57,790 bases of DNA, from the IMG/VR virus record IMGVR_UViG_3300033149_006504, positions 1-57,790 of that record; one strand, given 5' to 3'. Position 1 is the first letter of the stretch, and every line of letters begins with the position of its first letter. This document shows positions 1 through 57,790 of this stretch, one piece after another. The notes below the pieces were generated by a model. It saw only the letters and a list, made by a program, of their open reading frames with translations, had not been told where the DNA came from and ran no database searches. Source of the stretch: a virus. Lineage: Duplodnaviria > Caudoviricetes. The position numbers and the translations under genes are program-made.

Positions 1-1
1 T

Positions 2-1456
2 TATCAGGCTGACCTTTTAGCAGATTTCAACGATTATCGATTTAATGTAATTCTCAAAGCCAGACAGCTTGGTATCTCAACTATTGCCGCTGGCTATGTT
101 GTTTGGTTGATGCTGTTTCATAGGGATAAAAATATCCTTGTTATGGCCACAAAATTTAAAACCGCTTCAAACTTGGTTAAAAAAGTTAAGGCGATTATGA
201 AAAATCTTCCAGAATGGATTATTATTTCAGAGATTTCAATAGACAATCGTTCATCATTCGAACTTTCCAATGGTTCCCAGATCCAGGCAGCCTCAACCTC
301 CGGCGATGCCGGCCGCTCAGAGGCTCTCTCTCTGTTGGTTATTGATGAGGCAGCCCATGTTGAAAACCTCGATGAATTGTGGGCGGGACTATACCCTACA
401 ATCTCAACAGGAGGTCGTGTTATCGCTTTGAGCACCCCCAACGGTGTGGGAAATTGGTTTCATAAAGTATATTCGGAAGCTGCAGAAGGCTCAAATGATT
501 TTCATCCCGTTAATTTACGGTGGGATAGTCACCCAGAAAGGGATCAGGCATGGTTTGATAAAGAAACCAGGAATATGTCAAGGAGGGAAATAGCACAGGA
601 ACTCGAATGCAACTTTAATACTTCGGGAGAATCTGTAATTCATCCGGAAGATATCGCCTGGATAGAGGAAATGGTATGTGATCCACAATACAGGACCGGA
701 TTCGATAGAAATATGTGGATTTGGGAAAAATACGAGCCAGACAACTCTTATTTGCTGGTAGCTGATGTTGCTAGAGGTGACGGCGCAGATTATTCTGTAT
801 TTCATATTCTAAAGCTGGAAACAATGGAGGTGGTAGCCGAATATCAGGGCAAGCCGAGCCTCGATATGTATGCAAATATTTTATTGCAGGCCGGTAAAGA
901 ATACGGAAATTGTCTTCTTGTTGTCGAAAATGTTGGCATTGGCATCTCTGTTTTGGAAAAACTCATTGATTTAGAATATCCAAATTTATATTACTCAATA
1001 AAGAGCACTCACGAGTTCGTGGATAGCTACCAGGGGGAAACAAACAGTTCGGCAGTACCTGGATTTACAACATCTTCCAGGACCAGACCACTAATTGTTG
1101 CAAAATTGGAAGAATTCATAAGAAACAAACTAATTAGGGTATATTCAGTTCGTTTTTCAAATGAGATGCGAACTTTTATTTGGCATAATGGCAAACCTCA
1201 AGCAATGAGGGGTTATAATGACGATTTGACAATGGCTCTAGCTATTGCATGCTGGGTTAAGGACACAGCACTGTCGATAAATAAGAAGGAATCAGATTAC
1301 AAAAAGGCTTGTTTAGGGTCAATAATAAAAGTTGATACAAAAATCAATACAACAATCCCAGGAATGCAAGGGTACGATAGAAAACAAGCTCTGGATGAGA
1401 AAATGTTTCAGGCAAAAGATGATTATAAAAAATATTCATGGTTAATAAAAGGATAG
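2..1456 (+). CDS. terL: Terminase large subunit (T4 gp17-like), 5'-truncated by window edge
   Basis: The frame is open from position 2 (YQADLLADFNDYRFNVILKARQLGIST, terminase Walker A region). It also has Walker B LLVIDEAAH, coupling motif LSTPNG, and RNase H-like nuclease residues ADVARGDGADYS and GYNDDL. Confidence 0.95.
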   Translation, partial: YQADLLADFNDYRFNVILKARQLGISTIAAGYVVWLMLFHRDKNILVMATKFKTASNLVKKVKAIMKNLPEWIIISEISIDNRSSFELSNGSQIQAASTSGDAGRSEALSLLVIDEAAHVENLDELWAGLYPTISTGGRVIALSTPNGVGNWFHKVYSEAAEGSNDFHPVNLRWDSHPERDQAWFDKETRNMSRREIAQELECNFNTSGESVIHPEDIAWIEEMVCDPQYRTGFDRNMWIWEKYEPDNSYLLVADVARGDGADYSVFHILKLETMEVVAEYQGKPSLDMYANILLQAGKEYGNCLLVVENVGIGISVLEKLIDLEYPNLYYSIKSTHEFVDSYQGETNSSAVPGFTTSSRTRPLIVAKLEEFIRNKLIRVYSVRFSNEMRTFIWHNGKPQAMRGYNDDLTMALAIACWVKDTALSINKKESDYKKACLGSIIKVDTKINTTIPGMQGYDRKQALDEKMFQAKDDYKKYSWLIKG

Positions 1457-1459
1457 AAA

Positions 1460-3388
1460 ATGGCAGATAGAAAAAACAACCCCTATAATCCCCAATCAGA
1501 ATTATTCAGGCGCCTCACTCGCTTGTTCTCTGGGCCAATCGTAAATTGGCGCACCCAGATGAATCGCAAAATACGAAGGACCTCATTAGACAAATATTCA
1601 ACACAGTTTAAGTCTGCATCTGGCCAGCAATTTAGAAAAGCAGAGTATAGCCCCTTTGATGTCATGCATTCTAAAATCCTGGCACAACAAAACAGGGCCG
1701 AGAGATATGTTGATTATGAACAAATGGAATACATGCCAGAAATTGCTTCAGCAATGGATATATATGCCGATGAGATGACAACTCACTCTGCTTTATCTCC
1801 GATGTTGAACATTGAGTGCACAAATGAAGAAATAAAGGCTGTCCTGTCCTCTTTATACGAAAATGTCCTAAACATTAACCACAACCTTTTTGGTTGGTGC
1901 CGTTCAATGTGTAAATATGGAGATTTTATTCTCTATATGGATATCGATGAGACGATCGGAGTTAAATCTGTTATCCCCATCCCTCTCAGAGAAGTTGAGC
2001 GAATGGAGGGCGAAGATCCCACCAATCCAAACTATATTCAATATCAATGGAATAGTGCCGGCATGACTTTCGAAAATTGGCAAGTCGCCCATTTCCGAGT
2101 ATTAGGAAACGATAAATACACTCCATATGGCACATCTGTTTTAGATCCAGCTCGCCGTATCTGGCGCCAGCTTGTTTTGATGGAAGACGCGATGATGGCA
2201 TATAGAATCGTCCGATCTTCCGAGAGAAGGGTATTCTACATTGATGTGGGAAATATTGCTCCTCAAGATGTCGAGACATTCGTTCAAAAAACAATTACAT
2301 CTATGAAGCGAAATCAGGTTGTCGATGCCACCACGGGCCGTGTAGACCTTCGCTATAACCCCCTCTCGGTCGAAGAAGATTATTTCATCCCAGTTCGTGG
2401 AGGAGAATCTTCAAAAATTGAAAATCTCCCCGGTGGCCAATTTACCGGAGATATTGACGATGTTAAATATCTCAGAGACAAGATGTTTGCAGCATTGAAA
2501 GTTCCCGCTTCATACCTTTCGGCCGGCGAAGAATCAGCTGAAGACAAAACAACACTCTCACAGAAAGATATGAGATTCGCCAGAACAATTCAGCGCCTTC
2601 AGCGCGCCGTCATTACCGAATTAGAAAAGATTGGTATTGTACACCTCTATACTTTGGGATTTCGCGGAGATGATTTGGTTAGTTTTCGATTAAGACTAAA
2701 CAACCCATCGAAAATCGCAGAAATACAAGAACTAGAGCACTGGAAAATAAAATTCGACATTGCAGGCGGAGCTACTGAGAATTTTTTCTCTCGTCGTTGG
2801 ATAGCACAAAACATTTTCAGCCTCTCTGAAGAAGAATTTGTGCGCAATCAGAGAGAAATGTATCATGATAGAAAATATGAGGCAGAGTTAAATGCGACTG
2901 CAGAGGTAGCCGGCGAACAAGCCGCTGCCGATTTCGGTGGTAATTTGGGATCAGCTGACGAATTAGACCTGGGAGGAGAAGGCCCGCTGGACTTAGAAGA
3001 CCTCGGCGCCGAAACAGAAGCAGATGAGGAAATCGAAGGTTCGCTACTGGCAGCCCCCGCAAATAGGAACGATAGAAATCAAAAATATACTCAAAATTCT
3101 GTTTCCCGAAAGGCAAAAGGTAAGTCATATGTTTCGAAAAAATTGCGAGGTGGTGACTCCCGGTCAGGCCGCCAGCAAAATTATTTAGGAATCGCAATAC
3201 CGAAGCCAAAAGATATTTTACCGGGTTCATCTGACTTTAGGAGTCTTTCACGGGGTATTTACGAGGTCGAGCAACCTACTTATCCCGGTGGAGACGAAAT
3301 TTCTCTTTTTGAGAATAGTCTGAGAGTCCATAAGTTAATTCAAGAATTGGAATATTCGGAGAACCAACCAGATGAAAATGAAACATAA
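1460..3388 (+). CDS. gp20: Portal protein (T4 gp20-like) with acidic C-terminal extension
   Basis: gp20-type motifs LMEDAMMAYRIVRSSERRVFYIDVGN, EEDYFIPVRGG, IENLPGG and DDVKYLRDK; directly follows terL. Confidence 0.93.
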   Translation: MADRKNNPYNPQSELFRRLTRLFSGPIVNWRTQMNRKIRRTSLDKYSTQFKSASGQQFRKAEYSPFDVMHSKILAQQNRAERYVDYEQMEYMPEIASAMDIYADEMTTHSALSPMLNIECTNEEIKAVLSSLYENVLNINHNLFGWCRSMCKYGDFILYMDIDETIGVKSVIPIPLREVERMEGEDPTNPNYIQYQWNSAGMTFENWQVAHFRVLGNDKYTPYGTSVLDPARRIWRQLVLMEDAMMAYRIVRSSERRVFYIDVGNIAPQDVETFVQKTITSMKRNQVVDATTGRVDLRYNPLSVEEDYFIPVRGGESSKIENLPGGQFTGDIDDVKYLRDKMFAALKVPASYLSAGEESAEDKTTLSQKDMRFARTIQRLQRAVITELEKIGIVHLYTLGFRGDDLVSFRLRLNNPSKIAEIQELEHWKIKFDIAGGATENFFSRRWIAQNIFSLSEEEFVRNQREMYHDRKYEAELNATAEVAGEQAAADFGGNLGSADELDLGGEGPLDLEDLGAETEADEEIEGSLLAAPANRNDRNQKYTQNSVSRKAKGKSYVSKKLRGGDSRSGRQQNYLGIAIPKPKDILPGSSDFRSLSRGIYEVEQPTYPGGDEISLFENSLRVHKLIQELEYSENQPDENET

Positions 3389-4190
3389 TAAAAAACGAAA
3401 TACCGCTTTTATATACGAAGCGATTATAAGGGAGTTGGCGAAAGCCATGGTGGAAAATAATAGACAGAAACAAACAACTATTGTTAGCTTGATTAAAGGC
3501 CATTTCAAGGGCAGTTCTGCTTTAGCAAAAGATTTGGATTTATATAAGTCTATTTTGGAGACCAACGGCGTTGACAAATATACTGCCGAAAAGGTTATTT
3601 TTCAATCTCGAACGATAAAAGGCGGTATAAACCACCGACAATTATTTGAAGAACAGACAAAAGTTATCAATAAGATTAATAAATCTATTTCTCCAGATGT
3701 ATTTTCGAATTTTATTCCCAACTACAAGGATCTGGCTACTATTTTTCAAATATTTAATCCAAAGACCAAAATGAGACAGAGGGTTCTCTTAGAGGGGGAA
3801 ATTATCGAAAAGATGATCTCCGAATCCGCACGAGAAGAAGAACTATTAAAGCCAATTGATAAGCTGACCTATAAGACTTTCGTTAAAAAATTCAATGAAA
3901 AATATTCAAATTCCCTTTTGTCCGAACAGCGCAACTTGTTAAAACATTATATTTCCTCTTTTGCTGATAACGGAATAGATTTAAAAATATACTTAAATGA
4001 AGAGATTCCTAGATTGATAGAACATATGAAAAAATCTTTGGAATTAAAAGAGGTCAGAGAAGATACAGAAATGGAGAGCAAGACACAAAAGGTTATTAAT
4101 ATCCTGGAGAGTACCTCTAAACGTCAAGTTGATAATAAATTTATTCACGAAATATTAAAAATCCAGGATTTGGTTAAGGAATTTAATTAA
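3372..4190 (+). CDS. Hypothetical helical protein in head module
   Basis: 272-aa ORF overlapping the portal stop; Lys/Glu-rich; no recognisable family motif. Confidence 0.7.
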   Translation: MKMKHNKKRNTAFIYEAIIRELAKAMVENNRQKQTTIVSLIKGHFKGSSALAKDLDLYKSILETNGVDKYTAEKVIFQSRTIKGGINHRQLFEEQTKVINKINKSISPDVFSNFIPNYKDLATIFQIFNPKTKMRQRVLLEGEIIEKMISESAREEELLKPIDKLTYKTFVKKFNEKYSNSLLSEQRNLLKHYISSFADNGIDLKIYLNEEIPRLIEHMKKSLELKEVREDTEMESKTQKVINILESTSKRQVDNKFIHEILKIQDLVKEFN

Positions 4191-4738
4191 TGGGAATCTT
4201 AGTCAAATTCGGAAAGGGAGATACCGTACAAACAGTCTCTTTGGAATTAAAAGCGCGAAAGTCACTAGACGGAAACATCATGATTTTTGATCATCAGGAA
4301 ATAGATATTGTCATAATGCCAAAAAAGAGTAAAATTGTAACTTTTGCAAAAAATGACTTTTCAGAAACTGTTTATGGTGCCCAAAATAGAATGTTCGAGT
4401 TTCTGAAGCGAAAAGGTGTTGTGAATTACGACACGATTCGGGGCGGAAATGTTTATGGTTCACTTGAGGGAACAATCCCCACTCCTCAAGATGAAAATGT
4501 AAATTCGATTGATCATGCTATTTATGGAATTTATAAATTCTTAAAAGAAGAAACCCCATATTATAATTATATTAATGATTATGAAGAGATGCTTGAAGAT
4601 TATTTCACCAAGCCGACAGAAGAAGACTCGACAGCCCTCGGCGCTGTCCCCCAATCCACGGAAAAAGGTTCAGTAAGGCCCGGATACTCATACCAACCAT
4701 ACTGGATGAGTTACATGCTCGAAGGAAAAGAAAAATGA
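4190..4738 (+). CDS. Hypothetical protein
   Basis: 182-aa ORF, TAATG-coupled to the upstream gene. Confidence 0.7.
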   Translation: MGILVKFGKGDTVQTVSLELKARKSLDGNIMIFDHQEIDIVIMPKKSKIVTFAKNDFSETVYGAQNRMFEFLKRKGVVNYDTIRGGNVYGSLEGTIPTPQDENVNSIDHAIYGIYKFLKEETPYYNYINDYEEMLEDYFTKPTEEDSTALGAVPQSTEKGSVRPGYSYQPYWMSYMLEGKEK

Positions 4739-4968
4739 AAACTAACAAATCACAGTTGAGAAGGCTTATTGAAGAGGAGATCAAATTGATTTCAGAAACC
4801 GGATCCCGCAACCCGATGTACCTCCAAGCGAAACGACTCGTAGGACTCGACCATGCTAAAGCGGCCGCTAAAAATTTGCAAATGGCCATCGAAACGGAAT
4901 TCTTCGATCCAATTGAACACAAAAAGACCTTACTTACATTAATCGACTTAGTCTTAAAATTAGAATAA
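4735..4968 (+). CDS. Small hypothetical protein with N-terminal KSQLRRLIEEE motif
   Basis: 77-aa ORF with ATGA overlap with the upstream stop. Confidence 0.65.
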   Translation: MKTNKSQLRRLIEEEIKLISETGSRNPMYLQAKRLVGLDHAKAAAKNLQMAIETEFFDPIEHKKTLLTLIDLVLKLE

Positions 4969-4973
4969 TAGAA

Positions 4974-5267
4974 TTGCCTCTCCTCTATTTTGTTTTAACA
5001 GCCTATGGTCTAACTCAGTTGATCTGCTATGCCAAGATTTTTAATAAAATCCGACCAAGTGGTCATTTTTGGACATGTCCAATGTGCATAGGATTTTGGG
5101 TGGGGATACTTTTATGTGGCATAAACCCATGGACAGAACTATTTATATTTGAATTAACCGCTGTAAATCTATTTATTTGTGGATGCATAAGTTCTGGTAC
5201 TTCATATGTATTGAACATGCTTTTTGGAGACCGGGGTATTAACCTCGTCATAAGGGAGAAAAAATAA
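4974..5267 (+). CDS. Small membrane protein, DUF1360-like
   Basis: Hydrophobic segments around a CPMCIGFWVG (CxxC..W) motif; TTG start. Confidence 0.55.
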   Translation: MPLLYFVLTAYGLTQLICYAKIFNKIRPSGHFWTCPMCIGFWVGILLCGINPWTELFIFELTAVNLFICGCISSGTSYVLNMLFGDRGINLVIREKK

Positions 5268-5320
5268 TGTTTAGAAGGTGGATGCTACGAGGGGTTCGAC
5301 GCTGTAAAAACGGTTGTTGA
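5267..5320 (+). CDS. Possible 17-aa Arg/Cys-rich peptide MFRRWMLRGVRRCKNGC
   Basis: TAATG coupling to the upstream stop, GGAG about 8 nt upstream, and it fills the gap before the protease gene. Confidence 0.35.
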   Translation: MFRRWMLRGVRRCKNGC

Positions 5321-5342
5321 CCACTTTAAAAAGGATAATAAA

Positions 5343-5960
5343 ATGAGTAAAGTTTTACTACGAGAATACTATGCCCTCTGTGAGGGCGGCACCTGTCAAG
5401 ATTTGTTAACAGAGGCTGAGAAAATAGATATACAGAAGAACGGATCCCTGTATTTAACGGGTTTGATGCAATGTGCCGCCAAACCAAACGGAAATATGAG
5501 AATATATCCAGAAAATATTTTAGCTCGTGAGGTCCAAAATTATAAAAAATTAGTTAATGAAAATCGTGCTCTTGGCGAACTGGATCATCCGGATGATTCA
5601 GTCATCAATTTAAAGAATGCTTCGCATATTGTAACAAACATCTGGATGGAAGGTCCAGAAGTTAAGGGTACTGTCAGGGTACTTAATACACCATCGGGAA
5701 AAATCCTTCGCTCTTTAGTCGAAGGCGGCTGCCAGCTGGGCATCTCGTCTCGTGGCCTCGGCTCTGTCCGGGAAATGTCTGATGGGTGTGTCGCAGTGGA
5801 AGATGATTTCCAGCTTATTTGTTTTGATTTCGTCTCCGAGCCATCAACACCAAATGCATTTATGAACTTGCAGGAAGGCAAGAAATATAAAGAGCCAAAC
5901 ATTTTTACCAAGGCCGATAGAATTAATCGAGCCTTGAATAATATCTTGGGTGATAAATGA
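5343..5960 (+). CDS. gp21: Prohead core protease (T4 gp21-like)
   Basis: NGNMRIYP, ALGELDHP (catalytic His), LNTPSG, GISSRGLGS (catalytic Ser) and FDFVSEPS motifs. Confidence 0.93.
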   Translation: MSKVLLREYYALCEGGTCQDLLTEAEKIDIQKNGSLYLTGLMQCAAKPNGNMRIYPENILAREVQNYKKLVNENRALGELDHPDDSVINLKNASHIVTNIWMEGPEVKGTVRVLNTPSGKILRSLVEGGCQLGISSRGLGSVREMSDGCVAVEDDFQLICFDFVSEPSTPNAFMNLQEGKKYKEPNIFTKADRINRALNNILGDK

Positions 5961-6382
5961 AAAAAAATGAATTACAAAAAATCTTAAAACCCCTCATCAA
6001 AGAATGTATCAAAGAAGTAATCTTTGAAGATGGTGTCCTGTCTGGAATAATCTCCGAGGTTGTCCAAGGAATAGGCCAACAAAGAATCGTTGAAACCGTT
6101 GAATCAAAACGGCCAGAGCCTGACTTCTCAAGAAGCCAGCGCATCGAACTCCAAGAAGAATCGAGACTTCAAATGGAAGAAAAAAAGAGAAAATTAGAAG
6201 AGTCAATGGGCGGCGGCTTCAAAGGAATTTTTGAAAATGTAGACCCAATTTCGAATGGTGGTTCAACAAGAGAATCCAAAACAAAAGGCCCGCTTTCAGC
6301 ATATGCACCAAACGATGCTGGTGTGGATATTTCCGCCATAATGTCTTTGGGTGGAGCGAAAATATGGAAAAATATGAGCTAG
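5957..6382 (+). CDS. Hypothetical protein (possible prohead core component)
   Basis: 141-aa ORF with ATGA overlap; N-terminal LKPLIKECIKE helix. Confidence 0.65.
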   Translation: MKKNELQKILKPLIKECIKEVIFEDGVLSGIISEVVQGIGQQRIVETVESKRPEPDFSRSQRIELQEESRLQMEEKKRKLEESMGGGFKGIFENVDPISNGGSTRESKTKGPLSAYAPNDAGVDISAIMSLGGAKIWKNMS

Positions 6383-6460
6383 TTTTTACATCCACTCGTG
6401 GCAAGAGTCTTTAATATTCCGCATCTGCTGATATAAAAAGCAAAAAAACACATTTGAGAT

Positions 6461-6470
6461 AGTATTTATA
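6461..6470 (+). promoter_or_regulatory. Putative late promoter motif (AGTATTTATA)
   Basis: Variant of the ACTATTTAT motif, 20 nt upstream of the 6491 start. Confidence 0.45.
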
Positions 6471-6490
6471 TGGAAGAGGGTTCCTGAATA

Positions 6491-9400
6491 ATGTCAAGGT
6501 TTAGACCGAGCAGAAATTATGTTAGTGGTAAGGTTGTATTCGATGGTGGACCAGTTGACATAACCGGAGACCTTGTAGTTTCGGGCACGATTACAGCAAA
6601 TCAATATAACGTAAATGTTGTCAATACCAATGTCAGCCACATAGACATGGATGGTTCTACAAAATTTGGTGATACTCCGGACGATACTCATCAATTTACA
6701 GGGTCCGTATTTATTAATGGCCCGATCTCCGCCAGCTCGTTTGTGGGTCCGATCTCCGCCACCCCCGCAGGGGCGGATACCCAAGTCCAGTATAATGATG
6801 CTGGCTCATTCGGCGCCGACACAGATTTTGTTTGGAATAAAACAACGAATACACTGACGGTCACAGGTGATATTACTGCTTCGGCAAATATTTCCGGCAC
6901 ATTCTTTTATGGAGACGGCTCCAACTTAACAAATCTGCCAGAAGGCACACCGGCAGGATTAGATACACAAATACAATTTAACAATGCAGGCACTTTTGGC
7001 GCCACAGCGGACTTGACTTGGGATGGCACAAATCTGTCTTCTTCAACCATCGTCCCGAATGCAACAACAACATATGATTTGGGATCCACAGATTTAAGCT
7101 GGAATACTCTCTATACTGACAGTGTTATTGGAGACCTACAGGGTGCAGTACTATTTGATGCCCGTAACGACGAAGGGGATGCGATATCTAAAGGTCAGGC
7201 AGTTTATATAAATGGTATATCCGGCCAAACACCGACTGTCGCACTGGCTGCATGTGATGATCCGAATAAAATGCCAGCTTTTGGTTTGGCTGCCACCGAT
7301 GCCGCTGACTCTGCCACAGTTCAAATCGTAACATTTGGAAGTATTTCCAACCTTAACCTTACAGCTTTATATGGGCAGGTATTTACAGAAGGAGACACTG
7401 TTTACATCCAGACGGGTTCTGGTGGAACTTCTGGGAGTTTAACACCCCTTGTTCCCACTGGATCAGACCATCTGATACAAAATTTAGGAATAATAGTTAG
7501 AGACGGCGGCGGCGGCGATGGGCAGATTAAAGTCGGTGGTGCCGGCAGAACAAATGCGACTCCGAATTTAGACAAGGGCTATCTATTTATAGGCAATGAT
7601 TCCGACCAATCAGTTCAAGATAACACACTATTTGTCTCTTCGTCTGCCGGAAAGGTTGGTATCAACAATCTAAATCCAACACATACCTTAACAGTATCTG
7701 GCGATTTCAGTGCCTCTCTTAATGTCTCTGCTTCTGCCTTTTATGGTGATGGGTCAAATTTAACCGGTATAGAAGTACCCCTTTTGGTTGGAAACTCCCT
7801 TTTTGTTGATGGCATTAATGGAAATGATGGCACTGGAACTAGGGGCGACAAATCACAACCGTATTTGACGATATCCTCGGCAATTGCAGCTTCAATCGCG
7901 GGCGATGCAATTTATGTCACTCCAGGGGACTATCCTGAAACCTCTTTGGCAATACCCGCAGGCCGAGCCTTATTTTCGCAGGGAGGCTATGCACAAACCT
8001 CTATCGGCATAACATCCTCGGCCACGGATATTATCACAACAGTTGACGATACTTGGATCGAGGGATTCACTGTCCATGTTCCAACCGGCTCTTCAAATGC
8101 GGGCATCCGCTATACCGGTACCGGTGGAACTATGCAGGCTTACTCCATGGCTTTTTCTGGCGATGGGGCTAGTGGGCAAGGGGATGGTTTCGTAAAAACT
8201 GGGACAGGCAAGGTAATTGGATCCGAAATTAGATTGGTTAAAGGCGGATTGAGTTCCATTATCAGGGTAGATCAGGGAGTCATGGCATTTGAATCGATTC
8301 ATGTTCCGTCCGCCTCTGGTGATATCACAAATGTCGCCCTTGCCGAAGGTACAGGGCGCGCCCAATTAATCAATTTTAACGCCGGGAATTCAAATGTTGT
8401 CAATGCAATGACCGTTTCTGGTTCCGCTACTGCAATTTGTCTAAGTGTAAATTGGTTTAATATCCAAAATGGGCTTAATATCCAGCAAGATGGGGTGAAT
8501 GTGGAGATAAATGGCGGAAAGATCCAACCTTCCGCATATGCTGTCACAATGAATAACTCTGTAACCTATACCAGTGCTTCGGTCATCTCTCTAACAAATA
8601 TCAATTCCCACCCCGATTTCAATTTTCCTCCGTCTGCTCTCAATGCTCAATTCGAGATAACATTTGCAACTACCTCAAATACTGATCATGATGCTGCCGA
8701 GAATTTATTTGGCACCGATTTCGTCGTAGGATTCCCAGAAAAAGGATCCGCAATGGCCATTGGCAACGGATCTTCATATGCTTCTGGGATAAAAGTATAT
8801 ACCAGTGACGGAACAGATACTACAACAACAACTGGATCTTTGATTGATGTCACAACTTCGGCATCTTCGATTGTTGGTTCGCCATTTACTTTTCAGGGAG
8901 GATCACCCGATCATTGCATATATTTTGGTTCGACAAGAAAGGATGTAGATTCAAATCCACTTAAATATTATGGGATCAATGTTGATACATCCGTTGGTTC
9001 GTTGACTGGTGCCTATGTATACGAGATCTGGAACGGGTCGGCATGGTCCGATATAGATTATCAATGCACTTCTGTGGATGCTGGCTATCGGTATGCCAAC
9101 AACCCATTTATGCGAACAGATAGCGAGGAATTCATCAGATTTGGACTCGACGACGATACAACCTGGGCTATTTCTACGATCGGTGGCGATGCCGCATACT
9201 GGACCCGCTGTAGGATAGTTACCTCTGCTAGTCTACCACAGTTTGAAAAATGGTGGGTGACCCCAACACACCTTTCTATTAGTGAAGCTGGTGTGAGACA
9301 GTCACACGGTGGTGCTATCTGGCAGGTGGAACTTGGTGCTTCCGGAAATGTTTTTGGTGAATCTGGCGGAGTCGTCGGGGCTAATATCCCTGTCGGGTCA

Positions 9401-9925
9401 GGGGGTCTACCAACAGGGTGGACACAAAGAATGCCCAATTCAAATTTAAATGGATCCGGAGATGCTATCTATACCCAGTTCACACTCCCCCCAGGAATCA
9501 ATACATCGCTGCCACTTAAATTTAAAATTATTTATTCTCTGGATGATCCCGCCGCCGCCGTAACCTTCCCAACTGGAATTCTGTCGGTTATCCCGATTCA
9601 GGTCACCGGTGTCAATGTCGCTGACCCACTGGGAGGCAAAATTCCAACCCCCAGAACATTCGCGAATACCGAAATACTGACAGCCAAGGCCGCCCCACTG
9701 GCACTCTCTAAATTACTACAGCCGACCGGAGCTATCGTCGGTGATGATTTGAGTAACAGAATATTCTCTACTATTTTTTCTCCCCTCTCGGTTGAGGAGT
9801 ACTATGAGGACGATATCGTCGCTATACGCTTCGAGCTAGATAACGACGGCAGTCCAAATTATAATGTCGGTGTTTGGGCAATCATGATCGAGGGACACAA
9901 ATTCACAGAAGGAAAGCCACACTAA
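6491..9925 (+). CDS. Large Gly/Ser/Thr-rich virion fibre/decoration protein
   Basis: 1144 aa, beta-rich. Repeated GADTQVQYND/GLDTQIQFNN and FYGDGSNLT modules, a beta-helix-like central part, and a structural gene context. Confidence 0.6.
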   Translation: MSRFRPSRNYVSGKVVFDGGPVDITGDLVVSGTITANQYNVNVVNTNVSHIDMDGSTKFGDTPDDTHQFTGSVFINGPISASSFVGPISATPAGADTQVQYNDAGSFGADTDFVWNKTTNTLTVTGDITASANISGTFFYGDGSNLTNLPEGTPAGLDTQIQFNNAGTFGATADLTWDGTNLSSSTIVPNATTTYDLGSTDLSWNTLYTDSVIGDLQGAVLFDARNDEGDAISKGQAVYINGISGQTPTVALAACDDPNKMPAFGLAATDAADSATVQIVTFGSISNLNLTALYGQVFTEGDTVYIQTGSGGTSGSLTPLVPTGSDHLIQNLGIIVRDGGGGDGQIKVGGAGRTNATPNLDKGYLFIGNDSDQSVQDNTLFVSSSAGKVGINNLNPTHTLTVSGDFSASLNVSASAFYGDGSNLTGIEVPLLVGNSLFVDGINGNDGTGTRGDKSQPYLTISSAIAASIAGDAIYVTPGDYPETSLAIPAGRALFSQGGYAQTSIGITSSATDIITTVDDTWIEGFTVHVPTGSSNAGIRYTGTGGTMQAYSMAFSGDGASGQGDGFVKTGTGKVIGSEIRLVKGGLSSIIRVDQGVMAFESIHVPSASGDITNVALAEGTGRAQLINFNAGNSNVVNAMTVSGSATAICLSVNWFNIQNGLNIQQDGVNVEINGGKIQPSAYAVTMNNSVTYTSASVISLTNINSHPDFNFPPSALNAQFEITFATTSNTDHDAAENLFGTDFVVGFPEKGSAMAIGNGSSYASGIKVYTSDGTDTTTTTGSLIDVTTSASSIVGSPFTFQGGSPDHCIYFGSTRKDVDSNPLKYYGINVDTSVGSLTGAYVYEIWNGSAWSDIDYQCTSVDAGYRYANNPFMRTDSEEFIRFGLDDDTTWAISTIGGDAAYWTRCRIVTSASLPQFEKWWVTPTHLSISEAGVRQSHGGAIWQVELGASGNVFGESGGVVGANIPVGSGGLPTGWTQRMPNSNLNGSGDAIYTQFTLPPGINTSLPLKFKIIYSLDDPAAAVTFPTGILSVIPIQVTGVNVADPLGGKIPTPRTFANTEILTAKAAPLALSKLLQPTGAIVGDDLSNRIFSTIFSPLSVEEYYEDDIVAIRFELDNDGSPNYNVGVWAIMIEGHKFTEGKPH

Positions 9926-10968
9926 TGGCAGGAAATTTTAATTTATTATATAGTCAAACATTTACAGCGACAGATGCGATCGTAGTCAATCACTCCCTCG
10001 ACAGATATCAAATGGGTGTTATAATCACCATCAATGGATCTGCCGACAGTTCAACAATAATATCCTCCATCGACCTCGACTCAGTAGATCCGAGAAATTC
10101 ACTAACAATTACTTTGAACTCCGCTCAGACTGGGCTTGTCAAAATCGTCGATACGGACTACTCGTGGGCCAACATGCCAACTCCGGAGGAGAGCACTCAA
10201 GTGACCCAACTGACTTCTTCGGCATATTCTCCAGGCGGCGCGGACACTCAGGTTCAATTTAACGATGGGGGATCCAACTTTACCGGATCCGCAAATTTCA
10301 CATGGTTAAAAGCAAGCGACACCTTGTCAATAGCTGGAGATATAAGCGGATCTGGAAATGTTTCGGGATCCTTCTTTTACGGCGACGGTTCAAACTTAAC
10401 AAACCTTCCCGGAATAACTGGTCCCGTCAGTTCCGTCGACAAGGGAATTGTTGTGTGGAATGGAACAACTGGCGATACTCTCACAGACACCGGTCTTCGC
10501 AATTTTGGTGCACAGTCTTCAGCACCTTCCTCCCCATCCCCTGGCAACGGAGATACCTATTACGACACGACCATCAATTCTCAAATGATTTATGATGGAA
10601 CTCGTTCAAAATGGCTTTCTGTGGAATCTTGTACATTTCAATATGGGTCCAATAAGGATAGGGAAGATCAATATCTCTACATGCCGGGTAACCTACAAGG
10701 TAATAGTAATAGGGGATATGCAACCCCTCTTGACGCGACTATCGTCGCCATCGGTTATACAAGAGATGATGCATCTGATACCCCCACTTTTCAGGCCAGG
10801 TCGAACGGCTCTTCCGTAGCTATCATAGCGAGTGCGGCAAATATCACAGAAGGTGTCGATAGTACCATAAATATTGATGTTTCCGCTGTTGATCACATTA
10901 ATGGATATGTGTCTGGTGATAAAGCAAAACACCCTACTTTTTGGGTGAGATTAAAATGGAGAAGATGA
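9925..10968 (+). CDS. Fibre-like structural protein sharing modules with the upstream gene
   Basis: Likely start at 9925 (TAATG coupling, MAGNFNLL). Contains GADTQVQFNDGG and FFYGDGSNLTNLP, also present in 6491..9925, plus a PSSPSPGNGDTYYDT fibre-type motif. Confidence 0.6.
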   Translation: MAGNFNLLYSQTFTATDAIVVNHSLDRYQMGVIITINGSADSSTIISSIDLDSVDPRNSLTITLNSAQTGLVKIVDTDYSWANMPTPEESTQVTQLTSSAYSPGGADTQVQFNDGGSNFTGSANFTWLKASDTLSIAGDISGSGNVSGSFFYGDGSNLTNLPGITGPVSSVDKGIVVWNGTTGDTLTDTGLRNFGAQSSAPSSPSPGNGDTYYDTTINSQMIYDGTRSKWLSVESCTFQYGSNKDREDQYLYMPGNLQGNSNRGYATPLDATIVAIGYTRDDASDTPTFQARSNGSSVAIIASAANITEGVDSTINIDVSAVDHINGYVSGDKAKHPTFWVRLKWRR

Positions 10969-10969
10969 G

Positions 10970-11362
10970 ATGGGTATAGAAAATATTAAAGATGGTATTG
11001 TTTCGTCGATTAAAGATCAAATGGACTATCGTCTAGAGAACGGCTATGTCGTCGCAGAATATCCCGGTGGAAGTGGAAAATATTTTTGCTGTAACGGCGC
11101 CGCTCAAAATCGATGGTTAGTATTATCGATGTTGGATGAGAGGGGCTTGATTACTTATCCTCATAAGGTGCCCACACACGACGAGAGATCAAGTTACAAC
11201 ATAACCAGCAGTGCCGATTTGACAAATTTTCTGTCAGCAATTTTTACAGAAGTCTCCCTAGAGCAAGGTCGTGCTCAAGGATATATAGATGAAGTTCTTG
11301 ATATGAATACTGAAAGTGAGTCTTTGGCAAAATTAAATGCATATATAAATTTAAATACATAA
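10970..11362 (+). CDS. Hypothetical protein, possible fibre assembly chaperone
   Basis: 130-aa ORF immediately after two fibre-like genes; the function is inferred from position only. Confidence 0.55.
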   Translation: MGIENIKDGIVSSIKDQMDYRLENGYVVAEYPGGSGKYFCCNGAAQNRWLVLSMLDERGLITYPHKVPTHDERSSYNITSSADLTNFLSAIFTEVSLEQGRAQGYIDEVLDMNTESESLAKLNAYINLNT

Positions 11363-11374
11363 ATGGAGTAAGAT

Positions 11375-11596
11375 ATGGCTAGAAAACCAGTGAATGTATC
11401 GATTAGACCAAGAGGTCGAAATGATAATCCAATGAGAATGATAAAAAGGTTTATGAAAAAAGTGAAGAAAGAGAGGGTTATTGAACAGTACAGGGAGGGC
11501 CAATATTATGAGAAGCCTTCTGTTATTCGCACAAGAAACACCAAAAAGCGAAGAAGGGTTTTGGATAAGTTGAGAGAAAAAGAGAAAAATTCATAA
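11375..11596 (+). CDS. rpsU: Phage-encoded 30S ribosomal protein bS21
   Basis: 73-aa basic protein with MIKRFMKKVKKERVIEQYREGQYYEKPS, matching the bS21 L/IxRFKxxxxxxxxxxExxxxxxYEKPS pattern; GGAG RBS. Confidence 0.85.
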   Translation: MARKPVNVSIRPRGRNDNPMRMIKRFMKKVKKERVIEQYREGQYYEKPSVIRTRNTKKRRRVLDKLREKEKNS

Positions 11597-11603
11597 AACA
11601 AAA

Positions 11604-11613
11604 ACTATTTATA
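11604..11613 (+). promoter_or_regulatory. Putative late promoter motif (ACTATTTATA)
   Basis: Intergenic, upstream of the 11635 RBS; the motif recurs before structural genes. Confidence 0.55.
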
Positions 11614-11634
11614 TAAAATTGGAGTTTTTTAAAA

Positions 11635-12033
11635 ATGTCGATATACGAATACCGAGCAGGATTGCAAAATGTGGGGTCTTATCAGGTTGGGGGAACACCC
11701 TTTCTGACCGGCGGTGTAATTGCTACCAGCACCGAGGCCAAAATTACTTTCCCAAATGTAACAAAAAATATTCTTGTTACGAACACCTCCGGAACCACAG
11801 GTCTCCGAGTTCATTTTAATCCGTCCTCTACACCAAATGTGATTTCTGGCCATCATTTTTTCACATTATCAAACAAGGGCGATAATATAACACTAAATAG
11901 CAAGTGTGCAGAAATATATATCTCCCTAGAGATTCCAGCCGGAGCAGATGGCTCTTTTGAGCTAGTCGCAGATCTAACCGGAATCGCAGCTGGCGAGATG
12001 TTTGCCCTCACTGGATCTGGATTAACGGACTAA
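11635..12033 (+). CDS. Hypothetical beta-rich protein (possible capsid decoration)
   Basis: 132-aa ORF with GGAG RBS, upstream of the scaffold/MCP genes. Confidence 0.65.
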   Translation: MSIYEYRAGLQNVGSYQVGGTPFLTGGVIATSTEAKITFPNVTKNILVTNTSGTTGLRVHFNPSSTPNVISGHHFFTLSNKGDNITLNSKCAEIYISLEIPAGADGSFELVADLTGIAAGEMFALTGSGLTD

Positions 12034-12089
12034 TATAACAACCATAAAATATTACCTTTATAAATTTTTGTCTTTTTACAAAATAAATA

Positions 12090-12099
12090 ACTATTTATT
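12090..12099 (+). promoter_or_regulatory. Putative late promoter motif (ACTATTTATT)
   Basis: Intergenic, upstream of the scaffold-MCP pair. Confidence 0.55.
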
Positions 12100-12129
12100 T
12101 TGAGATAAATATATAGGGAGTTTTTTCAC

Positions 12130-13140
12130 ATGTCTTCGATGTTAGAACAAGCAATAATAGATGCTTCAGCACTAAGGGAAGCAGCCATCAAAAATGCCGA
12201 AGCGGCAGTTTTGAGTAAGTATTCCACGGATATTAAGGAGGCGGTAGAGTCTCTTTTAGAGGAGGATGAAGTAGATATAGGGGATATACCCTCATCGCCG
12301 CCATCCTCTGCCACCGAGTCACCTAGCCTGGAATCTACCATTCCGCCAGCCCTGGGGGGAGAACTTCAATCTGAAGAACAAGAAATAGTTCTAAATATGG
12401 AAGAACTTAAGGAAATGTCAGAAATTCTTGCTGGAGAAGAGTCTTCTATCGCTGATGATACTCAAAGATCCCGCGAGGATCTAGATATAGACGATCAACT
12501 TGCTCCACCTACCCCAGCCGCCGAAGAAATTCCGGCAGTGTCAATTGACGCCGCTCTTGAAGAGGAAATTGATCTGGGAGAATTAGACCAAATTATAGAA
12601 GAACTCGTTGTCGACATCGAACCACAGAAAAGTGGCTGGTGTGCCACTCCTGACCCAATAATGGATTACAAAGAAGAGATGGCACTCGCCCGTCGATCCG
12701 CCACTGCGGCACTAGAGCAGGTTGATGCTCTTAAGTCCGCTGGCGAACGCCTCTCTGAAGAAAAGAAAAGAATTGAAAAAAAGAGCGCAAAATTTGCTAA
12801 AATGTTGCGTTCTTTAAAAGAAAGCTTTGAGAAATCTCAGCTTTCGAATGCACATTTATTATATACGAATCGTATTTTAACAAACAACTCCTTGAATGAG
12901 CGACAAAAAAATAAAATTGTCGAAGCTTTGTCAAATACCGATTCGATACAAGAAGCAAAGGTAGTTTTTGAGACTCTACAGAGCGGAGTGGGAAGTGTAT
13001 CAGGTAAAACACATCCTCAATCACTTCGCGAGACTATAGAAAGACCCTCTGCCACTTTACCTAGAAGAGCACCTAAAACTAAATCCTCTCCACAAACGGA
13101 TAGGATGCAAATTTTAGCTGGTATTAAAAAACTTAAATGA
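12130..13140 (+). CDS. Prohead scaffold/core protein (T4 gp22-like)
   Basis: Acidic coiled-coil protein immediately upstream of MCP; many LxE sites; C-terminal RMQILAGIK helix. Confidence 0.7.
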   Translation: MSSMLEQAIIDASALREAAIKNAEAAVLSKYSTDIKEAVESLLEEDEVDIGDIPSSPPSSATESPSLESTIPPALGGELQSEEQEIVLNMEELKEMSEILAGEESSIADDTQRSREDLDIDDQLAPPTPAAEEIPAVSIDAALEEEIDLGELDQIIEELVVDIEPQKSGWCATPDPIMDYKEEMALARRSATAALEQVDALKSAGERLSEEKKRIEKKSAKFAKMLRSLKESFEKSQLSNAHLLYTNRILTNNSLNERQKNKIVEALSNTDSIQEAKVVFETLQSGVGSVSGKTHPQSLRETIERPSATLPRRAPKTKSSPQTDRMQILAGIKKLK

Positions 13141-13162
13141 CACTAAAGGAGATTTAAAAATC

Positions 13163-14884
13163 ATGTCAATTATTAATAAATTAACGGAAGGCATCGTTCG
13201 CCGAGACCTCGCCAAGGAAGGATCCGCTCTTTTATCCAAGTGGGAAAAGACCGGTCTGTTGGAAGGACTAAATGAACGCACAAAACAAGGTATGGCTAGC
13301 CTTTTAGAAAATCAAGCTAAGGAAATTCTTCGTGAAGCTTCCACTATGGCAGGTTCCGGAGGCGGAGACGTCGAAGGTTTCGCATCTGTCGCATTCCCAA
13401 TCGTTCGCCGAGTATTCGGTGGACTGATCGCCAATGATCTTGTATCTGTCCAGCCAATGAGCCTCCCATCGGGACTCATTTTCTTCTTGGACTTCACTTA
13501 TGACGGCGGTACCACCCCTCGTCTTGATTATGTTGCGGATACTTCCGTATATGGCGGCGGAGTTGTTGGTTCTCAAATTACTGGCGGTATTTCACTTGCT
13601 GGTAACGAAGCAGAACAAAGCTACTATGCTTTGAACAACGGCTACTCAAGCCCAACCGGTTCAGCAAATGTCACTTATGATGGCATGGCTTCTGGAACGG
13701 TCGGTTCTGGTGTTCCTGGTGATTGGACTGCTACCGGTACAGGTGCAGCAGCATTGCAAGCCCTTGGTGACCGTCTGGTTCGTTTCGACCCAGACTTGGC
13801 ATCAGGTTCTTTCGCTGCAGTTGCTAGTGTTCCCCTATCGCAATTCACTGGTGCTGGGCAACTTAACATCAAAGATTATGTCACCATTACTTTGGAAGAT
13901 TCAGGCGGAATCGTCGACGGAAACCAAGTTCGTCGTCTTACCGTAGATGACCCAACCACTCCTGGCAACATCTTGCTTGTCGCAGTTGGTACAACATCTA
14001 TCCTCGCAGAATCAGATTTGCTACTGAATAACACCGCTTCTTTCGTCATCGATGACAATTTTCAAGCAGCTGGTGCAATCGGAGCAGTTACTGGTATTGA
14101 TACTTGGGGACTGGAAAACGAAGCAGCAATCCCAGAAATCGACATTAAGGTTGATTCTGTCGCTGTTACTGCCAAAACCAAGAAGCTCAAAGCTAAATGG
14201 ACCCCAGAATTGGCTCAAGACTTGAATGCATACCACAACTTGGATGCCGAAGTCGAACTGACTTCAATTCTGTCCGAGCACATCGCTCTAGAGATCGACC
14301 AAGAAATCTTGGAAGACCTCGTGAAAGGTGCTACTGCTCAAACATTGTTCTGGTCTCGTCTTCCTGGCAAATTTGTCAATAGAACGACTGGAACACCTCT
14401 CCCAACTTCTGGAACATTCCCAGACTTCACTGGTAATGTTAGTGAATGGTATGAAACCCTCATTGAGACTATCAATGATGTTTCTGCACAGATTCACCGC
14501 AAGACCCTAAGAGGCGGAGCAAATTTCTTGGTGTGTTCACCGGAAATTGCAAATCTTCTTGAGTTCACCGCTGGATTCAGAGGCGCCGTATCCCACGATG
14601 ATGATCGCGGAAATGTCGGTGCTGTCAAAGTTGGCTCTTTGAGCAAGAAGTTTGACGTTTATGTCGATCCCTACTTCCCACGGAACGTTGTTCTTGCAGG
14701 TCGTAAAGGTTCTTCTTTCCTCGAAAGTGGATATGTCTACGCTCCATATGTGCCGCTCCAAATGACTCCAACCATCTTTGGTACAGAGGACTTCGTGCCA
14801 CGCAAAGGTGTCATGACTCGATATGCCAAGAAAATGGTTCGTCCCGATATGTACGGACTCGTAATTGTTCAAGATCTAGTATAA
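13163..14884 (+). CDS. gp23: Major capsid protein (T4 gp23-like)
   Basis: LLENQ, VSVQPMSLPSGLIF, VTAKTKKLKAKWTPELAQDLNAYHNLDAEVEL, YAPYVPL and GVMTRY motifs; strongly biased codon usage. Confidence 0.96.
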   Translation: MSIINKLTEGIVRRDLAKEGSALLSKWEKTGLLEGLNERTKQGMASLLENQAKEILREASTMAGSGGGDVEGFASVAFPIVRRVFGGLIANDLVSVQPMSLPSGLIFFLDFTYDGGTTPRLDYVADTSVYGGGVVGSQITGGISLAGNEAEQSYYALNNGYSSPTGSANVTYDGMASGTVGSGVPGDWTATGTGAAALQALGDRLVRFDPDLASGSFAAVASVPLSQFTGAGQLNIKDYVTITLEDSGGIVDGNQVRRLTVDDPTTPGNILLVAVGTTSILAESDLLLNNTASFVIDDNFQAAGAIGAVTGIDTWGLENEAAIPEIDIKVDSVAVTAKTKKLKAKWTPELAQDLNAYHNLDAEVELTSILSEHIALEIDQEILEDLVKGATAQTLFWSRLPGKFVNRTTGTPLPTSGTFPDFTGNVSEWYETLIETINDVSAQIHRKTLRGGANFLVCSPEIANLLEFTAGFRGAVSHDDDRGNVGAVKVGSLSKKFDVYVDPYFPRNVVLAGRKGSSFLESGYVYAPYVPLQMTPTIFGTEDFVPRKGVMTRYAKKMVRPDMYGLVIVQDLV

Positions 14885-14905
14885 TATACTATTCTTCTTG
14901 AAAAT

Positions 14906-14934
14906 AAACCCTCCCATATTTGTGGGGGGGTTTT
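14906..14934 (+). terminator. Rho-independent terminator after MCP
   Basis: AAACCCTCCCAT-ATTT-GTGGGGGGGTTTT hairpin followed by a T-rich tail. Confidence 0.75.
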
Positions 14935-14946
14935 GTGCTTTTGAAG

Positions 14947-14956
14947 ACTACTTATT
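14947..14956 (+). promoter_or_regulatory. Putative late promoter variant (ACTACTTATT)
   Basis: Lies between the terminator and the GGAGG RBS of the neck gene. Confidence 0.45.
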
Positions 14957-14974
14957 GCTAGGAGGAAGCTCGCT

Positions 14975-16243
14975 ATGGCTTTACCAACATTAACACCCGC
15001 TAGTCAAATGAGTAAGGCAATCCTGCCCCCAACTGGAAATGTGGCAGCAGTGTCTGCACAATTACCACTTGCGGTCTATTCAGATTCGACCGCCTTCCTC
15101 TCCGGCGCCGCAGATCAGGTTGCCTATACCTTTAAGAAGATCGGCGGTGATGTTCTTGACATCGAGCTAAAACCCGGCAATGTCTATGCCAATTATCAAG
15201 AGGCAGTATTAGAATACAGCTATCTTGTTAACCTGCATCAATCAAAAAATATATTATCGGATGTCCTGGGCCAGACCACGGGGACATTCGATCAAGACGG
15301 GCAAATTGTGACCGGCCCCTCGGGTGTAAATTTAAAATTTCCTCGTGTAATGTTTGAGTACGAGAAGAGGGTTGCTGATTACTATTCCTTCGAGGCAAAT
15401 GTGGGAGGAACAATCCCCATATATTCGGCTTCTTTTCAATTACAGGAAGGCGAACAAGATTACGATTTACAGTCCATCATCTCTGGATCCTCCGCATCGG
15501 GAGTGGGTCCAAATGGAGACCCAGCACCATTTGCTGGTATCGTTGGCGATAAAAGAGTTATTGTCAAGAAAGTTTATTACAAAACCCCCCAGGCGATGTG
15601 GAGATTCTTTGGATACTTCGGGGGACTCAACGTTGTTGGAAATATGAACTATTATGGTCAATACACTGATGATTCAAGTTTCGAACTCATTCCCGCATGG
15701 CAAAATAAGCTTCAAGCGATGGCCTTTGAGGACCATATCTGGACACGACTGTCTCACTACTCCTATGAATTAAAAGACAACAAACTGAGAATATATCCGG
15801 CACCACAGCTATTAAGCACATATCGATATATGTGGGTGGATTTTTCCGTAATACTCGATAGTTGGGAAGAATCTGGAGATGTAGACTCCGGCATCGGTGG
15901 AATCAACAATATGAACACTCTTCCTTTCGATAATATTCCATATGAAAATATTAATGCGATAGGTAAACAGTGGATCCGTAGATTTACACTGGCACTCTCA
16001 AAGGAGACTTTGGCACAAATAAGGGGAAAATTCCAGACAATCCCGATTCCTGGTGAATCTGTCACTCTAAATGCTTCGGAGCTTCTATCACAATCAAAAG
16101 ACGAGCAGGAGAAGCTAAGAGAAGAATTAAAAACGATTTTAGAAGAACTAACATACGCGGAGTTAACAAAGAGAGATTCGGAGAAATCAGAAGCGGTGAA
16201 TACAATACAAAAAAGAATACCTAATCTCATCTTCCAGGGGTAA
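14975..16243 (+). CDS. Neck protein (T4 gp13-like head completion)
   Basis: The C-terminal WIRRFTLALSKETLAQIRGKF..IPGESVTLNASELL segment resembles gp13; follows MCP. Confidence 0.7.
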   Translation: MALPTLTPASQMSKAILPPTGNVAAVSAQLPLAVYSDSTAFLSGAADQVAYTFKKIGGDVLDIELKPGNVYANYQEAVLEYSYLVNLHQSKNILSDVLGQTTGTFDQDGQIVTGPSGVNLKFPRVMFEYEKRVADYYSFEANVGGTIPIYSASFQLQEGEQDYDLQSIISGSSASGVGPNGDPAPFAGIVGDKRVIVKKVYYKTPQAMWRFFGYFGGLNVVGNMNYYGQYTDDSSFELIPAWQNKLQAMAFEDHIWTRLSHYSYELKDNKLRIYPAPQLLSTYRYMWVDFSVILDSWEESGDVDSGIGGINNMNTLPFDNIPYENINAIGKQWIRRFTLALSKETLAQIRGKFQTIPIPGESVTLNASELLSQSKDEQEKLREELKTILEELTYAELTKRDSEKSEAVNTIQKRIPNLIFQG

Positions 16244-16245
16244 AA

Positions 16246-17115
16246 ATGAGTAGTAAAAAAGAACAAAATGATGATTTTCGACCATATTATCCCAAGGGGG
16301 ACATACCATCCGAACCCCCTCTAAAAGAAATCTCCTTCATGCCATCCACAATCGAGACCATTGATTTTGCCCTATACGATTGGCTTAACGAAGGGCTGGA
16401 TATATTCTGCACAACCAATGATGGGTGGAAAAAAGTCCCCCTCATATGGTCAATGCCCGAAAGGTCCTTTCAAACAAAGGATAACAAAGATTTGAGAAAT
16501 GCTGATGATATTTTTACCTTACCGGTCATCAGTATCGATAGAAGCTCTTTGATAAAGGATCCAAACATGAAAGGTGTCGCATGGTCGCACATTCCCAGGC
16601 AAAACGACGCAAAGGGCGGAGTGCTCACTGTTGCGAGAAGGATCCAGCAAGAAAAAACATCAAATTTTGCAGATGCGGATGCAAAAAGGAAATTTAATCA
16701 AAAAACTTATCCCCTGAAGAACAAAAAGATTGTTTATGAAACGATAACGATGCCAATTCCAACATATGTCGTCGCCAATTACAAATTAACCATTACAACC
16801 GAATACCAGCAACAAATGAATGAAATTTTTACACCTTTTATGTCATATACCGGACAAATTAACAATTTTTTCATAAATCGCGATGGCCATAGATTTGAGG
16901 GGTTTGTAGATGGGCAATTTGGACTAGAAAACAATATTTCGGCCCTTGGCGAGGAAGAAAGAAAATACAAAACAGTCATTAATCTAAAGATTTTGGGCTA
17001 TTTAATGGGTTCTGACAAAAATGATAATCAACCAAAGGCAACGATTCGTGAATCCGCAGCGGAACTTAGGTTTACCAGGGAGAGAGTTGTTTTCGGTGAC
17101 AAGAAGGAGTATTAG
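16246..17115 (+). CDS. Probable tail terminator/sheath stabiliser (gp15-like)
   Basis: VPLIW, LPVISIDR and PTYVVANYKLTITTEYQQQMNEI resemble gp15-like proteins; located in the neck cluster. Confidence 0.5.
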   Translation: MSSKKEQNDDFRPYYPKGDIPSEPPLKEISFMPSTIETIDFALYDWLNEGLDIFCTTNDGWKKVPLIWSMPERSFQTKDNKDLRNADDIFTLPVISIDRSSLIKDPNMKGVAWSHIPRQNDAKGGVLTVARRIQQEKTSNFADADAKRKFNQKTYPLKNKKIVYETITMPIPTYVVANYKLTITTEYQQQMNEIFTPFMSYTGQINNFFINRDGHRFEGFVDGQFGLENNISALGEEERKYKTVINLKILGYLMGSDKNDNQPKATIRESAAELRFTRERVVFGDKKEY

Positions 17116-17117
17116 TC

Positions 17118-17951
17118 ATGGCTGACGAAGAAAATAAATGGACGAAACCCTCTAATCCTCCGCCACCTCTTTTTCTAGGCGAAAGAGAGAGAAATCTTGT
17201 CAAGCAGGTCAATGACGAGCTTATCGAGAGGGTAATAGGCCAAGCAATTACTTATTTACCAATCTCTATGGAGAGATCAAATTTTCACCCACTCTATGGG
17301 GAGGCGATAGAAAAGTCATTTTTACCACCAATTCGAGTATATGCTTTGGTGGAATTTGAAAGTAAAACAACAATAACAACAGATTATGGTATCGATAAAG
17401 ATTATTCAATCATCGTTCGTTTTCATAACCGCAGACTCCACGAGGATCAAAATTTATTCATACGAGAAGGGGATTATGTTCAGTATGGCACTTCTTTTTT
17501 CGAAATAGTCACACTTACTGAAGACAGAGACTTGTTTGGCCAAGTTGACCACCGATTCCAGCTTATCGCCAAGTGCATAAAAACAAGAAGAGGGTTAATA
17601 AACCTGGACATCTTGCCTACCGCTACTGTAGCGGCCCTCACTGATAGCTACGAGGCAGAAGTTGTTCCCACCTTATCTCCCGCATCAATTCCAATAACAA
17701 GTGTTGTTCGGCTTATATACTGTGAGGATGCCATCGTGGATATTTCTTCGGGAACTTCTCTAAATTCTTTTCTTGGTGCCCCAATAACTTTATCTCTAGA
17801 GACTGCGGCCATCTATCTAAATGGACTGAGGCAGGAATTGACCGATAGTCCTATAACCGGAGAATATTATATTGTTTCTGGCGAACTCTACAGCTCCTTT
17901 GACATTTCAATTGGCCAACGCCTGACATTAGAGGTCTTGACATTAGTATGA
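17118..17951 (+). CDS. Neck protein (T4 gp14-like) with C-terminal extra domain
   Basis: IGQAITYLP, HPLYGE, YGID and IREGDYVQ..FFEI motifs fit a gp14-like head closure protein. Confidence 0.55.
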   Translation: MADEENKWTKPSNPPPPLFLGERERNLVKQVNDELIERVIGQAITYLPISMERSNFHPLYGEAIEKSFLPPIRVYALVEFESKTTITTDYGIDKDYSIIVRFHNRRLHEDQNLFIREGDYVQYGTSFFEIVTLTEDRDLFGQVDHRFQLIAKCIKTRRGLINLDILPTATVAALTDSYEAEVVPTLSPASIPITSVVRLIYCEDAIVDISSGTSLNSFLGAPITLSLETAAIYLNGLRQELTDSPITGEYYIVSGELYSSFDISIGQRLTLEVLTLV

Positions 17952-19153
17952 GTATTTTCAAAGAACATAAATCAATAGCAGATCGCTCCGCAACAGACAG
18001 AAAAAGACACAAGCAAAAAATAGATAAAGCACTCAGGGAGGGGTTAAAGGGTGTGATTGCTGAAGAATCCATCATAGGTCAAAGTGGCAAAAAGAAGGTA
18101 AAAATTCCAGTTAAGGGTGTCAGGGAATACCAATTTGTTTATGGGGACAACAAAAACAACAAAAAAGCGGGTTCAGCTGGCGATAAAAAAATCAAAAGAG
18201 GGCAGATCTTAAGAAAGGGCGGAGGAAAATCAAAACAAGCAGGCAAAAAAGGATCCCAGGACCCAGGAGAAGAATATTATGAAGTGGAGGTTACATTAGA
18301 GGAGCTAGCGGAGTTGCTCTTCACAGACCTTGAGCTACCTGATCTTGAAAAAAAGAAATTTAGATATATAAAGACCCAAAAACTGAAGAGGCGCGGATTT
18401 AGAAAGAAAGGCATGCGATCACGCCTTTCAAAAAAAGAAACTATTAAGAGAAAAATAAGAAGAAAGAAGAGGGCCGTTGCCGCAGGCACCTATGATCCGG
18501 ATGGCGAAGAGAGATTCCCTTTCCACGAAGACGATTTAAAATATAAACATATGAAATTGAAGCCAGAAGAAAATAATTCTGCAGTCATCTTCTTCTTAAT
18601 GGATGTTTCCGGCTCAATGACGAAAGACAAGAAATACATCGCCAGAAGTTTTTATTTTTTATTGTATCAGTTTCTTCGATACAAATACGATAACATAGAG
18701 GTTGTTTTTATTTCACATTCGACAGAAGCAAAAGAGGTCAGCGAAGATGATTTCTTCAAAAAGGCAACCAGCGGAGGGACCTTGATGTCTACTGCATTAG
18801 AATTAGAAAAAGAGATAATAAATAAAAGATATCACCCATCCAGCTGGAATATATATACTTTTTATTCTGGTGACGGAGAAAACTGGTCCTACGATGACGA
18901 AAAAACAATAAGATTGTTTTCAGAACTAAAAGAACTAAATCAAATGATGTGCTATGCTGAAATAGACCCATATTCGGTGGGAGAAACCGATTTGTCGTTT
19001 TTGTCAAGATCTTTTAATTATAATGTTAGTGAAGCGAGCAAAATGTGGATGAAAATCAATGCCGTCCTGGGTGATAGTTTTAAGAAAGTAAAACTTACCA
19101 AACCAGAACACATTTGGCCATCATTCCGTGAATTATTCGGGGGAAACCCGTGA
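17948..19153 (+). CDS. yeaH: YeaH/YhbH family (DUF444) VWA protein
   Basis: N-terminal DRKRHKQKI..IAEESII..KVKIP; PFHEDDLKY; MIDAS-like AVIFFLMDVSGSM; SGGT; YHPSSWNIY.FYSGDGENW. Confidence 0.92.
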   Translation: MSIFKEHKSIADRSATDRKRHKQKIDKALREGLKGVIAEESIIGQSGKKKVKIPVKGVREYQFVYGDNKNNKKAGSAGDKKIKRGQILRKGGGKSKQAGKKGSQDPGEEYYEVEVTLEELAELLFTDLELPDLEKKKFRYIKTQKLKRRGFRKKGMRSRLSKKETIKRKIRRKKRAVAAGTYDPDGEERFPFHEDDLKYKHMKLKPEENNSAVIFFLMDVSGSMTKDKKYIARSFYFLLYQFLRYKYDNIEVVFISHSTEAKEVSEDDFFKKATSGGTLMSTALELEKEIINKRYHPSSWNIYTFYSGDGENWSYDDEKTIRLFSELKELNQMMCYAEIDPYSVGETDLSFLSRSFNYNVSEASKMWMKINAVLGDSFKKVKLTKPEHIWPSFRELFGGNP

Positions 19154-20451
19154 AAGATTGGTCCATAAAAGAATTAGAGCATTGGGACACAGAAATTTGC
19201 AAAATTGCAAAAGAGAAATATAATCTAGATTGGTTCCCTATCGAGTACGAAATCTTAAATTATCATGAGATGATCGGTGCCATGGCATATTCCGGCCTAC
19301 CGTCACATTACCGTCATTGGTCTTTTGGAAAATCTTTCGAAAGAACAATAACTAGATACAATCTTGGGATGGAGGGTTTGCCGTATGAGATGATCATCAA
19401 TGCGAATCCTTCAATCGCTTACCTCATGCTTGAGAACCCGATGAGTACCCATTTATTAACAATGGCTCACTGTGTGGGACATTCAGATTTTTTTAAAAAT
19501 AACAGAATGTTTAAATATACGAATCCGGCCGACATTCTAGCAAGTTTCAAATCCGCCGCAAAAAGAGTTAAGTCATATATAGAGGACCCAAATATTGGAA
19601 TAGAGAAAGTGGAGAGAATCTTAGATGCATGCCATTCTATTCAATATCAGGTGCCCCGCACACCGGGAATATTTAGAATGAGCGAGCATGAGACTAAAAA
19701 GCTGATTATTAAAAAAGCTAAGGGGAAGATCGATTTATCTTCCGGTCTGGTAAATAAAAATTATAATCTTTTGGATTTTATCAAGAAGAACGCCAGAAAT
19801 CTGGAAGATTGGCAGCAAGACTTAATTGAGATGGTGGAGAGAAGATCTTCATATTTCATCCCACAGGCTCAAACAAAGATCATGAATGAGGGTTGGGCAG
19901 TCACGATTCATGAAAAAATAATGAAAGATTTAAAGCTTGCAGATAAATACTATTTAGCATTCTTAAAAACACACAATCAGGTTGTGAGACCTATAGTCGG
20001 AAGAGTGAATCCTTATCATCTGGGATATATGATTTTTAAAAAAATTGAAGAAAAATATGGATTTGAGGAGAGTCTTCTTGTCAGGGAAACCCACGACGAT
20101 GAGTCCTTTATTCGAAAATATCTAGATGAAGACTTATGTAGAGAACTGAACCTATTCAGCTATTCTTACAGCAATAAACAGAAAAATTATGCCATTAATG
20201 ACATTTCCGATAAAGAAGGGTGGAAAAGCGTTAGGTCCGCCCTAATTAGTAATGTAGGGTTGGGGGGAGTTCCTATCGTTTATGTTAAAGACCATGATAA
20301 AAAGACAAATACACTTTATATCAAGCATGAGCATGATGGTAGGGATTTAGATATCCCGTATGCAAACAAGGTCTACAGCCAGATTTGTTATTTATGGGGC
20401 GATGACGTCGATTTTACAGCAATTATAGATGAGGAACTATGGGAATTTTAA
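19150..20451 (+). CDS. spoVR: SpoVR/YcgB family protein
   Basis: GLPSHYRHWSFGK, YEMIINANPSIAYL, AHCVGHSDFFKNN, YFIPQAQTKIMNEGWA, NPYHLG and HEHDGRDL motifs. Confidence 0.95.
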   Translation: MKDWSIKELEHWDTEICKIAKEKYNLDWFPIEYEILNYHEMIGAMAYSGLPSHYRHWSFGKSFERTITRYNLGMEGLPYEMIINANPSIAYLMLENPMSTHLLTMAHCVGHSDFFKNNRMFKYTNPADILASFKSAAKRVKSYIEDPNIGIEKVERILDACHSIQYQVPRTPGIFRMSEHETKKLIIKKAKGKIDLSSGLVNKNYNLLDFIKKNARNLEDWQQDLIEMVERRSSYFIPQAQTKIMNEGWAVTIHEKIMKDLKLADKYYLAFLKTHNQVVRPIVGRVNPYHLGYMIFKKIEEKYGFEESLLVRETHDDESFIRKYLDEDLCRELNLFSYSYSNKQKNYAINDISDKEGWKSVRSALISNVGLGGVPIVYVKDHDKKTNTLYIKHEHDGRDLDIPYANKVYSQICYLWGDDVDFTAIIDEELWEF

Positions 20452-20452
20452 A

Positions 20453-22393
20453 ATGAAACATTCAAAAACAAATAAATTTTTAGAGATCGCAGAGGGGCAT
20501 AAAAAAAGCAGCAAAAGAGAGAAGTTTTCTGGCACTTTTTCTGATTTTTTGGAATTGTTGGAAGACGATAAAGATATCGCGATATTGGCCCACAAACGCC
20601 TATATAGCACGATCGTTGAAAAGGGAATAACAAGATTGTCAGAAGAAGATTCCCGCTGTAATAACCTATTTAATGGAGAAGCCCTCAAAACTTATGATTA
20701 TTTTCAAGATAGGTTTTTTGGAATGGAGCGACCTCTCGCTAAAATTATGAGATATTTGCACTCTGCATCGATGAGGGGAGAAGAGAGTAAGCAAGTTTTA
20801 CTCCTCCTCGGACCCGTCGGAGCCGGTAAATCGGCACTAGTTGAACACATTAAGCGCGCCTTGGAGAATTCTGGCAAACTATATGCTCTTGGGGACTGCC
20901 CGATACAAGAAGATCCACTCCATCTTGTTCCTCGCTCCCTCAGAGAAAACTTTAAAGATATCTATGGAATAAAGATCGAAGGAGACTTATGCCCGGTTTG
21001 TCGTCACAACCTATTGGAAGTACACGGCGGAGATTATACAAAATTTCCAGTAAAAGAAACTTCCTTTTCAATTCGGGGCCGTCGCGGCATCGGAGTTGTT
21101 CCGCCTATGGATGCCAACACTCAAGACACAAGCATCCTGATAGGGTCAGAAGACATTTCTAAATTAGATCTATATCCAGAGGACGACCCTCGTGTTCTGT
21201 CCCTTAACGGGGCCTTTAATGTGGGAAATCGTGGAATCGTGGAATTCGTAGAGGTCTTCAAAAACGAAATAGAGTTCTTGCATACAATGATTACAGCAAC
21301 TCAAGAAAAAGCTGTCCCGTCTCCTGGTAAAGGGGCGATGATTTACTTTGATGGGGTTATCCTTGCCCACTGTAATGAAGCAGAATGGGTTAAATTCAAG
21401 TCTGAAAATACAAACGAGGCAATTTTAGATAGAATAGTTCGAGTAAACGTTCCATATTGTTTGGAGGTTAGTGAAGAACAAAAGATCTATCAAAAACTTC
21501 TTGACGAATCAGATTTCGATGCACATATCGCACCGCACACACTTGAACTTGCGGCCATGTTCTCTGTACTCAGTCGGCTAAAATCTTCCAACAAAGTTGA
21601 CCCCCTCACTAAAATGAAGATCTATGATGGGCAGGAAATCGTCGAAAAAGGATATATCAAAAAAGTGGATATTAATGATTTGAGGGACGAAGTACGCGAC
21701 GAGGGAATGACAGGCATCTCGACAAGATTCATTATGAAATCTATAGATGCAGCTCTCGCTGATTCCGAAAGGAACATGGTTACACCGATCTCTATTCGGG
21801 ATGCTCTCGTCAAACAAGTTAAAGAACAGGTCGTTGTAGAAGAGCTGAGGGAGAAATATTTATCCTTTCTCCAAAAAGAGCTTCACGATGAATATCTCAA
21901 AATATTGGAAACAGAAATCACGAAAGCCTTTGTTTCTGCATACCAAGAACAAGCAGAATCGCTCTTTGACAATTATCTCGATCATGCGGAATCATATGTC
22001 AATGGGACCAAGGTTAAAGACAAGGTAACTAATGAAGAAATGGTAGCTGATGAACCTTTCCTGTGCTCAATCGAAGAACAAATCGGAATAGTCGGTTCCG
22101 CAAGAGAAAACTTTAGGGCAGATATCACCGCATACATGTTTGCAAAATTGAGAAAAGGCGAAAAGATTGACTGGACATCATATGGTCCTCTTAAAGAGGC
22201 CATCGAAAATAAGCTGTTAACTTCGGTACGAGATATCTCCAGAATCGTCACGAAATCCAAGTCGAGAGATAAGAAGCAGCAAGGAAAATACAATGAAATG
22301 GTGAAAACCCTTATCGAAAATTATGGTTACGACGAGAACTCTGCTACGGAAATTATCAAGTATGCATCGAATAATCTATGGAGAGACAGTTAA
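20453..22393 (+). CDS. prkA: PrkA/YeaG family AAA+ ATPase (annotated serine kinase)
   Basis: Likely start at ATG 20453. FFGME, Walker A LLLGPVGAGKS, CPIQEDPLHL, GNRGIVEFVEVFK, NEAILDRIVRVNVPYCL and EGMTGISTRF motifs. Confidence 0.95.
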   Translation: MKHSKTNKFLEIAEGHKKSSKREKFSGTFSDFLELLEDDKDIAILAHKRLYSTIVEKGITRLSEEDSRCNNLFNGEALKTYDYFQDRFFGMERPLAKIMRYLHSASMRGEESKQVLLLLGPVGAGKSALVEHIKRALENSGKLYALGDCPIQEDPLHLVPRSLRENFKDIYGIKIEGDLCPVCRHNLLEVHGGDYTKFPVKETSFSIRGRRGIGVVPPMDANTQDTSILIGSEDISKLDLYPEDDPRVLSLNGAFNVGNRGIVEFVEVFKNEIEFLHTMITATQEKAVPSPGKGAMIYFDGVILAHCNEAEWVKFKSENTNEAILDRIVRVNVPYCLEVSEEQKIYQKLLDESDFDAHIAPHTLELAAMFSVLSRLKSSNKVDPLTKMKIYDGQEIVEKGYIKKVDINDLRDEVRDEGMTGISTRFIMKSIDAALADSERNMVTPISIRDALVKQVKEQVVVEELREKYLSFLQKELHDEYLKILETEITKAFVSAYQEQAESLFDNYLDHAESYVNGTKVKDKVTNEEMVADEPFLCSIEEQIGIVGSARENFRADITAYMFAKLRKGEKIDWTSYGPLKEAIENKLLTSVRDISRIVTKSKSRDKKQQGKYNEMVKTLIENYGYDENSATEIIKYASNNLWRDS

Positions 22394-22423
22394 AATAGCC
22401 AGCACCCTTTAAACACCAATTTT

Positions 22424-22465
22424 AAACAAAGCCTCGTAATATTTTTACGGGGTTTGTTTTTTTTT
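22424..22465 (+). terminator. Rho-independent terminator after prkA
   Basis: CCTCGTAA-TATTT-TTACGGGG stem extended by AAACAAA/TTTGTTT and followed by a long T tract. Confidence 0.8.
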
Positions 22466-22648
22466 GTTGCCATATTCAGTTATTTTTTGCTTTTGAGGAT
22501 AGGTGGCACTATCTACGAACGACTTGGTGCAACCTTAGACCAAGCTCTTGTTTTTTTGAAAAACCTCGGTTTTTTTTAAGAGCAAATTTACTTTTTTTTA
22601 AGGAGAAAAAAATATGAAAATAAATAAAACAAATAGGAGGAACTTATC

Positions 22649-25276
22649 ATGGCTTTAAGTGATCACACTTTAATAGCAGCTTATCCGCTTGGCTTCGGAA
22701 TCGAAGACTTGCAGGACAGCTACGATGGATATAGTGCCCAAAACATGACATTTGCTGGAGATGTGGAACTCGGCGGATTACCCGTCGCAGATTTCAACAG
22801 CTCTTATTACGGCATCGATAATGCTCTAGAAAATGGTCTTGACACAGAGTATTCAATCTCAATGTGGATTAAACCAGATTCGCTTCCTGCGGGCAGTGCC
22901 CAAAGAACTATTATGGCAAATGAGCAACACGGCTCTTATTATAATACCTTTGGAATCCAACAGATGTCCGATGGACAGCTTTACATCCATCACAGATCTG
23001 CCAATGGTGGCGCCTATGATATCGCATTTACCGGTGTGTCCCTTGCGGTAGACGAATGGTACCATGTCACTGCAACATGGAGTGGCACACAAATCAAGTG
23101 GTATGTCGATGGTGAATTGACAAGCACCACGGCCGCCACAAGGGTTCCTTGGAACTCTCCAGCTACACTCTGGATCGGCGCAAATGCAACGAAAACCAAT
23201 AAAACATACTACGACGGTAAAATGTCGGATTTAAGGTTCTGGTATTCAGAACTTACTGCATCCGATATCTCGGAGTTATATGCAGCAGGACAAGTTCCGA
23301 TAGACTTGGGCCTCGTCCTTCATCATGACTGTGATGATGCGACAGCCGAAATCGGTTCGGATGTGACCTTTACTGATGTTTCCATTGGCTCATCTTTAGG
23401 TCGCACACATTGGGATTTTGCGAATCTCAATTCAAAAGCACCATTGGATGTGAATAACCTGCCAGACATGTCTGGCGATTGGACCGTTTCGATGTGGTTT
23501 TCGGAGATGACAGCTCCAACCACTTGGCGATCCATTGCAAAAAGTCAAACAGAAATCTTGGGAGTGGTTTCAAGTCCGCATCACTCACCCGCTAACACAC
23601 TGGGTGTTTACACAACCACTGGTTATGTAAGCGCTGGATACTCGATGAATTATTTGAATTTTCAAAACTGGAATCACATGGTTATCGTCGGTAGCGGAAC
23701 AACTACCAAATTTTATATTAATGGATCACATGTCGGAACAGCACCAGTGAAAATTTCAACAGATCTCTATTCAATAAATAATCAACCCGTTGGGGCTTAC
23801 AATCAGTTGTTTGCAAACAACATGGACGATTTACGAGCTTGGAATCGTGCACTCTCAGAAATTGAAGTTCAAGCCCTCCACCTAACAACAACTGTCACGC
23901 CATCTCTAACAGATGATCTTGTAGCAAAATATGCTCTTGATACTGATGCATCTGATTCTGTTGGATCGAATGACGGAACAGTGACTGGTGTTGATTTCAT
24001 ATCAGATTCTGGAAGAACCGTTGCCTCATTCGACGCATCTGCTGGTGAGAAGATTCATTTTGGCGATGTTGACGATGTTGACTTTGGAACCGCTGATTTC
24101 TCGGTTGGAGCTTGGGTTAACTTTAACTCTATCTCAACGGGCCCATTTGTTTCGCCAGTCGTTCAAAAAGGTCAGACAAGCTTGGCCAATTGGAGCGGAT
24201 ATGCCCTGAACGCTTATCAAGGACAAATGAGGTTCGGGGTAGGTGGAAATAATGGAGTTAAAGTTGCCGCAGCTGCAATTACAACAGGCGATTGGCATCA
24301 TGTAGTTGGTACAAGAAAAGGCGCGGCTATAAAGCTGTATATTGACGGCTCTTTGGTGGATACACAAGCCGATACAATGACTAGGAATGTTAGCACACAT
24401 TTGCCATTAACTTTTGGTTCCATTAACAATGGTACAGAATACAATGGATTGTTGGATGCAATGGTTGACGATGTTCGAGTTTGGTCTAGGGCACTCTCTG
24501 ATTCTGAAGTCTCAACCCTACATGCAGCAGGAGCAGATAGCCCTGCCCCATCCGGCTATGACTGGACTCACGGCGGAAACTTGTCTGATATTGTCAAATT
24601 CTCAAGAGGATATGACATTTCTGGCAATCCTTCTTATGCTTATGCTAAGAAAGAGTCGGGTGATGGTTCAACAACTCTGTACTTTGCGACAGATTTCCAA
24701 ACATGGTCAACATTCTCATCATATGCTTCCGGTGTGTCATCAATTGACGGCTCCCCAATTTGCATGGAATATGGCCCGAATGGAAAAGTTCTGGTAGGAA
24801 CAGATAGCGGCAAGTTATATGAAATCGTCCTTGACGGCTCATCGGCTCCGCAATCTTACTCACTTGTCCATTCAATGGCTGGTAGTGAAGATATCAAGGT
24901 CATTAAATATGGTGTATCTTCCAACTTGTGGGCTTTCGAAGCTGGCGGAAAGGTTTATACCATTCCTGTCGGAGGCGGAGCAGCAGTTGAAAAACTCGAC
25001 CTAAATGTTGTAGATCAAGCTGGCTCTATCGTGCAGGACATGTCCGAAGCGAATGATGCTTGGTCAATTGTGGTTCGTCGCTCTGATTTCACCTTCGTGG
25101 TGTATCTGGTGTCACCTGACTGGTCAACTGTAAACAACCCTGCTTCTTTGCAAGCGGTGTTGAGTGCGATCAATCCGGTGGATTTGAACTACTTCTACGA
25201 TATTGACACTTGGTGTGCTTCTGGTGCTGATGGAACTGTCATTACGACAGACGACATCAATAACTGGATCGTATAA
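22649..25276 (+). CDS. LamG/concanavalin A-like lectin repeat protein (three domains plus C-terminal domain)
   Basis: Three repeats of the SISMWIK...WYHVTATW..YVDG...DLRFW-type LamG_3 pattern; GGAGG RBS. Confidence 0.85.
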   Translation: MALSDHTLIAAYPLGFGIEDLQDSYDGYSAQNMTFAGDVELGGLPVADFNSSYYGIDNALENGLDTEYSISMWIKPDSLPAGSAQRTIMANEQHGSYYNTFGIQQMSDGQLYIHHRSANGGAYDIAFTGVSLAVDEWYHVTATWSGTQIKWYVDGELTSTTAATRVPWNSPATLWIGANATKTNKTYYDGKMSDLRFWYSELTASDISELYAAGQVPIDLGLVLHHDCDDATAEIGSDVTFTDVSIGSSLGRTHWDFANLNSKAPLDVNNLPDMSGDWTVSMWFSEMTAPTTWRSIAKSQTEILGVVSSPHHSPANTLGVYTTTGYVSAGYSMNYLNFQNWNHMVIVGSGTTTKFYINGSHVGTAPVKISTDLYSINNQPVGAYNQLFANNMDDLRAWNRALSEIEVQALHLTTTVTPSLTDDLVAKYALDTDASDSVGSNDGTVTGVDFISDSGRTVASFDASAGEKIHFGDVDDVDFGTADFSVGAWVNFNSISTGPFVSPVVQKGQTSLANWSGYALNAYQGQMRFGVGGNNGVKVAAAAITTGDWHHVVGTRKGAAIKLYIDGSLVDTQADTMTRNVSTHLPLTFGSINNGTEYNGLLDAMVDDVRVWSRALSDSEVSTLHAAGADSPAPSGYDWTHGGNLSDIVKFSRGYDISGNPSYAYAKKESGDGSTTLYFATDFQTWSTFSSYASGVSSIDGSPICMEYGPNGKVLVGTDSGKLYEIVLDGSSAPQSYSLVHSMAGSEDIKVIKYGVSSNLWAFEAGGKVYTIPVGGGAAVEKLDLNVVDQAGSIVQDMSEANDAWSIVVRRSDFTFVVYLVSPDWSTVNNPASLQAVLSAINPVDLNYFYDIDTWCASGADGTVITTDDINNWIV

Positions 25277-25378
25277 TAGAAAATATATGCATACTGTGAC
25301 CGTGCATATTAATCGGTGGTCACGAATTAATACTTATGTTAGTTAATGGGATAATTTACCCCCAAGGAGAAAAAAACA

Positions 25379-28300
25379 ATGAGTAAACGTACAAGATTAA
25401 AGGGAATAGATCAGGTAGACATCGCGCTATCTGGGGTTTCCGATTATGAGACTTATGCAGATGCTGTATTAGCAGGAGACAGCGGCCTAGCTGACTTATC
25501 GATGGACCTTTTCGATATTAAGGCCCTCGCCCTGAGTGCTAGTGTCGCAGACTATCAGGCTGCAGCTAAAAATCATGCCATCATCAACTATGGCATGCTT
25601 AATTATGCAGTCGGAATTGAAGAGGCTCGTGCCCTCGCAGCAGAAGCTGCAATTCAAGCTGATGTTGATGCAAACGAGGCTGCAGCACTTGCAGCTCGCA
25701 ATGCAATTCAAGCTGATGTTGATCAAAACGAAGCCGATGCAGATGCTGCAATCGCCGCACTCCAAGCCGATGTTGATGGAAACGAAGCTGATGCAGATGC
25801 TGCAATCGCCGCACTCCAAGCCGATGTTGATGGAAACGAAGCTGATGGTGATTCTGATCGTGCTGCTATCCGCAGCGAGATCGCCGCAGCTAAGGTTATT
25901 TCTGATGCTCTTCATGCTGCTATCCAGAGTGATGTTGACCAGAACGAATTAGACTCCGATGCAGCAGAAACATCACTCACGACTCGTCTGGCAGCAGAAG
26001 AAGTCGCTCGTGCCGCTGATGTCGATGCCGAAGAAGCTCGTGCCATCGCCGCTGAAGCAGTGCTTCAAGCTGATATTGATCAAAATGAAGTGGATGCTGA
26101 TATCGCAGCAGCATCACTCACCACACGCGTAGCCGCCGAAGAAGCCGCACGTGCATCTGCAGTTAGTTCTGTTGATGTTCGCTCTGCAGCAGAAGAAGCA
26201 GCTCGTGCCGCAGGTGATTCCTCTCTTCAAGTCAGACTGGCTGCAGAAGAGGGTTCCCGAGCCTCGGGTGATTCCTCACTCCAGACTCGCTTATCCGCAG
26301 AAGAAGCAAGAATGGACGCAGTCCTTCTCTCTTCCTCCGCAGACAAAGACAGTTTCGCTGAAATCGTTTCTTTGATCAACGCTGTTGATCTCACAAACGA
26401 CAATGACTTGGCAGCCGCCGTCCTTAGTTTGGCAAACGTCGATTCCGCAGAAGAAGCCGCAAGACTTGCTGCTGATGCCTCACTCACAACCCGTGTTGGT
26501 GTTGAAGAGGCTGCAAGAGCTGCAGCCGACTCCTCGCTCACCACTCGTTTGGGTGTTGAAGAAGCGGCCCGTATTGCTGATGTAGATGCAGAAGAACTTC
26601 GTGCATTAGCTGCTGAAGCAGCACTTCAGGCAGACATTGATGCAAATGAAGCTGCCTCCGATGCCGCTGAAGCTTCACTCACCACTCGCTTGAGTGCTGA
26701 AGAAGTTGCAAGAGCTGCTGCAATTAGCTCTTCCGACATTCGTGTCGCTGCTGAAGAAGCTGCAAGAGCTGCTGCTGACTCCTCACTCACCACTCGCTTG
26801 AGTGCTGAAGAGTCCGCTCGTGTTGCAGATGTTGCTGCACTTCAAGCCGATGTCGATCAGAACGAATCTGATTCTGATTTCGCCGAAGCATCACTCACCA
26901 CTCGTTTGGGTGCTGAAGAAGTTGCAAGAGCTGCTGCAGATGCTTCTATCGTCGTCAAGCACGACGCAGAACTCGCTGCACTTCAAGCTGATGTGGACGG
27001 AAACGAATCCGACGCAGATGCTGCCATTGCTGCCCTTCAGGCCGACGTGGACGGAAACGAAGCTGATGCAGATGCTGCAATCGCTGCACTTCAAGCTGAT
27101 GTGGACGGAAACGAAACTGATTCCGATGCCGCAGAAGCATCACTCACCACCCGCTTGGGTGTTGAAGAAGCTGCTCGTGCCACGGCCGATGCATCTATAG
27201 TCACAAAGCATGATGCAGAGATGGCTGCCCTTCAGGCAGATGTTGATGCAAATGAAGTGGCCTCCGATGCTGCTGAAGCCTCACTCACCACTCGTTTGGG
27301 TGCTGAAGAGGTTGCAAGAGCTGCAGCTGATGGATCCTTGACAACTCGTCTTGGTGCCGAAGAAGCTGCAAGAGCTGCTGCAATTTCTACCCTGGAATCA
27401 AAGCATGATCTTGAGGATGCTGCAGAACAAACGGCACGTGCCGCTGCAGATGCATCTTTAAACTCTAAAATTGATGCTGAATCTGCCGCACGAATTATCG
27501 ATGTTGATGCAGAAGAAGCTCGCGCCCTAGCAGCAGAAGCTGCATTGCAAGCTGATATCGACCAGAACGAAACTGATTCTGATGTTGCTGAAGCATCACT
27601 CACCACTCGTCTCGGTGTCGAAGAGGCTGCAAGAGCAGCCGCTGATGGTTCTATTGACACTCGTATGGGTGTTGAAGAAGCAGCAAGAGCAGCTGCAGAT
27701 ACCTCACTGTCTTCACGTGTACTCGCTGAAGAAGGTGCAAGGGCTTCAGGCGATTCCTCGCTCACTACTCGTTTGGGTACTGAAGAGGCAAGAGTAGATG
27801 CTATTTTGCTCGCCGCCGATGCAGATAAAGACAGCTTCGTTGAGATCGTTTCTCTGATCAATGCTGTTGATCTTACTAACGACGATGCACTCGCGGCCGC
27901 TGTACTTAGCCTCGCAAATGCTGACTCTGCAGAAGAAGCAGCAAGAATTGCTGCAGATGCTTCTTTAACCACTCGTTTGGGTGCTGAAGAAGTTGCAAGA
28001 GCTGCTGCAGATACCTCACTGACGACTCGTGTCGCAGCAGAGGAGGCCGCACGTGCTGCTGCTGATGCATCGATCGATGTTGTCAACGCTGCAATGCAGG
28101 CTGACATTGATCAGAACGAAACTGATTCTGATGTTGCTGAGGCATCACTCACGACTCGTCTCGGTGTCGAAGAGGCTGCAAGAGCTGCCGCTGATGGATC
28201 CTTGACAACTCGTCTTGGTGCTGAAGAGTCCGCAAGGGCCGCAGCTGATGGATCTATCGACACTCGTATGGGTGTTGAAGAGGCCGCAAGAGCTGCAGCT

Positions 28301-28786
28301 GATGGTTCTTTAACCACTCGTTTGGCTGCAGAAGAAGTCGCTCGTGCTGCCGATGTCGATGCTGAGGAGGCCCGTGCATTAGCTGCCGAGGCTGTACTCC
28401 AAGCTGATATCGATCAGAACGAAGCAGACGGAGATGCTGCAATGGCTGCAGAAATCGCTGCTCGCCTCCTTCAAGAAGGAAAGGTAAGCACAGACATCGT
28501 AGCTATGAACACCAAATGGCAAATGCATGTATATCCAATCCAGGCAGCCGATATCGCACCAGGAATGGTTTTGAGTTTCGCTGCAAACGGACACGATCCA
28601 ATGTCGCAAGTTGCTTATGTATCCATTAACGGTATGATTATGGCACCAATCGTCGGCGGTTCGGGTGATTACACTTTGAACTTGGACGGAAGCGGTGATG
28701 TTGACGGTATTACTTTCGACATTCAGATTTATGCTGGCGATCGTATTGCTTACTACGGTGAGAAAGCTATCACACTTCTGTCGTAA
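25379..28786 (+). CDS. Ala/Asp/Glu-rich long coiled-coil fibre protein (fibritin-like analogue)
   Basis: 1135 aa of 18-residue repeats (SLTTRLGAEEAARAAADA; DADAAIAALQADVDGNEA), a duplicated DKDSFxEIVSLINAVDLTND insert, and a small C-terminal beta domain. Confidence 0.7.
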   Translation: MSKRTRLKGIDQVDIALSGVSDYETYADAVLAGDSGLADLSMDLFDIKALALSASVADYQAAAKNHAIINYGMLNYAVGIEEARALAAEAAIQADVDANEAAALAARNAIQADVDQNEADADAAIAALQADVDGNEADADAAIAALQADVDGNEADGDSDRAAIRSEIAAAKVISDALHAAIQSDVDQNELDSDAAETSLTTRLAAEEVARAADVDAEEARAIAAEAVLQADIDQNEVDADIAAASLTTRVAAEEAARASAVSSVDVRSAAEEAARAAGDSSLQVRLAAEEGSRASGDSSLQTRLSAEEARMDAVLLSSSADKDSFAEIVSLINAVDLTNDNDLAAAVLSLANVDSAEEAARLAADASLTTRVGVEEAARAAADSSLTTRLGVEEAARIADVDAEELRALAAEAALQADIDANEAASDAAEASLTTRLSAEEVARAAAISSSDIRVAAEEAARAAADSSLTTRLSAEESARVADVAALQADVDQNESDSDFAEASLTTRLGAEEVARAAADASIVVKHDAELAALQADVDGNESDADAAIAALQADVDGNEADADAAIAALQADVDGNETDSDAAEASLTTRLGVEEAARATADASIVTKHDAEMAALQADVDANEVASDAAEASLTTRLGAEEVARAAADGSLTTRLGAEEAARAAAISTLESKHDLEDAAEQTARAAADASLNSKIDAESAARIIDVDAEEARALAAEAALQADIDQNETDSDVAEASLTTRLGVEEAARAAADGSIDTRMGVEEAARAAADTSLSSRVLAEEGARASGDSSLTTRLGTEEARVDAILLAADADKDSFVEIVSLINAVDLTNDDALAAAVLSLANADSAEEAARIAADASLTTRLGAEEVARAAADTSLTTRVAAEEAARAAADASIDVVNAAMQADIDQNETDSDVAEASLTTRLGVEEAARAAADGSLTTRLGAEESARAAADGSIDTRMGVEEAARAAADGSLTTRLAAEEVARAADVDAEEARALAAEAVLQADIDQNEADGDAAMAAEIAARLLQEGKVSTDIVAMNTKWQMHVYPIQAADIAPGMVLSFAANGHDPMSQVAYVSINGMIMAPIVGGSGDYTLNLDGSGDVDGITFDIQIYAGDRIAYYGEKAITLLS
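25736..25843 (+). repeat. Exact 54-nt tandem duplication (2 copies) within the coiled-coil gene
   Basis: GATGCAGATGCTGCAATCGCCGCACTCCAAGCCGATGTTGATGGAAACGAAGCT occurs twice in tandem. Confidence 0.9.
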
Positions 28787-28822
28787 TAATCTATAAAGAT
28801 ATATAATTTCAATTATTTGTCT

Positions 28823-28853
28823 TGCCCCTCCACATTTGTGGGGGGGCACTTTT
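28823..28853 (+). terminator. Rho-independent terminator after the coiled-coil gene
   Basis: TGCCCCTCCAC-ATTT-GTGGGGGGGCA stem followed by CTTTTATTT. Confidence 0.75.
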
Positions 28854-28900
28854 ATTTGTAACTATATATTAGTGTTAAGAGGAACCGAGGAGGGAACAAA

Positions 28901-29284
28901 ATGTTTAAAAATATAATGTCTTTATTTTCCAAAAAGAAGCAGATCTCCGAAATATTAGAAGAACCCACAGAGGATAAAATTCCAGATCAGCCAGCCCCCC
29001 TTCCGGATGTTATAGAGGTCCCGTGGTCCCAATCAGCTGCCATTAAAAATTTTGAAGATAGCATAAACAAACTACATGGTGATTTAAAGTCCTTTTTCTA
29101 CGATGTGAAAATGAAAGAATATAAGGCCATAAAGGCAATCGAAAGACTGGAAGAGGCATCTGATACGAAAATAAAAGAGATAAAAGAACACTATGGAATC
29201 CCAGAGGGTGTTTTCTATTTTTTCGAAATCCCTGAAGCCACCGGCCGCCCTGGGTTTCTTAAGAAAAAGAAACCAAATAAATAA
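28901..29284 (+). CDS. Hypothetical protein
   Basis: 127-aa ORF with a GAGGAGG RBS. Confidence 0.7.
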   Translation: MFKNIMSLFSKKKQISEILEEPTEDKIPDQPAPLPDVIEVPWSQSAAIKNFEDSINKLHGDLKSFFYDVKMKEYKAIKAIERLEEASDTKIKEIKEHYGIPEGVFYFFEIPEATGRPGFLKKKKPNK

Positions 29285-29306
29285 TCCGTCTTTGGAAAAA
29301 TAAGAA

Positions 29307-29316
29307 ACTATTTATC
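29307..29316 (+). promoter_or_regulatory. Putative late promoter motif (ACTATTTATC)
   Basis: Intergenic, upstream of the tail sheath RBS. Confidence 0.55.
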
Positions 29317-29359
29317 TATGTGATAAAACAATCTAGATTTTTATAGGAGAATCCCTGGA

Positions 29360-32227
29360 ATGTCAGTTAAAAAATTCAAATTTGTATCTCCCGGCGTCTT
29401 CGTCAAAGAGATCGACAACTCTCAACTACCTGCAGCTGCACGAAGTGCTGGCCCAGTAGTTATCGGCCGCCTCCCCAGAGGCCCAGCAATGGAACCCATC
29501 AACATTAGTTCTTTTTCAGAATTTGTTGATGTTTTCGGAAACCCCGTCCCAGGGAAAGCAACTGGCGATGTGTGGAGAGACGGAAACCTTCAGGGGCCAA
29601 CTTATGCATCATATGCGGCCCAAGCATATTTAAGAAACAGTGTAGATGCCATTACGGTCTTAAGATTGGCCGGATTGGAAAACGATGATGCCGACGATCC
29701 AGCAGGTGCTGCAGGCTGGGGCACCGTTGACATCGACACTTCTCCGGCATCTAACGGTGGAGCATATGGCCTTTTTCTGTGCAACCCATCGGGATATACT
29801 GCCACAACCACCGAGCAGGGATACCTTGCAGGCATTTTCTATTTTGCTTCCGGCGGTGCAGTAGTAATGACCGGCACTTTGGCTGGTGCAGCCGCTCCAA
29901 CACAGGGAATCGGTGCACTATTCAACACATCCTCGGACATCGGAAGCTCTAAAGGTCCAGACTTCGAGGCTATGATTATTGATGCCTCGGATGCGGAAGT
30001 ATACAAGACAACTTTTAATTTCGATGTATCATCTAGAACATTCATCAGAAAAGTATTTAATACGAATCCGCAGTCAACAAACACCGCAGTTATTCCAACA
30101 GATTCTTTCTCTAGAGGTGAAGAGCTTTATTGGCTTGGGGAGACATACGAATCTTTCATTCAGAAAAAGCTCGATGACGGATCTCTAAGTACCGCCTCTT
30201 ACGGACTCATTCTTCCTTTCGACGACGCAACAAAATCTAATTACAGACAAGATGCAACGAAGGCTGCAACCGGGTGGTTCTTTTCTCAAGATGTGGGAAC
30301 CGACTGGGCATCATGGGAAGCATCAAAGATGCAAAACCTCTTCAAAATCCATGCTACCGAGCCGGGTAAATGGATTCAGGACAATCTCAAAGTATCGGTC
30401 CAAGGCTTAAGCTATTCTAGAGATACAACCGGAACAAATTCTTATGGATCTTTCACGGTAGTCGTTAGAAAGGCTGATGACACTGACGGAATAACTCAGA
30501 TTGTTGAAAGATTTTCAAATGTGAATTTGAATCCGCTCTCTGATAATTACATCGCCAAAAAAATTGGTGATAAATACAGAGTTTGGAGTCAAACAGATAA
30601 AGTTTTGAGAGAATACGGCGAATATGGGAATGCTTCAAAATACATTAGAGTAGAAGTGGCAGATACCGTCCGCAATGGTATTGCAGATCCAGTTTTACTG
30701 CCCTTTGGAGTATACGGGCCTTCCAAAATCAAGGATGTTTTGGTGGAAGCATCAGTAATGACCCCTGCAACTGTTTTAGAACCAGGGTCGGCTGGTCCTC
30801 GTAGTATCGCTGCAGGTGCCGGTGGCACCGAGATCAATACGGGTTCCTTGACACCATACACACTTAATATTAATTTCCCAGAAACACAATTAAGAATTTC
30901 TTCTTCAGCAGGCGGCTTGACGGATCAGACAGATGCTTATTTCGGTCTGAACGCCTCTTCCTACTTGGAGAATACAACATTTTATGCGAGCAATAGAGCA
31001 GATGCTGGCTTGGGAGATTATTTATATCCCCTCGGCGGCATCGCCTCTGGCGACATCGACAATCAGTGGGCTTTCTCTCTTGATAATGTTGTTAAGCCAC
31101 TTGGCAAAACATACACATATTATGCAGCAGGATCCAGAGTTGCTGGTGATTCATACTCAGCATCTGGCAGCTGGAGAGAAGTGGTAGATGACGGATGGAC
31201 TAGATTCACCTCGCCCCTCTTTGGTGGCTTTGATGGTTTGAACTTAGTAGAAGTGGAACCCTTCAGAAATACGGGCATGGACGGCGAAACTCTTCAGAGC
31301 GATTATGCACTGAACACTCTTCGTCAGTCTATTGACATAGTTGCAGACCCAGAAATGATTGATTGCAATCTTATAACTGCCCCAGGGATTACAAATACCG
31401 TTATAACAGATCACATGATGCAAGTTAGTGCAGATAGAGGAGATTGTTTAGCGATCGTGGATATTCAAGATGTTTATGTTCCTTTTACGGAAAATAAAAC
31501 TCAATATGCAGATCCTAGCCAGCGCCCCCAATCGGTCACTGCAGCAGTTTCGACTCTCGAAGAGCGACAAATAAACAACTCTTACGGCTGTACATACTAC
31601 CCATGGGTCCAGATCCAGGATAGTGTGACATCCAACAGCAGATTGTGGGTTCCACCTTCGGTTGTAGTATTGGGGACTTTTGCTTCCTCTGAAGCTCAAT
31701 CGGAAGTTTGGTTTGCACCTGCAGGGTTCAACAGAGGCGGGTTATCGCAAGGTTCCGCTGGAATCCCAGTGTTAAATGTTAGTCAGAGACTGACTTCGAA
31801 AGAGAGAGACAAACTATATGATGCTAACGTCAATCCTATTGCCTCTTTCCCGAATGAGGGCATCGTGATTTTCGGACAGAAAACACTCCAGGCAACACCT
31901 TCGGCTCTTGACCGAATCAATGTGAGAAGAATGATGATCTTTGTTAAGAAGCAAATTTCCATTTTTGCCAATTCGATTCTCTTTGATCAGAATGTGGAAG
32001 TTACTTGGAATAGATTTAAAAGTCTCGCTGATCCTTTCTTGGCCAGTGTACAGACTAGATTAGGCTTAAGCGACTACAGATTAATTTTGGACAATACAAC
32101 TACTACACCAGATTTGGTGGATCAGAACATTGTATATGCCAAAATCTTCTTGAAGCCAGCTAAAGCAATTGAGTATATTGCACTTGACTTTGTTATTACG
32201 AATCAAGGCGCAGGTTTTGAGGATTAA
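29360..32227 (+). CDS. gp18: Tail sheath protein (T4 gp18-like)
   Basis: SPGVFVKEID, YYPWV, WFAPAGFNRG, GQKTLQ..SALDRINVRR and IFLKPAKAIEYIALDF motifs. Confidence 0.95.
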   Translation: MSVKKFKFVSPGVFVKEIDNSQLPAAARSAGPVVIGRLPRGPAMEPINISSFSEFVDVFGNPVPGKATGDVWRDGNLQGPTYASYAAQAYLRNSVDAITVLRLAGLENDDADDPAGAAGWGTVDIDTSPASNGGAYGLFLCNPSGYTATTTEQGYLAGIFYFASGGAVVMTGTLAGAAAPTQGIGALFNTSSDIGSSKGPDFEAMIIDASDAEVYKTTFNFDVSSRTFIRKVFNTNPQSTNTAVIPTDSFSRGEELYWLGETYESFIQKKLDDGSLSTASYGLILPFDDATKSNYRQDATKAATGWFFSQDVGTDWASWEASKMQNLFKIHATEPGKWIQDNLKVSVQGLSYSRDTTGTNSYGSFTVVVRKADDTDGITQIVERFSNVNLNPLSDNYIAKKIGDKYRVWSQTDKVLREYGEYGNASKYIRVEVADTVRNGIADPVLLPFGVYGPSKIKDVLVEASVMTPATVLEPGSAGPRSIAAGAGGTEINTGSLTPYTLNINFPETQLRISSSAGGLTDQTDAYFGLNASSYLENTTFYASNRADAGLGDYLYPLGGIASGDIDNQWAFSLDNVVKPLGKTYTYYAAGSRVAGDSYSASGSWREVVDDGWTRFTSPLFGGFDGLNLVEVEPFRNTGMDGETLQSDYALNTLRQSIDIVADPEMIDCNLITAPGITNTVITDHMMQVSADRGDCLAIVDIQDVYVPFTENKTQYADPSQRPQSVTAAVSTLEERQINNSYGCTYYPWVQIQDSVTSNSRLWVPPSVVVLGTFASSEAQSEVWFAPAGFNRGGLSQGSAGIPVLNVSQRLTSKERDKLYDANVNPIASFPNEGIVIFGQKTLQATPSALDRINVRRMMIFVKKQISIFANSILFDQNVEVTWNRFKSLADPFLASVQTRLGLSDYRLILDNTTTTPDLVDQNIVYAKIFLKPAKAIEYIALDFVITNQGAGFED

Positions 32228-32271
32228 AAAAAGCTAGCAACTATATAGTTGTAGATAGGAGAAATTAAATC

Positions 32272-32814
32272 ATGGCTAATGAGTTTTGGACAAGTGCTAA
32301 TGTCGATCCAAAAAGGAAATATAGATTTGTGGTGGAGTTCGCAGGAGCTGGCGGAATTGGAGCCCTTTGGTTTGCTAAAACCGTCGACAAACCAGAGATA
32401 ACTGTTAATACTGGGGAAACAAAATTTATGCAACATACTTTTTATTACCCCGGCACCGTTCAGTGGAACGAGATTAACCTTACACTGGTTGATCCAGTAT
32501 CTCCAGATGCATCCGCAATAATGCTTCGGATTTTACAAGAATCTGGCTACACTGGCCCCCAAGGTGCTAAAACAAATATGAGATCTATCTCTAAAGCTTT
32601 AGCAACAGAGAGGCTCGGCCAAGTTGTCATCTCCCAATTATCTGCAGATGGAGAAACACAAGAGAAATGGACTCTGAAAAATGCTTTCATTACCAAAGTA
32701 TCCTGGGACGGTTTGGATTATTCTTCAGAAGAACTGAGCGAACTCACATTGACGATGAGATACGATTGGGCTAGTTGTGAAGTCGGTGAAAACAAAGCCG
32801 AATTCTTGAAATAA
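32272..32814 (+). CDS. gp19: Tail tube protein (T4 gp19-like)
   Basis: Follows the sheath gene; PKRKYRF, YYPG..QWNEINLT, WTLKNAF and LDYSSEE..LTLTMRYD motifs. Confidence 0.88.
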   Translation: MANEFWTSANVDPKRKYRFVVEFAGAGGIGALWFAKTVDKPEITVNTGETKFMQHTFYYPGTVQWNEINLTLVDPVSPDASAIMLRILQESGYTGPQGAKTNMRSISKALATERLGQVVISQLSADGETQEKWTLKNAFITKVSWDGLDYSSEELSELTLTMRYDWASCEVGENKAEFLK

Positions 32815-32831
32815 TAACATAGAGGTGAAAA

Positions 32832-33692
32832 TTGGCAAGAAACAGTAAGAGTAGGCTGGGCAAAGACCTAGAACCTACCAAACCTTCTGCATCGGACCCC
32901 GTTGCAGAATTAACAGAAACCGGTAGTTTGTCCTTTGCGACTCCAACCGAGTTCGTAGAACTTCCGTCAGGCGGTCATCATTATCCAGAAGGGCACCCAT
33001 TACACAATGTGGCCACCATCGAGATAAAATACATGACCGCGAAAGAGGAGGATATCCTATCTTCCAAAACTTTAATTAAGCAGGGCATTGCTATTGAAAG
33101 ATTGCTAAAAAGCATTATCATTGACAAGAGCATCCGTCCAGACTCTATTTTGAGTGGTGATCGCAACGCTATCCTGGTTGCATGCCGCATTAATGGATAT
33201 GGAAGTGAATACTCGACAAAAATCTCATGCCCTTCTTGCATGAGTTCGGCCGATCAGGAATTTGATTTATCAACCCTGTCGAATCGTGAAAACTCAGAAA
33301 AGGAAGAAGACGATTTTGAATGGACTTCTCCAAATACAATATCTGTTGTAGCCCCATTATGCAAGGTGAGAGTGGAAATGAAGCTCCTGACGGGAAAAGA
33401 AGAAAATTACCTTGCAAGATTAATTGAGTCGAAAAGAAAAAAGAAAATGCCAGAGAGTTCATTGACTGATACCCTAAACATACTGATATCATCTGTCAAT
33501 GGAGAAGAATCGAGAGCAATCATAAAAGAATTCATCGGAATTATTCCAGCTAGAGATTCTAAATTTCTTCGAAGAGCTTATGAGCAGGCTGCACCAAACC
33601 TAGATATGACACAGACCTTTGAATGTGATGTATGCAGTTATGTAACGGACGTGGAGGTTCCGTTCACCACTGACTTTTTTTGGCCTAAGTGA
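32832..33692 (+). CDS. Baseplate hub/tail assembly chaperone (T4 gp26-like)
   Basis: VELPSGG..Y, MTAKEEDIL, two CxxC pairs (CPSC, CDVC) and a C-terminal FFWP; TTG start with GAGGT RBS. Confidence 0.75.
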   Translation: MARNSKSRLGKDLEPTKPSASDPVAELTETGSLSFATPTEFVELPSGGHHYPEGHPLHNVATIEIKYMTAKEEDILSSKTLIKQGIAIERLLKSIIIDKSIRPDSILSGDRNAILVACRINGYGSEYSTKISCPSCMSSADQEFDLSTLSNRENSEKEEDDFEWTSPNTISVVAPLCKVRVEMKLLTGKEENYLARLIESKRKKKMPESSLTDTLNILISSVNGEESRAIIKEFIGIIPARDSKFLRRAYEQAAPNLDMTQTFECDVCSYVTDVEVPFTTDFFWPK

Positions 33693-33870
33693 TGAATACA
33701 TAAAGAATGTCTATGAAGAGTTCTTTTTGATGAAATATCATGGTGGATGGAGTTTTATTGAGGCATACAATTTGCCAATCAAAATCCGACGCTGGTTCTT
33801 AAATAGGTTAGCTGATCAGCTCAAAAAAGAAGCCGATGAGATGAAAAAATCTTCAAAAGGTAAGAGATAG
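33676..33870 (+). CDS. gp51-like C-terminal extension, probably reached by frameshift (not in ORF track)
   Basis: The +1 frame from the T7 run reads FFGLSDEYIKNVYEEFFLMKYHGGWSFIEAYNLPIKIRRWFLNRLADQLKKEADEMKKSSKGKR*; there is no ATG until 33730. Confidence 0.65.
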   Translation, partial: FFGLSDEYIKNVYEEFFLMKYHGGWSFIEAYNLPIKIRRWFLNRLADQLKKEADEMKKSSKGKR

Positions 33871-33890
33871 GGGATTATTTCTTACCTTTT

Positions 33891-33900
33891 ACTATTTATA
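33891..33900 (+). promoter_or_regulatory. Putative late promoter motif (ACTATTTATA)
   Basis: Intergenic, directly before the GGGAG RBS of the 33919 gene. Confidence 0.55.
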
Positions 33901-33918
33901 TAAAGGGAGACTATATCC

Positions 33919-34779
33919 GTGGCTGCTGACTTCTGGACAGAAAGCAATTTTCAACCAATGCAGAGATTTCGTTTTGATGTGCAGACGAATCTTTTCAAGA
34001 TGGACTCGGTAGGTGGTCCCGGTTCAAATATCGCTCAATTAGATATAACCCAACCTTTCACTATCAATCCAGCATACATTAAGGCTGTAAATTTGCCATC
34101 AGTTACTTTTGGGTATGATAACGATGCTGCAAATATTGGCTCTGACGGACCAAACATAGAATCACAAGACCCAACGATGACAGAACTCGAACTTCGATTC
34201 TATATGTTTCCCGACCTCGCGATTGATATCCAAGATATATTCCATACATACTATCTGCAAAATCTTAAGTCAAATGGTGCGAACCTGGACACATACCATG
34301 GCAGATTGCCAAGAATACTCAGCAAAGACAGGATCAGCCTAAAACCAAGTCGTTTAATTGTGGAAAAATCACAAATTATTGTTAATATATATGACCCAGG
34401 TGCCGGATCTCCAGTTTCCGGTACGGAACAGGCACTGGGCAACACATCCATCGCAAGGGAAGCCATCGCCCAGCTGCAGCATGACAAGGCGAACGGAATA
34501 CTGGGCATGATATCAGTTAAAAAAAGTGTCGACAGGCTCAAGGGGCGCTTACAACAAACCAGCACTCCGATACGAAGTATAAAATATTATGGAGTATATC
34601 CCGTTTCCTACGATCTTGGGACTCTAGAATACGGAAACTCAGAAATACTGGAAGGATCGATGAAATTTTATTTCCACGGTGTAGAGACCTTATCACCGAA
34701 CAAAAAAGGCAAATATGAGCAAATTATAAATAGCTCCTTCACTAATAAAGGAAAGCGAACCATGGGAGAATTTGAATAA
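33919..34779 (+). CDS. Tail-tube paralogue (gp54/tube initiator-like)
   Basis: Its N-terminus MAADFWT..PMQRFRF parallels the tube's MANEFWT..PKRKYRF; its C-terminal YPVSYDLGTLEYGNSE parallels the tube's FITKVSWDGLDYSSE. Confidence 0.55.
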   Translation: MAADFWTESNFQPMQRFRFDVQTNLFKMDSVGGPGSNIAQLDITQPFTINPAYIKAVNLPSVTFGYDNDAANIGSDGPNIESQDPTMTELELRFYMFPDLAIDIQDIFHTYYLQNLKSNGANLDTYHGRLPRILSKDRISLKPSRLIVEKSQIIVNIYDPGAGSPVSGTEQALGNTSIAREAIAQLQHDKANGILGMISVKKSVDRLKGRLQQTSTPIRSIKYYGVYPVSYDLGTLEYGNSEILEGSMKFYFHGVETLSPNKKGKYEQIINSSFTNKGKRTMGEFE

Positions 34780-35105
34780 TGGAACATATAGAGATAGATT
34801 TAGAAGAGATGAAAAAGAATGAAAACATGCTCAATGAAAGTTTCTTGAGAATGTATGGCACGGTCATAGAACTTCTCATAAAACAAATGTTTGGCATGCC
34901 GATGTTCTCGGGTACCAGCACTATTGCGGGCAAGTCGGGAGACATTAGGGCTTTCGCAAAAGCAATTGGGAACGAAAAGAAATATATCGAGACAGCAAAA
35001 AAATATGGATTAGATAATCCAAAGACCTATAAGCAGAAAAGTGTGTTGACCAAAGCCACCAAAGCTTTTGAGTCGAAAACAGGCATTAAGTGGCCGTTTA
35101 AGTAA
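34779..35105 (+). CDS. Hypothetical protein
   Basis: 108-aa ORF, TAATG-coupled to the upstream gene. Confidence 0.7.
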   Translation: MEHIEIDLEEMKKNENMLNESFLRMYGTVIELLIKQMFGMPMFSGTSTIAGKSGDIRAFAKAIGNEKKYIETAKKYGLDNPKTYKQKSVLTKATKAFESKTGIKWPFK

Positions 35106-35124
35106 ACAGGAAACCTTTTAAGAA

Positions 35125-37506
35125 ATGGCAGAAGACGAATCAACATCACCAGAAGACATGGGGGCAGCCACCGAGGCAGCCAGTACCATGTCCGAAGTCA
35201 TCACAAATCTAATTAAGGAGTTGTCCAGACTCGGCGAAGCCTCTTCCGAAGCATATGCCAAATTGAGGGAAGAAGCTGAAAAATCTATTCCCTCTATCGA
35301 CAAGGTTAAGAAGGGAATGAAATCTGCAGCAGAACAACTGCAGGATGACGGTGCAAGCCTTGCAGACACAATGCTTGGAATGGCCGGTATAAACGCCGAT
35401 ACGGAAAAGAGTTTCCTTGGAATTGCTAGCCAAATGAAGTGGGGGGGTGATGCAATGAAAGGGTTCACGGCACGACTCAAAAAAGGTTTCGCGCCCCTCG
35501 CCATAGCAAACATGTTATTAAGCAAAGTTGCCCAGTCCACACTATATTTTATGCACCAAATGGATAGCTCCCTGGTGTCATTCAACAAATCCACTGGTGC
35601 CCTCAAACTGTACGGGTCAAACATCGTATCTTTAGAAGAAACGATGTACCAATATGGCATCACGGCAGGAGACGCCGCAGAGGCACAAACGGGCTTGGTG
35701 AGAAATGTCACAAACCTGAGAAATATGTCTGATGCCTCACAGGAGAGCTTGTTAAAGACAACCGCCGTGTTACAAGAAATGGGTGTGGATTCAGACACTA
35801 CTGGTGCGAGCTTTCAATTTATGACAGCCTCCATGGGAATGACAAACGATGCCGCAGAGAGAACAACTAGACAAATGTTTACGCTCGCACAGGCACTTGG
35901 CATGCCCCCACAAGAAATGGCAGCGTCCTTCCAGGAAGCCATGCCACAACTTTCAGCCTTCGGTGCTTCTGCGAGCAAAGTATTCATGAAGATGTCAGAG
36001 GATGCCCGTGTTGCCAATATGTCAGTCTCGCAGATGCTGAGAATAACGGAACAATTTGACAAATTCGATTCAGCGGCCGCATCGGTTGGAAAATTGAATG
36101 CTGCACTCGGCGGCCCATATTTGAGCACCATTAGAATGGTGACAACAACAGACCCAACTGATCGTATGAGGGCATTGTCCGAAGCAGTAAACATGGCTGG
36201 AAAGTCTTTCGATACCATGGACTATTATGAGAGAAAAATGATAGCCTCTGCCATGGGATTATCTGATGTAAATGAACTCGCACTGGTCATGAAAGGCAGA
36301 TTTGATCTTGTTGCCGGAGCCACAGAAATGAGTTCCGATAAAATAGAGGATCTGGCGGCACAAACCAAGGACTTTAACACGATTATGGAAGAGTTCGCCC
36401 AGATTGGAAGAGCTTTCACAATTAATGTGCTTGGTCCGCTCATAAAGGGAATCAAATTCCTAACAGACGGTATTGGACACCTAGCAGCAAATCCGCTGGT
36501 CAATCTGGCTGGTGGATTAGGAGTAGCCACTGCTGGTATCGTCGCGCTATCACTTGCCCTCGGAGGTCCTATCGGCCCGATAATCGCCGCCATCGCATTG
36601 GCAATAGCAGGCCTGGTATTTGTTTTTAAGGGGCTATATGATTTAGTTGGCGGAACTGAAACATTCGTCAAAATATGGGAAGGGGTTCAGAAAAGGTTCC
36701 AGCCCGTCATCGATAGATTGACGAAGGCTTTTGGTGAATTAGTTGGAGAGGGCGAGGAGTGGACTTCTTGGCTAAAATTAAGTGAACCTCAAATCGAAGC
36801 CTTTATTGATTTCTCCGTCAGACTGGTTGCTGGACTCATAGGTGTTGCAGCTTGGATACTTGAAGCCACTAACGAGGCTGGTGGACTCAAACTCATCCTC
36901 ACCAACCTCGCCATCGCATTTTGGCCCCTGCTAGCGGCGATGACCGCAGTCGGCGCTGTCATCACCTTCGTCATCGGAGTTGTTACACTTCTAGCCTGGG
37001 GACTTAGTGAAATATTTCACAGTCTATATGTCGGCAACAGCCCCCCGCTCTTGTTGGTTTTTGCACTACTTGCCGCAGCAATCTATCTTGTCGGTGATGC
37101 ATTTAAATACCCAATTCAAATGATTGGGAAATTGATGGACGGGCTTAAGAGCCTAGCATCTTATCTAGCAGGCAAAGCACTGGGCTTCATTTCTGGTGCA
37201 ATATCTTTTGTATTCGGAGGAGGAACAACAGCTAATATCCCTTCGGCAGAAGTGAGCAACGACTCTTTCAACAGGGCTTCGGATATGGAAAGCTCAAGCA
37301 AAACAATCGCAGATGCAGTTGCCGATGGTGTCGCAGCTGCCCTAGTGGGGATGTTCCCAGAGGGCGGTGTGAAACACATGCTTGAAATAACAGCCGGTGT
37401 TGGAATGCCTCAGCTCTTTGCTTACACTACAACAATGGCAGAAACAGGTGGCAATGATGCCTTATCACAAGCACGGGCCTTTGCCCCAAAACCACAGACA
37501 GCATAG
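35125..37506 (+). CDS. Tape measure protein
   Basis: 793-aa Ala/Met-rich helical protein with hydrophobic segments, located after the tube/chaperone genes. Confidence 0.75.
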   Translation: MAEDESTSPEDMGAATEAASTMSEVITNLIKELSRLGEASSEAYAKLREEAEKSIPSIDKVKKGMKSAAEQLQDDGASLADTMLGMAGINADTEKSFLGIASQMKWGGDAMKGFTARLKKGFAPLAIANMLLSKVAQSTLYFMHQMDSSLVSFNKSTGALKLYGSNIVSLEETMYQYGITAGDAAEAQTGLVRNVTNLRNMSDASQESLLKTTAVLQEMGVDSDTTGASFQFMTASMGMTNDAAERTTRQMFTLAQALGMPPQEMAASFQEAMPQLSAFGASASKVFMKMSEDARVANMSVSQMLRITEQFDKFDSAAASVGKLNAALGGPYLSTIRMVTTTDPTDRMRALSEAVNMAGKSFDTMDYYERKMIASAMGLSDVNELALVMKGRFDLVAGATEMSSDKIEDLAAQTKDFNTIMEEFAQIGRAFTINVLGPLIKGIKFLTDGIGHLAANPLVNLAGGLGVATAGIVALSLALGGPIGPIIAAIALAIAGLVFVFKGLYDLVGGTETFVKIWEGVQKRFQPVIDRLTKAFGELVGEGEEWTSWLKLSEPQIEAFIDFSVRLVAGLIGVAAWILEATNEAGGLKLILTNLAIAFWPLLAAMTAVGAVITFVIGVVTLLAWGLSEIFHSLYVGNSPPLLLVFALLAAAIYLVGDAFKYPIQMIGKLMDGLKSLASYLAGKALGFISGAISFVFGGGTTANIPSAEVSNDSFNRASDMESSSKTIADAVADGVAAALVGMFPEGGVKHMLEITAGVGMPQLFAYTTTMAETGGNDALSQARAFAPKPQTA

Positions 37507-37518
37507 GAATTAACAAAC

Positions 37519-38247
37519 ATGGCAACAGATATTTTTGAAGAACATAAGAATAAGAACGATTTGATCATTAAAATGGTCGCTTCGGGAAAATACTTGAGAT
37601 TTTCGGAGGGAATTGATTCCTTCAGTAGAAGCTATTCCGTACAATGGGACTCTGTAAATGTTTACGGAAGGCAAGATGCAATTCAAACTTATCAATCAAC
37701 TGGTGAAACTATTTCTTTAAGCTGGCCAGTGAAGCCAGATGAGGAAAACGATTTTTATGAACAACAGCTCAAAGCAATTTTAGCATTAGGGAAATTCATT
37801 AGACCCCTATATAGTTATGGTGGAAGAATCTTGGAAGCACCCCTCTTGGAAATAAGATATAGAAATTTGATTGTAGAAGATTATGACACGAGAAAACCCA
37901 TACTATGCGCCCCATCATCAATAGAGGTCAATTATGGCGATAGGGCCAGAAACATAACGACAAAAGATGGCACCCGCCTAATTTTGCCAAAGAGGATAAA
38001 CATCTCTTTGTCTGCCACAATCATAAACCGCACCGAAAAATTTTACAAGAAGGAGACCAGTGAGGATAAAAAAGCCGCAGCCGAGAAAAAAGCCGCAGAG
38101 GCCAAAAAAGCCGGAGGCACTCCCCCCGCCGCCGACCTAACCACCGCGCCCCCCGCCGCCACCAGCGGTATTGATACTGCATCACAAGTAGTGGGTGAAT
38201 TCTTCAGCAATTTGGGGTTTAACCCGTTCCCAGGGAGTAGCGAATAA
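37519..38247 (+). CDS. Baseplate/tube-junction protein (gp48/GpU-like)
   Basis: The VQWDSVNVYGRQDAIQTYQSTGETISLSW pattern is typical of contractile-tail tube-initiator proteins; follows the TMP gene. Confidence 0.55.
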   Translation: MATDIFEEHKNKNDLIIKMVASGKYLRFSEGIDSFSRSYSVQWDSVNVYGRQDAIQTYQSTGETISLSWPVKPDEENDFYEQQLKAILALGKFIRPLYSYGGRILEAPLLEIRYRNLIVEDYDTRKPILCAPSSIEVNYGDRARNITTKDGTRLILPKRINISLSATIINRTEKFYKKETSEDKKAAAEKKAAEAKKAGGTPPAADLTTAPPAATSGIDTASQVVGEFFSNLGFNPFPGSSE

Positions 38248-38588
38248 TGCCATTAACAAGATATTCAAATAGAGACATAGTGATTAATCAACAAGAAATA
38301 TACGACGAAATCTTCAAAGAAAGAGGAATAAACGGAGTTCGCCAATATGAAACTCCAGAATTGTTTTTCCCAGAAACCTCAGAATTATCAGCCATGGCAT
38401 ACGACACTAGGACTTGGAAAGTTGGCGATAGGCTTTATAAAATAGCATACGAGATGTATGGGGATTCCAGATACTGGTGGATCGTTGCTCAATTTAATAA
38501 GAAGCCAACAGACCATCATTTTAAGGTTGGGGATACATATTATGTTCCGCTTTCTTTAGAAGAAGCTCTACGAAGCTTCGGTTTATAG
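38247..38588 (+). CDS. LysM-like baseplate wedge protein (gp53/GpX-like)
   Basis: VGDRLYKIAYEMYGDSRYWWIVAQFN..VGDTYYVP LysM-type motif. Confidence 0.8.
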   Translation: MPLTRYSNRDIVINQQEIYDEIFKERGINGVRQYETPELFFPETSELSAMAYDTRTWKVGDRLYKIAYEMYGDSRYWWIVAQFNKKPTDHHFKVGDTYYVPLSLEEALRSFGL

Positions 38589-38600
38589 GGGGGGGTGTAG

Positions 38601-41579
38601 ATGAATTCCTTAACTGCCGAAGCATTTGAAAGTGCTAAAAAAAACCAATTTTTAAAAAAAGTCCTTTTAGAATTCGCTGGCGACCCACTTCTCGACAGTA
38701 AACGAGCCTCCGCACTTTATAATACATATACCTCAACGGAGTATTATAATCTCGCCAAAGAGATCGAAAAGAACTTTCCAGCTTTCGAGTCCATCACCAC
38801 CGTTTCCAACCCCCAGGCTGTTGATATAAAATTTGACCGACGGCACCCGGCCGGCCCCAATAATGTAAAAGCCGCCAAAGGCCTCTTCGCCAAAATCAGA
38901 GACAATCTGGATGACCCCGATGGCGAGAGGTCTCTTCTCAAGCCTGACCTCGAACAATCACCCACCATAGCTTTGGTTGGCCTCTTGTTCGAAGAGATTA
39001 GAGATCAAGTGCGCGCCCTGGAATTGAGCGAACCAAACAAGGATACAGTGCTTAACCAGGAACTCCGCAAAGCGATAATGAACCAGACGATATATCTTTA
39101 TTACTTTTTAATTTTCTTGTGGAAATATCAAAGTGGATCCGCGCGAATAGGTGAAATAGCAAAAGATTCAGGGATACTGACCTCGGAAGATCTGTTCTCA
39201 GCAAAGCTGGGACTGCTGGAAGACATAATTGAACAAGAGAAGGAACACAACAGAGAATTACAATCAGGAGAGATTATGAGTTTGGCAGCTGCAGCAGCAG
39301 GGGAATTCGCCACCTCTCGCCAAGCAATCATAGATTCAAGATTTATTGCCCAAAAATATTTAATTCAAAATATGGAATCACTGGACCGCCTTTCACGCGA
39401 ACGAATATCCAAGCGGGTCACTGCTGGATATGATCAACAGCCAATTGGCATCCCCCAGAATAGGTTAGTGAGACTAAAAAACAGCCACCTCCATACAATA
39501 TCATCCCTGACAGGGGCTTCCTCGGGGAAAAAAATATTCAATATGAAGACTGGAACCCTATCAAGGCTGCAGCCAGAGATAAGGATTTTCAAAACAAAAT
39601 ATGATAAAGAGATGGCAAAAAAGGGTGAAGTGGAAATTAAATTTCCCACCCACAATGATTTGAGTATGTTTAAATATAATCCAAATTTCGCAAAAAAGAA
39701 GCCATTAGAATTTCCAAAAACAAAACGGGGATTCGGAATAAAAAGCTTTAGCTGGAGCTACACTGGTGCTGATCCATTTTCGGTAGATAAAGACATAGAG
39801 GCAGTTTTGGAGCTATATTTCCAGGACTTTGCTCAGTTTACTGCCCTACGCGGAATGGACGAGGATAAAACTTATCGCTATATTGATTTAATAGTCCCCC
39901 TCGATGGCGAGCAGCAAGGTGCCAAGGAAAACCTGGGGGCCATTTTTAATAATGATATCCGCATTCAAGCTGGCTGGCAACGCCCAGAATCTATGAGCGA
40001 TGCAGAAGCCAACGCCATCACTGCGGGAAATATTGATCTCCATTTGACAATGCAAGATTACAGTTTGACATTCGATGGCAATGCCAACGGTGCAGCCAGC
40101 ATTACCATCAACTATAGAGCAAGAGCCGAGACTGCGGCAAAGAACAAGCTCATTAATATTTTAGCACCAACGAAAGAGGAGATGACCGATATATTATCCA
40201 CCAAGACTGCAATCGCCGCATTGGGAATCATTGATGAAAGCTCGGGAAAAAGAGAAGAACTCATAAAAGAAAAAACACAAATAGAGACGAATGCTAGGAA
40301 CAGAGCAGTTAAAAATTTGGTTGAGACACTCATCGATGAGAAATCGATTTATTGGAGAGATATAAACACCAGGGGGGTACTTGATTCTGCACTGGGAAAA
40401 CCAACCGCGAAAAGAGCTGTTGACTTATTAGCTTTAACAGCAGTTTCGGCCGATGGAAAATACACTGACGGTTTAAAAAGCTCGCTGGAGGATATCAAAT
40501 CTACAATAACTCCCCCCTCCATCAAAGATCTCGCTCTACTCAAAAATATAAAAGATCGAGAAAAACCGCCATCTGTTCCTGATTCCGTAGAGGCTGGTAC
40601 TCAACACCGTATATTATACACTTTTTTTGGAGATATTGTCCAAGCTGCAATGCAGCATGCTCTGGACCCAGAGCATGCTGCAGAAATGATGGGAACCCCC
40701 AAGGATATTTTGGAGAACATGAAGCTGATATGTTCAGAATTTAAGGTGGGTGGTAAGTCATACAATATTGCCGACTTGCCAATTGACATGGTATTGTTCA
40801 CACAATTCTTATATGACACCATAGGGAGCACCCAAATTAGTTCGAAACCTATCGCAATGTTCATAAAAGAATTACTGGCACAAGTTGTTATTAATAATGC
40901 TGATAAATATATCTCCTTAAAAGACGGAAATACGAGAACCTTTCGCCTCGGATATCACAGTCTTAAAAATCCATTGAAGCCAATTCCTGAAAGGGAATAT
41001 GATTTAGAGGATAAGGATGACACCAGATTATTTGTCCAGGGTGCAAATTATGAATATCTTGTTTTGTACTCCGACTCTCCAACTCCGGCAGAATTTTTGA
41101 TTACTAATGGGGATGGCCCAGATTCTTATAAGAACAAAAGAAAAAGAAATGAAGAAAATGGAATATTCCACTTTGTTCTGGGGACCACAACATCTCTGGT
41201 CAAAAATATTTCTTTTGAAAAAATAGACTTAGAATATGCCAGAGAGAGGAGATTGACAATTGAGAAAAATGACCCCTATGCTTTACTGGCAAACGTTTTT
41301 AATGTCAATATCCAAATGTTTGGAAACAATCTCTTCCGGCCTGGAAGTTATATATACATTGATCCTCGTATTCTTGGATCAATGGGCAACCCTTGGGACA
41401 AAAATTCCATCTCAAATGTGATGGGGCTTGGGGGATATCACTTCGTGACACAGGTGAAGAACACGATAACAAATAACTCTTTCGAGACTTCCATAGATGC
41501 TGTTTGGAATTCCTCTGGTGATGGTGAGGTCGTCTTCGGCGGTTCAGAAACAAAACCCAAGAGGCAGGAGAAGAAATGA
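38601..41579 (+). CDS. Large baseplate hub protein (gp27/GpD-like)
   Basis: The C-terminal NIQMFGNNLFRPGSYIYID..GGYHFVTQVKNTI..FETSI segment resembles hub protein C-termini; follows the LysM gene. Confidence 0.55.
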   Translation: MNSLTAEAFESAKKNQFLKKVLLEFAGDPLLDSKRASALYNTYTSTEYYNLAKEIEKNFPAFESITTVSNPQAVDIKFDRRHPAGPNNVKAAKGLFAKIRDNLDDPDGERSLLKPDLEQSPTIALVGLLFEEIRDQVRALELSEPNKDTVLNQELRKAIMNQTIYLYYFLIFLWKYQSGSARIGEIAKDSGILTSEDLFSAKLGLLEDIIEQEKEHNRELQSGEIMSLAAAAAGEFATSRQAIIDSRFIAQKYLIQNMESLDRLSRERISKRVTAGYDQQPIGIPQNRLVRLKNSHLHTISSLTGASSGKKIFNMKTGTLSRLQPEIRIFKTKYDKEMAKKGEVEIKFPTHNDLSMFKYNPNFAKKKPLEFPKTKRGFGIKSFSWSYTGADPFSVDKDIEAVLELYFQDFAQFTALRGMDEDKTYRYIDLIVPLDGEQQGAKENLGAIFNNDIRIQAGWQRPESMSDAEANAITAGNIDLHLTMQDYSLTFDGNANGAASITINYRARAETAAKNKLINILAPTKEEMTDILSTKTAIAALGIIDESSGKREELIKEKTQIETNARNRAVKNLVETLIDEKSIYWRDINTRGVLDSALGKPTAKRAVDLLALTAVSADGKYTDGLKSSLEDIKSTITPPSIKDLALLKNIKDREKPPSVPDSVEAGTQHRILYTFFGDIVQAAMQHALDPEHAAEMMGTPKDILENMKLICSEFKVGGKSYNIADLPIDMVLFTQFLYDTIGSTQISSKPIAMFIKELLAQVVINNADKYISLKDGNTRTFRLGYHSLKNPLKPIPEREYDLEDKDDTRLFVQGANYEYLVLYSDSPTPAEFLITNGDGPDSYKNKRKRNEENGIFHFVLGTTTSLVKNISFEKIDLEYARERRLTIEKNDPYALLANVFNVNIQMFGNNLFRPGSYIYIDPRILGSMGNPWDKNSISNVMGLGGYHFVTQVKNTITNNSFETSIDAVWNSSGDGEVVFGGSETKPKRQEKK

Positions 41580-42823
41580 CACGCAAGTTCATCACCGACA
41601 ATAACTCACCTCTCAGTTCAATTTTCACGGAAAGGATCTTTTATGATTTTTTTGCATTCTCTCTCCAAGGGAACCCCACGTTTAGAGATCCGACCGGAAT
41701 TAAAAATTATTGGAACTTTGAAAACCTTCTTTATGGAAAGGTTGATAAAACCCTGTCGGTCATTGAACCTATCAGCGAAATATTGGTGACAATACCGAAT
41801 CAGGGCGAGATCATTTATTCTTTCCCAGAAGTTGCGACATCCTTTCTAAACTTCCAGGAAAGGTTCAAAATCCCAGCAAAAACGGGTAGGCTCGCAGAAG
41901 ATGGGTATTTACAAACACCAAATTTATATCGCGGGTTTATTGATGCAACTGTGAACTATAATCAGTTTTTGACGGATATCATTTCTCAGTTCAACAAGCG
42001 CCTGTTCGACACTCAGAAAGAGTCAGAAATAAAGAATATAAAAGATTACTCCAGGGTATTTTTTAAATATATAATTGAAAATATAAATATTCCTTTTTTA
42101 ACAAAGACCTCATATCATTTATCAAGAGAGAACTCTTCTCTGGGATCCGCATTGAGTTTGGAAATTACAGACCTAAACCCGGCATCCAATAAAGACAAAG
42201 ATGAATTCATCAAAGGCAAGAATTTTGCATTTTATAAACAGGCGGCAATTAACTCTGGGTTCCTTATCGATAAGAACATTCCGTGGAGATTAAATTTTGA
42301 TTTGTCATCTCCAGCGAATGCGGAAAAGATATCGCCAGGATACGACTCTGCGGATTTGGCAGCAAGTTTTCTTAATCAAAACTTTGCAAAAGTTGCAACT
42401 CAGGATATGGATTACCTTATCTCTACGGTCGTTGTGGGATACAACTCATTGGTTGCAAGAAAGGATTTTTATATGGATGGCCGCTGTGCGAAAGCGAGGA
42501 CACAAACAACAAAAGAAGATATGCTCAAGAACACTTTGAAAATGAATTATTGGACGAGCAAATATATTAAATTAAGAAATTATGAATCTGGAAATCAATA
42601 TACGGATCCTGAAATAGAAAAAATAATTTTTAATGCCAATGACATGACACGAGGGAAAATTGAATATATAGACAAGAAATTTAGAATGCCGTTTATCCAC
42701 GAAGGATCTACTGTTTTCGAAAATATTAAAAATTATTATGCCAATGGGGAAAACATTTCACTTGACAATTTCTCCGAGCGTGTTATAATGATTATAAAGA
42801 AATCAATTAACGAAATATATTGA
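41576..42823 (+). CDS. Hypothetical protein (end of tail module)
   Basis: 415-aa ORF with ATGA overlap; no recognisable motif. Confidence 0.65.
   Translation: MTRKFITDNNSPLSSIFTERIFYDFFAFSLQGNPTFRDPTGIKNYWNFENLLYGKVDKTLSVIEPISEILVTIPNQGEIIYSFPEVATSFLNFQERFKIPAKTGRLAEDGYLQTPNLYRGFIDATVNYNQFLTDIISQFNKRLFDTQKESEIKNIKDYSRVFFKYIIENINIPFLTKTSYHLSRENSSLGSALSLEITDLNPASNKDKDEFIKGKNFAFYKQAAINSGFLIDKNIPWRLNFDLSSPANAEKISPGYDSADLAASFLNQNFAKVATQDMDYLISTVVVGYNSLVARKDFYMDGRCAKARTQTTKEDMLKNTLKMNYWTSKYIKLRNYESGNQYTDPEIEKIIFNANDMTRGKIEYIDKKFRMPFIHEGSTVFENIKNYYANGENISLDNFSERVIMIIKKSINEIY
42762..42789 (+). promoter_or_regulatory. Sigma70-type promoter upstream of the PolA-like gene
   Basis: TTGACA-16 nt-TATAAT with extended -10 TG. 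Confidence 0.75.
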
Positions 42824-42830
42824 GGAATCG

Positions 42831-44015
42831 TTGCTATTTCAAACCCTGGATGATAAAAAGGAGTGTGTGGGGATTTATCTTAATGGGGAGCTGTCTTTTA
42901 ACGAGACCCTCCCAGAGAGCCTAACTCACACTTGGTCCTACTCTTCTTTCTTGGGAGATCGTGATATTCAGTATGCCAGCTTGTACTGCGGCGGAAAGTC
43001 CCTTGAGGAACTATGCCCAGAGTCTCTGAGAGACCGCTGGTGCAATGCAAAAAAGAAGTTTGAGGCTTATTTGAAGTCCTTTTCAATAGCTCGTGTATCG
43101 CTAAATGAGAACTGTTTTTATGATTTAGTTCCTGAAAAGTTTCTTTTGGAATTTTGCTATGTAAAGGACTTGATATGTCAATATATTTTCGAGAACTATG
43201 AAAAGCCGAAAAATTACGATTACCTTTTGGGGCTGGCCAAGGGGCTGGAAAATATCAAACATAGAAAGCTGAATATAAACAGAAACAACCTCTCACTTTA
43301 TAAAGCAAAACACAGGAAGTTTAAACACAAATTAAACAATCTAAAACACTATTGCCGGTTTAACATGTGTGGCACCAGGACTGGAAGATTAACAACCTTC
43401 AAAAATAGCTTTCCAGTCCTAACCCTGGATAAACAATTCCGCTGTGTCGTAGAGCCTCACAATGATTATTTCGTAGAGCTTGATTTCAACGCAGCAGAGC
43501 TGAGGACACTGATCGCTCTACAAGGGAAACCCCAACCCAAGGGAGACATCCACGAATGGAACATCCAGAATGTCTTTCGAGGCTTGGGAACGAGAGACGA
43601 GGCCAAGAAAAGAATATTCGCTTGGCTATACAACCCTGAGAGCGATGATTATCTTTGCAGCCGTGCTTATGATAGAGAATCCGTGGTACAAAAGTACTTC
43701 ACTCAGGGTCAAGTGACGACCTTTTGGAACAAGGTCATCCCCTCGGAAGAGCGAACAGCCTTAAATTATATTATCCAATCAACATGCGCTGAAAATGTTT
43801 TGAGACAAATGATTAAAGTATCTAATTACTTAAAAGGATGTAAATCATATGTTGCTTTTCCGATCCATGATTCTATTATATTGGACTTTTCGCTTGAAGA
43901 CCGAGAAAACCTCTCAGAGATAATACACATCTTTTCCAATACGGAATTGGGAAAATTCTTAGTCAATGTTAGTGTCGGGAAGAATTTTGGCAACCTTAAA
44001 AAGCTGGAGGTTTAA
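42831..44015 (+). CDS. Minimal family A DNA polymerase domain protein
   Basis: TRTGRLT, motif A VELDFNAAELR, DIH, motif B RDEAKKRIFAWLY, ALNYIIQST and motif C IHDS; no recognisable exonuclease domain. Confidence 0.8.
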   Translation: MLFQTLDDKKECVGIYLNGELSFNETLPESLTHTWSYSSFLGDRDIQYASLYCGGKSLEELCPESLRDRWCNAKKKFEAYLKSFSIARVSLNENCFYDLVPEKFLLEFCYVKDLICQYIFENYEKPKNYDYLLGLAKGLENIKHRKLNINRNNLSLYKAKHRKFKHKLNNLKHYCRFNMCGTRTGRLTTFKNSFPVLTLDKQFRCVVEPHNDYFVELDFNAAELRTLIALQGKPQPKGDIHEWNIQNVFRGLGTRDEAKKRIFAWLYNPESDDYLCSRAYDRESVVQKYFTQGQVTTFWNKVIPSEERTALNYIIQSTCAENVLRQMIKVSNYLKGCKSYVAFPIHDSIILDFSLEDRENLSEIIHIFSNTELGKFLVNVSVGKNFGNLKKLEV

Positions 44016-44891
44016 ATGAACATCATAGGTCTTGGCAGTGCTGGGTGCGGAATCGCTGAAGCCTTTTCGCAGTATCCTCAATATAAAATATTTAAAATAG
44101 ATGTTGACATTTCTGGTGATAGGTGCTATAATGTACCTAAGTTTAAACAAGCAGAGGAGTATGAGCAATATAAATTTCCAAAATTGAAATCATTTTTTAA
44201 GGGAATATCTGGGGAAACCCTGTTTATCATCGGAGGAGGGGGAAAAATATCTTGTGCCTCCTTAAGGATTCTTGAAATTATCAAAAAGTTACCCATATCA
44301 ATATTATACATAAAACCAGAAGAGGGATTACTGAATCCATCTCAGTGCCTACAAAACCGTGCTGTATTCGGTGTGATGCAGGAATATTCAAGATCTGCCG
44401 TATTTGAAAAGATGTATATTGTCTCTAATGACTCTCTAGATTCCATCGCAGATGGTGCACCAGTAATAGGATATTACGATAAACTCAACGAAATACTTGT
44501 TTCCGCCTTGCACATGATAAATGTATTTTATAATACAGAACCAGTATTTGGTAAAATTTCCAAACTCAAAGACACCCATCGCCTGATAACAATTGGCATG
44601 TTCGATATTGAAAAGAATAAAGAAAAAATGTTTTTTTCCCTTGACAGACCCCGCCATAAATGTTATATTTATAGTATAAACGAAAACAAGTTGAGGTCAG
44701 ATAACAAATTATTTAAAAAAATAAAAAATTTAGTAAAATCAAAGACACAAGAAAATCTTAATATAGAGTATGTGATATACTCAAATGATTGGGATTACGA
44801 CATGGGCTATGTAGTGGAGGCTAGTCCATATATTCAATTAGAAGAACTAAACAAACCCAGCGGGACGAAAGATTTGTCGTCCCGACTATAG
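44016..44891 (+). CDS. Divergent tubulin/FtsZ-like protein
   Basis: N-terminal IIGLGSAGCGIA, degenerate signature IGGGGKISCAS, and YIVSND followed by YYDKLNEIL (cf. FtsZ IPND...AND). Confidence 0.55.
   Translation: MNIIGLGSAGCGIAEAFSQYPQYKIFKIDVDISGDRCYNVPKFKQAEEYEQYKFPKLKSFFKGISGETLFIIGGGGKISCASLRILEIIKKLPISILYIKPEEGLLNPSQCLQNRAVFGVMQEYSRSAVFEKMYIVSNDSLDSIADGAPVIGYYDKLNEILVSALHMINVFYNTEPVFGKISKLKDTHRLITIGMFDIEKNKEKMFFSLDRPRHKCYIYSINENKLRSDNKLFKKIKNLVKSKTQENLNIEYVIYSNDWDYDMGYVVEASPYIQLEELNKPSGTKDLSSRL
44104..44132 (+). promoter_or_regulatory. Perfect sigma70 consensus inside the tubulin-like CDS
   Basis: TTGACA-17 nt-TATAAT with extended TG. Confidence 0.55.
44641..44669 (+). promoter_or_regulatory. 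Sigma70-type promoter, probably for SSB
   Basis: TTGACA-17 nt-TATATT with extended TG, about 260 nt upstream of the SSB start. Confidence 0.6.
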
Positions 44892-44927
44892 CCAACCGGC
44901 ACAATAATAATAGAGGAGAATAATAAG

Positions 44928-45698
44928 ATGGCATTAGACATCTCAAAAATTCGAGCACGACTCGATACTGTAAAAAACAACGGCAAAGCGGGAGGCTCGT
45001 TTTGGCGTCCAAAAGACGGCACACAAGTCATCCGCATTGTTCCAACAGCGGACGGTGATCCTTTCAAGGACTATTGGTTCCACTACAATCTGGGGCCAGA
45101 GCAGCGAGGGGGACTTCTTTGTCCGAAAAAGAATCATGGAGATAGTTGTCCCATCTGTAATTTCAAAGATCAACTTTGGAAAGAGTTTAACGAAACTCAA
45201 GATCAAGATACCATGAAGCTGGCCAAGGATTTATCTCCACGGCAAAGATTCTTCTCACCAGTGATGGTGAGGACAGAGGAGTCTGAGGGCATCCGAATTT
45301 GGGGATATGGTAAAGAGGCGTATACTTCGCTCCTTAACCTTGTTTTAAATCCCGAATACGGAGATATTACAGATATTGATGATGGGACAGACCTGACCTT
45401 AACATATGGAAAGCCCCCAGGTGCAACCTATCCTAAAACTACCCTGACTCCCCGTCGTCGCACAGGTCCACTTTGCGATGATATTGTTGGCGGAGACGAA
45501 GAATGCACTCGATTGCTGGAAAATATTCCAAAGTTTGATACTCTTTTCGTGATGAAGAGTAAGGAGGAGGTACAAGCTGCTCTTGATGGCTTTATTTCGT
45601 CGCTGGAACCCGACACGGGAAACAGTGCACCAGAGCAACTGCAGGCGGAAGAGACATCAGATGTCCTTGCAGCATTTAATGAACTGACTGGCAATTAA
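44928..45698 (+). CDS. Single-stranded DNA-binding protein (T4 gp32-like)
   Basis: FWRP..VIRIVP, Zn ligands H..C..CPIC, IWGYGK, YGDITD..GTDL and an acidic C-terminal tail. Confidence 0.8.
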   Translation: MALDISKIRARLDTVKNNGKAGGSFWRPKDGTQVIRIVPTADGDPFKDYWFHYNLGPEQRGGLLCPKKNHGDSCPICNFKDQLWKEFNETQDQDTMKLAKDLSPRQRFFSPVMVRTEESEGIRIWGYGKEAYTSLLNLVLNPEYGDITDIDDGTDLTLTYGKPPGATYPKTTLTPRRRTGPLCDDIVGGDEECTRLLENIPKFDTLFVMKSKEEVQAALDGFISSLEPDTGNSAPEQLQAEETSDVLAAFNELTGN

Positions 45699-45713
45699 GA
45701 GCCGTTTACCCAC

Positions 45714-45739
45714 GAGGAGGGCGGAATTCCGCCCTCCTC
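45714..45739. repeat. Perfect 26-bp palindrome
   Basis: GAGGAGGGCGGAA|TTCCGCCCTCCTC, located just after the SSB stop, with no T tract. Confidence 0.9.
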
Positions 45740-45775
45740 ATCACATTACAATAATTAACATATTTAGAGAGTACA

Positions 45776-46339
45776 ATGACAACAGAGACGACAACAGAGA
45801 CGACAACAGCAACCGAAGGATCCACAGCAACCGTTCATTATCGAGGAACTTTGAATGATGGCACTGAATTCGATAATTCCCATACACGCGGTGAACCAAT
45901 TACCTTTACAGTCGGTGCAGGAATGATGATTCCGGGGTTCAATAACGCCGTCACTGGTATGACAACCGGAGAAACCAAAACAGTGACAATTCCTGCAGAA
46001 GAGGCATATGGTCCTGTGAACCCAGAGGCAAAAACTGTGGTTCCTCGATCCAACTTTCCATCGGAGATCGAACTAACTGATGGCATGCCAGTTCCCCTTC
46101 GCACTCCTCAAGGTCGTACCGTTTATGGTCGTATCACGGAGCAACAAGAGGATGCTGTAACGGTTGACCTAAATCATCCGCTGGCTGGGCAGGATCTCCA
46201 GTTTGAGATTGAGCTGGTTTCGGTTACGAGTGGGCCTACTGACACCACCACCGATACAACCACCACTACTGACACCACCACTACTGACACCACCACTACT
46301 GACACCACCACTACTGACACCACCACTACAACAACCTAG
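45776..46339 (+). CDS. FKBP-type peptidyl-prolyl isomerase (SlyD/SlpA-like) with Thr-rich termini
   Basis: VHYRGTLNDGTEFDNS, GMMIPGF, PAEEAYG, an insert-in-flap domain and VDLNHPLAGQDLQFEIEL. Confidence 0.9.
   Translation: MTTETTTETTTATEGSTATVHYRGTLNDGTEFDNSHTRGEPITFTVGAGMMIPGFNNAVTGMTTGETKTVTIPAEEAYGPVNPEAKTVVPRSNFPSEIELTDGMPVPLRTPQGRTVYGRITEQQEDAVTVDLNHPLAGQDLQFEIELVSVTSGPTDTTTDTTTTTDTTTTDTTTTDTTTTDTTTTTT
46268..46327 (+). repeat. 15-nt tandem repeat (ACTGACACCACCACT x4) encoding (TDTTT)n
   Basis: Four exact copies plus degenerate flanking copies from about 46238. Confidence 0.9.
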
Positions 46340-46447
46340 CAGTTCTTCTCTGGCCGCAGGGAGGCACGGGCTTACAGGTGTCTCACTTTATTTTATAAAC
46401 AAAGAAGCTCAAGTAGATGAAAATACCAATTAAAGGCGGAGCAATAA

Positions 46448-47557
46448 ATGGCAAAGAGAACTAAATCGTCTGCTGGAAAACTTTCTATGACAGATATGAG
46501 AAAGATGATTAATAAAAAGGCGGGAATGAATGTCGCCCACAATTTGAAAGAGGAGAACCCTACAGAGGTCACTCAATGGATCCCAACAGGTTCTCGGTGG
46601 CTTGATTCAATTATTTGTCGAGGTCAGCTGGCTGGAATTCCCGTCGGAAAAGTAACAGAAATCGCGGGCCTTGAGTCTACTGGGAAGTCCTATATGGCCG
46701 CCCAAATCGCGGCAAATGCTCAAAAGATGGATATGGATGTTGTTTATTTTGATTCTGAATCTGCCATCGACCCGGACTTTCTAGAAAACACTGGCTGCGA
46801 CCTGGACAGGCTGGTTTATGTTCAAGCAACTTCTGTCGAGTTTGTTTTAGAAACCATGGAAGAGTTACTCGGCTCTGATAATCAAATTCTCTTTATCTGG
46901 GATTCTCTGGCCCTAACCCCTGCAATTTCGGATGTAGAAGGAGACTTTAACCCCCAGTCATCTATGGCGATGAAGGCTCGCATTTTAGCCAAGGGGATGT
47001 CAAAGTTAACTCTAGCTATAGCGAATACTAAGTCCACATTTTTGGTTCTCAACCAGCTAAAGACAAATATCACTCGTTCACCCAGCGAGGCCATGACGAC
47101 TCCGTATGTCACACCCGGAGGCAAGGCTATGATTTATGCATATTCTTTGCGCATCTGGCTCACAGGCCGCAAGGCAAAGGCAAGCTTCGTTTTGGATAGC
47201 AATGGGTTTCGTATTGGATCCGAGGTCAAGGTGAAGCTTGAGAAATCTCGATTTGGAACACAAGGGCGCCGGTGCAACTTCCGTATCCTGTGGGGCGGTG
47301 ACCAAGTCAGCATCCAAGATGATGAGTCTCTGTTCGATGCTGTAAGAGGGTCCGACACAATTCTCCAGTCCGGTGCTTGGTATACCATGATTTTTGAAGA
47401 TGGTAAATCTGAAAAATTTCAAGCTGCAAAGTGGGCGGAGAAGATGAGTACCGAGAAGTTCAGACAAAGAGTATATCAGATTATGGATGAAGAAGTCATT
47501 ATGAAGTTCAACAAACGCGAAGGTAAAGCCGAAGATTATTACGACATCGAAGAATAG
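46448..47557 (+). CDS. recA: RecA/UvsX-like recombinase
   Basis: IPTGS..LD, GIPVGKVTEIAGLESTGKS (Walker A), FDSE, IWDS, LNQ and TPGGKA motifs. Confidence 0.92.
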   Translation: MAKRTKSSAGKLSMTDMRKMINKKAGMNVAHNLKEENPTEVTQWIPTGSRWLDSIICRGQLAGIPVGKVTEIAGLESTGKSYMAAQIAANAQKMDMDVVYFDSESAIDPDFLENTGCDLDRLVYVQATSVEFVLETMEELLGSDNQILFIWDSLALTPAISDVEGDFNPQSSMAMKARILAKGMSKLTLAIANTKSTFLVLNQLKTNITRSPSEAMTTPYVTPGGKAMIYAYSLRIWLTGRKAKASFVLDSNGFRIGSEVKVKLEKSRFGTQGRRCNFRILWGGDQVSIQDDESLFDAVRGSDTILQSGAWYTMIFEDGKSEKFQAAKWAEKMSTEKFRQRVYQIMDEEVIMKFNKREGKAEDYYDIEE

Positions 47558-47599
47558 CTCATCGCACTACCTTTGGGTAGTGTAGATACTATTTGTAAT

Positions 47600-48190
47600 A
47601 TGGATCCGCTTTTAAAGGCAAAATACGATAAGTTACTTTTTGAATTGAAATATCTAGAAGCGGATCTCGAATATCACAATTCTGTTCTGTCCACCGCCGA
47701 TAGTGAGTTTAAGAATTGCTTTTATGCAGAGGTAGACAAGCGAGGAGTCCGCAGCCGACTGGACATTAAGCCAAAAACTCAAGAAGAAATAAAACTAAAT
47801 CGAAAACAGCGAAGAGCAAAAAAGAAGGCGAGCAAGGCGGCAGAATCTCTTTACAAACAAATCGCAAACAAAACACATCCAGATAAATTATTAAAAGTAT
47901 CTGATGAGGAGCGCGCCGAAAAAGAGAAGAAGTTTCTAGAGGCCAGTGAGGCAAAGGAGACGGACAACATTTTAAAACTTCATTCTTTGGCAAAAGAATT
48001 AAACATAGAGATTTTAGAAATCTCGGAAGAACAACTAGCCCTGTTCGAGCAGAAGACATCAGAGATTAAAAAACAAATATATATTAAAAAAAACACATGG
48101 ATTTGGGCTTGGTATAATGCCAAAAGCGAAAACCGCGATTCGATCATGTCCAGATATCTCGATTGTGTCTTGACAAACATCCCGAAATGA
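47600..48190 (+). CDS. J-domain-like protein (HPD motif)
   Basis: LYKQIANKTHPDKL..ERAEKEKKFLEASEA matches J-domain helices II-III. ATG at 47600 is preferred over TTG at 47573. Confidence 0.6.
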   Translation: MDPLLKAKYDKLLFELKYLEADLEYHNSVLSTADSEFKNCFYAEVDKRGVRSRLDIKPKTQEEIKLNRKQRRAKKKASKAAESLYKQIANKTHPDKLLKVSDEERAEKEKKFLEASEAKETDNILKLHSLAKELNIEILEISEEQLALFEQKTSEIKKQIYIKKNTWIWAWYNAKSENRDSIMSRYLDCVLTNIPK

Positions 48191-48199
48191 TGATATAAT
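48170..48199 (+). promoter_or_regulatory. Sigma70-type promoter upstream of the 5'-3' exonuclease
   Basis: TTGACA-18 nt-TATAAT with extended TG. Confidence 0.7.
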
Positions 48200-48216
48200 A
48201 TATCACAGGAGAAGAA

Positions 48217-49173
48217 ATGAAAAGATTGGTAATTATTGATGCCCTCAACGCATACTTTAGAGCTTATATCGTAGACCCGAGCTTATCCATGAATGGTGAT
48301 CCCATAGGCGGATACAAGGGGTTTATGAAAATTCTGCAAAAACTTTGTCGAGAACTTCAACCAGATGAAATCGTCATCGCCTGGGATGGCCCCGGCGGAT
48401 CGCAAAAGCGCAAGGCGGTAAATAAAAATTATAAAGAAGGCAGAAAGCCGATTAGACTCAACCGTTCCGTGAGGACACTAACGGAAGATCAGGAGTTGCA
48501 AAACAAGGTGTGGCAGCAACTTCGACTTATGGAAATGTTAAACTTCGCTCCAGTGATTCAGCTGGTGAGTGATGGAATAGAGGCTGATGATGTAATCTCA
48601 TATGTGAGCCAGTATCATAAATACGATGGGTGGCAAAAGATAATTGTTTCAAGCGACAAAGACTTCTTCCAGCTATGCGATAATGAGACGGTCTTGTACC
48701 GCCCCATTCAGAAGGTCTTCATGAATCGTCCAAGAATACTTAAGGAATTCGGAATACATCCGACTAACTTTGCCATGGCCAGAGCCATCGTTGGCGATAA
48801 ATCAGATAACCTCCTCGGAGTGAGGGGAGTCGGCCTAACAACAGTGGCGAAAAAGATGCCCTTCTTCGCCGAAGAGGAGGATGTAACCATCGACGACATA
48901 ATGGGGTTTTGTGAAAACGATAACACAGGGCTTAAAACAATAGCATCGATTGGGGAGTCTCGCGATTTGATAGCGGAAAATTATAAAATAATGCAGCTCT
49001 ATAGTCCATCTATCTCGGTACAAACAAAGAGTAAATTAAAATATTCCCTAGACAGTTTTAAATCTGAATTTAATAAAACAGAGATGATTAAACGCATGAA
49101 TGAGGATGGGTTCGGAGAGTGGAATACAACATCTTTATTCTCCATATTTAAGAAAATCGTAAGTAATTCTTGA
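48217..49173 (+). CDS. 5'-3' exonuclease / flap endonuclease (PolI N-terminal, T4 RNase H-like)
   Basis: IIDALN, AWDG, YKEGR, EADDVI, SSDKDF and GDKSDNLLGVRGVG (H3TH) motifs. Confidence 0.92.
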   Translation: MKRLVIIDALNAYFRAYIVDPSLSMNGDPIGGYKGFMKILQKLCRELQPDEIVIAWDGPGGSQKRKAVNKNYKEGRKPIRLNRSVRTLTEDQELQNKVWQQLRLMEMLNFAPVIQLVSDGIEADDVISYVSQYHKYDGWQKIIVSSDKDFFQLCDNETVLYRPIQKVFMNRPRILKEFGIHPTNFAMARAIVGDKSDNLLGVRGVGLTTVAKKMPFFAEEEDVTIDDIMGFCENDNTGLKTIASIGESRDLIAENYKIMQLYSPSISVQTKSKLKYSLDSFKSEFNKTEMIKRMNEDGFGEWNTTSLFSIFKKIVSNS

Positions 49174-49198
49174 CAAGAATCACAGCAGATGCTATACT
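49170..49198 (+). promoter_or_regulatory. Sigma70-type promoter upstream of the helicase
   Basis: TTGACA-17 nt-TATACT with extended TG. Confidence 0.7.
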
Positions 49199-49221
49199 AG
49201 TAATTCAACACGGGGGGATTT

Positions 49222-50580
49222 ATGTCAAAGGAAGACTTTAGTCAATATGGTAAGGATTTTCAAGAAGCTTTGTGTCATTTGATTTTAGTCGACCGACCGT
49301 TTGCAGATCAGATGTATGAGGTTCTGGATATAAATTTTCTAGAACTAAAATATTTACAAGTTTTTGTGAGACTCATCCGGGAACATCGAGAGAAATTTCC
49401 TGTTCATCCAACAGAGAATATCATGAAGTCTATTCTGCGAACAGAACTGTCTAATGAATTGGATTCTGTACAGCAACAAATAAGAAACTTTTTTGCAAGA
49501 ATTTTTAAAACAGAAATAGAAGATTCGGAATATATTAAAAGTGTGTCTTTGGACTTCTGCAGAAAACAAAAGCTAAAAGAAGCAATGCTCAAATCGGTTT
49601 CTCTAATTAAAGACTCTTCATTTGATGAGATATCTCAGGTTATAAATGACGCCCTTAAGCTAGGTTCGGATTCCGATTTCGGACACGACTATATGCGAGA
49701 CTTTGAGCAGAGGTTCCTTATAAAGTCTCGGGACCCGGTACGAACTGGCTGGGCAGAAATAGATAGGATCACACACCAGGGTCTTGGTAATGGTGAGCTC
49801 GGTGTTGTTATAGCTCCAACTGGTGCCGGAAAATCTATGGCCCTTGTCCACCTGGGGGCACAGGCAGTCATGGACGGTAGAAACGTTGTCTATTATACTC
49901 TGGAATTGTCGGATACAGTTGTTGGTTCGAGATTTGATAGCTGCATAACTAATGTACCGCTAGACGATCTCCGAAGCTTCAAGGATGAAATATATGAAAA
50001 AATTGATGATCTGGAGGGGAAGCTAATCGTCAAAGAATATCCAACAAAGTCCTCCTCCGTTATGACCCTAAAAGCACATGTAGAGAAATTAATTAATAGG
50101 GGCTTTAAACCCGATGTTCTTATCGTTGATTATGCGGACCTTTTACGTCCTGCCTCAACATTGAGGGAGAAAAGACATGAATTGGAGACTATTTATGAAC
50201 AGCTCCGTGGCTTGGCGCAAGAACATAAATGTTGTGTTTGGACCGCATCGCAGACAAACCGTTCCGGCTTGAATGCTGAAGTTATTACCATGGAATCAAT
50301 AAGTGAGGCTTTTAATAAGTGTTTTGTCGCAGATTTTATATTTTCAATATCCAGAACATCGGAAGACAAATTGAATAATTCCGGCCGTGTTTTTATTGCC
50401 AAGAACAGGAACGGGGTTGATGGGGCAATTTATCCTATTTTCATGGACACCTCCAATATCACAATTAAGGTATTTCCATCCTCCGGAGAAACAATCGGAG
50501 AGGTCAAAAGAGATGCGAAAAAGCGACAAGAGCAGAAGCTAGTAACACTATACAAGAAAAATAAAGGCGGAAGGAAATAA
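49222..50580 (+). CDS. Replicative DNA helicase (DnaB/T4 gp41-like, SF4)
   Basis: APTGAGKS, YYTLEL, LIVKEYPT, IVDYADLL, WTASQTNR and KNRNG motifs. Confidence 0.92.
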   Translation: MSKEDFSQYGKDFQEALCHLILVDRPFADQMYEVLDINFLELKYLQVFVRLIREHREKFPVHPTENIMKSILRTELSNELDSVQQQIRNFFARIFKTEIEDSEYIKSVSLDFCRKQKLKEAMLKSVSLIKDSSFDEISQVINDALKLGSDSDFGHDYMRDFEQRFLIKSRDPVRTGWAEIDRITHQGLGNGELGVVIAPTGAGKSMALVHLGAQAVMDGRNVVYYTLELSDTVVGSRFDSCITNVPLDDLRSFKDEIYEKIDDLEGKLIVKEYPTKSSSVMTLKAHVEKLINRGFKPDVLIVDYADLLRPASTLREKRHELETIYEQLRGLAQEHKCCVWTASQTNRSGLNAEVITMESISEAFNKCFVADFIFSISRTSEDKLNNSGRVFIAKNRNGVDGAIYPIFMDTSNITIKVFPSSGETIGEVKRDAKKRQEQKLVTLYKKNKGGRK

Positions 50581-52818
50581 ATGTCAATCAGCACCCTACA
50601 GGATTATACAAGAATAGCAAAATATGCTAGATACTTACCAGAAGAAAAACGCAGAGAAACCTGGAAGGAGCAAGTAAGCAGGGTCTTTTCCATGCATCGA
50701 GAAAAATTTAAAGAATACCCGGAAGTGATGCCTCATATTGACCTCGCAGAATCGGCTGTCTTAGAGAAGGATATATTAGGATCCCAACGTATTTTGCAAT
50801 TTGGCGGCGAACCCATCTTTAAGCACAATGCAAGAGTTTATAATTGCAGTTTCGGGCATATTAACAGACCCAGGGCATTTCAGGAGCTTATGTACCTTCT
50901 TTTGTGTGGAAGCGGCGTCGGGTTTTCTGTACAGAGGCACCACATTGCAAGGCTACCGCCAGCTGCAAAAAGAGTGCATCCCTGTCAGACCTACATAGTA
51001 CCTGATACGATAGAGGGCTGGTCCGATGCTGTCGGTGTCCTCGTCGCTAGTTATTTGGGTGGAATTCCGGAATTTGAAAAATATATTGGGTGTAAGGTTG
51101 TATTTGATTATTCAAATATCCGACCGGCCGGCTCTCCCTTAAGTTCCGGTGCAAAAGCCCCTGGCCCCGGTGGGTTAAAAAGATCCATCGAAAAAATCGA
51201 GGAGATTTTCGAAAAAAGAATTCAATCCCTAAACAGGGTTTCCCTTCGCCCAATAGATATATATGATATTATCATGCATGCTGCCGATGCAGTTATCTCT
51301 GGAGGAGTCAGGAGATCGGCCACAATCGCCCTATTCTCCCCGGACGACAAGGCCATGGCGACCGCCAAGACAGGAAACTGGTTTATCGAGAATCCTCAGA
51401 GGGGCAGGTCAAACAACAGTGCATTGCTGGTAAGAGACAAGACGACAAAAGAAACTTTTAAACAGCTCATGGCATGTGTTAAGGAATACGGAGAACCCGG
51501 ATTTGTTTGGACGGAAAGCACCGAGATGGGATTTAATCCATGTGTCGAGATCGGACTCTATCCCGTAGATGTTGAAACGGGTGCAACCGGATGGCAATTC
51601 TGTAATTTGGCGGAGATTAATGGCAAAAGGGCCAATACCGAGGAGAAGTTTTATGAAGCATGCAAGGCCGCAGCAATACTTGGGACTCTCCAAGCAGCAT
51701 ACACAAGCTTCCCCTACCTTGGGGAAACCACAGAGAGAATTACTAAACGCGAGGCACTGCTGGGTGTCTCCATTACTGGAATGATGGACAGCCCCGATAT
51801 CCTTTTTAATCCACAGATTCAAAGAAATGGCGCAAAAATTGTAAAAGACATCAATAAGGAAATCGCCTCCATTATTGATATTAACCCGGCCGCTAGAACG
51901 ACTTGTATAAAACCAGCTGGCTCAACCAGCTGTATTCTTGGCACTGCTAGTGGCATCCACCCTCATCACGCGAAAAGATATTTCAGGAGAGTACAAGCCA
52001 ACATGCAGGAGAACCCAGTTCGTCATTTTAAGAAGATTAATCCAAGAGCAGTTGAGACTTCCGTTTGGGATCCAAATGGAATGACAGAGGTGATTACATT
52101 TTTGTGTGAAGTTCCCATAGGAGCAAAGACTAAAAATCAAATCAATGCTCAAAATTTGCTAGAGAGTGTCAAACTGACTCAACAGAACTGGGTTAGGTAT
52201 GGGACAAATAAAGAATTGTGCACACAACCGTGGTTAAGTCACAATGTTTCCAACACTATACATGTACGGTATAACGAGTGGGATCTCATAGAGGATTATA
52301 TTTTTAAAAATAGAAAATACTTTGCAGGAATTTCTTTAATTCCAAACTCTGGAGACAAAGATTATCCACAGGCTCCATTCTGTGCAGTGCCGTATCCTCA
52401 AGATATCTTGAGAGAATATGGACCTGGATCCTTTTTCGCCTCTGGTATTATAGAGTCTGCTCTCAAGGCTTTTCTGGGAGACTTATGGGCAGCGTCTGAC
52501 TGCCTGCTGGGAATAGGCGAGCCAATTGAATTGGCTGACTGGTTAAAGAGGGAATGGCTAACCTCAGCAATTAAATTTGCTGATAGTCACTTTGCCGGTG
52601 ATGTGAGGAAAATGACCTATTGCCTGAAAGATATTTATAATCTCAAGAAGTGGGAAAAACTATCTCTTGAGTATAAAGATGTTGACTGGACAACAATGTG
52701 TGAGGAAGAGGATAATATAGATTTTCAACAGGAATCCGCATGTGCCGGCGGAGCTTGTGAATTGCCAGCAGAATACTTAAAGGCACTTAGAAACTTAAAC
52801 AACCTAGAGGAGATATAA
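50581..52818 (+). CDS. nrdJ: Class II (adenosylcobalamin-dependent) ribonucleotide reductase
   Basis: YNC, GSGVGFSV, GGVRRSA, NPCVEI, FCNLAEIN, TCIKPAGS and a C-terminal CAGGAC pair; no ATP cone and no adjacent nrdB. Confidence 0.8.
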   Translation: MSISTLQDYTRIAKYARYLPEEKRRETWKEQVSRVFSMHREKFKEYPEVMPHIDLAESAVLEKDILGSQRILQFGGEPIFKHNARVYNCSFGHINRPRAFQELMYLLLCGSGVGFSVQRHHIARLPPAAKRVHPCQTYIVPDTIEGWSDAVGVLVASYLGGIPEFEKYIGCKVVFDYSNIRPAGSPLSSGAKAPGPGGLKRSIEKIEEIFEKRIQSLNRVSLRPIDIYDIIMHAADAVISGGVRRSATIALFSPDDKAMATAKTGNWFIENPQRGRSNNSALLVRDKTTKETFKQLMACVKEYGEPGFVWTESTEMGFNPCVEIGLYPVDVETGATGWQFCNLAEINGKRANTEEKFYEACKAAAILGTLQAAYTSFPYLGETTERITKREALLGVSITGMMDSPDILFNPQIQRNGAKIVKDINKEIASIIDINPAARTTCIKPAGSTSCILGTASGIHPHHAKRYFRRVQANMQENPVRHFKKINPRAVETSVWDPNGMTEVITFLCEVPIGAKTKNQINAQNLLESVKLTQQNWVRYGTNKELCTQPWLSHNVSNTIHVRYNEWDLIEDYIFKNRKYFAGISLIPNSGDKDYPQAPFCAVPYPQDILREYGPGSFFASGIIESALKAFLGDLWAASDCLLGIGEPIELADWLKREWLTSAIKFADSHFAGDVRKMTYCLKDIYNLKKWEKLSLEYKDVDWTTMCEEEDNIDFQQESACAGGACELPAEYLKALRNLNNLEEI

Positions 52819-53093
52819 TGTTTACACCATGTAACCGATATTTATTAGTTGAGAAAATTGAAAAAGAAGAAAAGACCAGAAGCCTCATAGAACTGCCAGA
52901 GGGAACTTTTGACACAGAAACTAGATTTGAGAAAGTATCTATTAGGGCTATCTCTTCTGATGTTCGCCCCCCTCTTAAGGTGGGCAATGAAATCGTTGTT
53001 CTCAGTCACATGATCGAAGAGGTGGATTTTGGAGATGAAACTGTCTATTTAGTATTAGAGAACCATGTTCTTGGAATTACCGGAGGGAGATAA
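52818..53093 (+). CDS. groES: GroES/Cpn10-like co-chaperonin
   Basis: PCNRYLLVE..EKTRSLIELP, LKVGNEIV and YLVLENHVLG match the Cpn10 pattern and length (91 aa). Confidence 0.75.
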   Translation: MFTPCNRYLLVEKIEKEEKTRSLIELPEGTFDTETRFEKVSIRAISSDVRPPLKVGNEIVVLSHMIEEVDFGDETVYLVLENHVLGITGGR

Positions 53094-53094
53094 G

Positions 53095-53238
53095 ATGAAA
53101 GTGAATAAAAAATTTTTAAATTTGTTGAGAAGTCTCATTAAAGAGACACTAAAGGAGAGGGAAGTTCTTCTCGAATCTCCAGTCAGGAGCAATCGAGAAA
53201 TAATTGCCGAAGAAAAGATCAACAATCTCATAAAATAA
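53095..53238 (+). CDS. 47-aa hypothetical protein (not in ORF track)
   Basis: MKVNKKFLNLLRSLIKETLKERE..., with a GGGAG RBS; fills the intergenic gap. Confidence 0.55.
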   Translation: MKVNKKFLNLLRSLIKETLKEREVLLESPVRSNREIIAEEKINNLIK

Positions 53239-53254
53239 AAGAATCATCGAGCAT

Positions 53255-54127
53255 TTGAAACTAGATATGCATATATATCATCACAACACCGTAGTAATCG
53301 GAGGGGGGTTAAATGCTGCACTGTATTCTTACTATAATAAGCTCCCTTGCATTTATCGCTGCGGTGCTGCCCCTTTTAGGTTTGATGTGCTGGAACAAGG
53401 ACCACTGTTGGACTCCGAAAATGTCAACATGCTGGAAATCTGGAAAAAATTAAATTTTATTCTTGGGTTATCTGGGCAGATCCCAATGGGTGATCGGGTT
53501 TCTTCAATAAATATTCATGAAAATATACTGAAAGCTATTACTCACAATTCTCGATTAGGGAAATTTGAGTTTGAAAAGCTAATAGTGTTTGATGATAGAC
53601 ACATTTCTGGCCTGCCTCCAATTAAGAAGAGGGACATTAAAAAATGTAGGGTTATTGATTGGTTTCATGTTCGTTCTGGTATGGAGCACGATCATGATTT
53701 GTTGGAGACAGAGGATGAATTTATTCAAAAGGTAATTTTCTACCCCTCGGACAGGTTTGGAAATCAAAAATCAGGAAGAGTCAGAAAAGACCTCGTGTCG
53801 ATATCATATCTCGATGACAATGAGATAAGAGATTTCGAGTATTCTGGCACAATGGCAAGATTTAAAATTCTCCAGATGATGAAGGGTGCAGGAATAAGGG
53901 GTGCTCGCAATGGTCGAGACACATATAACCCAGAGATTTATCGGTACTACTCTCCGAAGATTGAAGCAACACAAAGAGAAATTTTCCCCGACATTAAAAA
54001 TTATTATGAGGATGATAAGAGATTTGAATTTCGATATGATACACCAGAAGAAGTTCTTCATCAGTTTAAGTGCACTCCGGATAATTACTCATCAAAATTA
54101 TTAAAACTATTAACAAAAGGAGACTAA
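53255..54127 (+). CDS. Hypothetical protein with N-terminal Rossmann-like motif
   Basis: TVVIGGGLNA dinucleotide-binding-like motif; the rest is unrecognised. Confidence 0.55.
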   Translation: MKLDMHIYHHNTVVIGGGLNAALYSYYNKLPCIYRCGAAPFRFDVLEQGPLLDSENVNMLEIWKKLNFILGLSGQIPMGDRVSSINIHENILKAITHNSRLGKFEFEKLIVFDDRHISGLPPIKKRDIKKCRVIDWFHVRSGMEHDHDLLETEDEFIQKVIFYPSDRFGNQKSGRVRKDLVSISYLDDNEIRDFEYSGTMARFKILQMMKGAGIRGARNGRDTYNPEIYRYYSPKIEATQREIFPDIKNYYEDDKRFEFRYDTPEEVLHQFKCTPDNYSSKLLKLLTKGD

Positions 54128-54138
54128 TTATATAAGTT

Positions 54139-54336
54139 ATGGGACACTTAAAGGACATTAGCGAAACTTACTTAACTCATTGCCGACATGCATTGGCTTT
54201 GAGTTCTCGTCTTTTGATTGCCTCTGTTTGTCAAACATTCCATGCTTTCATTCCAGATGTTCATCCCCCATTTGGTTCAGATGTGAGATCTCTCATTTCT
54301 TTTCTGGAATCAAAACTACCGGAGAATAGAAAATGA
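54139..54336 (+). CDS. Small DUF6356-like protein
   Basis: HL....ETY..H...A......L..A.....HAF.P pattern. Confidence 0.5.
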   Translation: MGHLKDISETYLTHCRHALALSSRLLIASVCQTFHAFIPDVHPPFGSDVRSLISFLESKLPENRK

Positions 54337-56507
54337 AGAAATTATTTGAAGGCTTTCACCGCTGGGAGATCCTCACTGAAGAACAACTTCTTGTCGAGAG
54401 CATCCTTAAAGACGCGAAGAAAAAATATCCAAAATACGTCGACTTTATTAGCAAACTGAGCGAAAGAGACCCGTCTGGGAAAAATAAATACTTGATGTGG
54501 TCGTCAAAGCAGTTCGCAAAGATGGCAGAGGGGTGGGCCAAAAAAGCCGGCCATGAAGACCCCGTCGATGTCCCCCCTGCCGAACTCGCTGCAGCGGTAT
54601 ACCCAATCTATCAGGCGATCGCCGACACTGTCGATCAATTTCACGCCAACCATCAGAACCTAAAAAGTAAAAAGATATCTACGGATATCAACACCTACAA
54701 GACAATAGATCAAATCAACGATGTTTTAAAGAAACTCGGATTGACCCAAAAATTGCAGAGGGCAAAGAAGCGCGAGGCCGCCAAAGAGGGGGCAACGAAG
54801 CTTGATGAAAACGATGATTTTTGGATGATAAGGCCAGACACGACAGAAGCCTCTTGTTATTATGGCCAGGGCACCAAATGGTGCATCGCGGCAACCAAGA
54901 GCAAAAACTATTTCAAGCAATATACTGGCGAAGGCAAAGCTTTCTATATGATCATGATGAAAAATCTCGACCCCACCGATGCTGGCAGGATGATAACCTT
55001 ACAATATAATCGCTATATATATGGCGGTGTCGAACCTGAATTAATCTGGGACTGGCCAAATGACCCAATCAAGGAGGACGACTTTCTCGAACATGTTACT
55101 AAAAACATCATTGGAGGATATATCGCCGATTATGAAAAGGTTTATGAAGAAGTCAAAGAATTCGCCTCGGACCCAACGGATAAAAACTTAACGGAGAATA
55201 TCAAGAAACTCGCCATAGAGATGTTAAAGAGCGGCGAGTATGAAACAGAAATTGATGCAGACGACATCGAAACCCCGCAGCCCGAAGAACTCGCAGAAGC
55301 CATGATGGATACATTCCGAAACGCTCAAAATGGGTTATTTTACACCGCCTCCTCACATGCAGAGGAAAACCCAGCCGGGGCATCGGAGGAGGATTATCAA
55401 GAAATCCTGGCTGAGCACGATCTTCAGAATGTGCATGTCCGTCTCCACGAGTACGAGGAGGGATTCCACTACAGTGCCGATATGAGCTGGCAGCTGCCCG
55501 ACGACCTTACCTATGCTCTAGACGAAGACGGAGAGGAAACAGACTTCGACGACTGGTCTGGCGATATTGAGCAAATTTTCAGAGACATTGCCGATAATTA
55601 TTGGATTTACCCGGATGAAATATCTTTGGATAATTATAGCGGTGAGTCTAGAATTGACTTTCAAATATACCCCACAGATGCTTCCCCTGGTATCGATGGT
55701 TTCGATACTTGGTTGTCTGAATTCGACGAAGCAGATGGCAAATACCATCAAGTTTTAGAAGATGTGCTAGAAGAAATGGCAGAACAGGGGATCACTGTAT
55801 CTCCGGAAAACGAAGAGCGAAAGGACATGTTTGCAAAGCTACAGAAGCTCAAAAACTTTGAATTTAGCTTCGAAAAGGGAAAGGTATCGGTACACCAAAC
55901 AGAACCCTTTGAAGAGGAATTCCCCCTTGCTATCGCCATGGGAATTCCAGATTTGATTTTTCCTGAGCCTCGCCCGTCGGGAAGAGTCTATACCGACCCC
56001 CGATCGGATTGGATAAAGTGGCAGTTAAAAGTGGCATCAACAGCCTACGAAACCAGAACGGCTTTTCAGTATGCCCTCACAAATACATATAGCAAATGGT
56101 ATACTATCGCCCGTGAGGCTGAAAAACAAATGAAATTCCCGCTGGAAGAGGCTCGCTTGAGCCTTCCAGTCGTTCCTTCACCACTACGACCCGGTGAAGA
56201 TTTAAAGGGAGAGTTCGCTTCCTATGAAATTGACTTGGAGAACGGAGGAACAGTCGCCGGCCATATTGAGTTCTATGGATTTCTTCCAGATAGTCCCTTT
56301 ATAAATTATGTTTATTGGCTAGATAACAACCTAGAACTCTTTTACGATGCCACCACCAAATACCTTCTGAAACAGGCCGAAGAACGACATATCTCGAATC
56401 TAAATCAATGGCCAGAAAAATTCAAGACCGGCAAAGAGAGCGCCGTAACAGAGCGAGTTTCCTACAGGAAACTTTATGAAAATTGGAAAAGGTGGCCAAA
56501 GGAATGA
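54333..56507 (+). CDS. Large acidic hypothetical protein with ASCYYGQGTKWC motif
   Basis: 724-aa ORF with ATGA overlap; DPSGKNKYLMW, DINTYK and GTKWC motifs; function unknown. Confidence 0.65.
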   Translation: MKKLFEGFHRWEILTEEQLLVESILKDAKKKYPKYVDFISKLSERDPSGKNKYLMWSSKQFAKMAEGWAKKAGHEDPVDVPPAELAAAVYPIYQAIADTVDQFHANHQNLKSKKISTDINTYKTIDQINDVLKKLGLTQKLQRAKKREAAKEGATKLDENDDFWMIRPDTTEASCYYGQGTKWCIAATKSKNYFKQYTGEGKAFYMIMMKNLDPTDAGRMITLQYNRYIYGGVEPELIWDWPNDPIKEDDFLEHVTKNIIGGYIADYEKVYEEVKEFASDPTDKNLTENIKKLAIEMLKSGEYETEIDADDIETPQPEELAEAMMDTFRNAQNGLFYTASSHAEENPAGASEEDYQEILAEHDLQNVHVRLHEYEEGFHYSADMSWQLPDDLTYALDEDGEETDFDDWSGDIEQIFRDIADNYWIYPDEISLDNYSGESRIDFQIYPTDASPGIDGFDTWLSEFDEADGKYHQVLEDVLEEMAEQGITVSPENEERKDMFAKLQKLKNFEFSFEKGKVSVHQTEPFEEEFPLAIAMGIPDLIFPEPRPSGRVYTDPRSDWIKWQLKVASTAYETRTAFQYALTNTYSKWYTIAREAEKQMKFPLEEARLSLPVVPSPLRPGEDLKGEFASYEIDLENGGTVAGHIEFYGFLPDSPFINYVYWLDNNLELFYDATTKYLLKQAEERHISNLNQWPEKFKTGKESAVTERVSYRKLYENWKRWPKE

Positions 56508-57250
56508 AGCTCCTCATAGAACGCTGGCGCCAATATATAAAAGAGGGCGAAACGGAATATTTCCCATGGCTTAAAGGTATCCGAGAATCCGATGATCTGG
56601 GAAAACAACGAACAATCGCGGAATCTGATCTCTTTAAAAAGCTCGGCTCTGGATCTTTTCGCACGGTATATCAACCAGTTAGCGATCCTGATTATGTTAT
56701 CAAACTTATCCATGGCAATAGTGATTACGAAATGCAAATGAATAAAGATGATTTCGACACCGCTCTAAAATATCCTTTCATTTTTCCGAAGGCATACACT
56801 CATGCTGATGATTATTCTTGGGTTGTTATGGAAAACACATCACCCCTTACTAAATCAGAAGAGATGCAGCAAGTTCTGGACCAGTCCTTCCCCTCTGAAC
56901 AGAAAGCCCTATTGGGATCCCACACATTCCTGGCCGCGAATCCAGGACTCAATACTGCAGACGCATTTGGTATCATGAAGATGATTATGGATTCTTTCAG
57001 GTCTGATAGAGAGGAACTCCCTCTGAGCGGGGATACATCCGATAGCCTTGCCGACGAAATTCAGAAGATTATTGTTCCCGTGTCCGGACCTGCTTACCAG
57101 GAGCTAAGTAAAGTTATGCACGACTTCCCTATTGATAAAGAGGAGATTGGGAGGTACAACATCGGCCGGGATAAGAAAAACAATTTTAAGATTATTGATT
57201 CTTCGGTATTTGATCCGGATTTCGATTATAATCCCGAGGAGGAAGCATGA
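56504..57250 (+). CDS. Atypical protein-kinase-like protein
   Basis: Gly loop LGSGSFRTVY, VIK lysine, WVVME hinge, EIGRYNIG catalytic-loop-like segment and KIID. Start at 56504 by ATGA overlap. Confidence 0.6.
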   Translation: MKLLIERWRQYIKEGETEYFPWLKGIRESDDLGKQRTIAESDLFKKLGSGSFRTVYQPVSDPDYVIKLIHGNSDYEMQMNKDDFDTALKYPFIFPKAYTHADDYSWVVMENTSPLTKSEEMQQVLDQSFPSEQKALLGSHTFLAANPGLNTADAFGIMKMIMDSFRSDREELPLSGDTSDSLADEIQKIIVPVSGPAYQELSKVMHDFPIDKEEIGRYNIGRDKKNNFKIIDSSVFDPDFDYNPEEEA

Positions 57251-57790
57251 AACTACTACTTGAAAACTGGCGAGAGTATTTAGAAAAACTGAAGGAACAG
57301 CAGACCCCCAACAAAAGAAAAAATTTATACGATGATTATTATATAACTTATGATATCGACGGCCCCGATAGTGTTGATTCCCGTTCAACCGATGAGGTAG
57401 GGTATCAAGTATGCGATAGTGAAGACAAAATTGGAGGTACCGTTAGGTTATATACGGCCAATGGCGATAAAGTGATGTGGTTTTATATACATAAATACAG
57501 AGGCTGGCTAGGAATCCTTCACGATGTCGGCATGTGCAGTTACCAAGATGATGACTGTAAATACTGTGTGTCGGACCTTATCGACTACAAAATTATTACC
57601 GACGAGTTTGCGGACAAGGATTTATACAGCGGGCACTGGGATGTGGACGATGGCGAATTATACAGGAGCGACATCAGCGACTTGACAGCTGCCAAACTTG
57701 GGATAGCACTCAGGGAGTCTGTTTTGGCAATTCTTAAGGAGAAGCTCAAAGCCGAATATTATGTAATGGCCGATGCAACCCACCAGGGAT
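57247..57790 (+). CDS. Hypothetical protein, 3'-truncated (MKLLLENWREYLEK...)
   Basis: ATGA overlap with the upstream stop; the frame is open to the window end. Confidence 0.7.
   Translation, partial: MKLLLENWREYLEKLKEQQTPNKRKNLYDDYYITYDIDGPDSVDSRSTDEVGYQVCDSEDKIGGTVRLYTANGDKVMWFYIHKYRGWLGILHDVGMCSYQDDDCKYCVSDLIDYKIITDEFADKDLYSGHWDVDDGELYRSDISDLTAAKLGIALRESVLAILKEKLKAEYYVMADATHQG

What the first reader, a model, noticed from the sequence alone, without database searches (positions are those of the whole stretch)
17948..22393. Complete, rearranged YeaH-SpoVR-PrkA operon built into a phage virion-assembly transcription unit
Seen: three intact genes. yeaH overlaps the neck gene stop (ATGA at 17948), spoVR overlaps yeaH (GTGA at 19150), prkA starts 1 nt after the spoVR stop, and a terminator follows at 22424. 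The unit therefore looks co-transcribed with the neck genes from the motif at 14947. Known: PrkA/YeaG, YeaH/YhbH and SpoVR/YcgB are a cellular triad, usually prkA first, linked to nitrogen starvation in E. coli and sigmaE sporulation in Bacillus, with poorly defined biochemistry. Inference: the phage keeps the whole three-component system, reordered and late-expressed, either to manipulate host starvation/dormancy or for a morphogenesis role. This is the best candidate for an undescribed system here.
Basis: partly seen in the sequence, partly recalled or inferred. Interest (0 to 1): 0.88.

Follow-up and report, generated by a model that had tools for sequence, protein, structure and literature searches.

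The report
Phage-borne PrkA–YeaH–SpoVR starvation module
A marine T4-like phage carries an intact, phage-specific version of the bacterial PrkA/YeaH/SpoVR starvation module, shared by a large group of uncultured ocean phages, which may let the virus break down host proteins to feed its own assembly.

Summary
Strong terminator hairpins bracket the six-gene block at 14906 and 22429. It is not an assembly chimera: 22 of 80 IMG/VR relatives share the same junction.

The triad is not a recent host pickup. All three proteins form one viral clade apart from cellular homologues (best cellular PrkA identity 53-62%). Every viral locus with readable flanks has the order yeaH-spoVR-prkA; every cellular locus examined has prkA-yeaH-spoVR. 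PrkA is the most conserved protein in the region.

The link to neck genes is specific to one subclade. In other T4-like relatives the triad lies about 95-110 kb from the capsid gene, next to a GroEL-like gene and PhoH.

My best reading is an ATP-driven protein-degradation or remodelling machine, used to recycle host protein during late infection. Its parts are an AAA+ PrkA, a vWA adaptor YeaH and a zincin-like SpoVR. This rests on a 2026 E. coli study of YeaG and is inferred, not shown.

Phage PrkA and SpoVR were already annotated (Thermus phages, PHROGs, virome gene lists), so this is a new variant of a known kind. Expression timing was not tested.

The parts
12089..12099 (+). Late-promoter-like motif (AACTATTTATT, one mismatch to AACTATTTATA) upstream of the 12130 gene and the capsid gene. 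It is a possible source of read-through transcripts into the operon.
   Evidence: 43 matches at up to 2 mismatches against 24.7 expected. The matches with 0 or 1 mismatch on the + strand lie mostly upstream of structural genes. Its function is inferred.
13163..14884 (+). T4-type major capsid protein (gp23 family).
   Evidence: Pfam Gp23 at 1.8e-76. The nearest cultured relatives are Flavobacterium phage immuto and Rhodothermus phage RM378, at about 43-50% identity.
14906..14933 (+). Intrinsic-terminator-like hairpin after the capsid gene (12 pairs, then a T-rich tail). It is the upstream boundary or attenuator of the six-gene block.
14975..16243 (+). Head-tail adaptor-like protein (422 aa), preceded by a strong AGGAGG ribosome-binding site.
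   Evidence: phrog_211 'head-tail adaptor Ad2' at 4.6e-11.
16246..17115 (+). Unassigned 289-aa protein. Its position suggests a neck or tail-completion role.
   Evidence: No Pfam, PHROG or NCBIfam hit. It is conserved in synteny in relatives at 64-78% identity.
17118..17951 (+). Unassigned 277-aa protein whose stop overlaps the yeaH start (ATGA).
   Evidence: No family hit. It is 48-74% identical in relatives.
17948..19153 (+). YeaH/YhbH (DUF444). It has a basic N-terminal tail and a C-terminal vWA domain with a full MIDAS motif (D219, S221, S223, T278, D309).
   Evidence: Pfam at 2.8e-105. The MIDAS residues are invariant in 40 sequences. The vWA fold is confirmed by Foldseek, with 196 PDB matches at E<=0.001, including NorD of NorQD.
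19150..20451 (+). SpoVR/YcgB family protein (GTG start overlapping the yeaH stop). The predicted fold resembles zinc metallopeptidases. It keeps H107-x3-H111 and N246-E247-G-W-A but lacks the catalytic Glu of HExxH.
20453..22393 (+). PrkA/YeaG-family AAA+ protein (646 aa; alternative start at 20429). Walker A is GPVGAGKS.
   Evidence: Pfam AAA_PrkA at 1.1e-144 and PrkA C-terminal domain at 6.4e-79. It aligns over residues 20-640 to the solved 'serine protein kinase' 9xip at E 1.2e-98. The Walker A motif is invariant among the 8 phage PrkA sequences aligned.
22429..22455 (+). Intrinsic-terminator-like hairpin (11 pairs plus a T-run) that ends the block.

Best explanation
The element is a phage-adapted copy of the cellular PrkA-YeaH-SpoVR module. 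An ancestor of a large group of marine T4-like phages acquired it once, as a block. It has since been kept under strong purifying selection in a virus-specific gene order, yeaH-spoVR-prkA. In this phage's subclade it was moved behind the head-to-tail genes, so it is probably made together with late structural proteins. The proposed mechanism has three parts. PrkA is an ATP-driven AAA+ motor. YeaH is a vWA/MIDAS adaptor whose N-terminal tail holds SpoVR. SpoVR is a metal-binding, zincin-like partner. Together they would run the starvation-type bulk breakdown or remodelling of cytoplasmic proteins, free of the host's own starvation control. That would turn host protein into amino acids and energy for virion production in nutrient-poor seawater. 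Shown here: gene content, order, conservation, the single viral clade, folds and motifs. Inferred: late co-transcription, the three-part complex beyond the YeaH-SpoVR prediction, proteolysis as the activity, and the benefit to the phage.
For: The three genes are intact, with family matches far above the cut-offs. Of the 80 IMG/VR loci kept from 144 relatives, 77 show yeaH-spoVR-prkA. Two more show spoVR-prkA at a contig edge, one has no upstream sequence, and none has another order. On the cellular side, 73 of 76 Bacillota loci and 10 of 10 further loci show prkA-yeaH-spoVR; the other 3 are cut by contig ends. The viral sequences form one clade in all three trees, with SH-aLRT 99 for PrkA, 97 for YeaH and 99 for SpoVR. 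These were quick trees on subsampled rows. PrkA is 81-89% identical among near relatives, against 72-81% for full-length capsid matches. For the few pairs with unsaturated dS, median dN/dS is 0.024 for prkA, 0.062 for spoVR and 0.097 for yeaH, against 0.145 for the capsid gene. Motifs are intact: Walker A and MIDAS. The YeaH-SpoVR complex prediction scores 0.81 against a best control of 0.01. That mark was reached by 58 of 80 solved complexes and 2 of 110 mismatched pairs. The runs agree in at least 87% of contacts and the partner pLDDT is at least 86. SpoVR has a zincin-like fold. Literature: E. coli YeaG is required for RpoS-dependent, largely non-specific starvation-induced degradation of cytoplasmic proteins, which supplies amino acids and ATP (PMC13684143, passages read). 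yeaG, yeaH and ycgB are mutually cofit in six bacteria (bioRxiv 10.1101/072470, passages). B. subtilis PrkA shows ATP-dependent casein hydrolysis (PMC9512850, abstract). In 32 related loci the triad is followed by a GroEL-like gene, and in 26 by PhoH. That is a proteostasis or starvation neighbourhood rather than a virion one.
Confidence: 0.45

Rival explanations
1. The triad is a virion-assembly or proteostasis chaperone. PrkA and YeaH would act like other AAA+/vWA remodelling pairs (NorQ/NorD, CbbQ/CbbO) on phage head, neck or tail proteins, for example in folding, scaffold removal or quality control. SpoVR would be a cofactor.
For: Here the triad is fused without gaps to head-to-tail genes inside a terminator-bracketed block. 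The same junction occurs in 22 of 80 relatives. In Thermus phage Lalka8 the triad lies between the portal and minor head genes and TerL, and in phiYS40 it lies near TerL. The YeaH fold matches NorD in NorQD complexes. A GroEL-like gene follows prkA in 32 loci; from general knowledge, T4 capsid folding depends on GroEL.
Against: In 4 of 5 large relatives examined the triad lies about 94-110 kb from the capsid gene, among helicase, PhoH, glycosyltransferase and tail-fibre genes. The cellular triad works in organisms without phage. Of 80 loci, 52 have a different upstream context.
Confidence: 0.2
2. The triad is a regulatory takeover of host starvation or dormancy. It would act as a signalling unit (the older 'kinase pathway' view) that keeps an infected, starving cell from entering dormancy or pushes it into a state favourable to the phage, without bulk proteolysis.
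For: Price et al. proposed a conserved signalling pathway from cofitness data. PrkA affects sporulation gene expression pleiotropically (PMC13001217). YeaG is part of the RpoS regulon, and RpoS levels change in an SPD-dependent way. Viral spoVR is most abundant in the stressed oxycline layers of an oxygen minimum zone (PMC8940887). PhoH is a neighbour.
Against: Kinase activity was not confirmed in two studies (abstract of PMC9512850; passages of PMC13001217). If expression is late, as the position suggests, it comes late for reprogramming. The architecture of an AAA+ motor with a pore loop, a vWA adaptor and a zincin-like fold looks like a machine that works on proteins rather than a sensor.
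Confidence: 0.2
3. The triad is a counter-defence device that unfolds or degrades host anti-phage proteins.
For: Only the general fit of an ATP-dependent protein-remodelling machine carried by a phage supports this. PrkA gives a weak hit in the P-loop region to a PADLOC model (DolB, 7e-5, 20 bits).
Against: YeaH and SpoVR have no defence-family match. Late-operon placement is unusual for anti-defence genes. The conservation across very different genome contexts, and the very slow evolution of PrkA, do not fit an arms-race gene.
Confidence: 0.08
4. The finding is an artefact or a passenger: a chimeric assembly, or a recently captured bacterial operon drifting neutrally.
For: None was found. The record is a fragment, about 31% complete.
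Against: The same junctions occur in 22 other contigs. The best cellular identity is only 53-62% for PrkA and about 37-47% for YeaH and SpoVR. The viral sequences form a single clade. All frames are intact and dN/dS is low.
Confidence: 0.02

Closest known systems
Cellular PrkA/YeaG - YeaH/YhbH - SpoVR/YcgB module, in the B. subtilis PrkA-like branch (also present in 113 of 124 genomes of the phylum of a MAG titled Bdellovibrionota)
   Same: The three Pfam families are the same, with full-length proteins, Walker A, MIDAS and the conserved SpoVR His/Glu residues. The genes are tightly packed as one operon.
   Different: The gene order is cyclically permuted to yeaH-spoVR-prkA. The viral sequences form a separate clade at 53-62% PrkA identity. 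All three proteins fall below NCBIfam equivalog cut-offs. The module sits in a lytic T4-like phage without the host's sigma-factor control.
E. coli YeaG (SpdA) starvation-induced protein degradation
   Same: It belongs to the same protein family. It is the only physiological role with direct flux measurements (PMC13684143).
   Different: E. coli-type YeaG is the other branch of the family. Proteobacterial matches are only 33-37% identical. That study tested yeaG alone. No phage was involved.
Triads in Thermus phages (phiYS40, TMA, Lalka8 and others) and in Ralstonia jumbo phage RsoM2USA
   Same: They are phage-borne PrkA with YeaH and SpoVR homologues. The Thermus phages also show the yeaH-spoVR-prkA order and sit near packaging and head genes.
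   Different: They are only about 33% identical and lie on a distant, long branch. phiYS40 has an extra 616-aa gene between spoVR and prkA. RsoM2USA keeps the cellular order. They were described only in annotation tables (PMC8504454).
AAA+/vWA remodelling pairs (NorQ/NorD, CbbQ/CbbO, RavA/ViaA) and FtsH-type AAA+ plus zinc peptidase
   Same: The YeaH vWA fold matches NorD. The PrkA AAA+ domain was assigned to the FtsH/YME1-like clade with a pore loop (PMC13001217). SpoVR has a zincin-like fold.
   Different: PrkA is not a MoxR-family ATPase by Pfam; its AAA_5 match is below the cut-off. SpoVR lacks HExxH. Here the parts are separate proteins. This is a resemblance in how it may work, not membership.

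Membership tests
PrkA/YeaG family | N-terminal AAA_PrkA domain plus PrkA C-terminal domain at full length | tested here: met
   PF08298 at 482 bits (cut-off 25) and PF06798 at 266 bits (cut-off 25). It aligns over residues 20-640 to PDB 9xip at E 1.2e-98.
PrkA/YeaG family | Intact Walker A P-loop | tested here: met
   GPVGAGKS is invariant in 8 viral sequences and aligns to GPVGSAKS in 9xip.
PrkA/YeaG family | NCBIfam equivalog score (NF011999) | tested here: not met
   410 bits against a cut-off of 576. It is a diverged member, not an equivalog.
YeaH/YhbH (DUF444) | DUF444 match and a vWA domain with MIDAS residues | tested here: met
   PF04285 at 353 bits. D219, S221, S223, T278 and D309 are invariant in 40 sequences. 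The vWA fold is confirmed by Foldseek.
YeaH/YhbH (DUF444) | NCBIfam equivalog score (TIGR02877, sporulation protein YhbH) | tested here: not met
   375 bits against a cut-off of 468.
SpoVR/YcgB family | SpoVR domain match | tested here: met
   PF04293 at 384 bits (cut-off 27).
SpoVR/YcgB family | SpoVR C-terminal domain (PF24755) and NCBIfam equivalog score | tested here: inconclusive
   PF24755 scores 22 bits against a cut-off of 27.6. NF008737 scores 268 bits against 679.
Canonical cellular prkA operon | Gene order prkA-yeaH-spoVR | tested here: not met
   The window and 77 of 80 viral loci have yeaH-spoVR-prkA. Among cellular loci, 73 of 76 plus 10 of 10 have prkA first.
Gluzincin metallopeptidases (for SpoVR) | Thermolysin-like catalytic fold | tested here: inconclusive
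Gluzincin metallopeptidases (for SpoVR) | HExxH motif with a catalytic Glu, plus a downstream Glu ligand | tested here: not met
   The motif is H-C-V-G-H in phages and H-V-Y-G-H in Bacillota, with no Glu at position 2. NEGWA is invariant. I recalled the comparison with the peptidase motifs; it comes from no call.
T4-like phages | gp23 capsid, gp20 portal, large terminase, prohead protease, sheath, tube and baseplate genes | tested here: met
Auxiliary (host-derived) phage gene | Cellular-type gene inside a viral genome, flanked by viral genes and recurrent in related viruses | tested here: met
   In the one listing seen, spoVR alone was counted as an auxiliary gene.
Anti-phage defence systems (PADLOC) | Match to a defence-system protein model | tested here: not met
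   YeaH and SpoVR give no match. PrkA gives only 20 bits to DolB in the P-loop region.

The most novel reading that the evidence does not exclude
The triad is a self-contained, split FtsH-like degradation machine: a PrkA motor, a YeaH tether and a zincin-like SpoVR. A large group of ocean T4-like phages would carry it as a 'proteome-recycling' auxiliary module. It would switch on autophagy-like liquidation of host cytoplasmic protein, without host starvation signalling, to pay for capsid synthesis in starved cells. The phage copy, stripped of host regulation, would then be the simplest system in which to work out the long-unknown biochemistry of PrkA/YeaH/SpoVR.
Probability: 0.3. Interest if true: 0.85.

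Novelty: new variant of a known kind. Interest (0 to 1): 0.64.

Why it matters
The biochemistry of PrkA/YeaG, YeaH and SpoVR has been unclear for decades. Only in 2026 was YeaG tied to bulk starvation proteolysis in E. coli. This work shows that a large, slowly evolving clade of marine T4-like phages keeps all three genes together in its own gene order. That argues the three proteins form one unit that works without host-specific regulators.

It also suggests a kind of viral metabolic takeover not yet described: recycling host protein, the counterpart of the well-known recycling of host DNA. Marine virome surveys currently file viral spoVR under 'sporulation', which is probably the wrong reading for phages of non-sporulating ocean bacteria.

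The predicted YeaH-SpoVR contact and the zincin-like SpoVR fold give concrete hypotheses that can be tested for the cellular system as well.

Tried and rejected
RNA evidence: the look-up of sequencing runs listed no RNA holder and only small-share DNA holders (0.05-0.08 of words), so I laid no reads. This says nothing about expression.

SpoVR homology by other routes gave nothing:
- Foldseek against the PDB found no match for the SpoVR model.
- Sequence and profile searches of the PDB found nothing for SpoVR or YeaH.
- Pfam at E up to 10 added no peptidase family.
- The ESM Atlas gave no usable hit.

Promoter checks: the T4 late promoter TATAAATA occurs only twice in the window, and neither copy is near the operon. 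The sigma-70 scan is barely above shuffles (43 against 32.2) and I did not use it.

Two paper searches were swamped by unrelated words beginning with 'yeag', 'yeah' or 'prka'. The phiYS40 temporal-transcription paper (PMC1885378) is not held. The phiYS40 virion proteomics paper was not sought.

The search for SpoVR together with zincin or metallopeptidase terms listed 15 papers, none of which mentions SpoVR. I therefore cannot say whether the fold resemblance is already in print.

dN/dS: synonymous sites are saturated for most pairs. Only 2-11 pairs per gene (89 for the capsid gene) passed the filter, so I lean on amino-acid identities as well.

I rejected the idea that Bacillota are the donors. 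The genome scan found them through two exact peptide patterns. A second phylum has equally similar copies at 53-58% identity, so the donor is unresolved.


Full report
**What is there.** The window is a 57.8-kb IMG/VR virus record, judged about 31% complete. It belongs to a T4-like phage. Its genes include:
- a large terminase fragment;
- a gp20-type portal;
- a prohead protease;
- a gp23-type capsid protein (13163-14884);
- a tail sheath, tube and baseplate protein.

The nearest cultured capsid proteins are only about 43-50% identical: Flavobacterium phage immuto, Microcystis phage Mel-JY01 and Rhodothermus phage RM378.

After the capsid gene comes a 12-pair terminator-like hairpin at 14906-14933. 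Six genes then follow without gaps:
- 14975-16243, a head-tail adaptor-like protein (phrog_211, 4.6e-11);
- 16246-17115, no family hit;
- 17118-17951, no family hit;
- yeaH, 17948-19153;
- spoVR, 19150-20451;
- prkA, 20453-22393.

An 11-pair hairpin with a T-run ends the block at 22429-22455.

Pfam matches are unambiguous: DUF444 at 2.8e-105, SpoVR at 1.1e-114, AAA_PrkA at 1.1e-144 and the PrkA C-terminal domain at 6.4e-79.

**Transcription.** The two hairpins make a single transcription unit plausible. A motif AACTATTTATA recurs upstream of structural genes. It has 0-1 mismatch on the + strand at 5137, 7581, 11603, 12089, 29306 and 33890. At up to 2 mismatches there are 43 matches against 24.7 expected. 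The 14947 site differs from it at three positions. Read-through from the capsid promoter is therefore as likely as a dedicated promoter. No RNA data could be found (listed under tried and rejected). Late expression is an inference from position only.

**Not a chimera, not a fresh host pickup.**

*Relatives and gene order in viruses.* A scan of IMG/VR found 144 relatives of this PrkA, and the 80 best (61-89% identity) were kept. In 77 of the 80 the three genes lie in the order yeaH-spoVR-prkA. Two more show spoVR-prkA at a contig edge and one has no upstream sequence. None shows another order. Twenty-two of the 80 share the junction between the third neck-region gene and yeaH, which excludes an assembly artefact.

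*Gene order in cells.* In a scan of one genome per prokaryote species, the 80 best loci comprised two groups. Seventy-six were Bacillota-titled loci with PrkA 57-62% identical. Of these, 73 show prkA-yeaH-spoVR, and the other three are cut by contig ends. The remaining four were contigs from metagenome bins with the viral order. Those four fall inside the viral clade, and two of them carry the same GroEL-like and PhoH neighbours as viral contigs. They are probably phage contigs binned with bacteria.

*Other phyla.* In a sample of 201 genomes from the phylum of a bin titled Legionellales, 43 genomes other than that bin have a PrkA, at only 33-37% identity. In the phylum of a bin titled Bdellovibrionota, 113 of 124 genomes have one, with full-length matches at 53-58%. 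Ten further cellular loci all show prkA first.

*Trees.* These are quick IQ-TREE runs with SH-aLRT support on subsampled rows. For PrkA I used 27 of 77 viral and 24 of 70 Bacillota sequences. For YeaH and SpoVR I used every fourth viral and every fifth Bacillota sequence, plus the ten extra loci. Each tree places all viral sequences on one side of a branch, with support of 99 for PrkA, 97 for YeaH and 99 for SpoVR.

*What follows.* The three genes were therefore taken up once as a block and permuted. They have since been inherited within T4-like phages. The donor lineage is unresolved. The Bacillota enrichment partly reflects the two exact peptide patterns used by the scan.

**Selection.** Among the near relatives, identities to this phage are as follows:

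| Protein | Identity |
|---|---|
| PrkA | 81-89% |
| SpoVR | 69-82% |
| YeaH | 61-79% |
| Adaptor | 76-80% |
| Full-length capsid matches | 72-81% |
| The two unassigned neck-region proteins | 48-78% |

PrkA is the most conserved protein in this 9-kb stretch. Synonymous sites are saturated for most pairs. For the few pairs that passed the filter, median dN/dS was 0.024 (prkA, 7 pairs), 0.062 (spoVR, 11), 0.097 (yeaH, 4) and 0.145 (capsid, 89). The Walker A loop, the five MIDAS residues of YeaH and a set of His/Glu/Asp residues in SpoVR are invariant across the phage and cellular sequences examined.

**The neck linkage is local.** Five large relatives (190-298 kb, four of them judged complete) all have a gp23 capsid gene. 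In four of them the triad lies about 94-110 kb from it (with the coordinates). There the neighbours are a helicase, glycosyltransferases, a tail fibre, an AAA ATPase, a GroEL-like protein and PhoH.

A GroEL-like gene follows prkA within 18-1341 bases in 32 loci. PhoH lies 3.1-6.5 kb further on in 26. Neither is in the window, but the window is only a third of a genome. On the PrkA tree the GroEL-linked arrangement occurs in both main viral branches, and the neck-linked one is nested within one of them. The neck position therefore looks derived. This weakens the case for a dedicated morphogenesis role.

**What the parts look like.**
- **PrkA.** It aligns over nearly its whole length to a solved 'serine protein kinase' (9xip, 9xiq, 9xir; E 1.2e-98).
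- **YeaH.** It models as a disordered, basic N-terminal part plus a vWA domain. Foldseek returns 196 PDB matches at E<=0.001. They include complement C2a, integrin I domains, Rpn10 and NorD in NorQD complexes.
- **SpoVR motifs.** SpoVR has an invariant H-x3-H (HCVGH in phages, HVYGH in Bacillota) and an invariant NEGWA. These recall the HExxH and NEGFA motifs of M1 peptidases (recalled, not from a call). The catalytic Glu is missing, and the spacing is about 135 residues.
- **Predicted complex.** A prediction for YeaH with SpoVR scored 0.81 against a best control of 0.01. That mark was reached by 58 of 80 solved complexes and 2 of 110 mismatched pairs. The runs agree in at least 87% of contacts and the partner pLDDT is at least 86. 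My own alignments were used, so the counts hold only roughly. The interface puts YeaH residues 1-90 onto SpoVR residues 55-61, 105, 151-167, 281-287 and 333-411. This supports binding but does not show it.

**What is known about the family.**
- B. subtilis PrkA was reported to be an ATP-dependent protease, not a kinase (PMC9512850, abstract and outline).
- Purified B. anthracis PrkA had neither activity. It was assigned to the FtsH/YME1-like AAA+ clade with a pore loop (PMC13001217, passages).
- In E. coli, YeaG is needed for RpoS-dependent, largely non-specific starvation-induced degradation of cytoplasmic proteins. This supplies amino acids and ATP. yeaH and ycgB are not mentioned (PMC13684143, passages).

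**Reading.** I think the phage triad is most likely (about 45%) a protein-degrading or remodelling machine. The phage would bring it to liquidate host cytoplasmic protein when the demand for capsid building blocks peaks, in hosts that are chronically starved. The rivals are:
- an assembly or proteostasis chaperone role (about 20%);
- regulatory control of host dormancy (about 20%);
- counter-defence (about 8%);
- an artefact or passenger (about 2%).

Missing enzymology is the main weakness. The peptidase has not been identified, and SpoVR lacks the canonical catalytic residue.

**Novelty.** Phage-borne members were already on record.
- Seventeen phage records carry a PrkA at 29-35% identity. 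They are Thermus phages, four huge uncultured phages, Ralstonia RsoM2USA, and one Enterobacter record.
- phiYS40 annotates SpoVR and a 'serine kinase'.
- The RsoM2USA paper lists PrkA and SpoVR in a table and gives SpoVR one sentence of predicted function, without treating the genes as a unit (PMC8504454).
- PHROGs has all three families as 'unknown function'.
- One oxygen-minimum-zone virome study calls spoVR the most abundant 'sporulation' auxiliary gene and reads it as sporulation control. It does not mention PrkA (PMC8940887).

My searches of the held library found no paper that treats the three genes as a phage-borne unit. Supplements were closed and subscription papers are missing, so this is not proof of absence. 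The new points here are:
- the size and coherence of the marine T4-like clade;
- the virus-specific permutation, which Thermus phages share on a distant branch and which may therefore be convergent;
- the extreme conservation of PrkA;
- the proteostasis neighbourhood in the other clades;
- the structural leads for YeaH and SpoVR.

I file it as a new variant of a known kind, with interest 0.64.

Noticed in passing
window 5137, 11603, 12089, 29306, 33890 (+ strand): A recurring motif, AACTATTTATA (0-1 mismatch), lies 20-200 bases upstream of structural genes (protease, the 11635 and 12130 genes, sheath, the 33919 gene). It is the reverse complement of the T4 late-promoter word plus a G, and may be this phage group's late promoter.
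   Followed up: partly
window 14906-14933 and about 28825-28850: Nearly the same G/C-rich hairpin (CCCTCC..TTTGTGGGGGGG type) follows both the capsid gene and the 1135-aa gene. It looks like a reused terminator cassette.
   Followed up: no
window 13163-14884: The gp23-type capsid protein is 573 aa. It matches the Pfam model in two stretches separated by roughly 190 extra residues, and relatives do the same (624-642 aa). This suggests an inserted domain in the capsid protein.
   Followed up: no
L047:11938-13263, L062:12218-13594 and 30 further loci: A 441-458-aa protein with weak similarity to the apical and intermediate part of GroEL (phrog_5725 at 1e-13 to 5e-16; NCBIfam GroEL at 2e-12, far below the cut-off) follows prkA. 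A PIN-PhoH fusion lies 3-6.5 kb downstream.
   Followed up: partly
L085-L088 (genome-collection contigs titled Luteolibacter, Legionellales, Halobacteriovorax, Bdellovibrionota): These four bin contigs carry the viral gene order and fall inside the viral clade. One of the bins also holds a gp23 capsid gene on another contig. They are probably phage contigs binned into bacterial genomes.
   Followed up: partly
G009: Some genomes of that phylum hold two PrkA paralogues, one at 53-58% and one at 30-38% identity to the phage protein. The family therefore has two old branches that can coexist in one genome.
   Followed up: no
window 22649-25276: The gene after the triad encodes an 875-aa protein with three Laminin_G_3 (concanavalin-like) domains and tail-fibre-like PHROG hits. 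In some relatives (L015-L017) a Laminin-G gene lies upstream of the triad instead.
   Followed up: no
window 14955-14974 and 22630-22648: Strong AGGAGGAA ribosome-binding sites precede the adaptor and Laminin-G genes. This suggests a host that uses Shine-Dalgarno pairing. The host remains unknown.
   Followed up: no
L001 (phiYS40) 4109-5959: In phiYS40 an extra 616-aa hypothetical gene sits between spoVR and the kinase gene. It was not examined.
   Followed up: no
PrkA residues about 149-185 (window 20897-21007): A conserved Cys pattern (CP...CPVC) is shared with the solved homologue 9xip. It may be a metal-binding cluster in the AAA+ N-terminal region.
   Followed up: no
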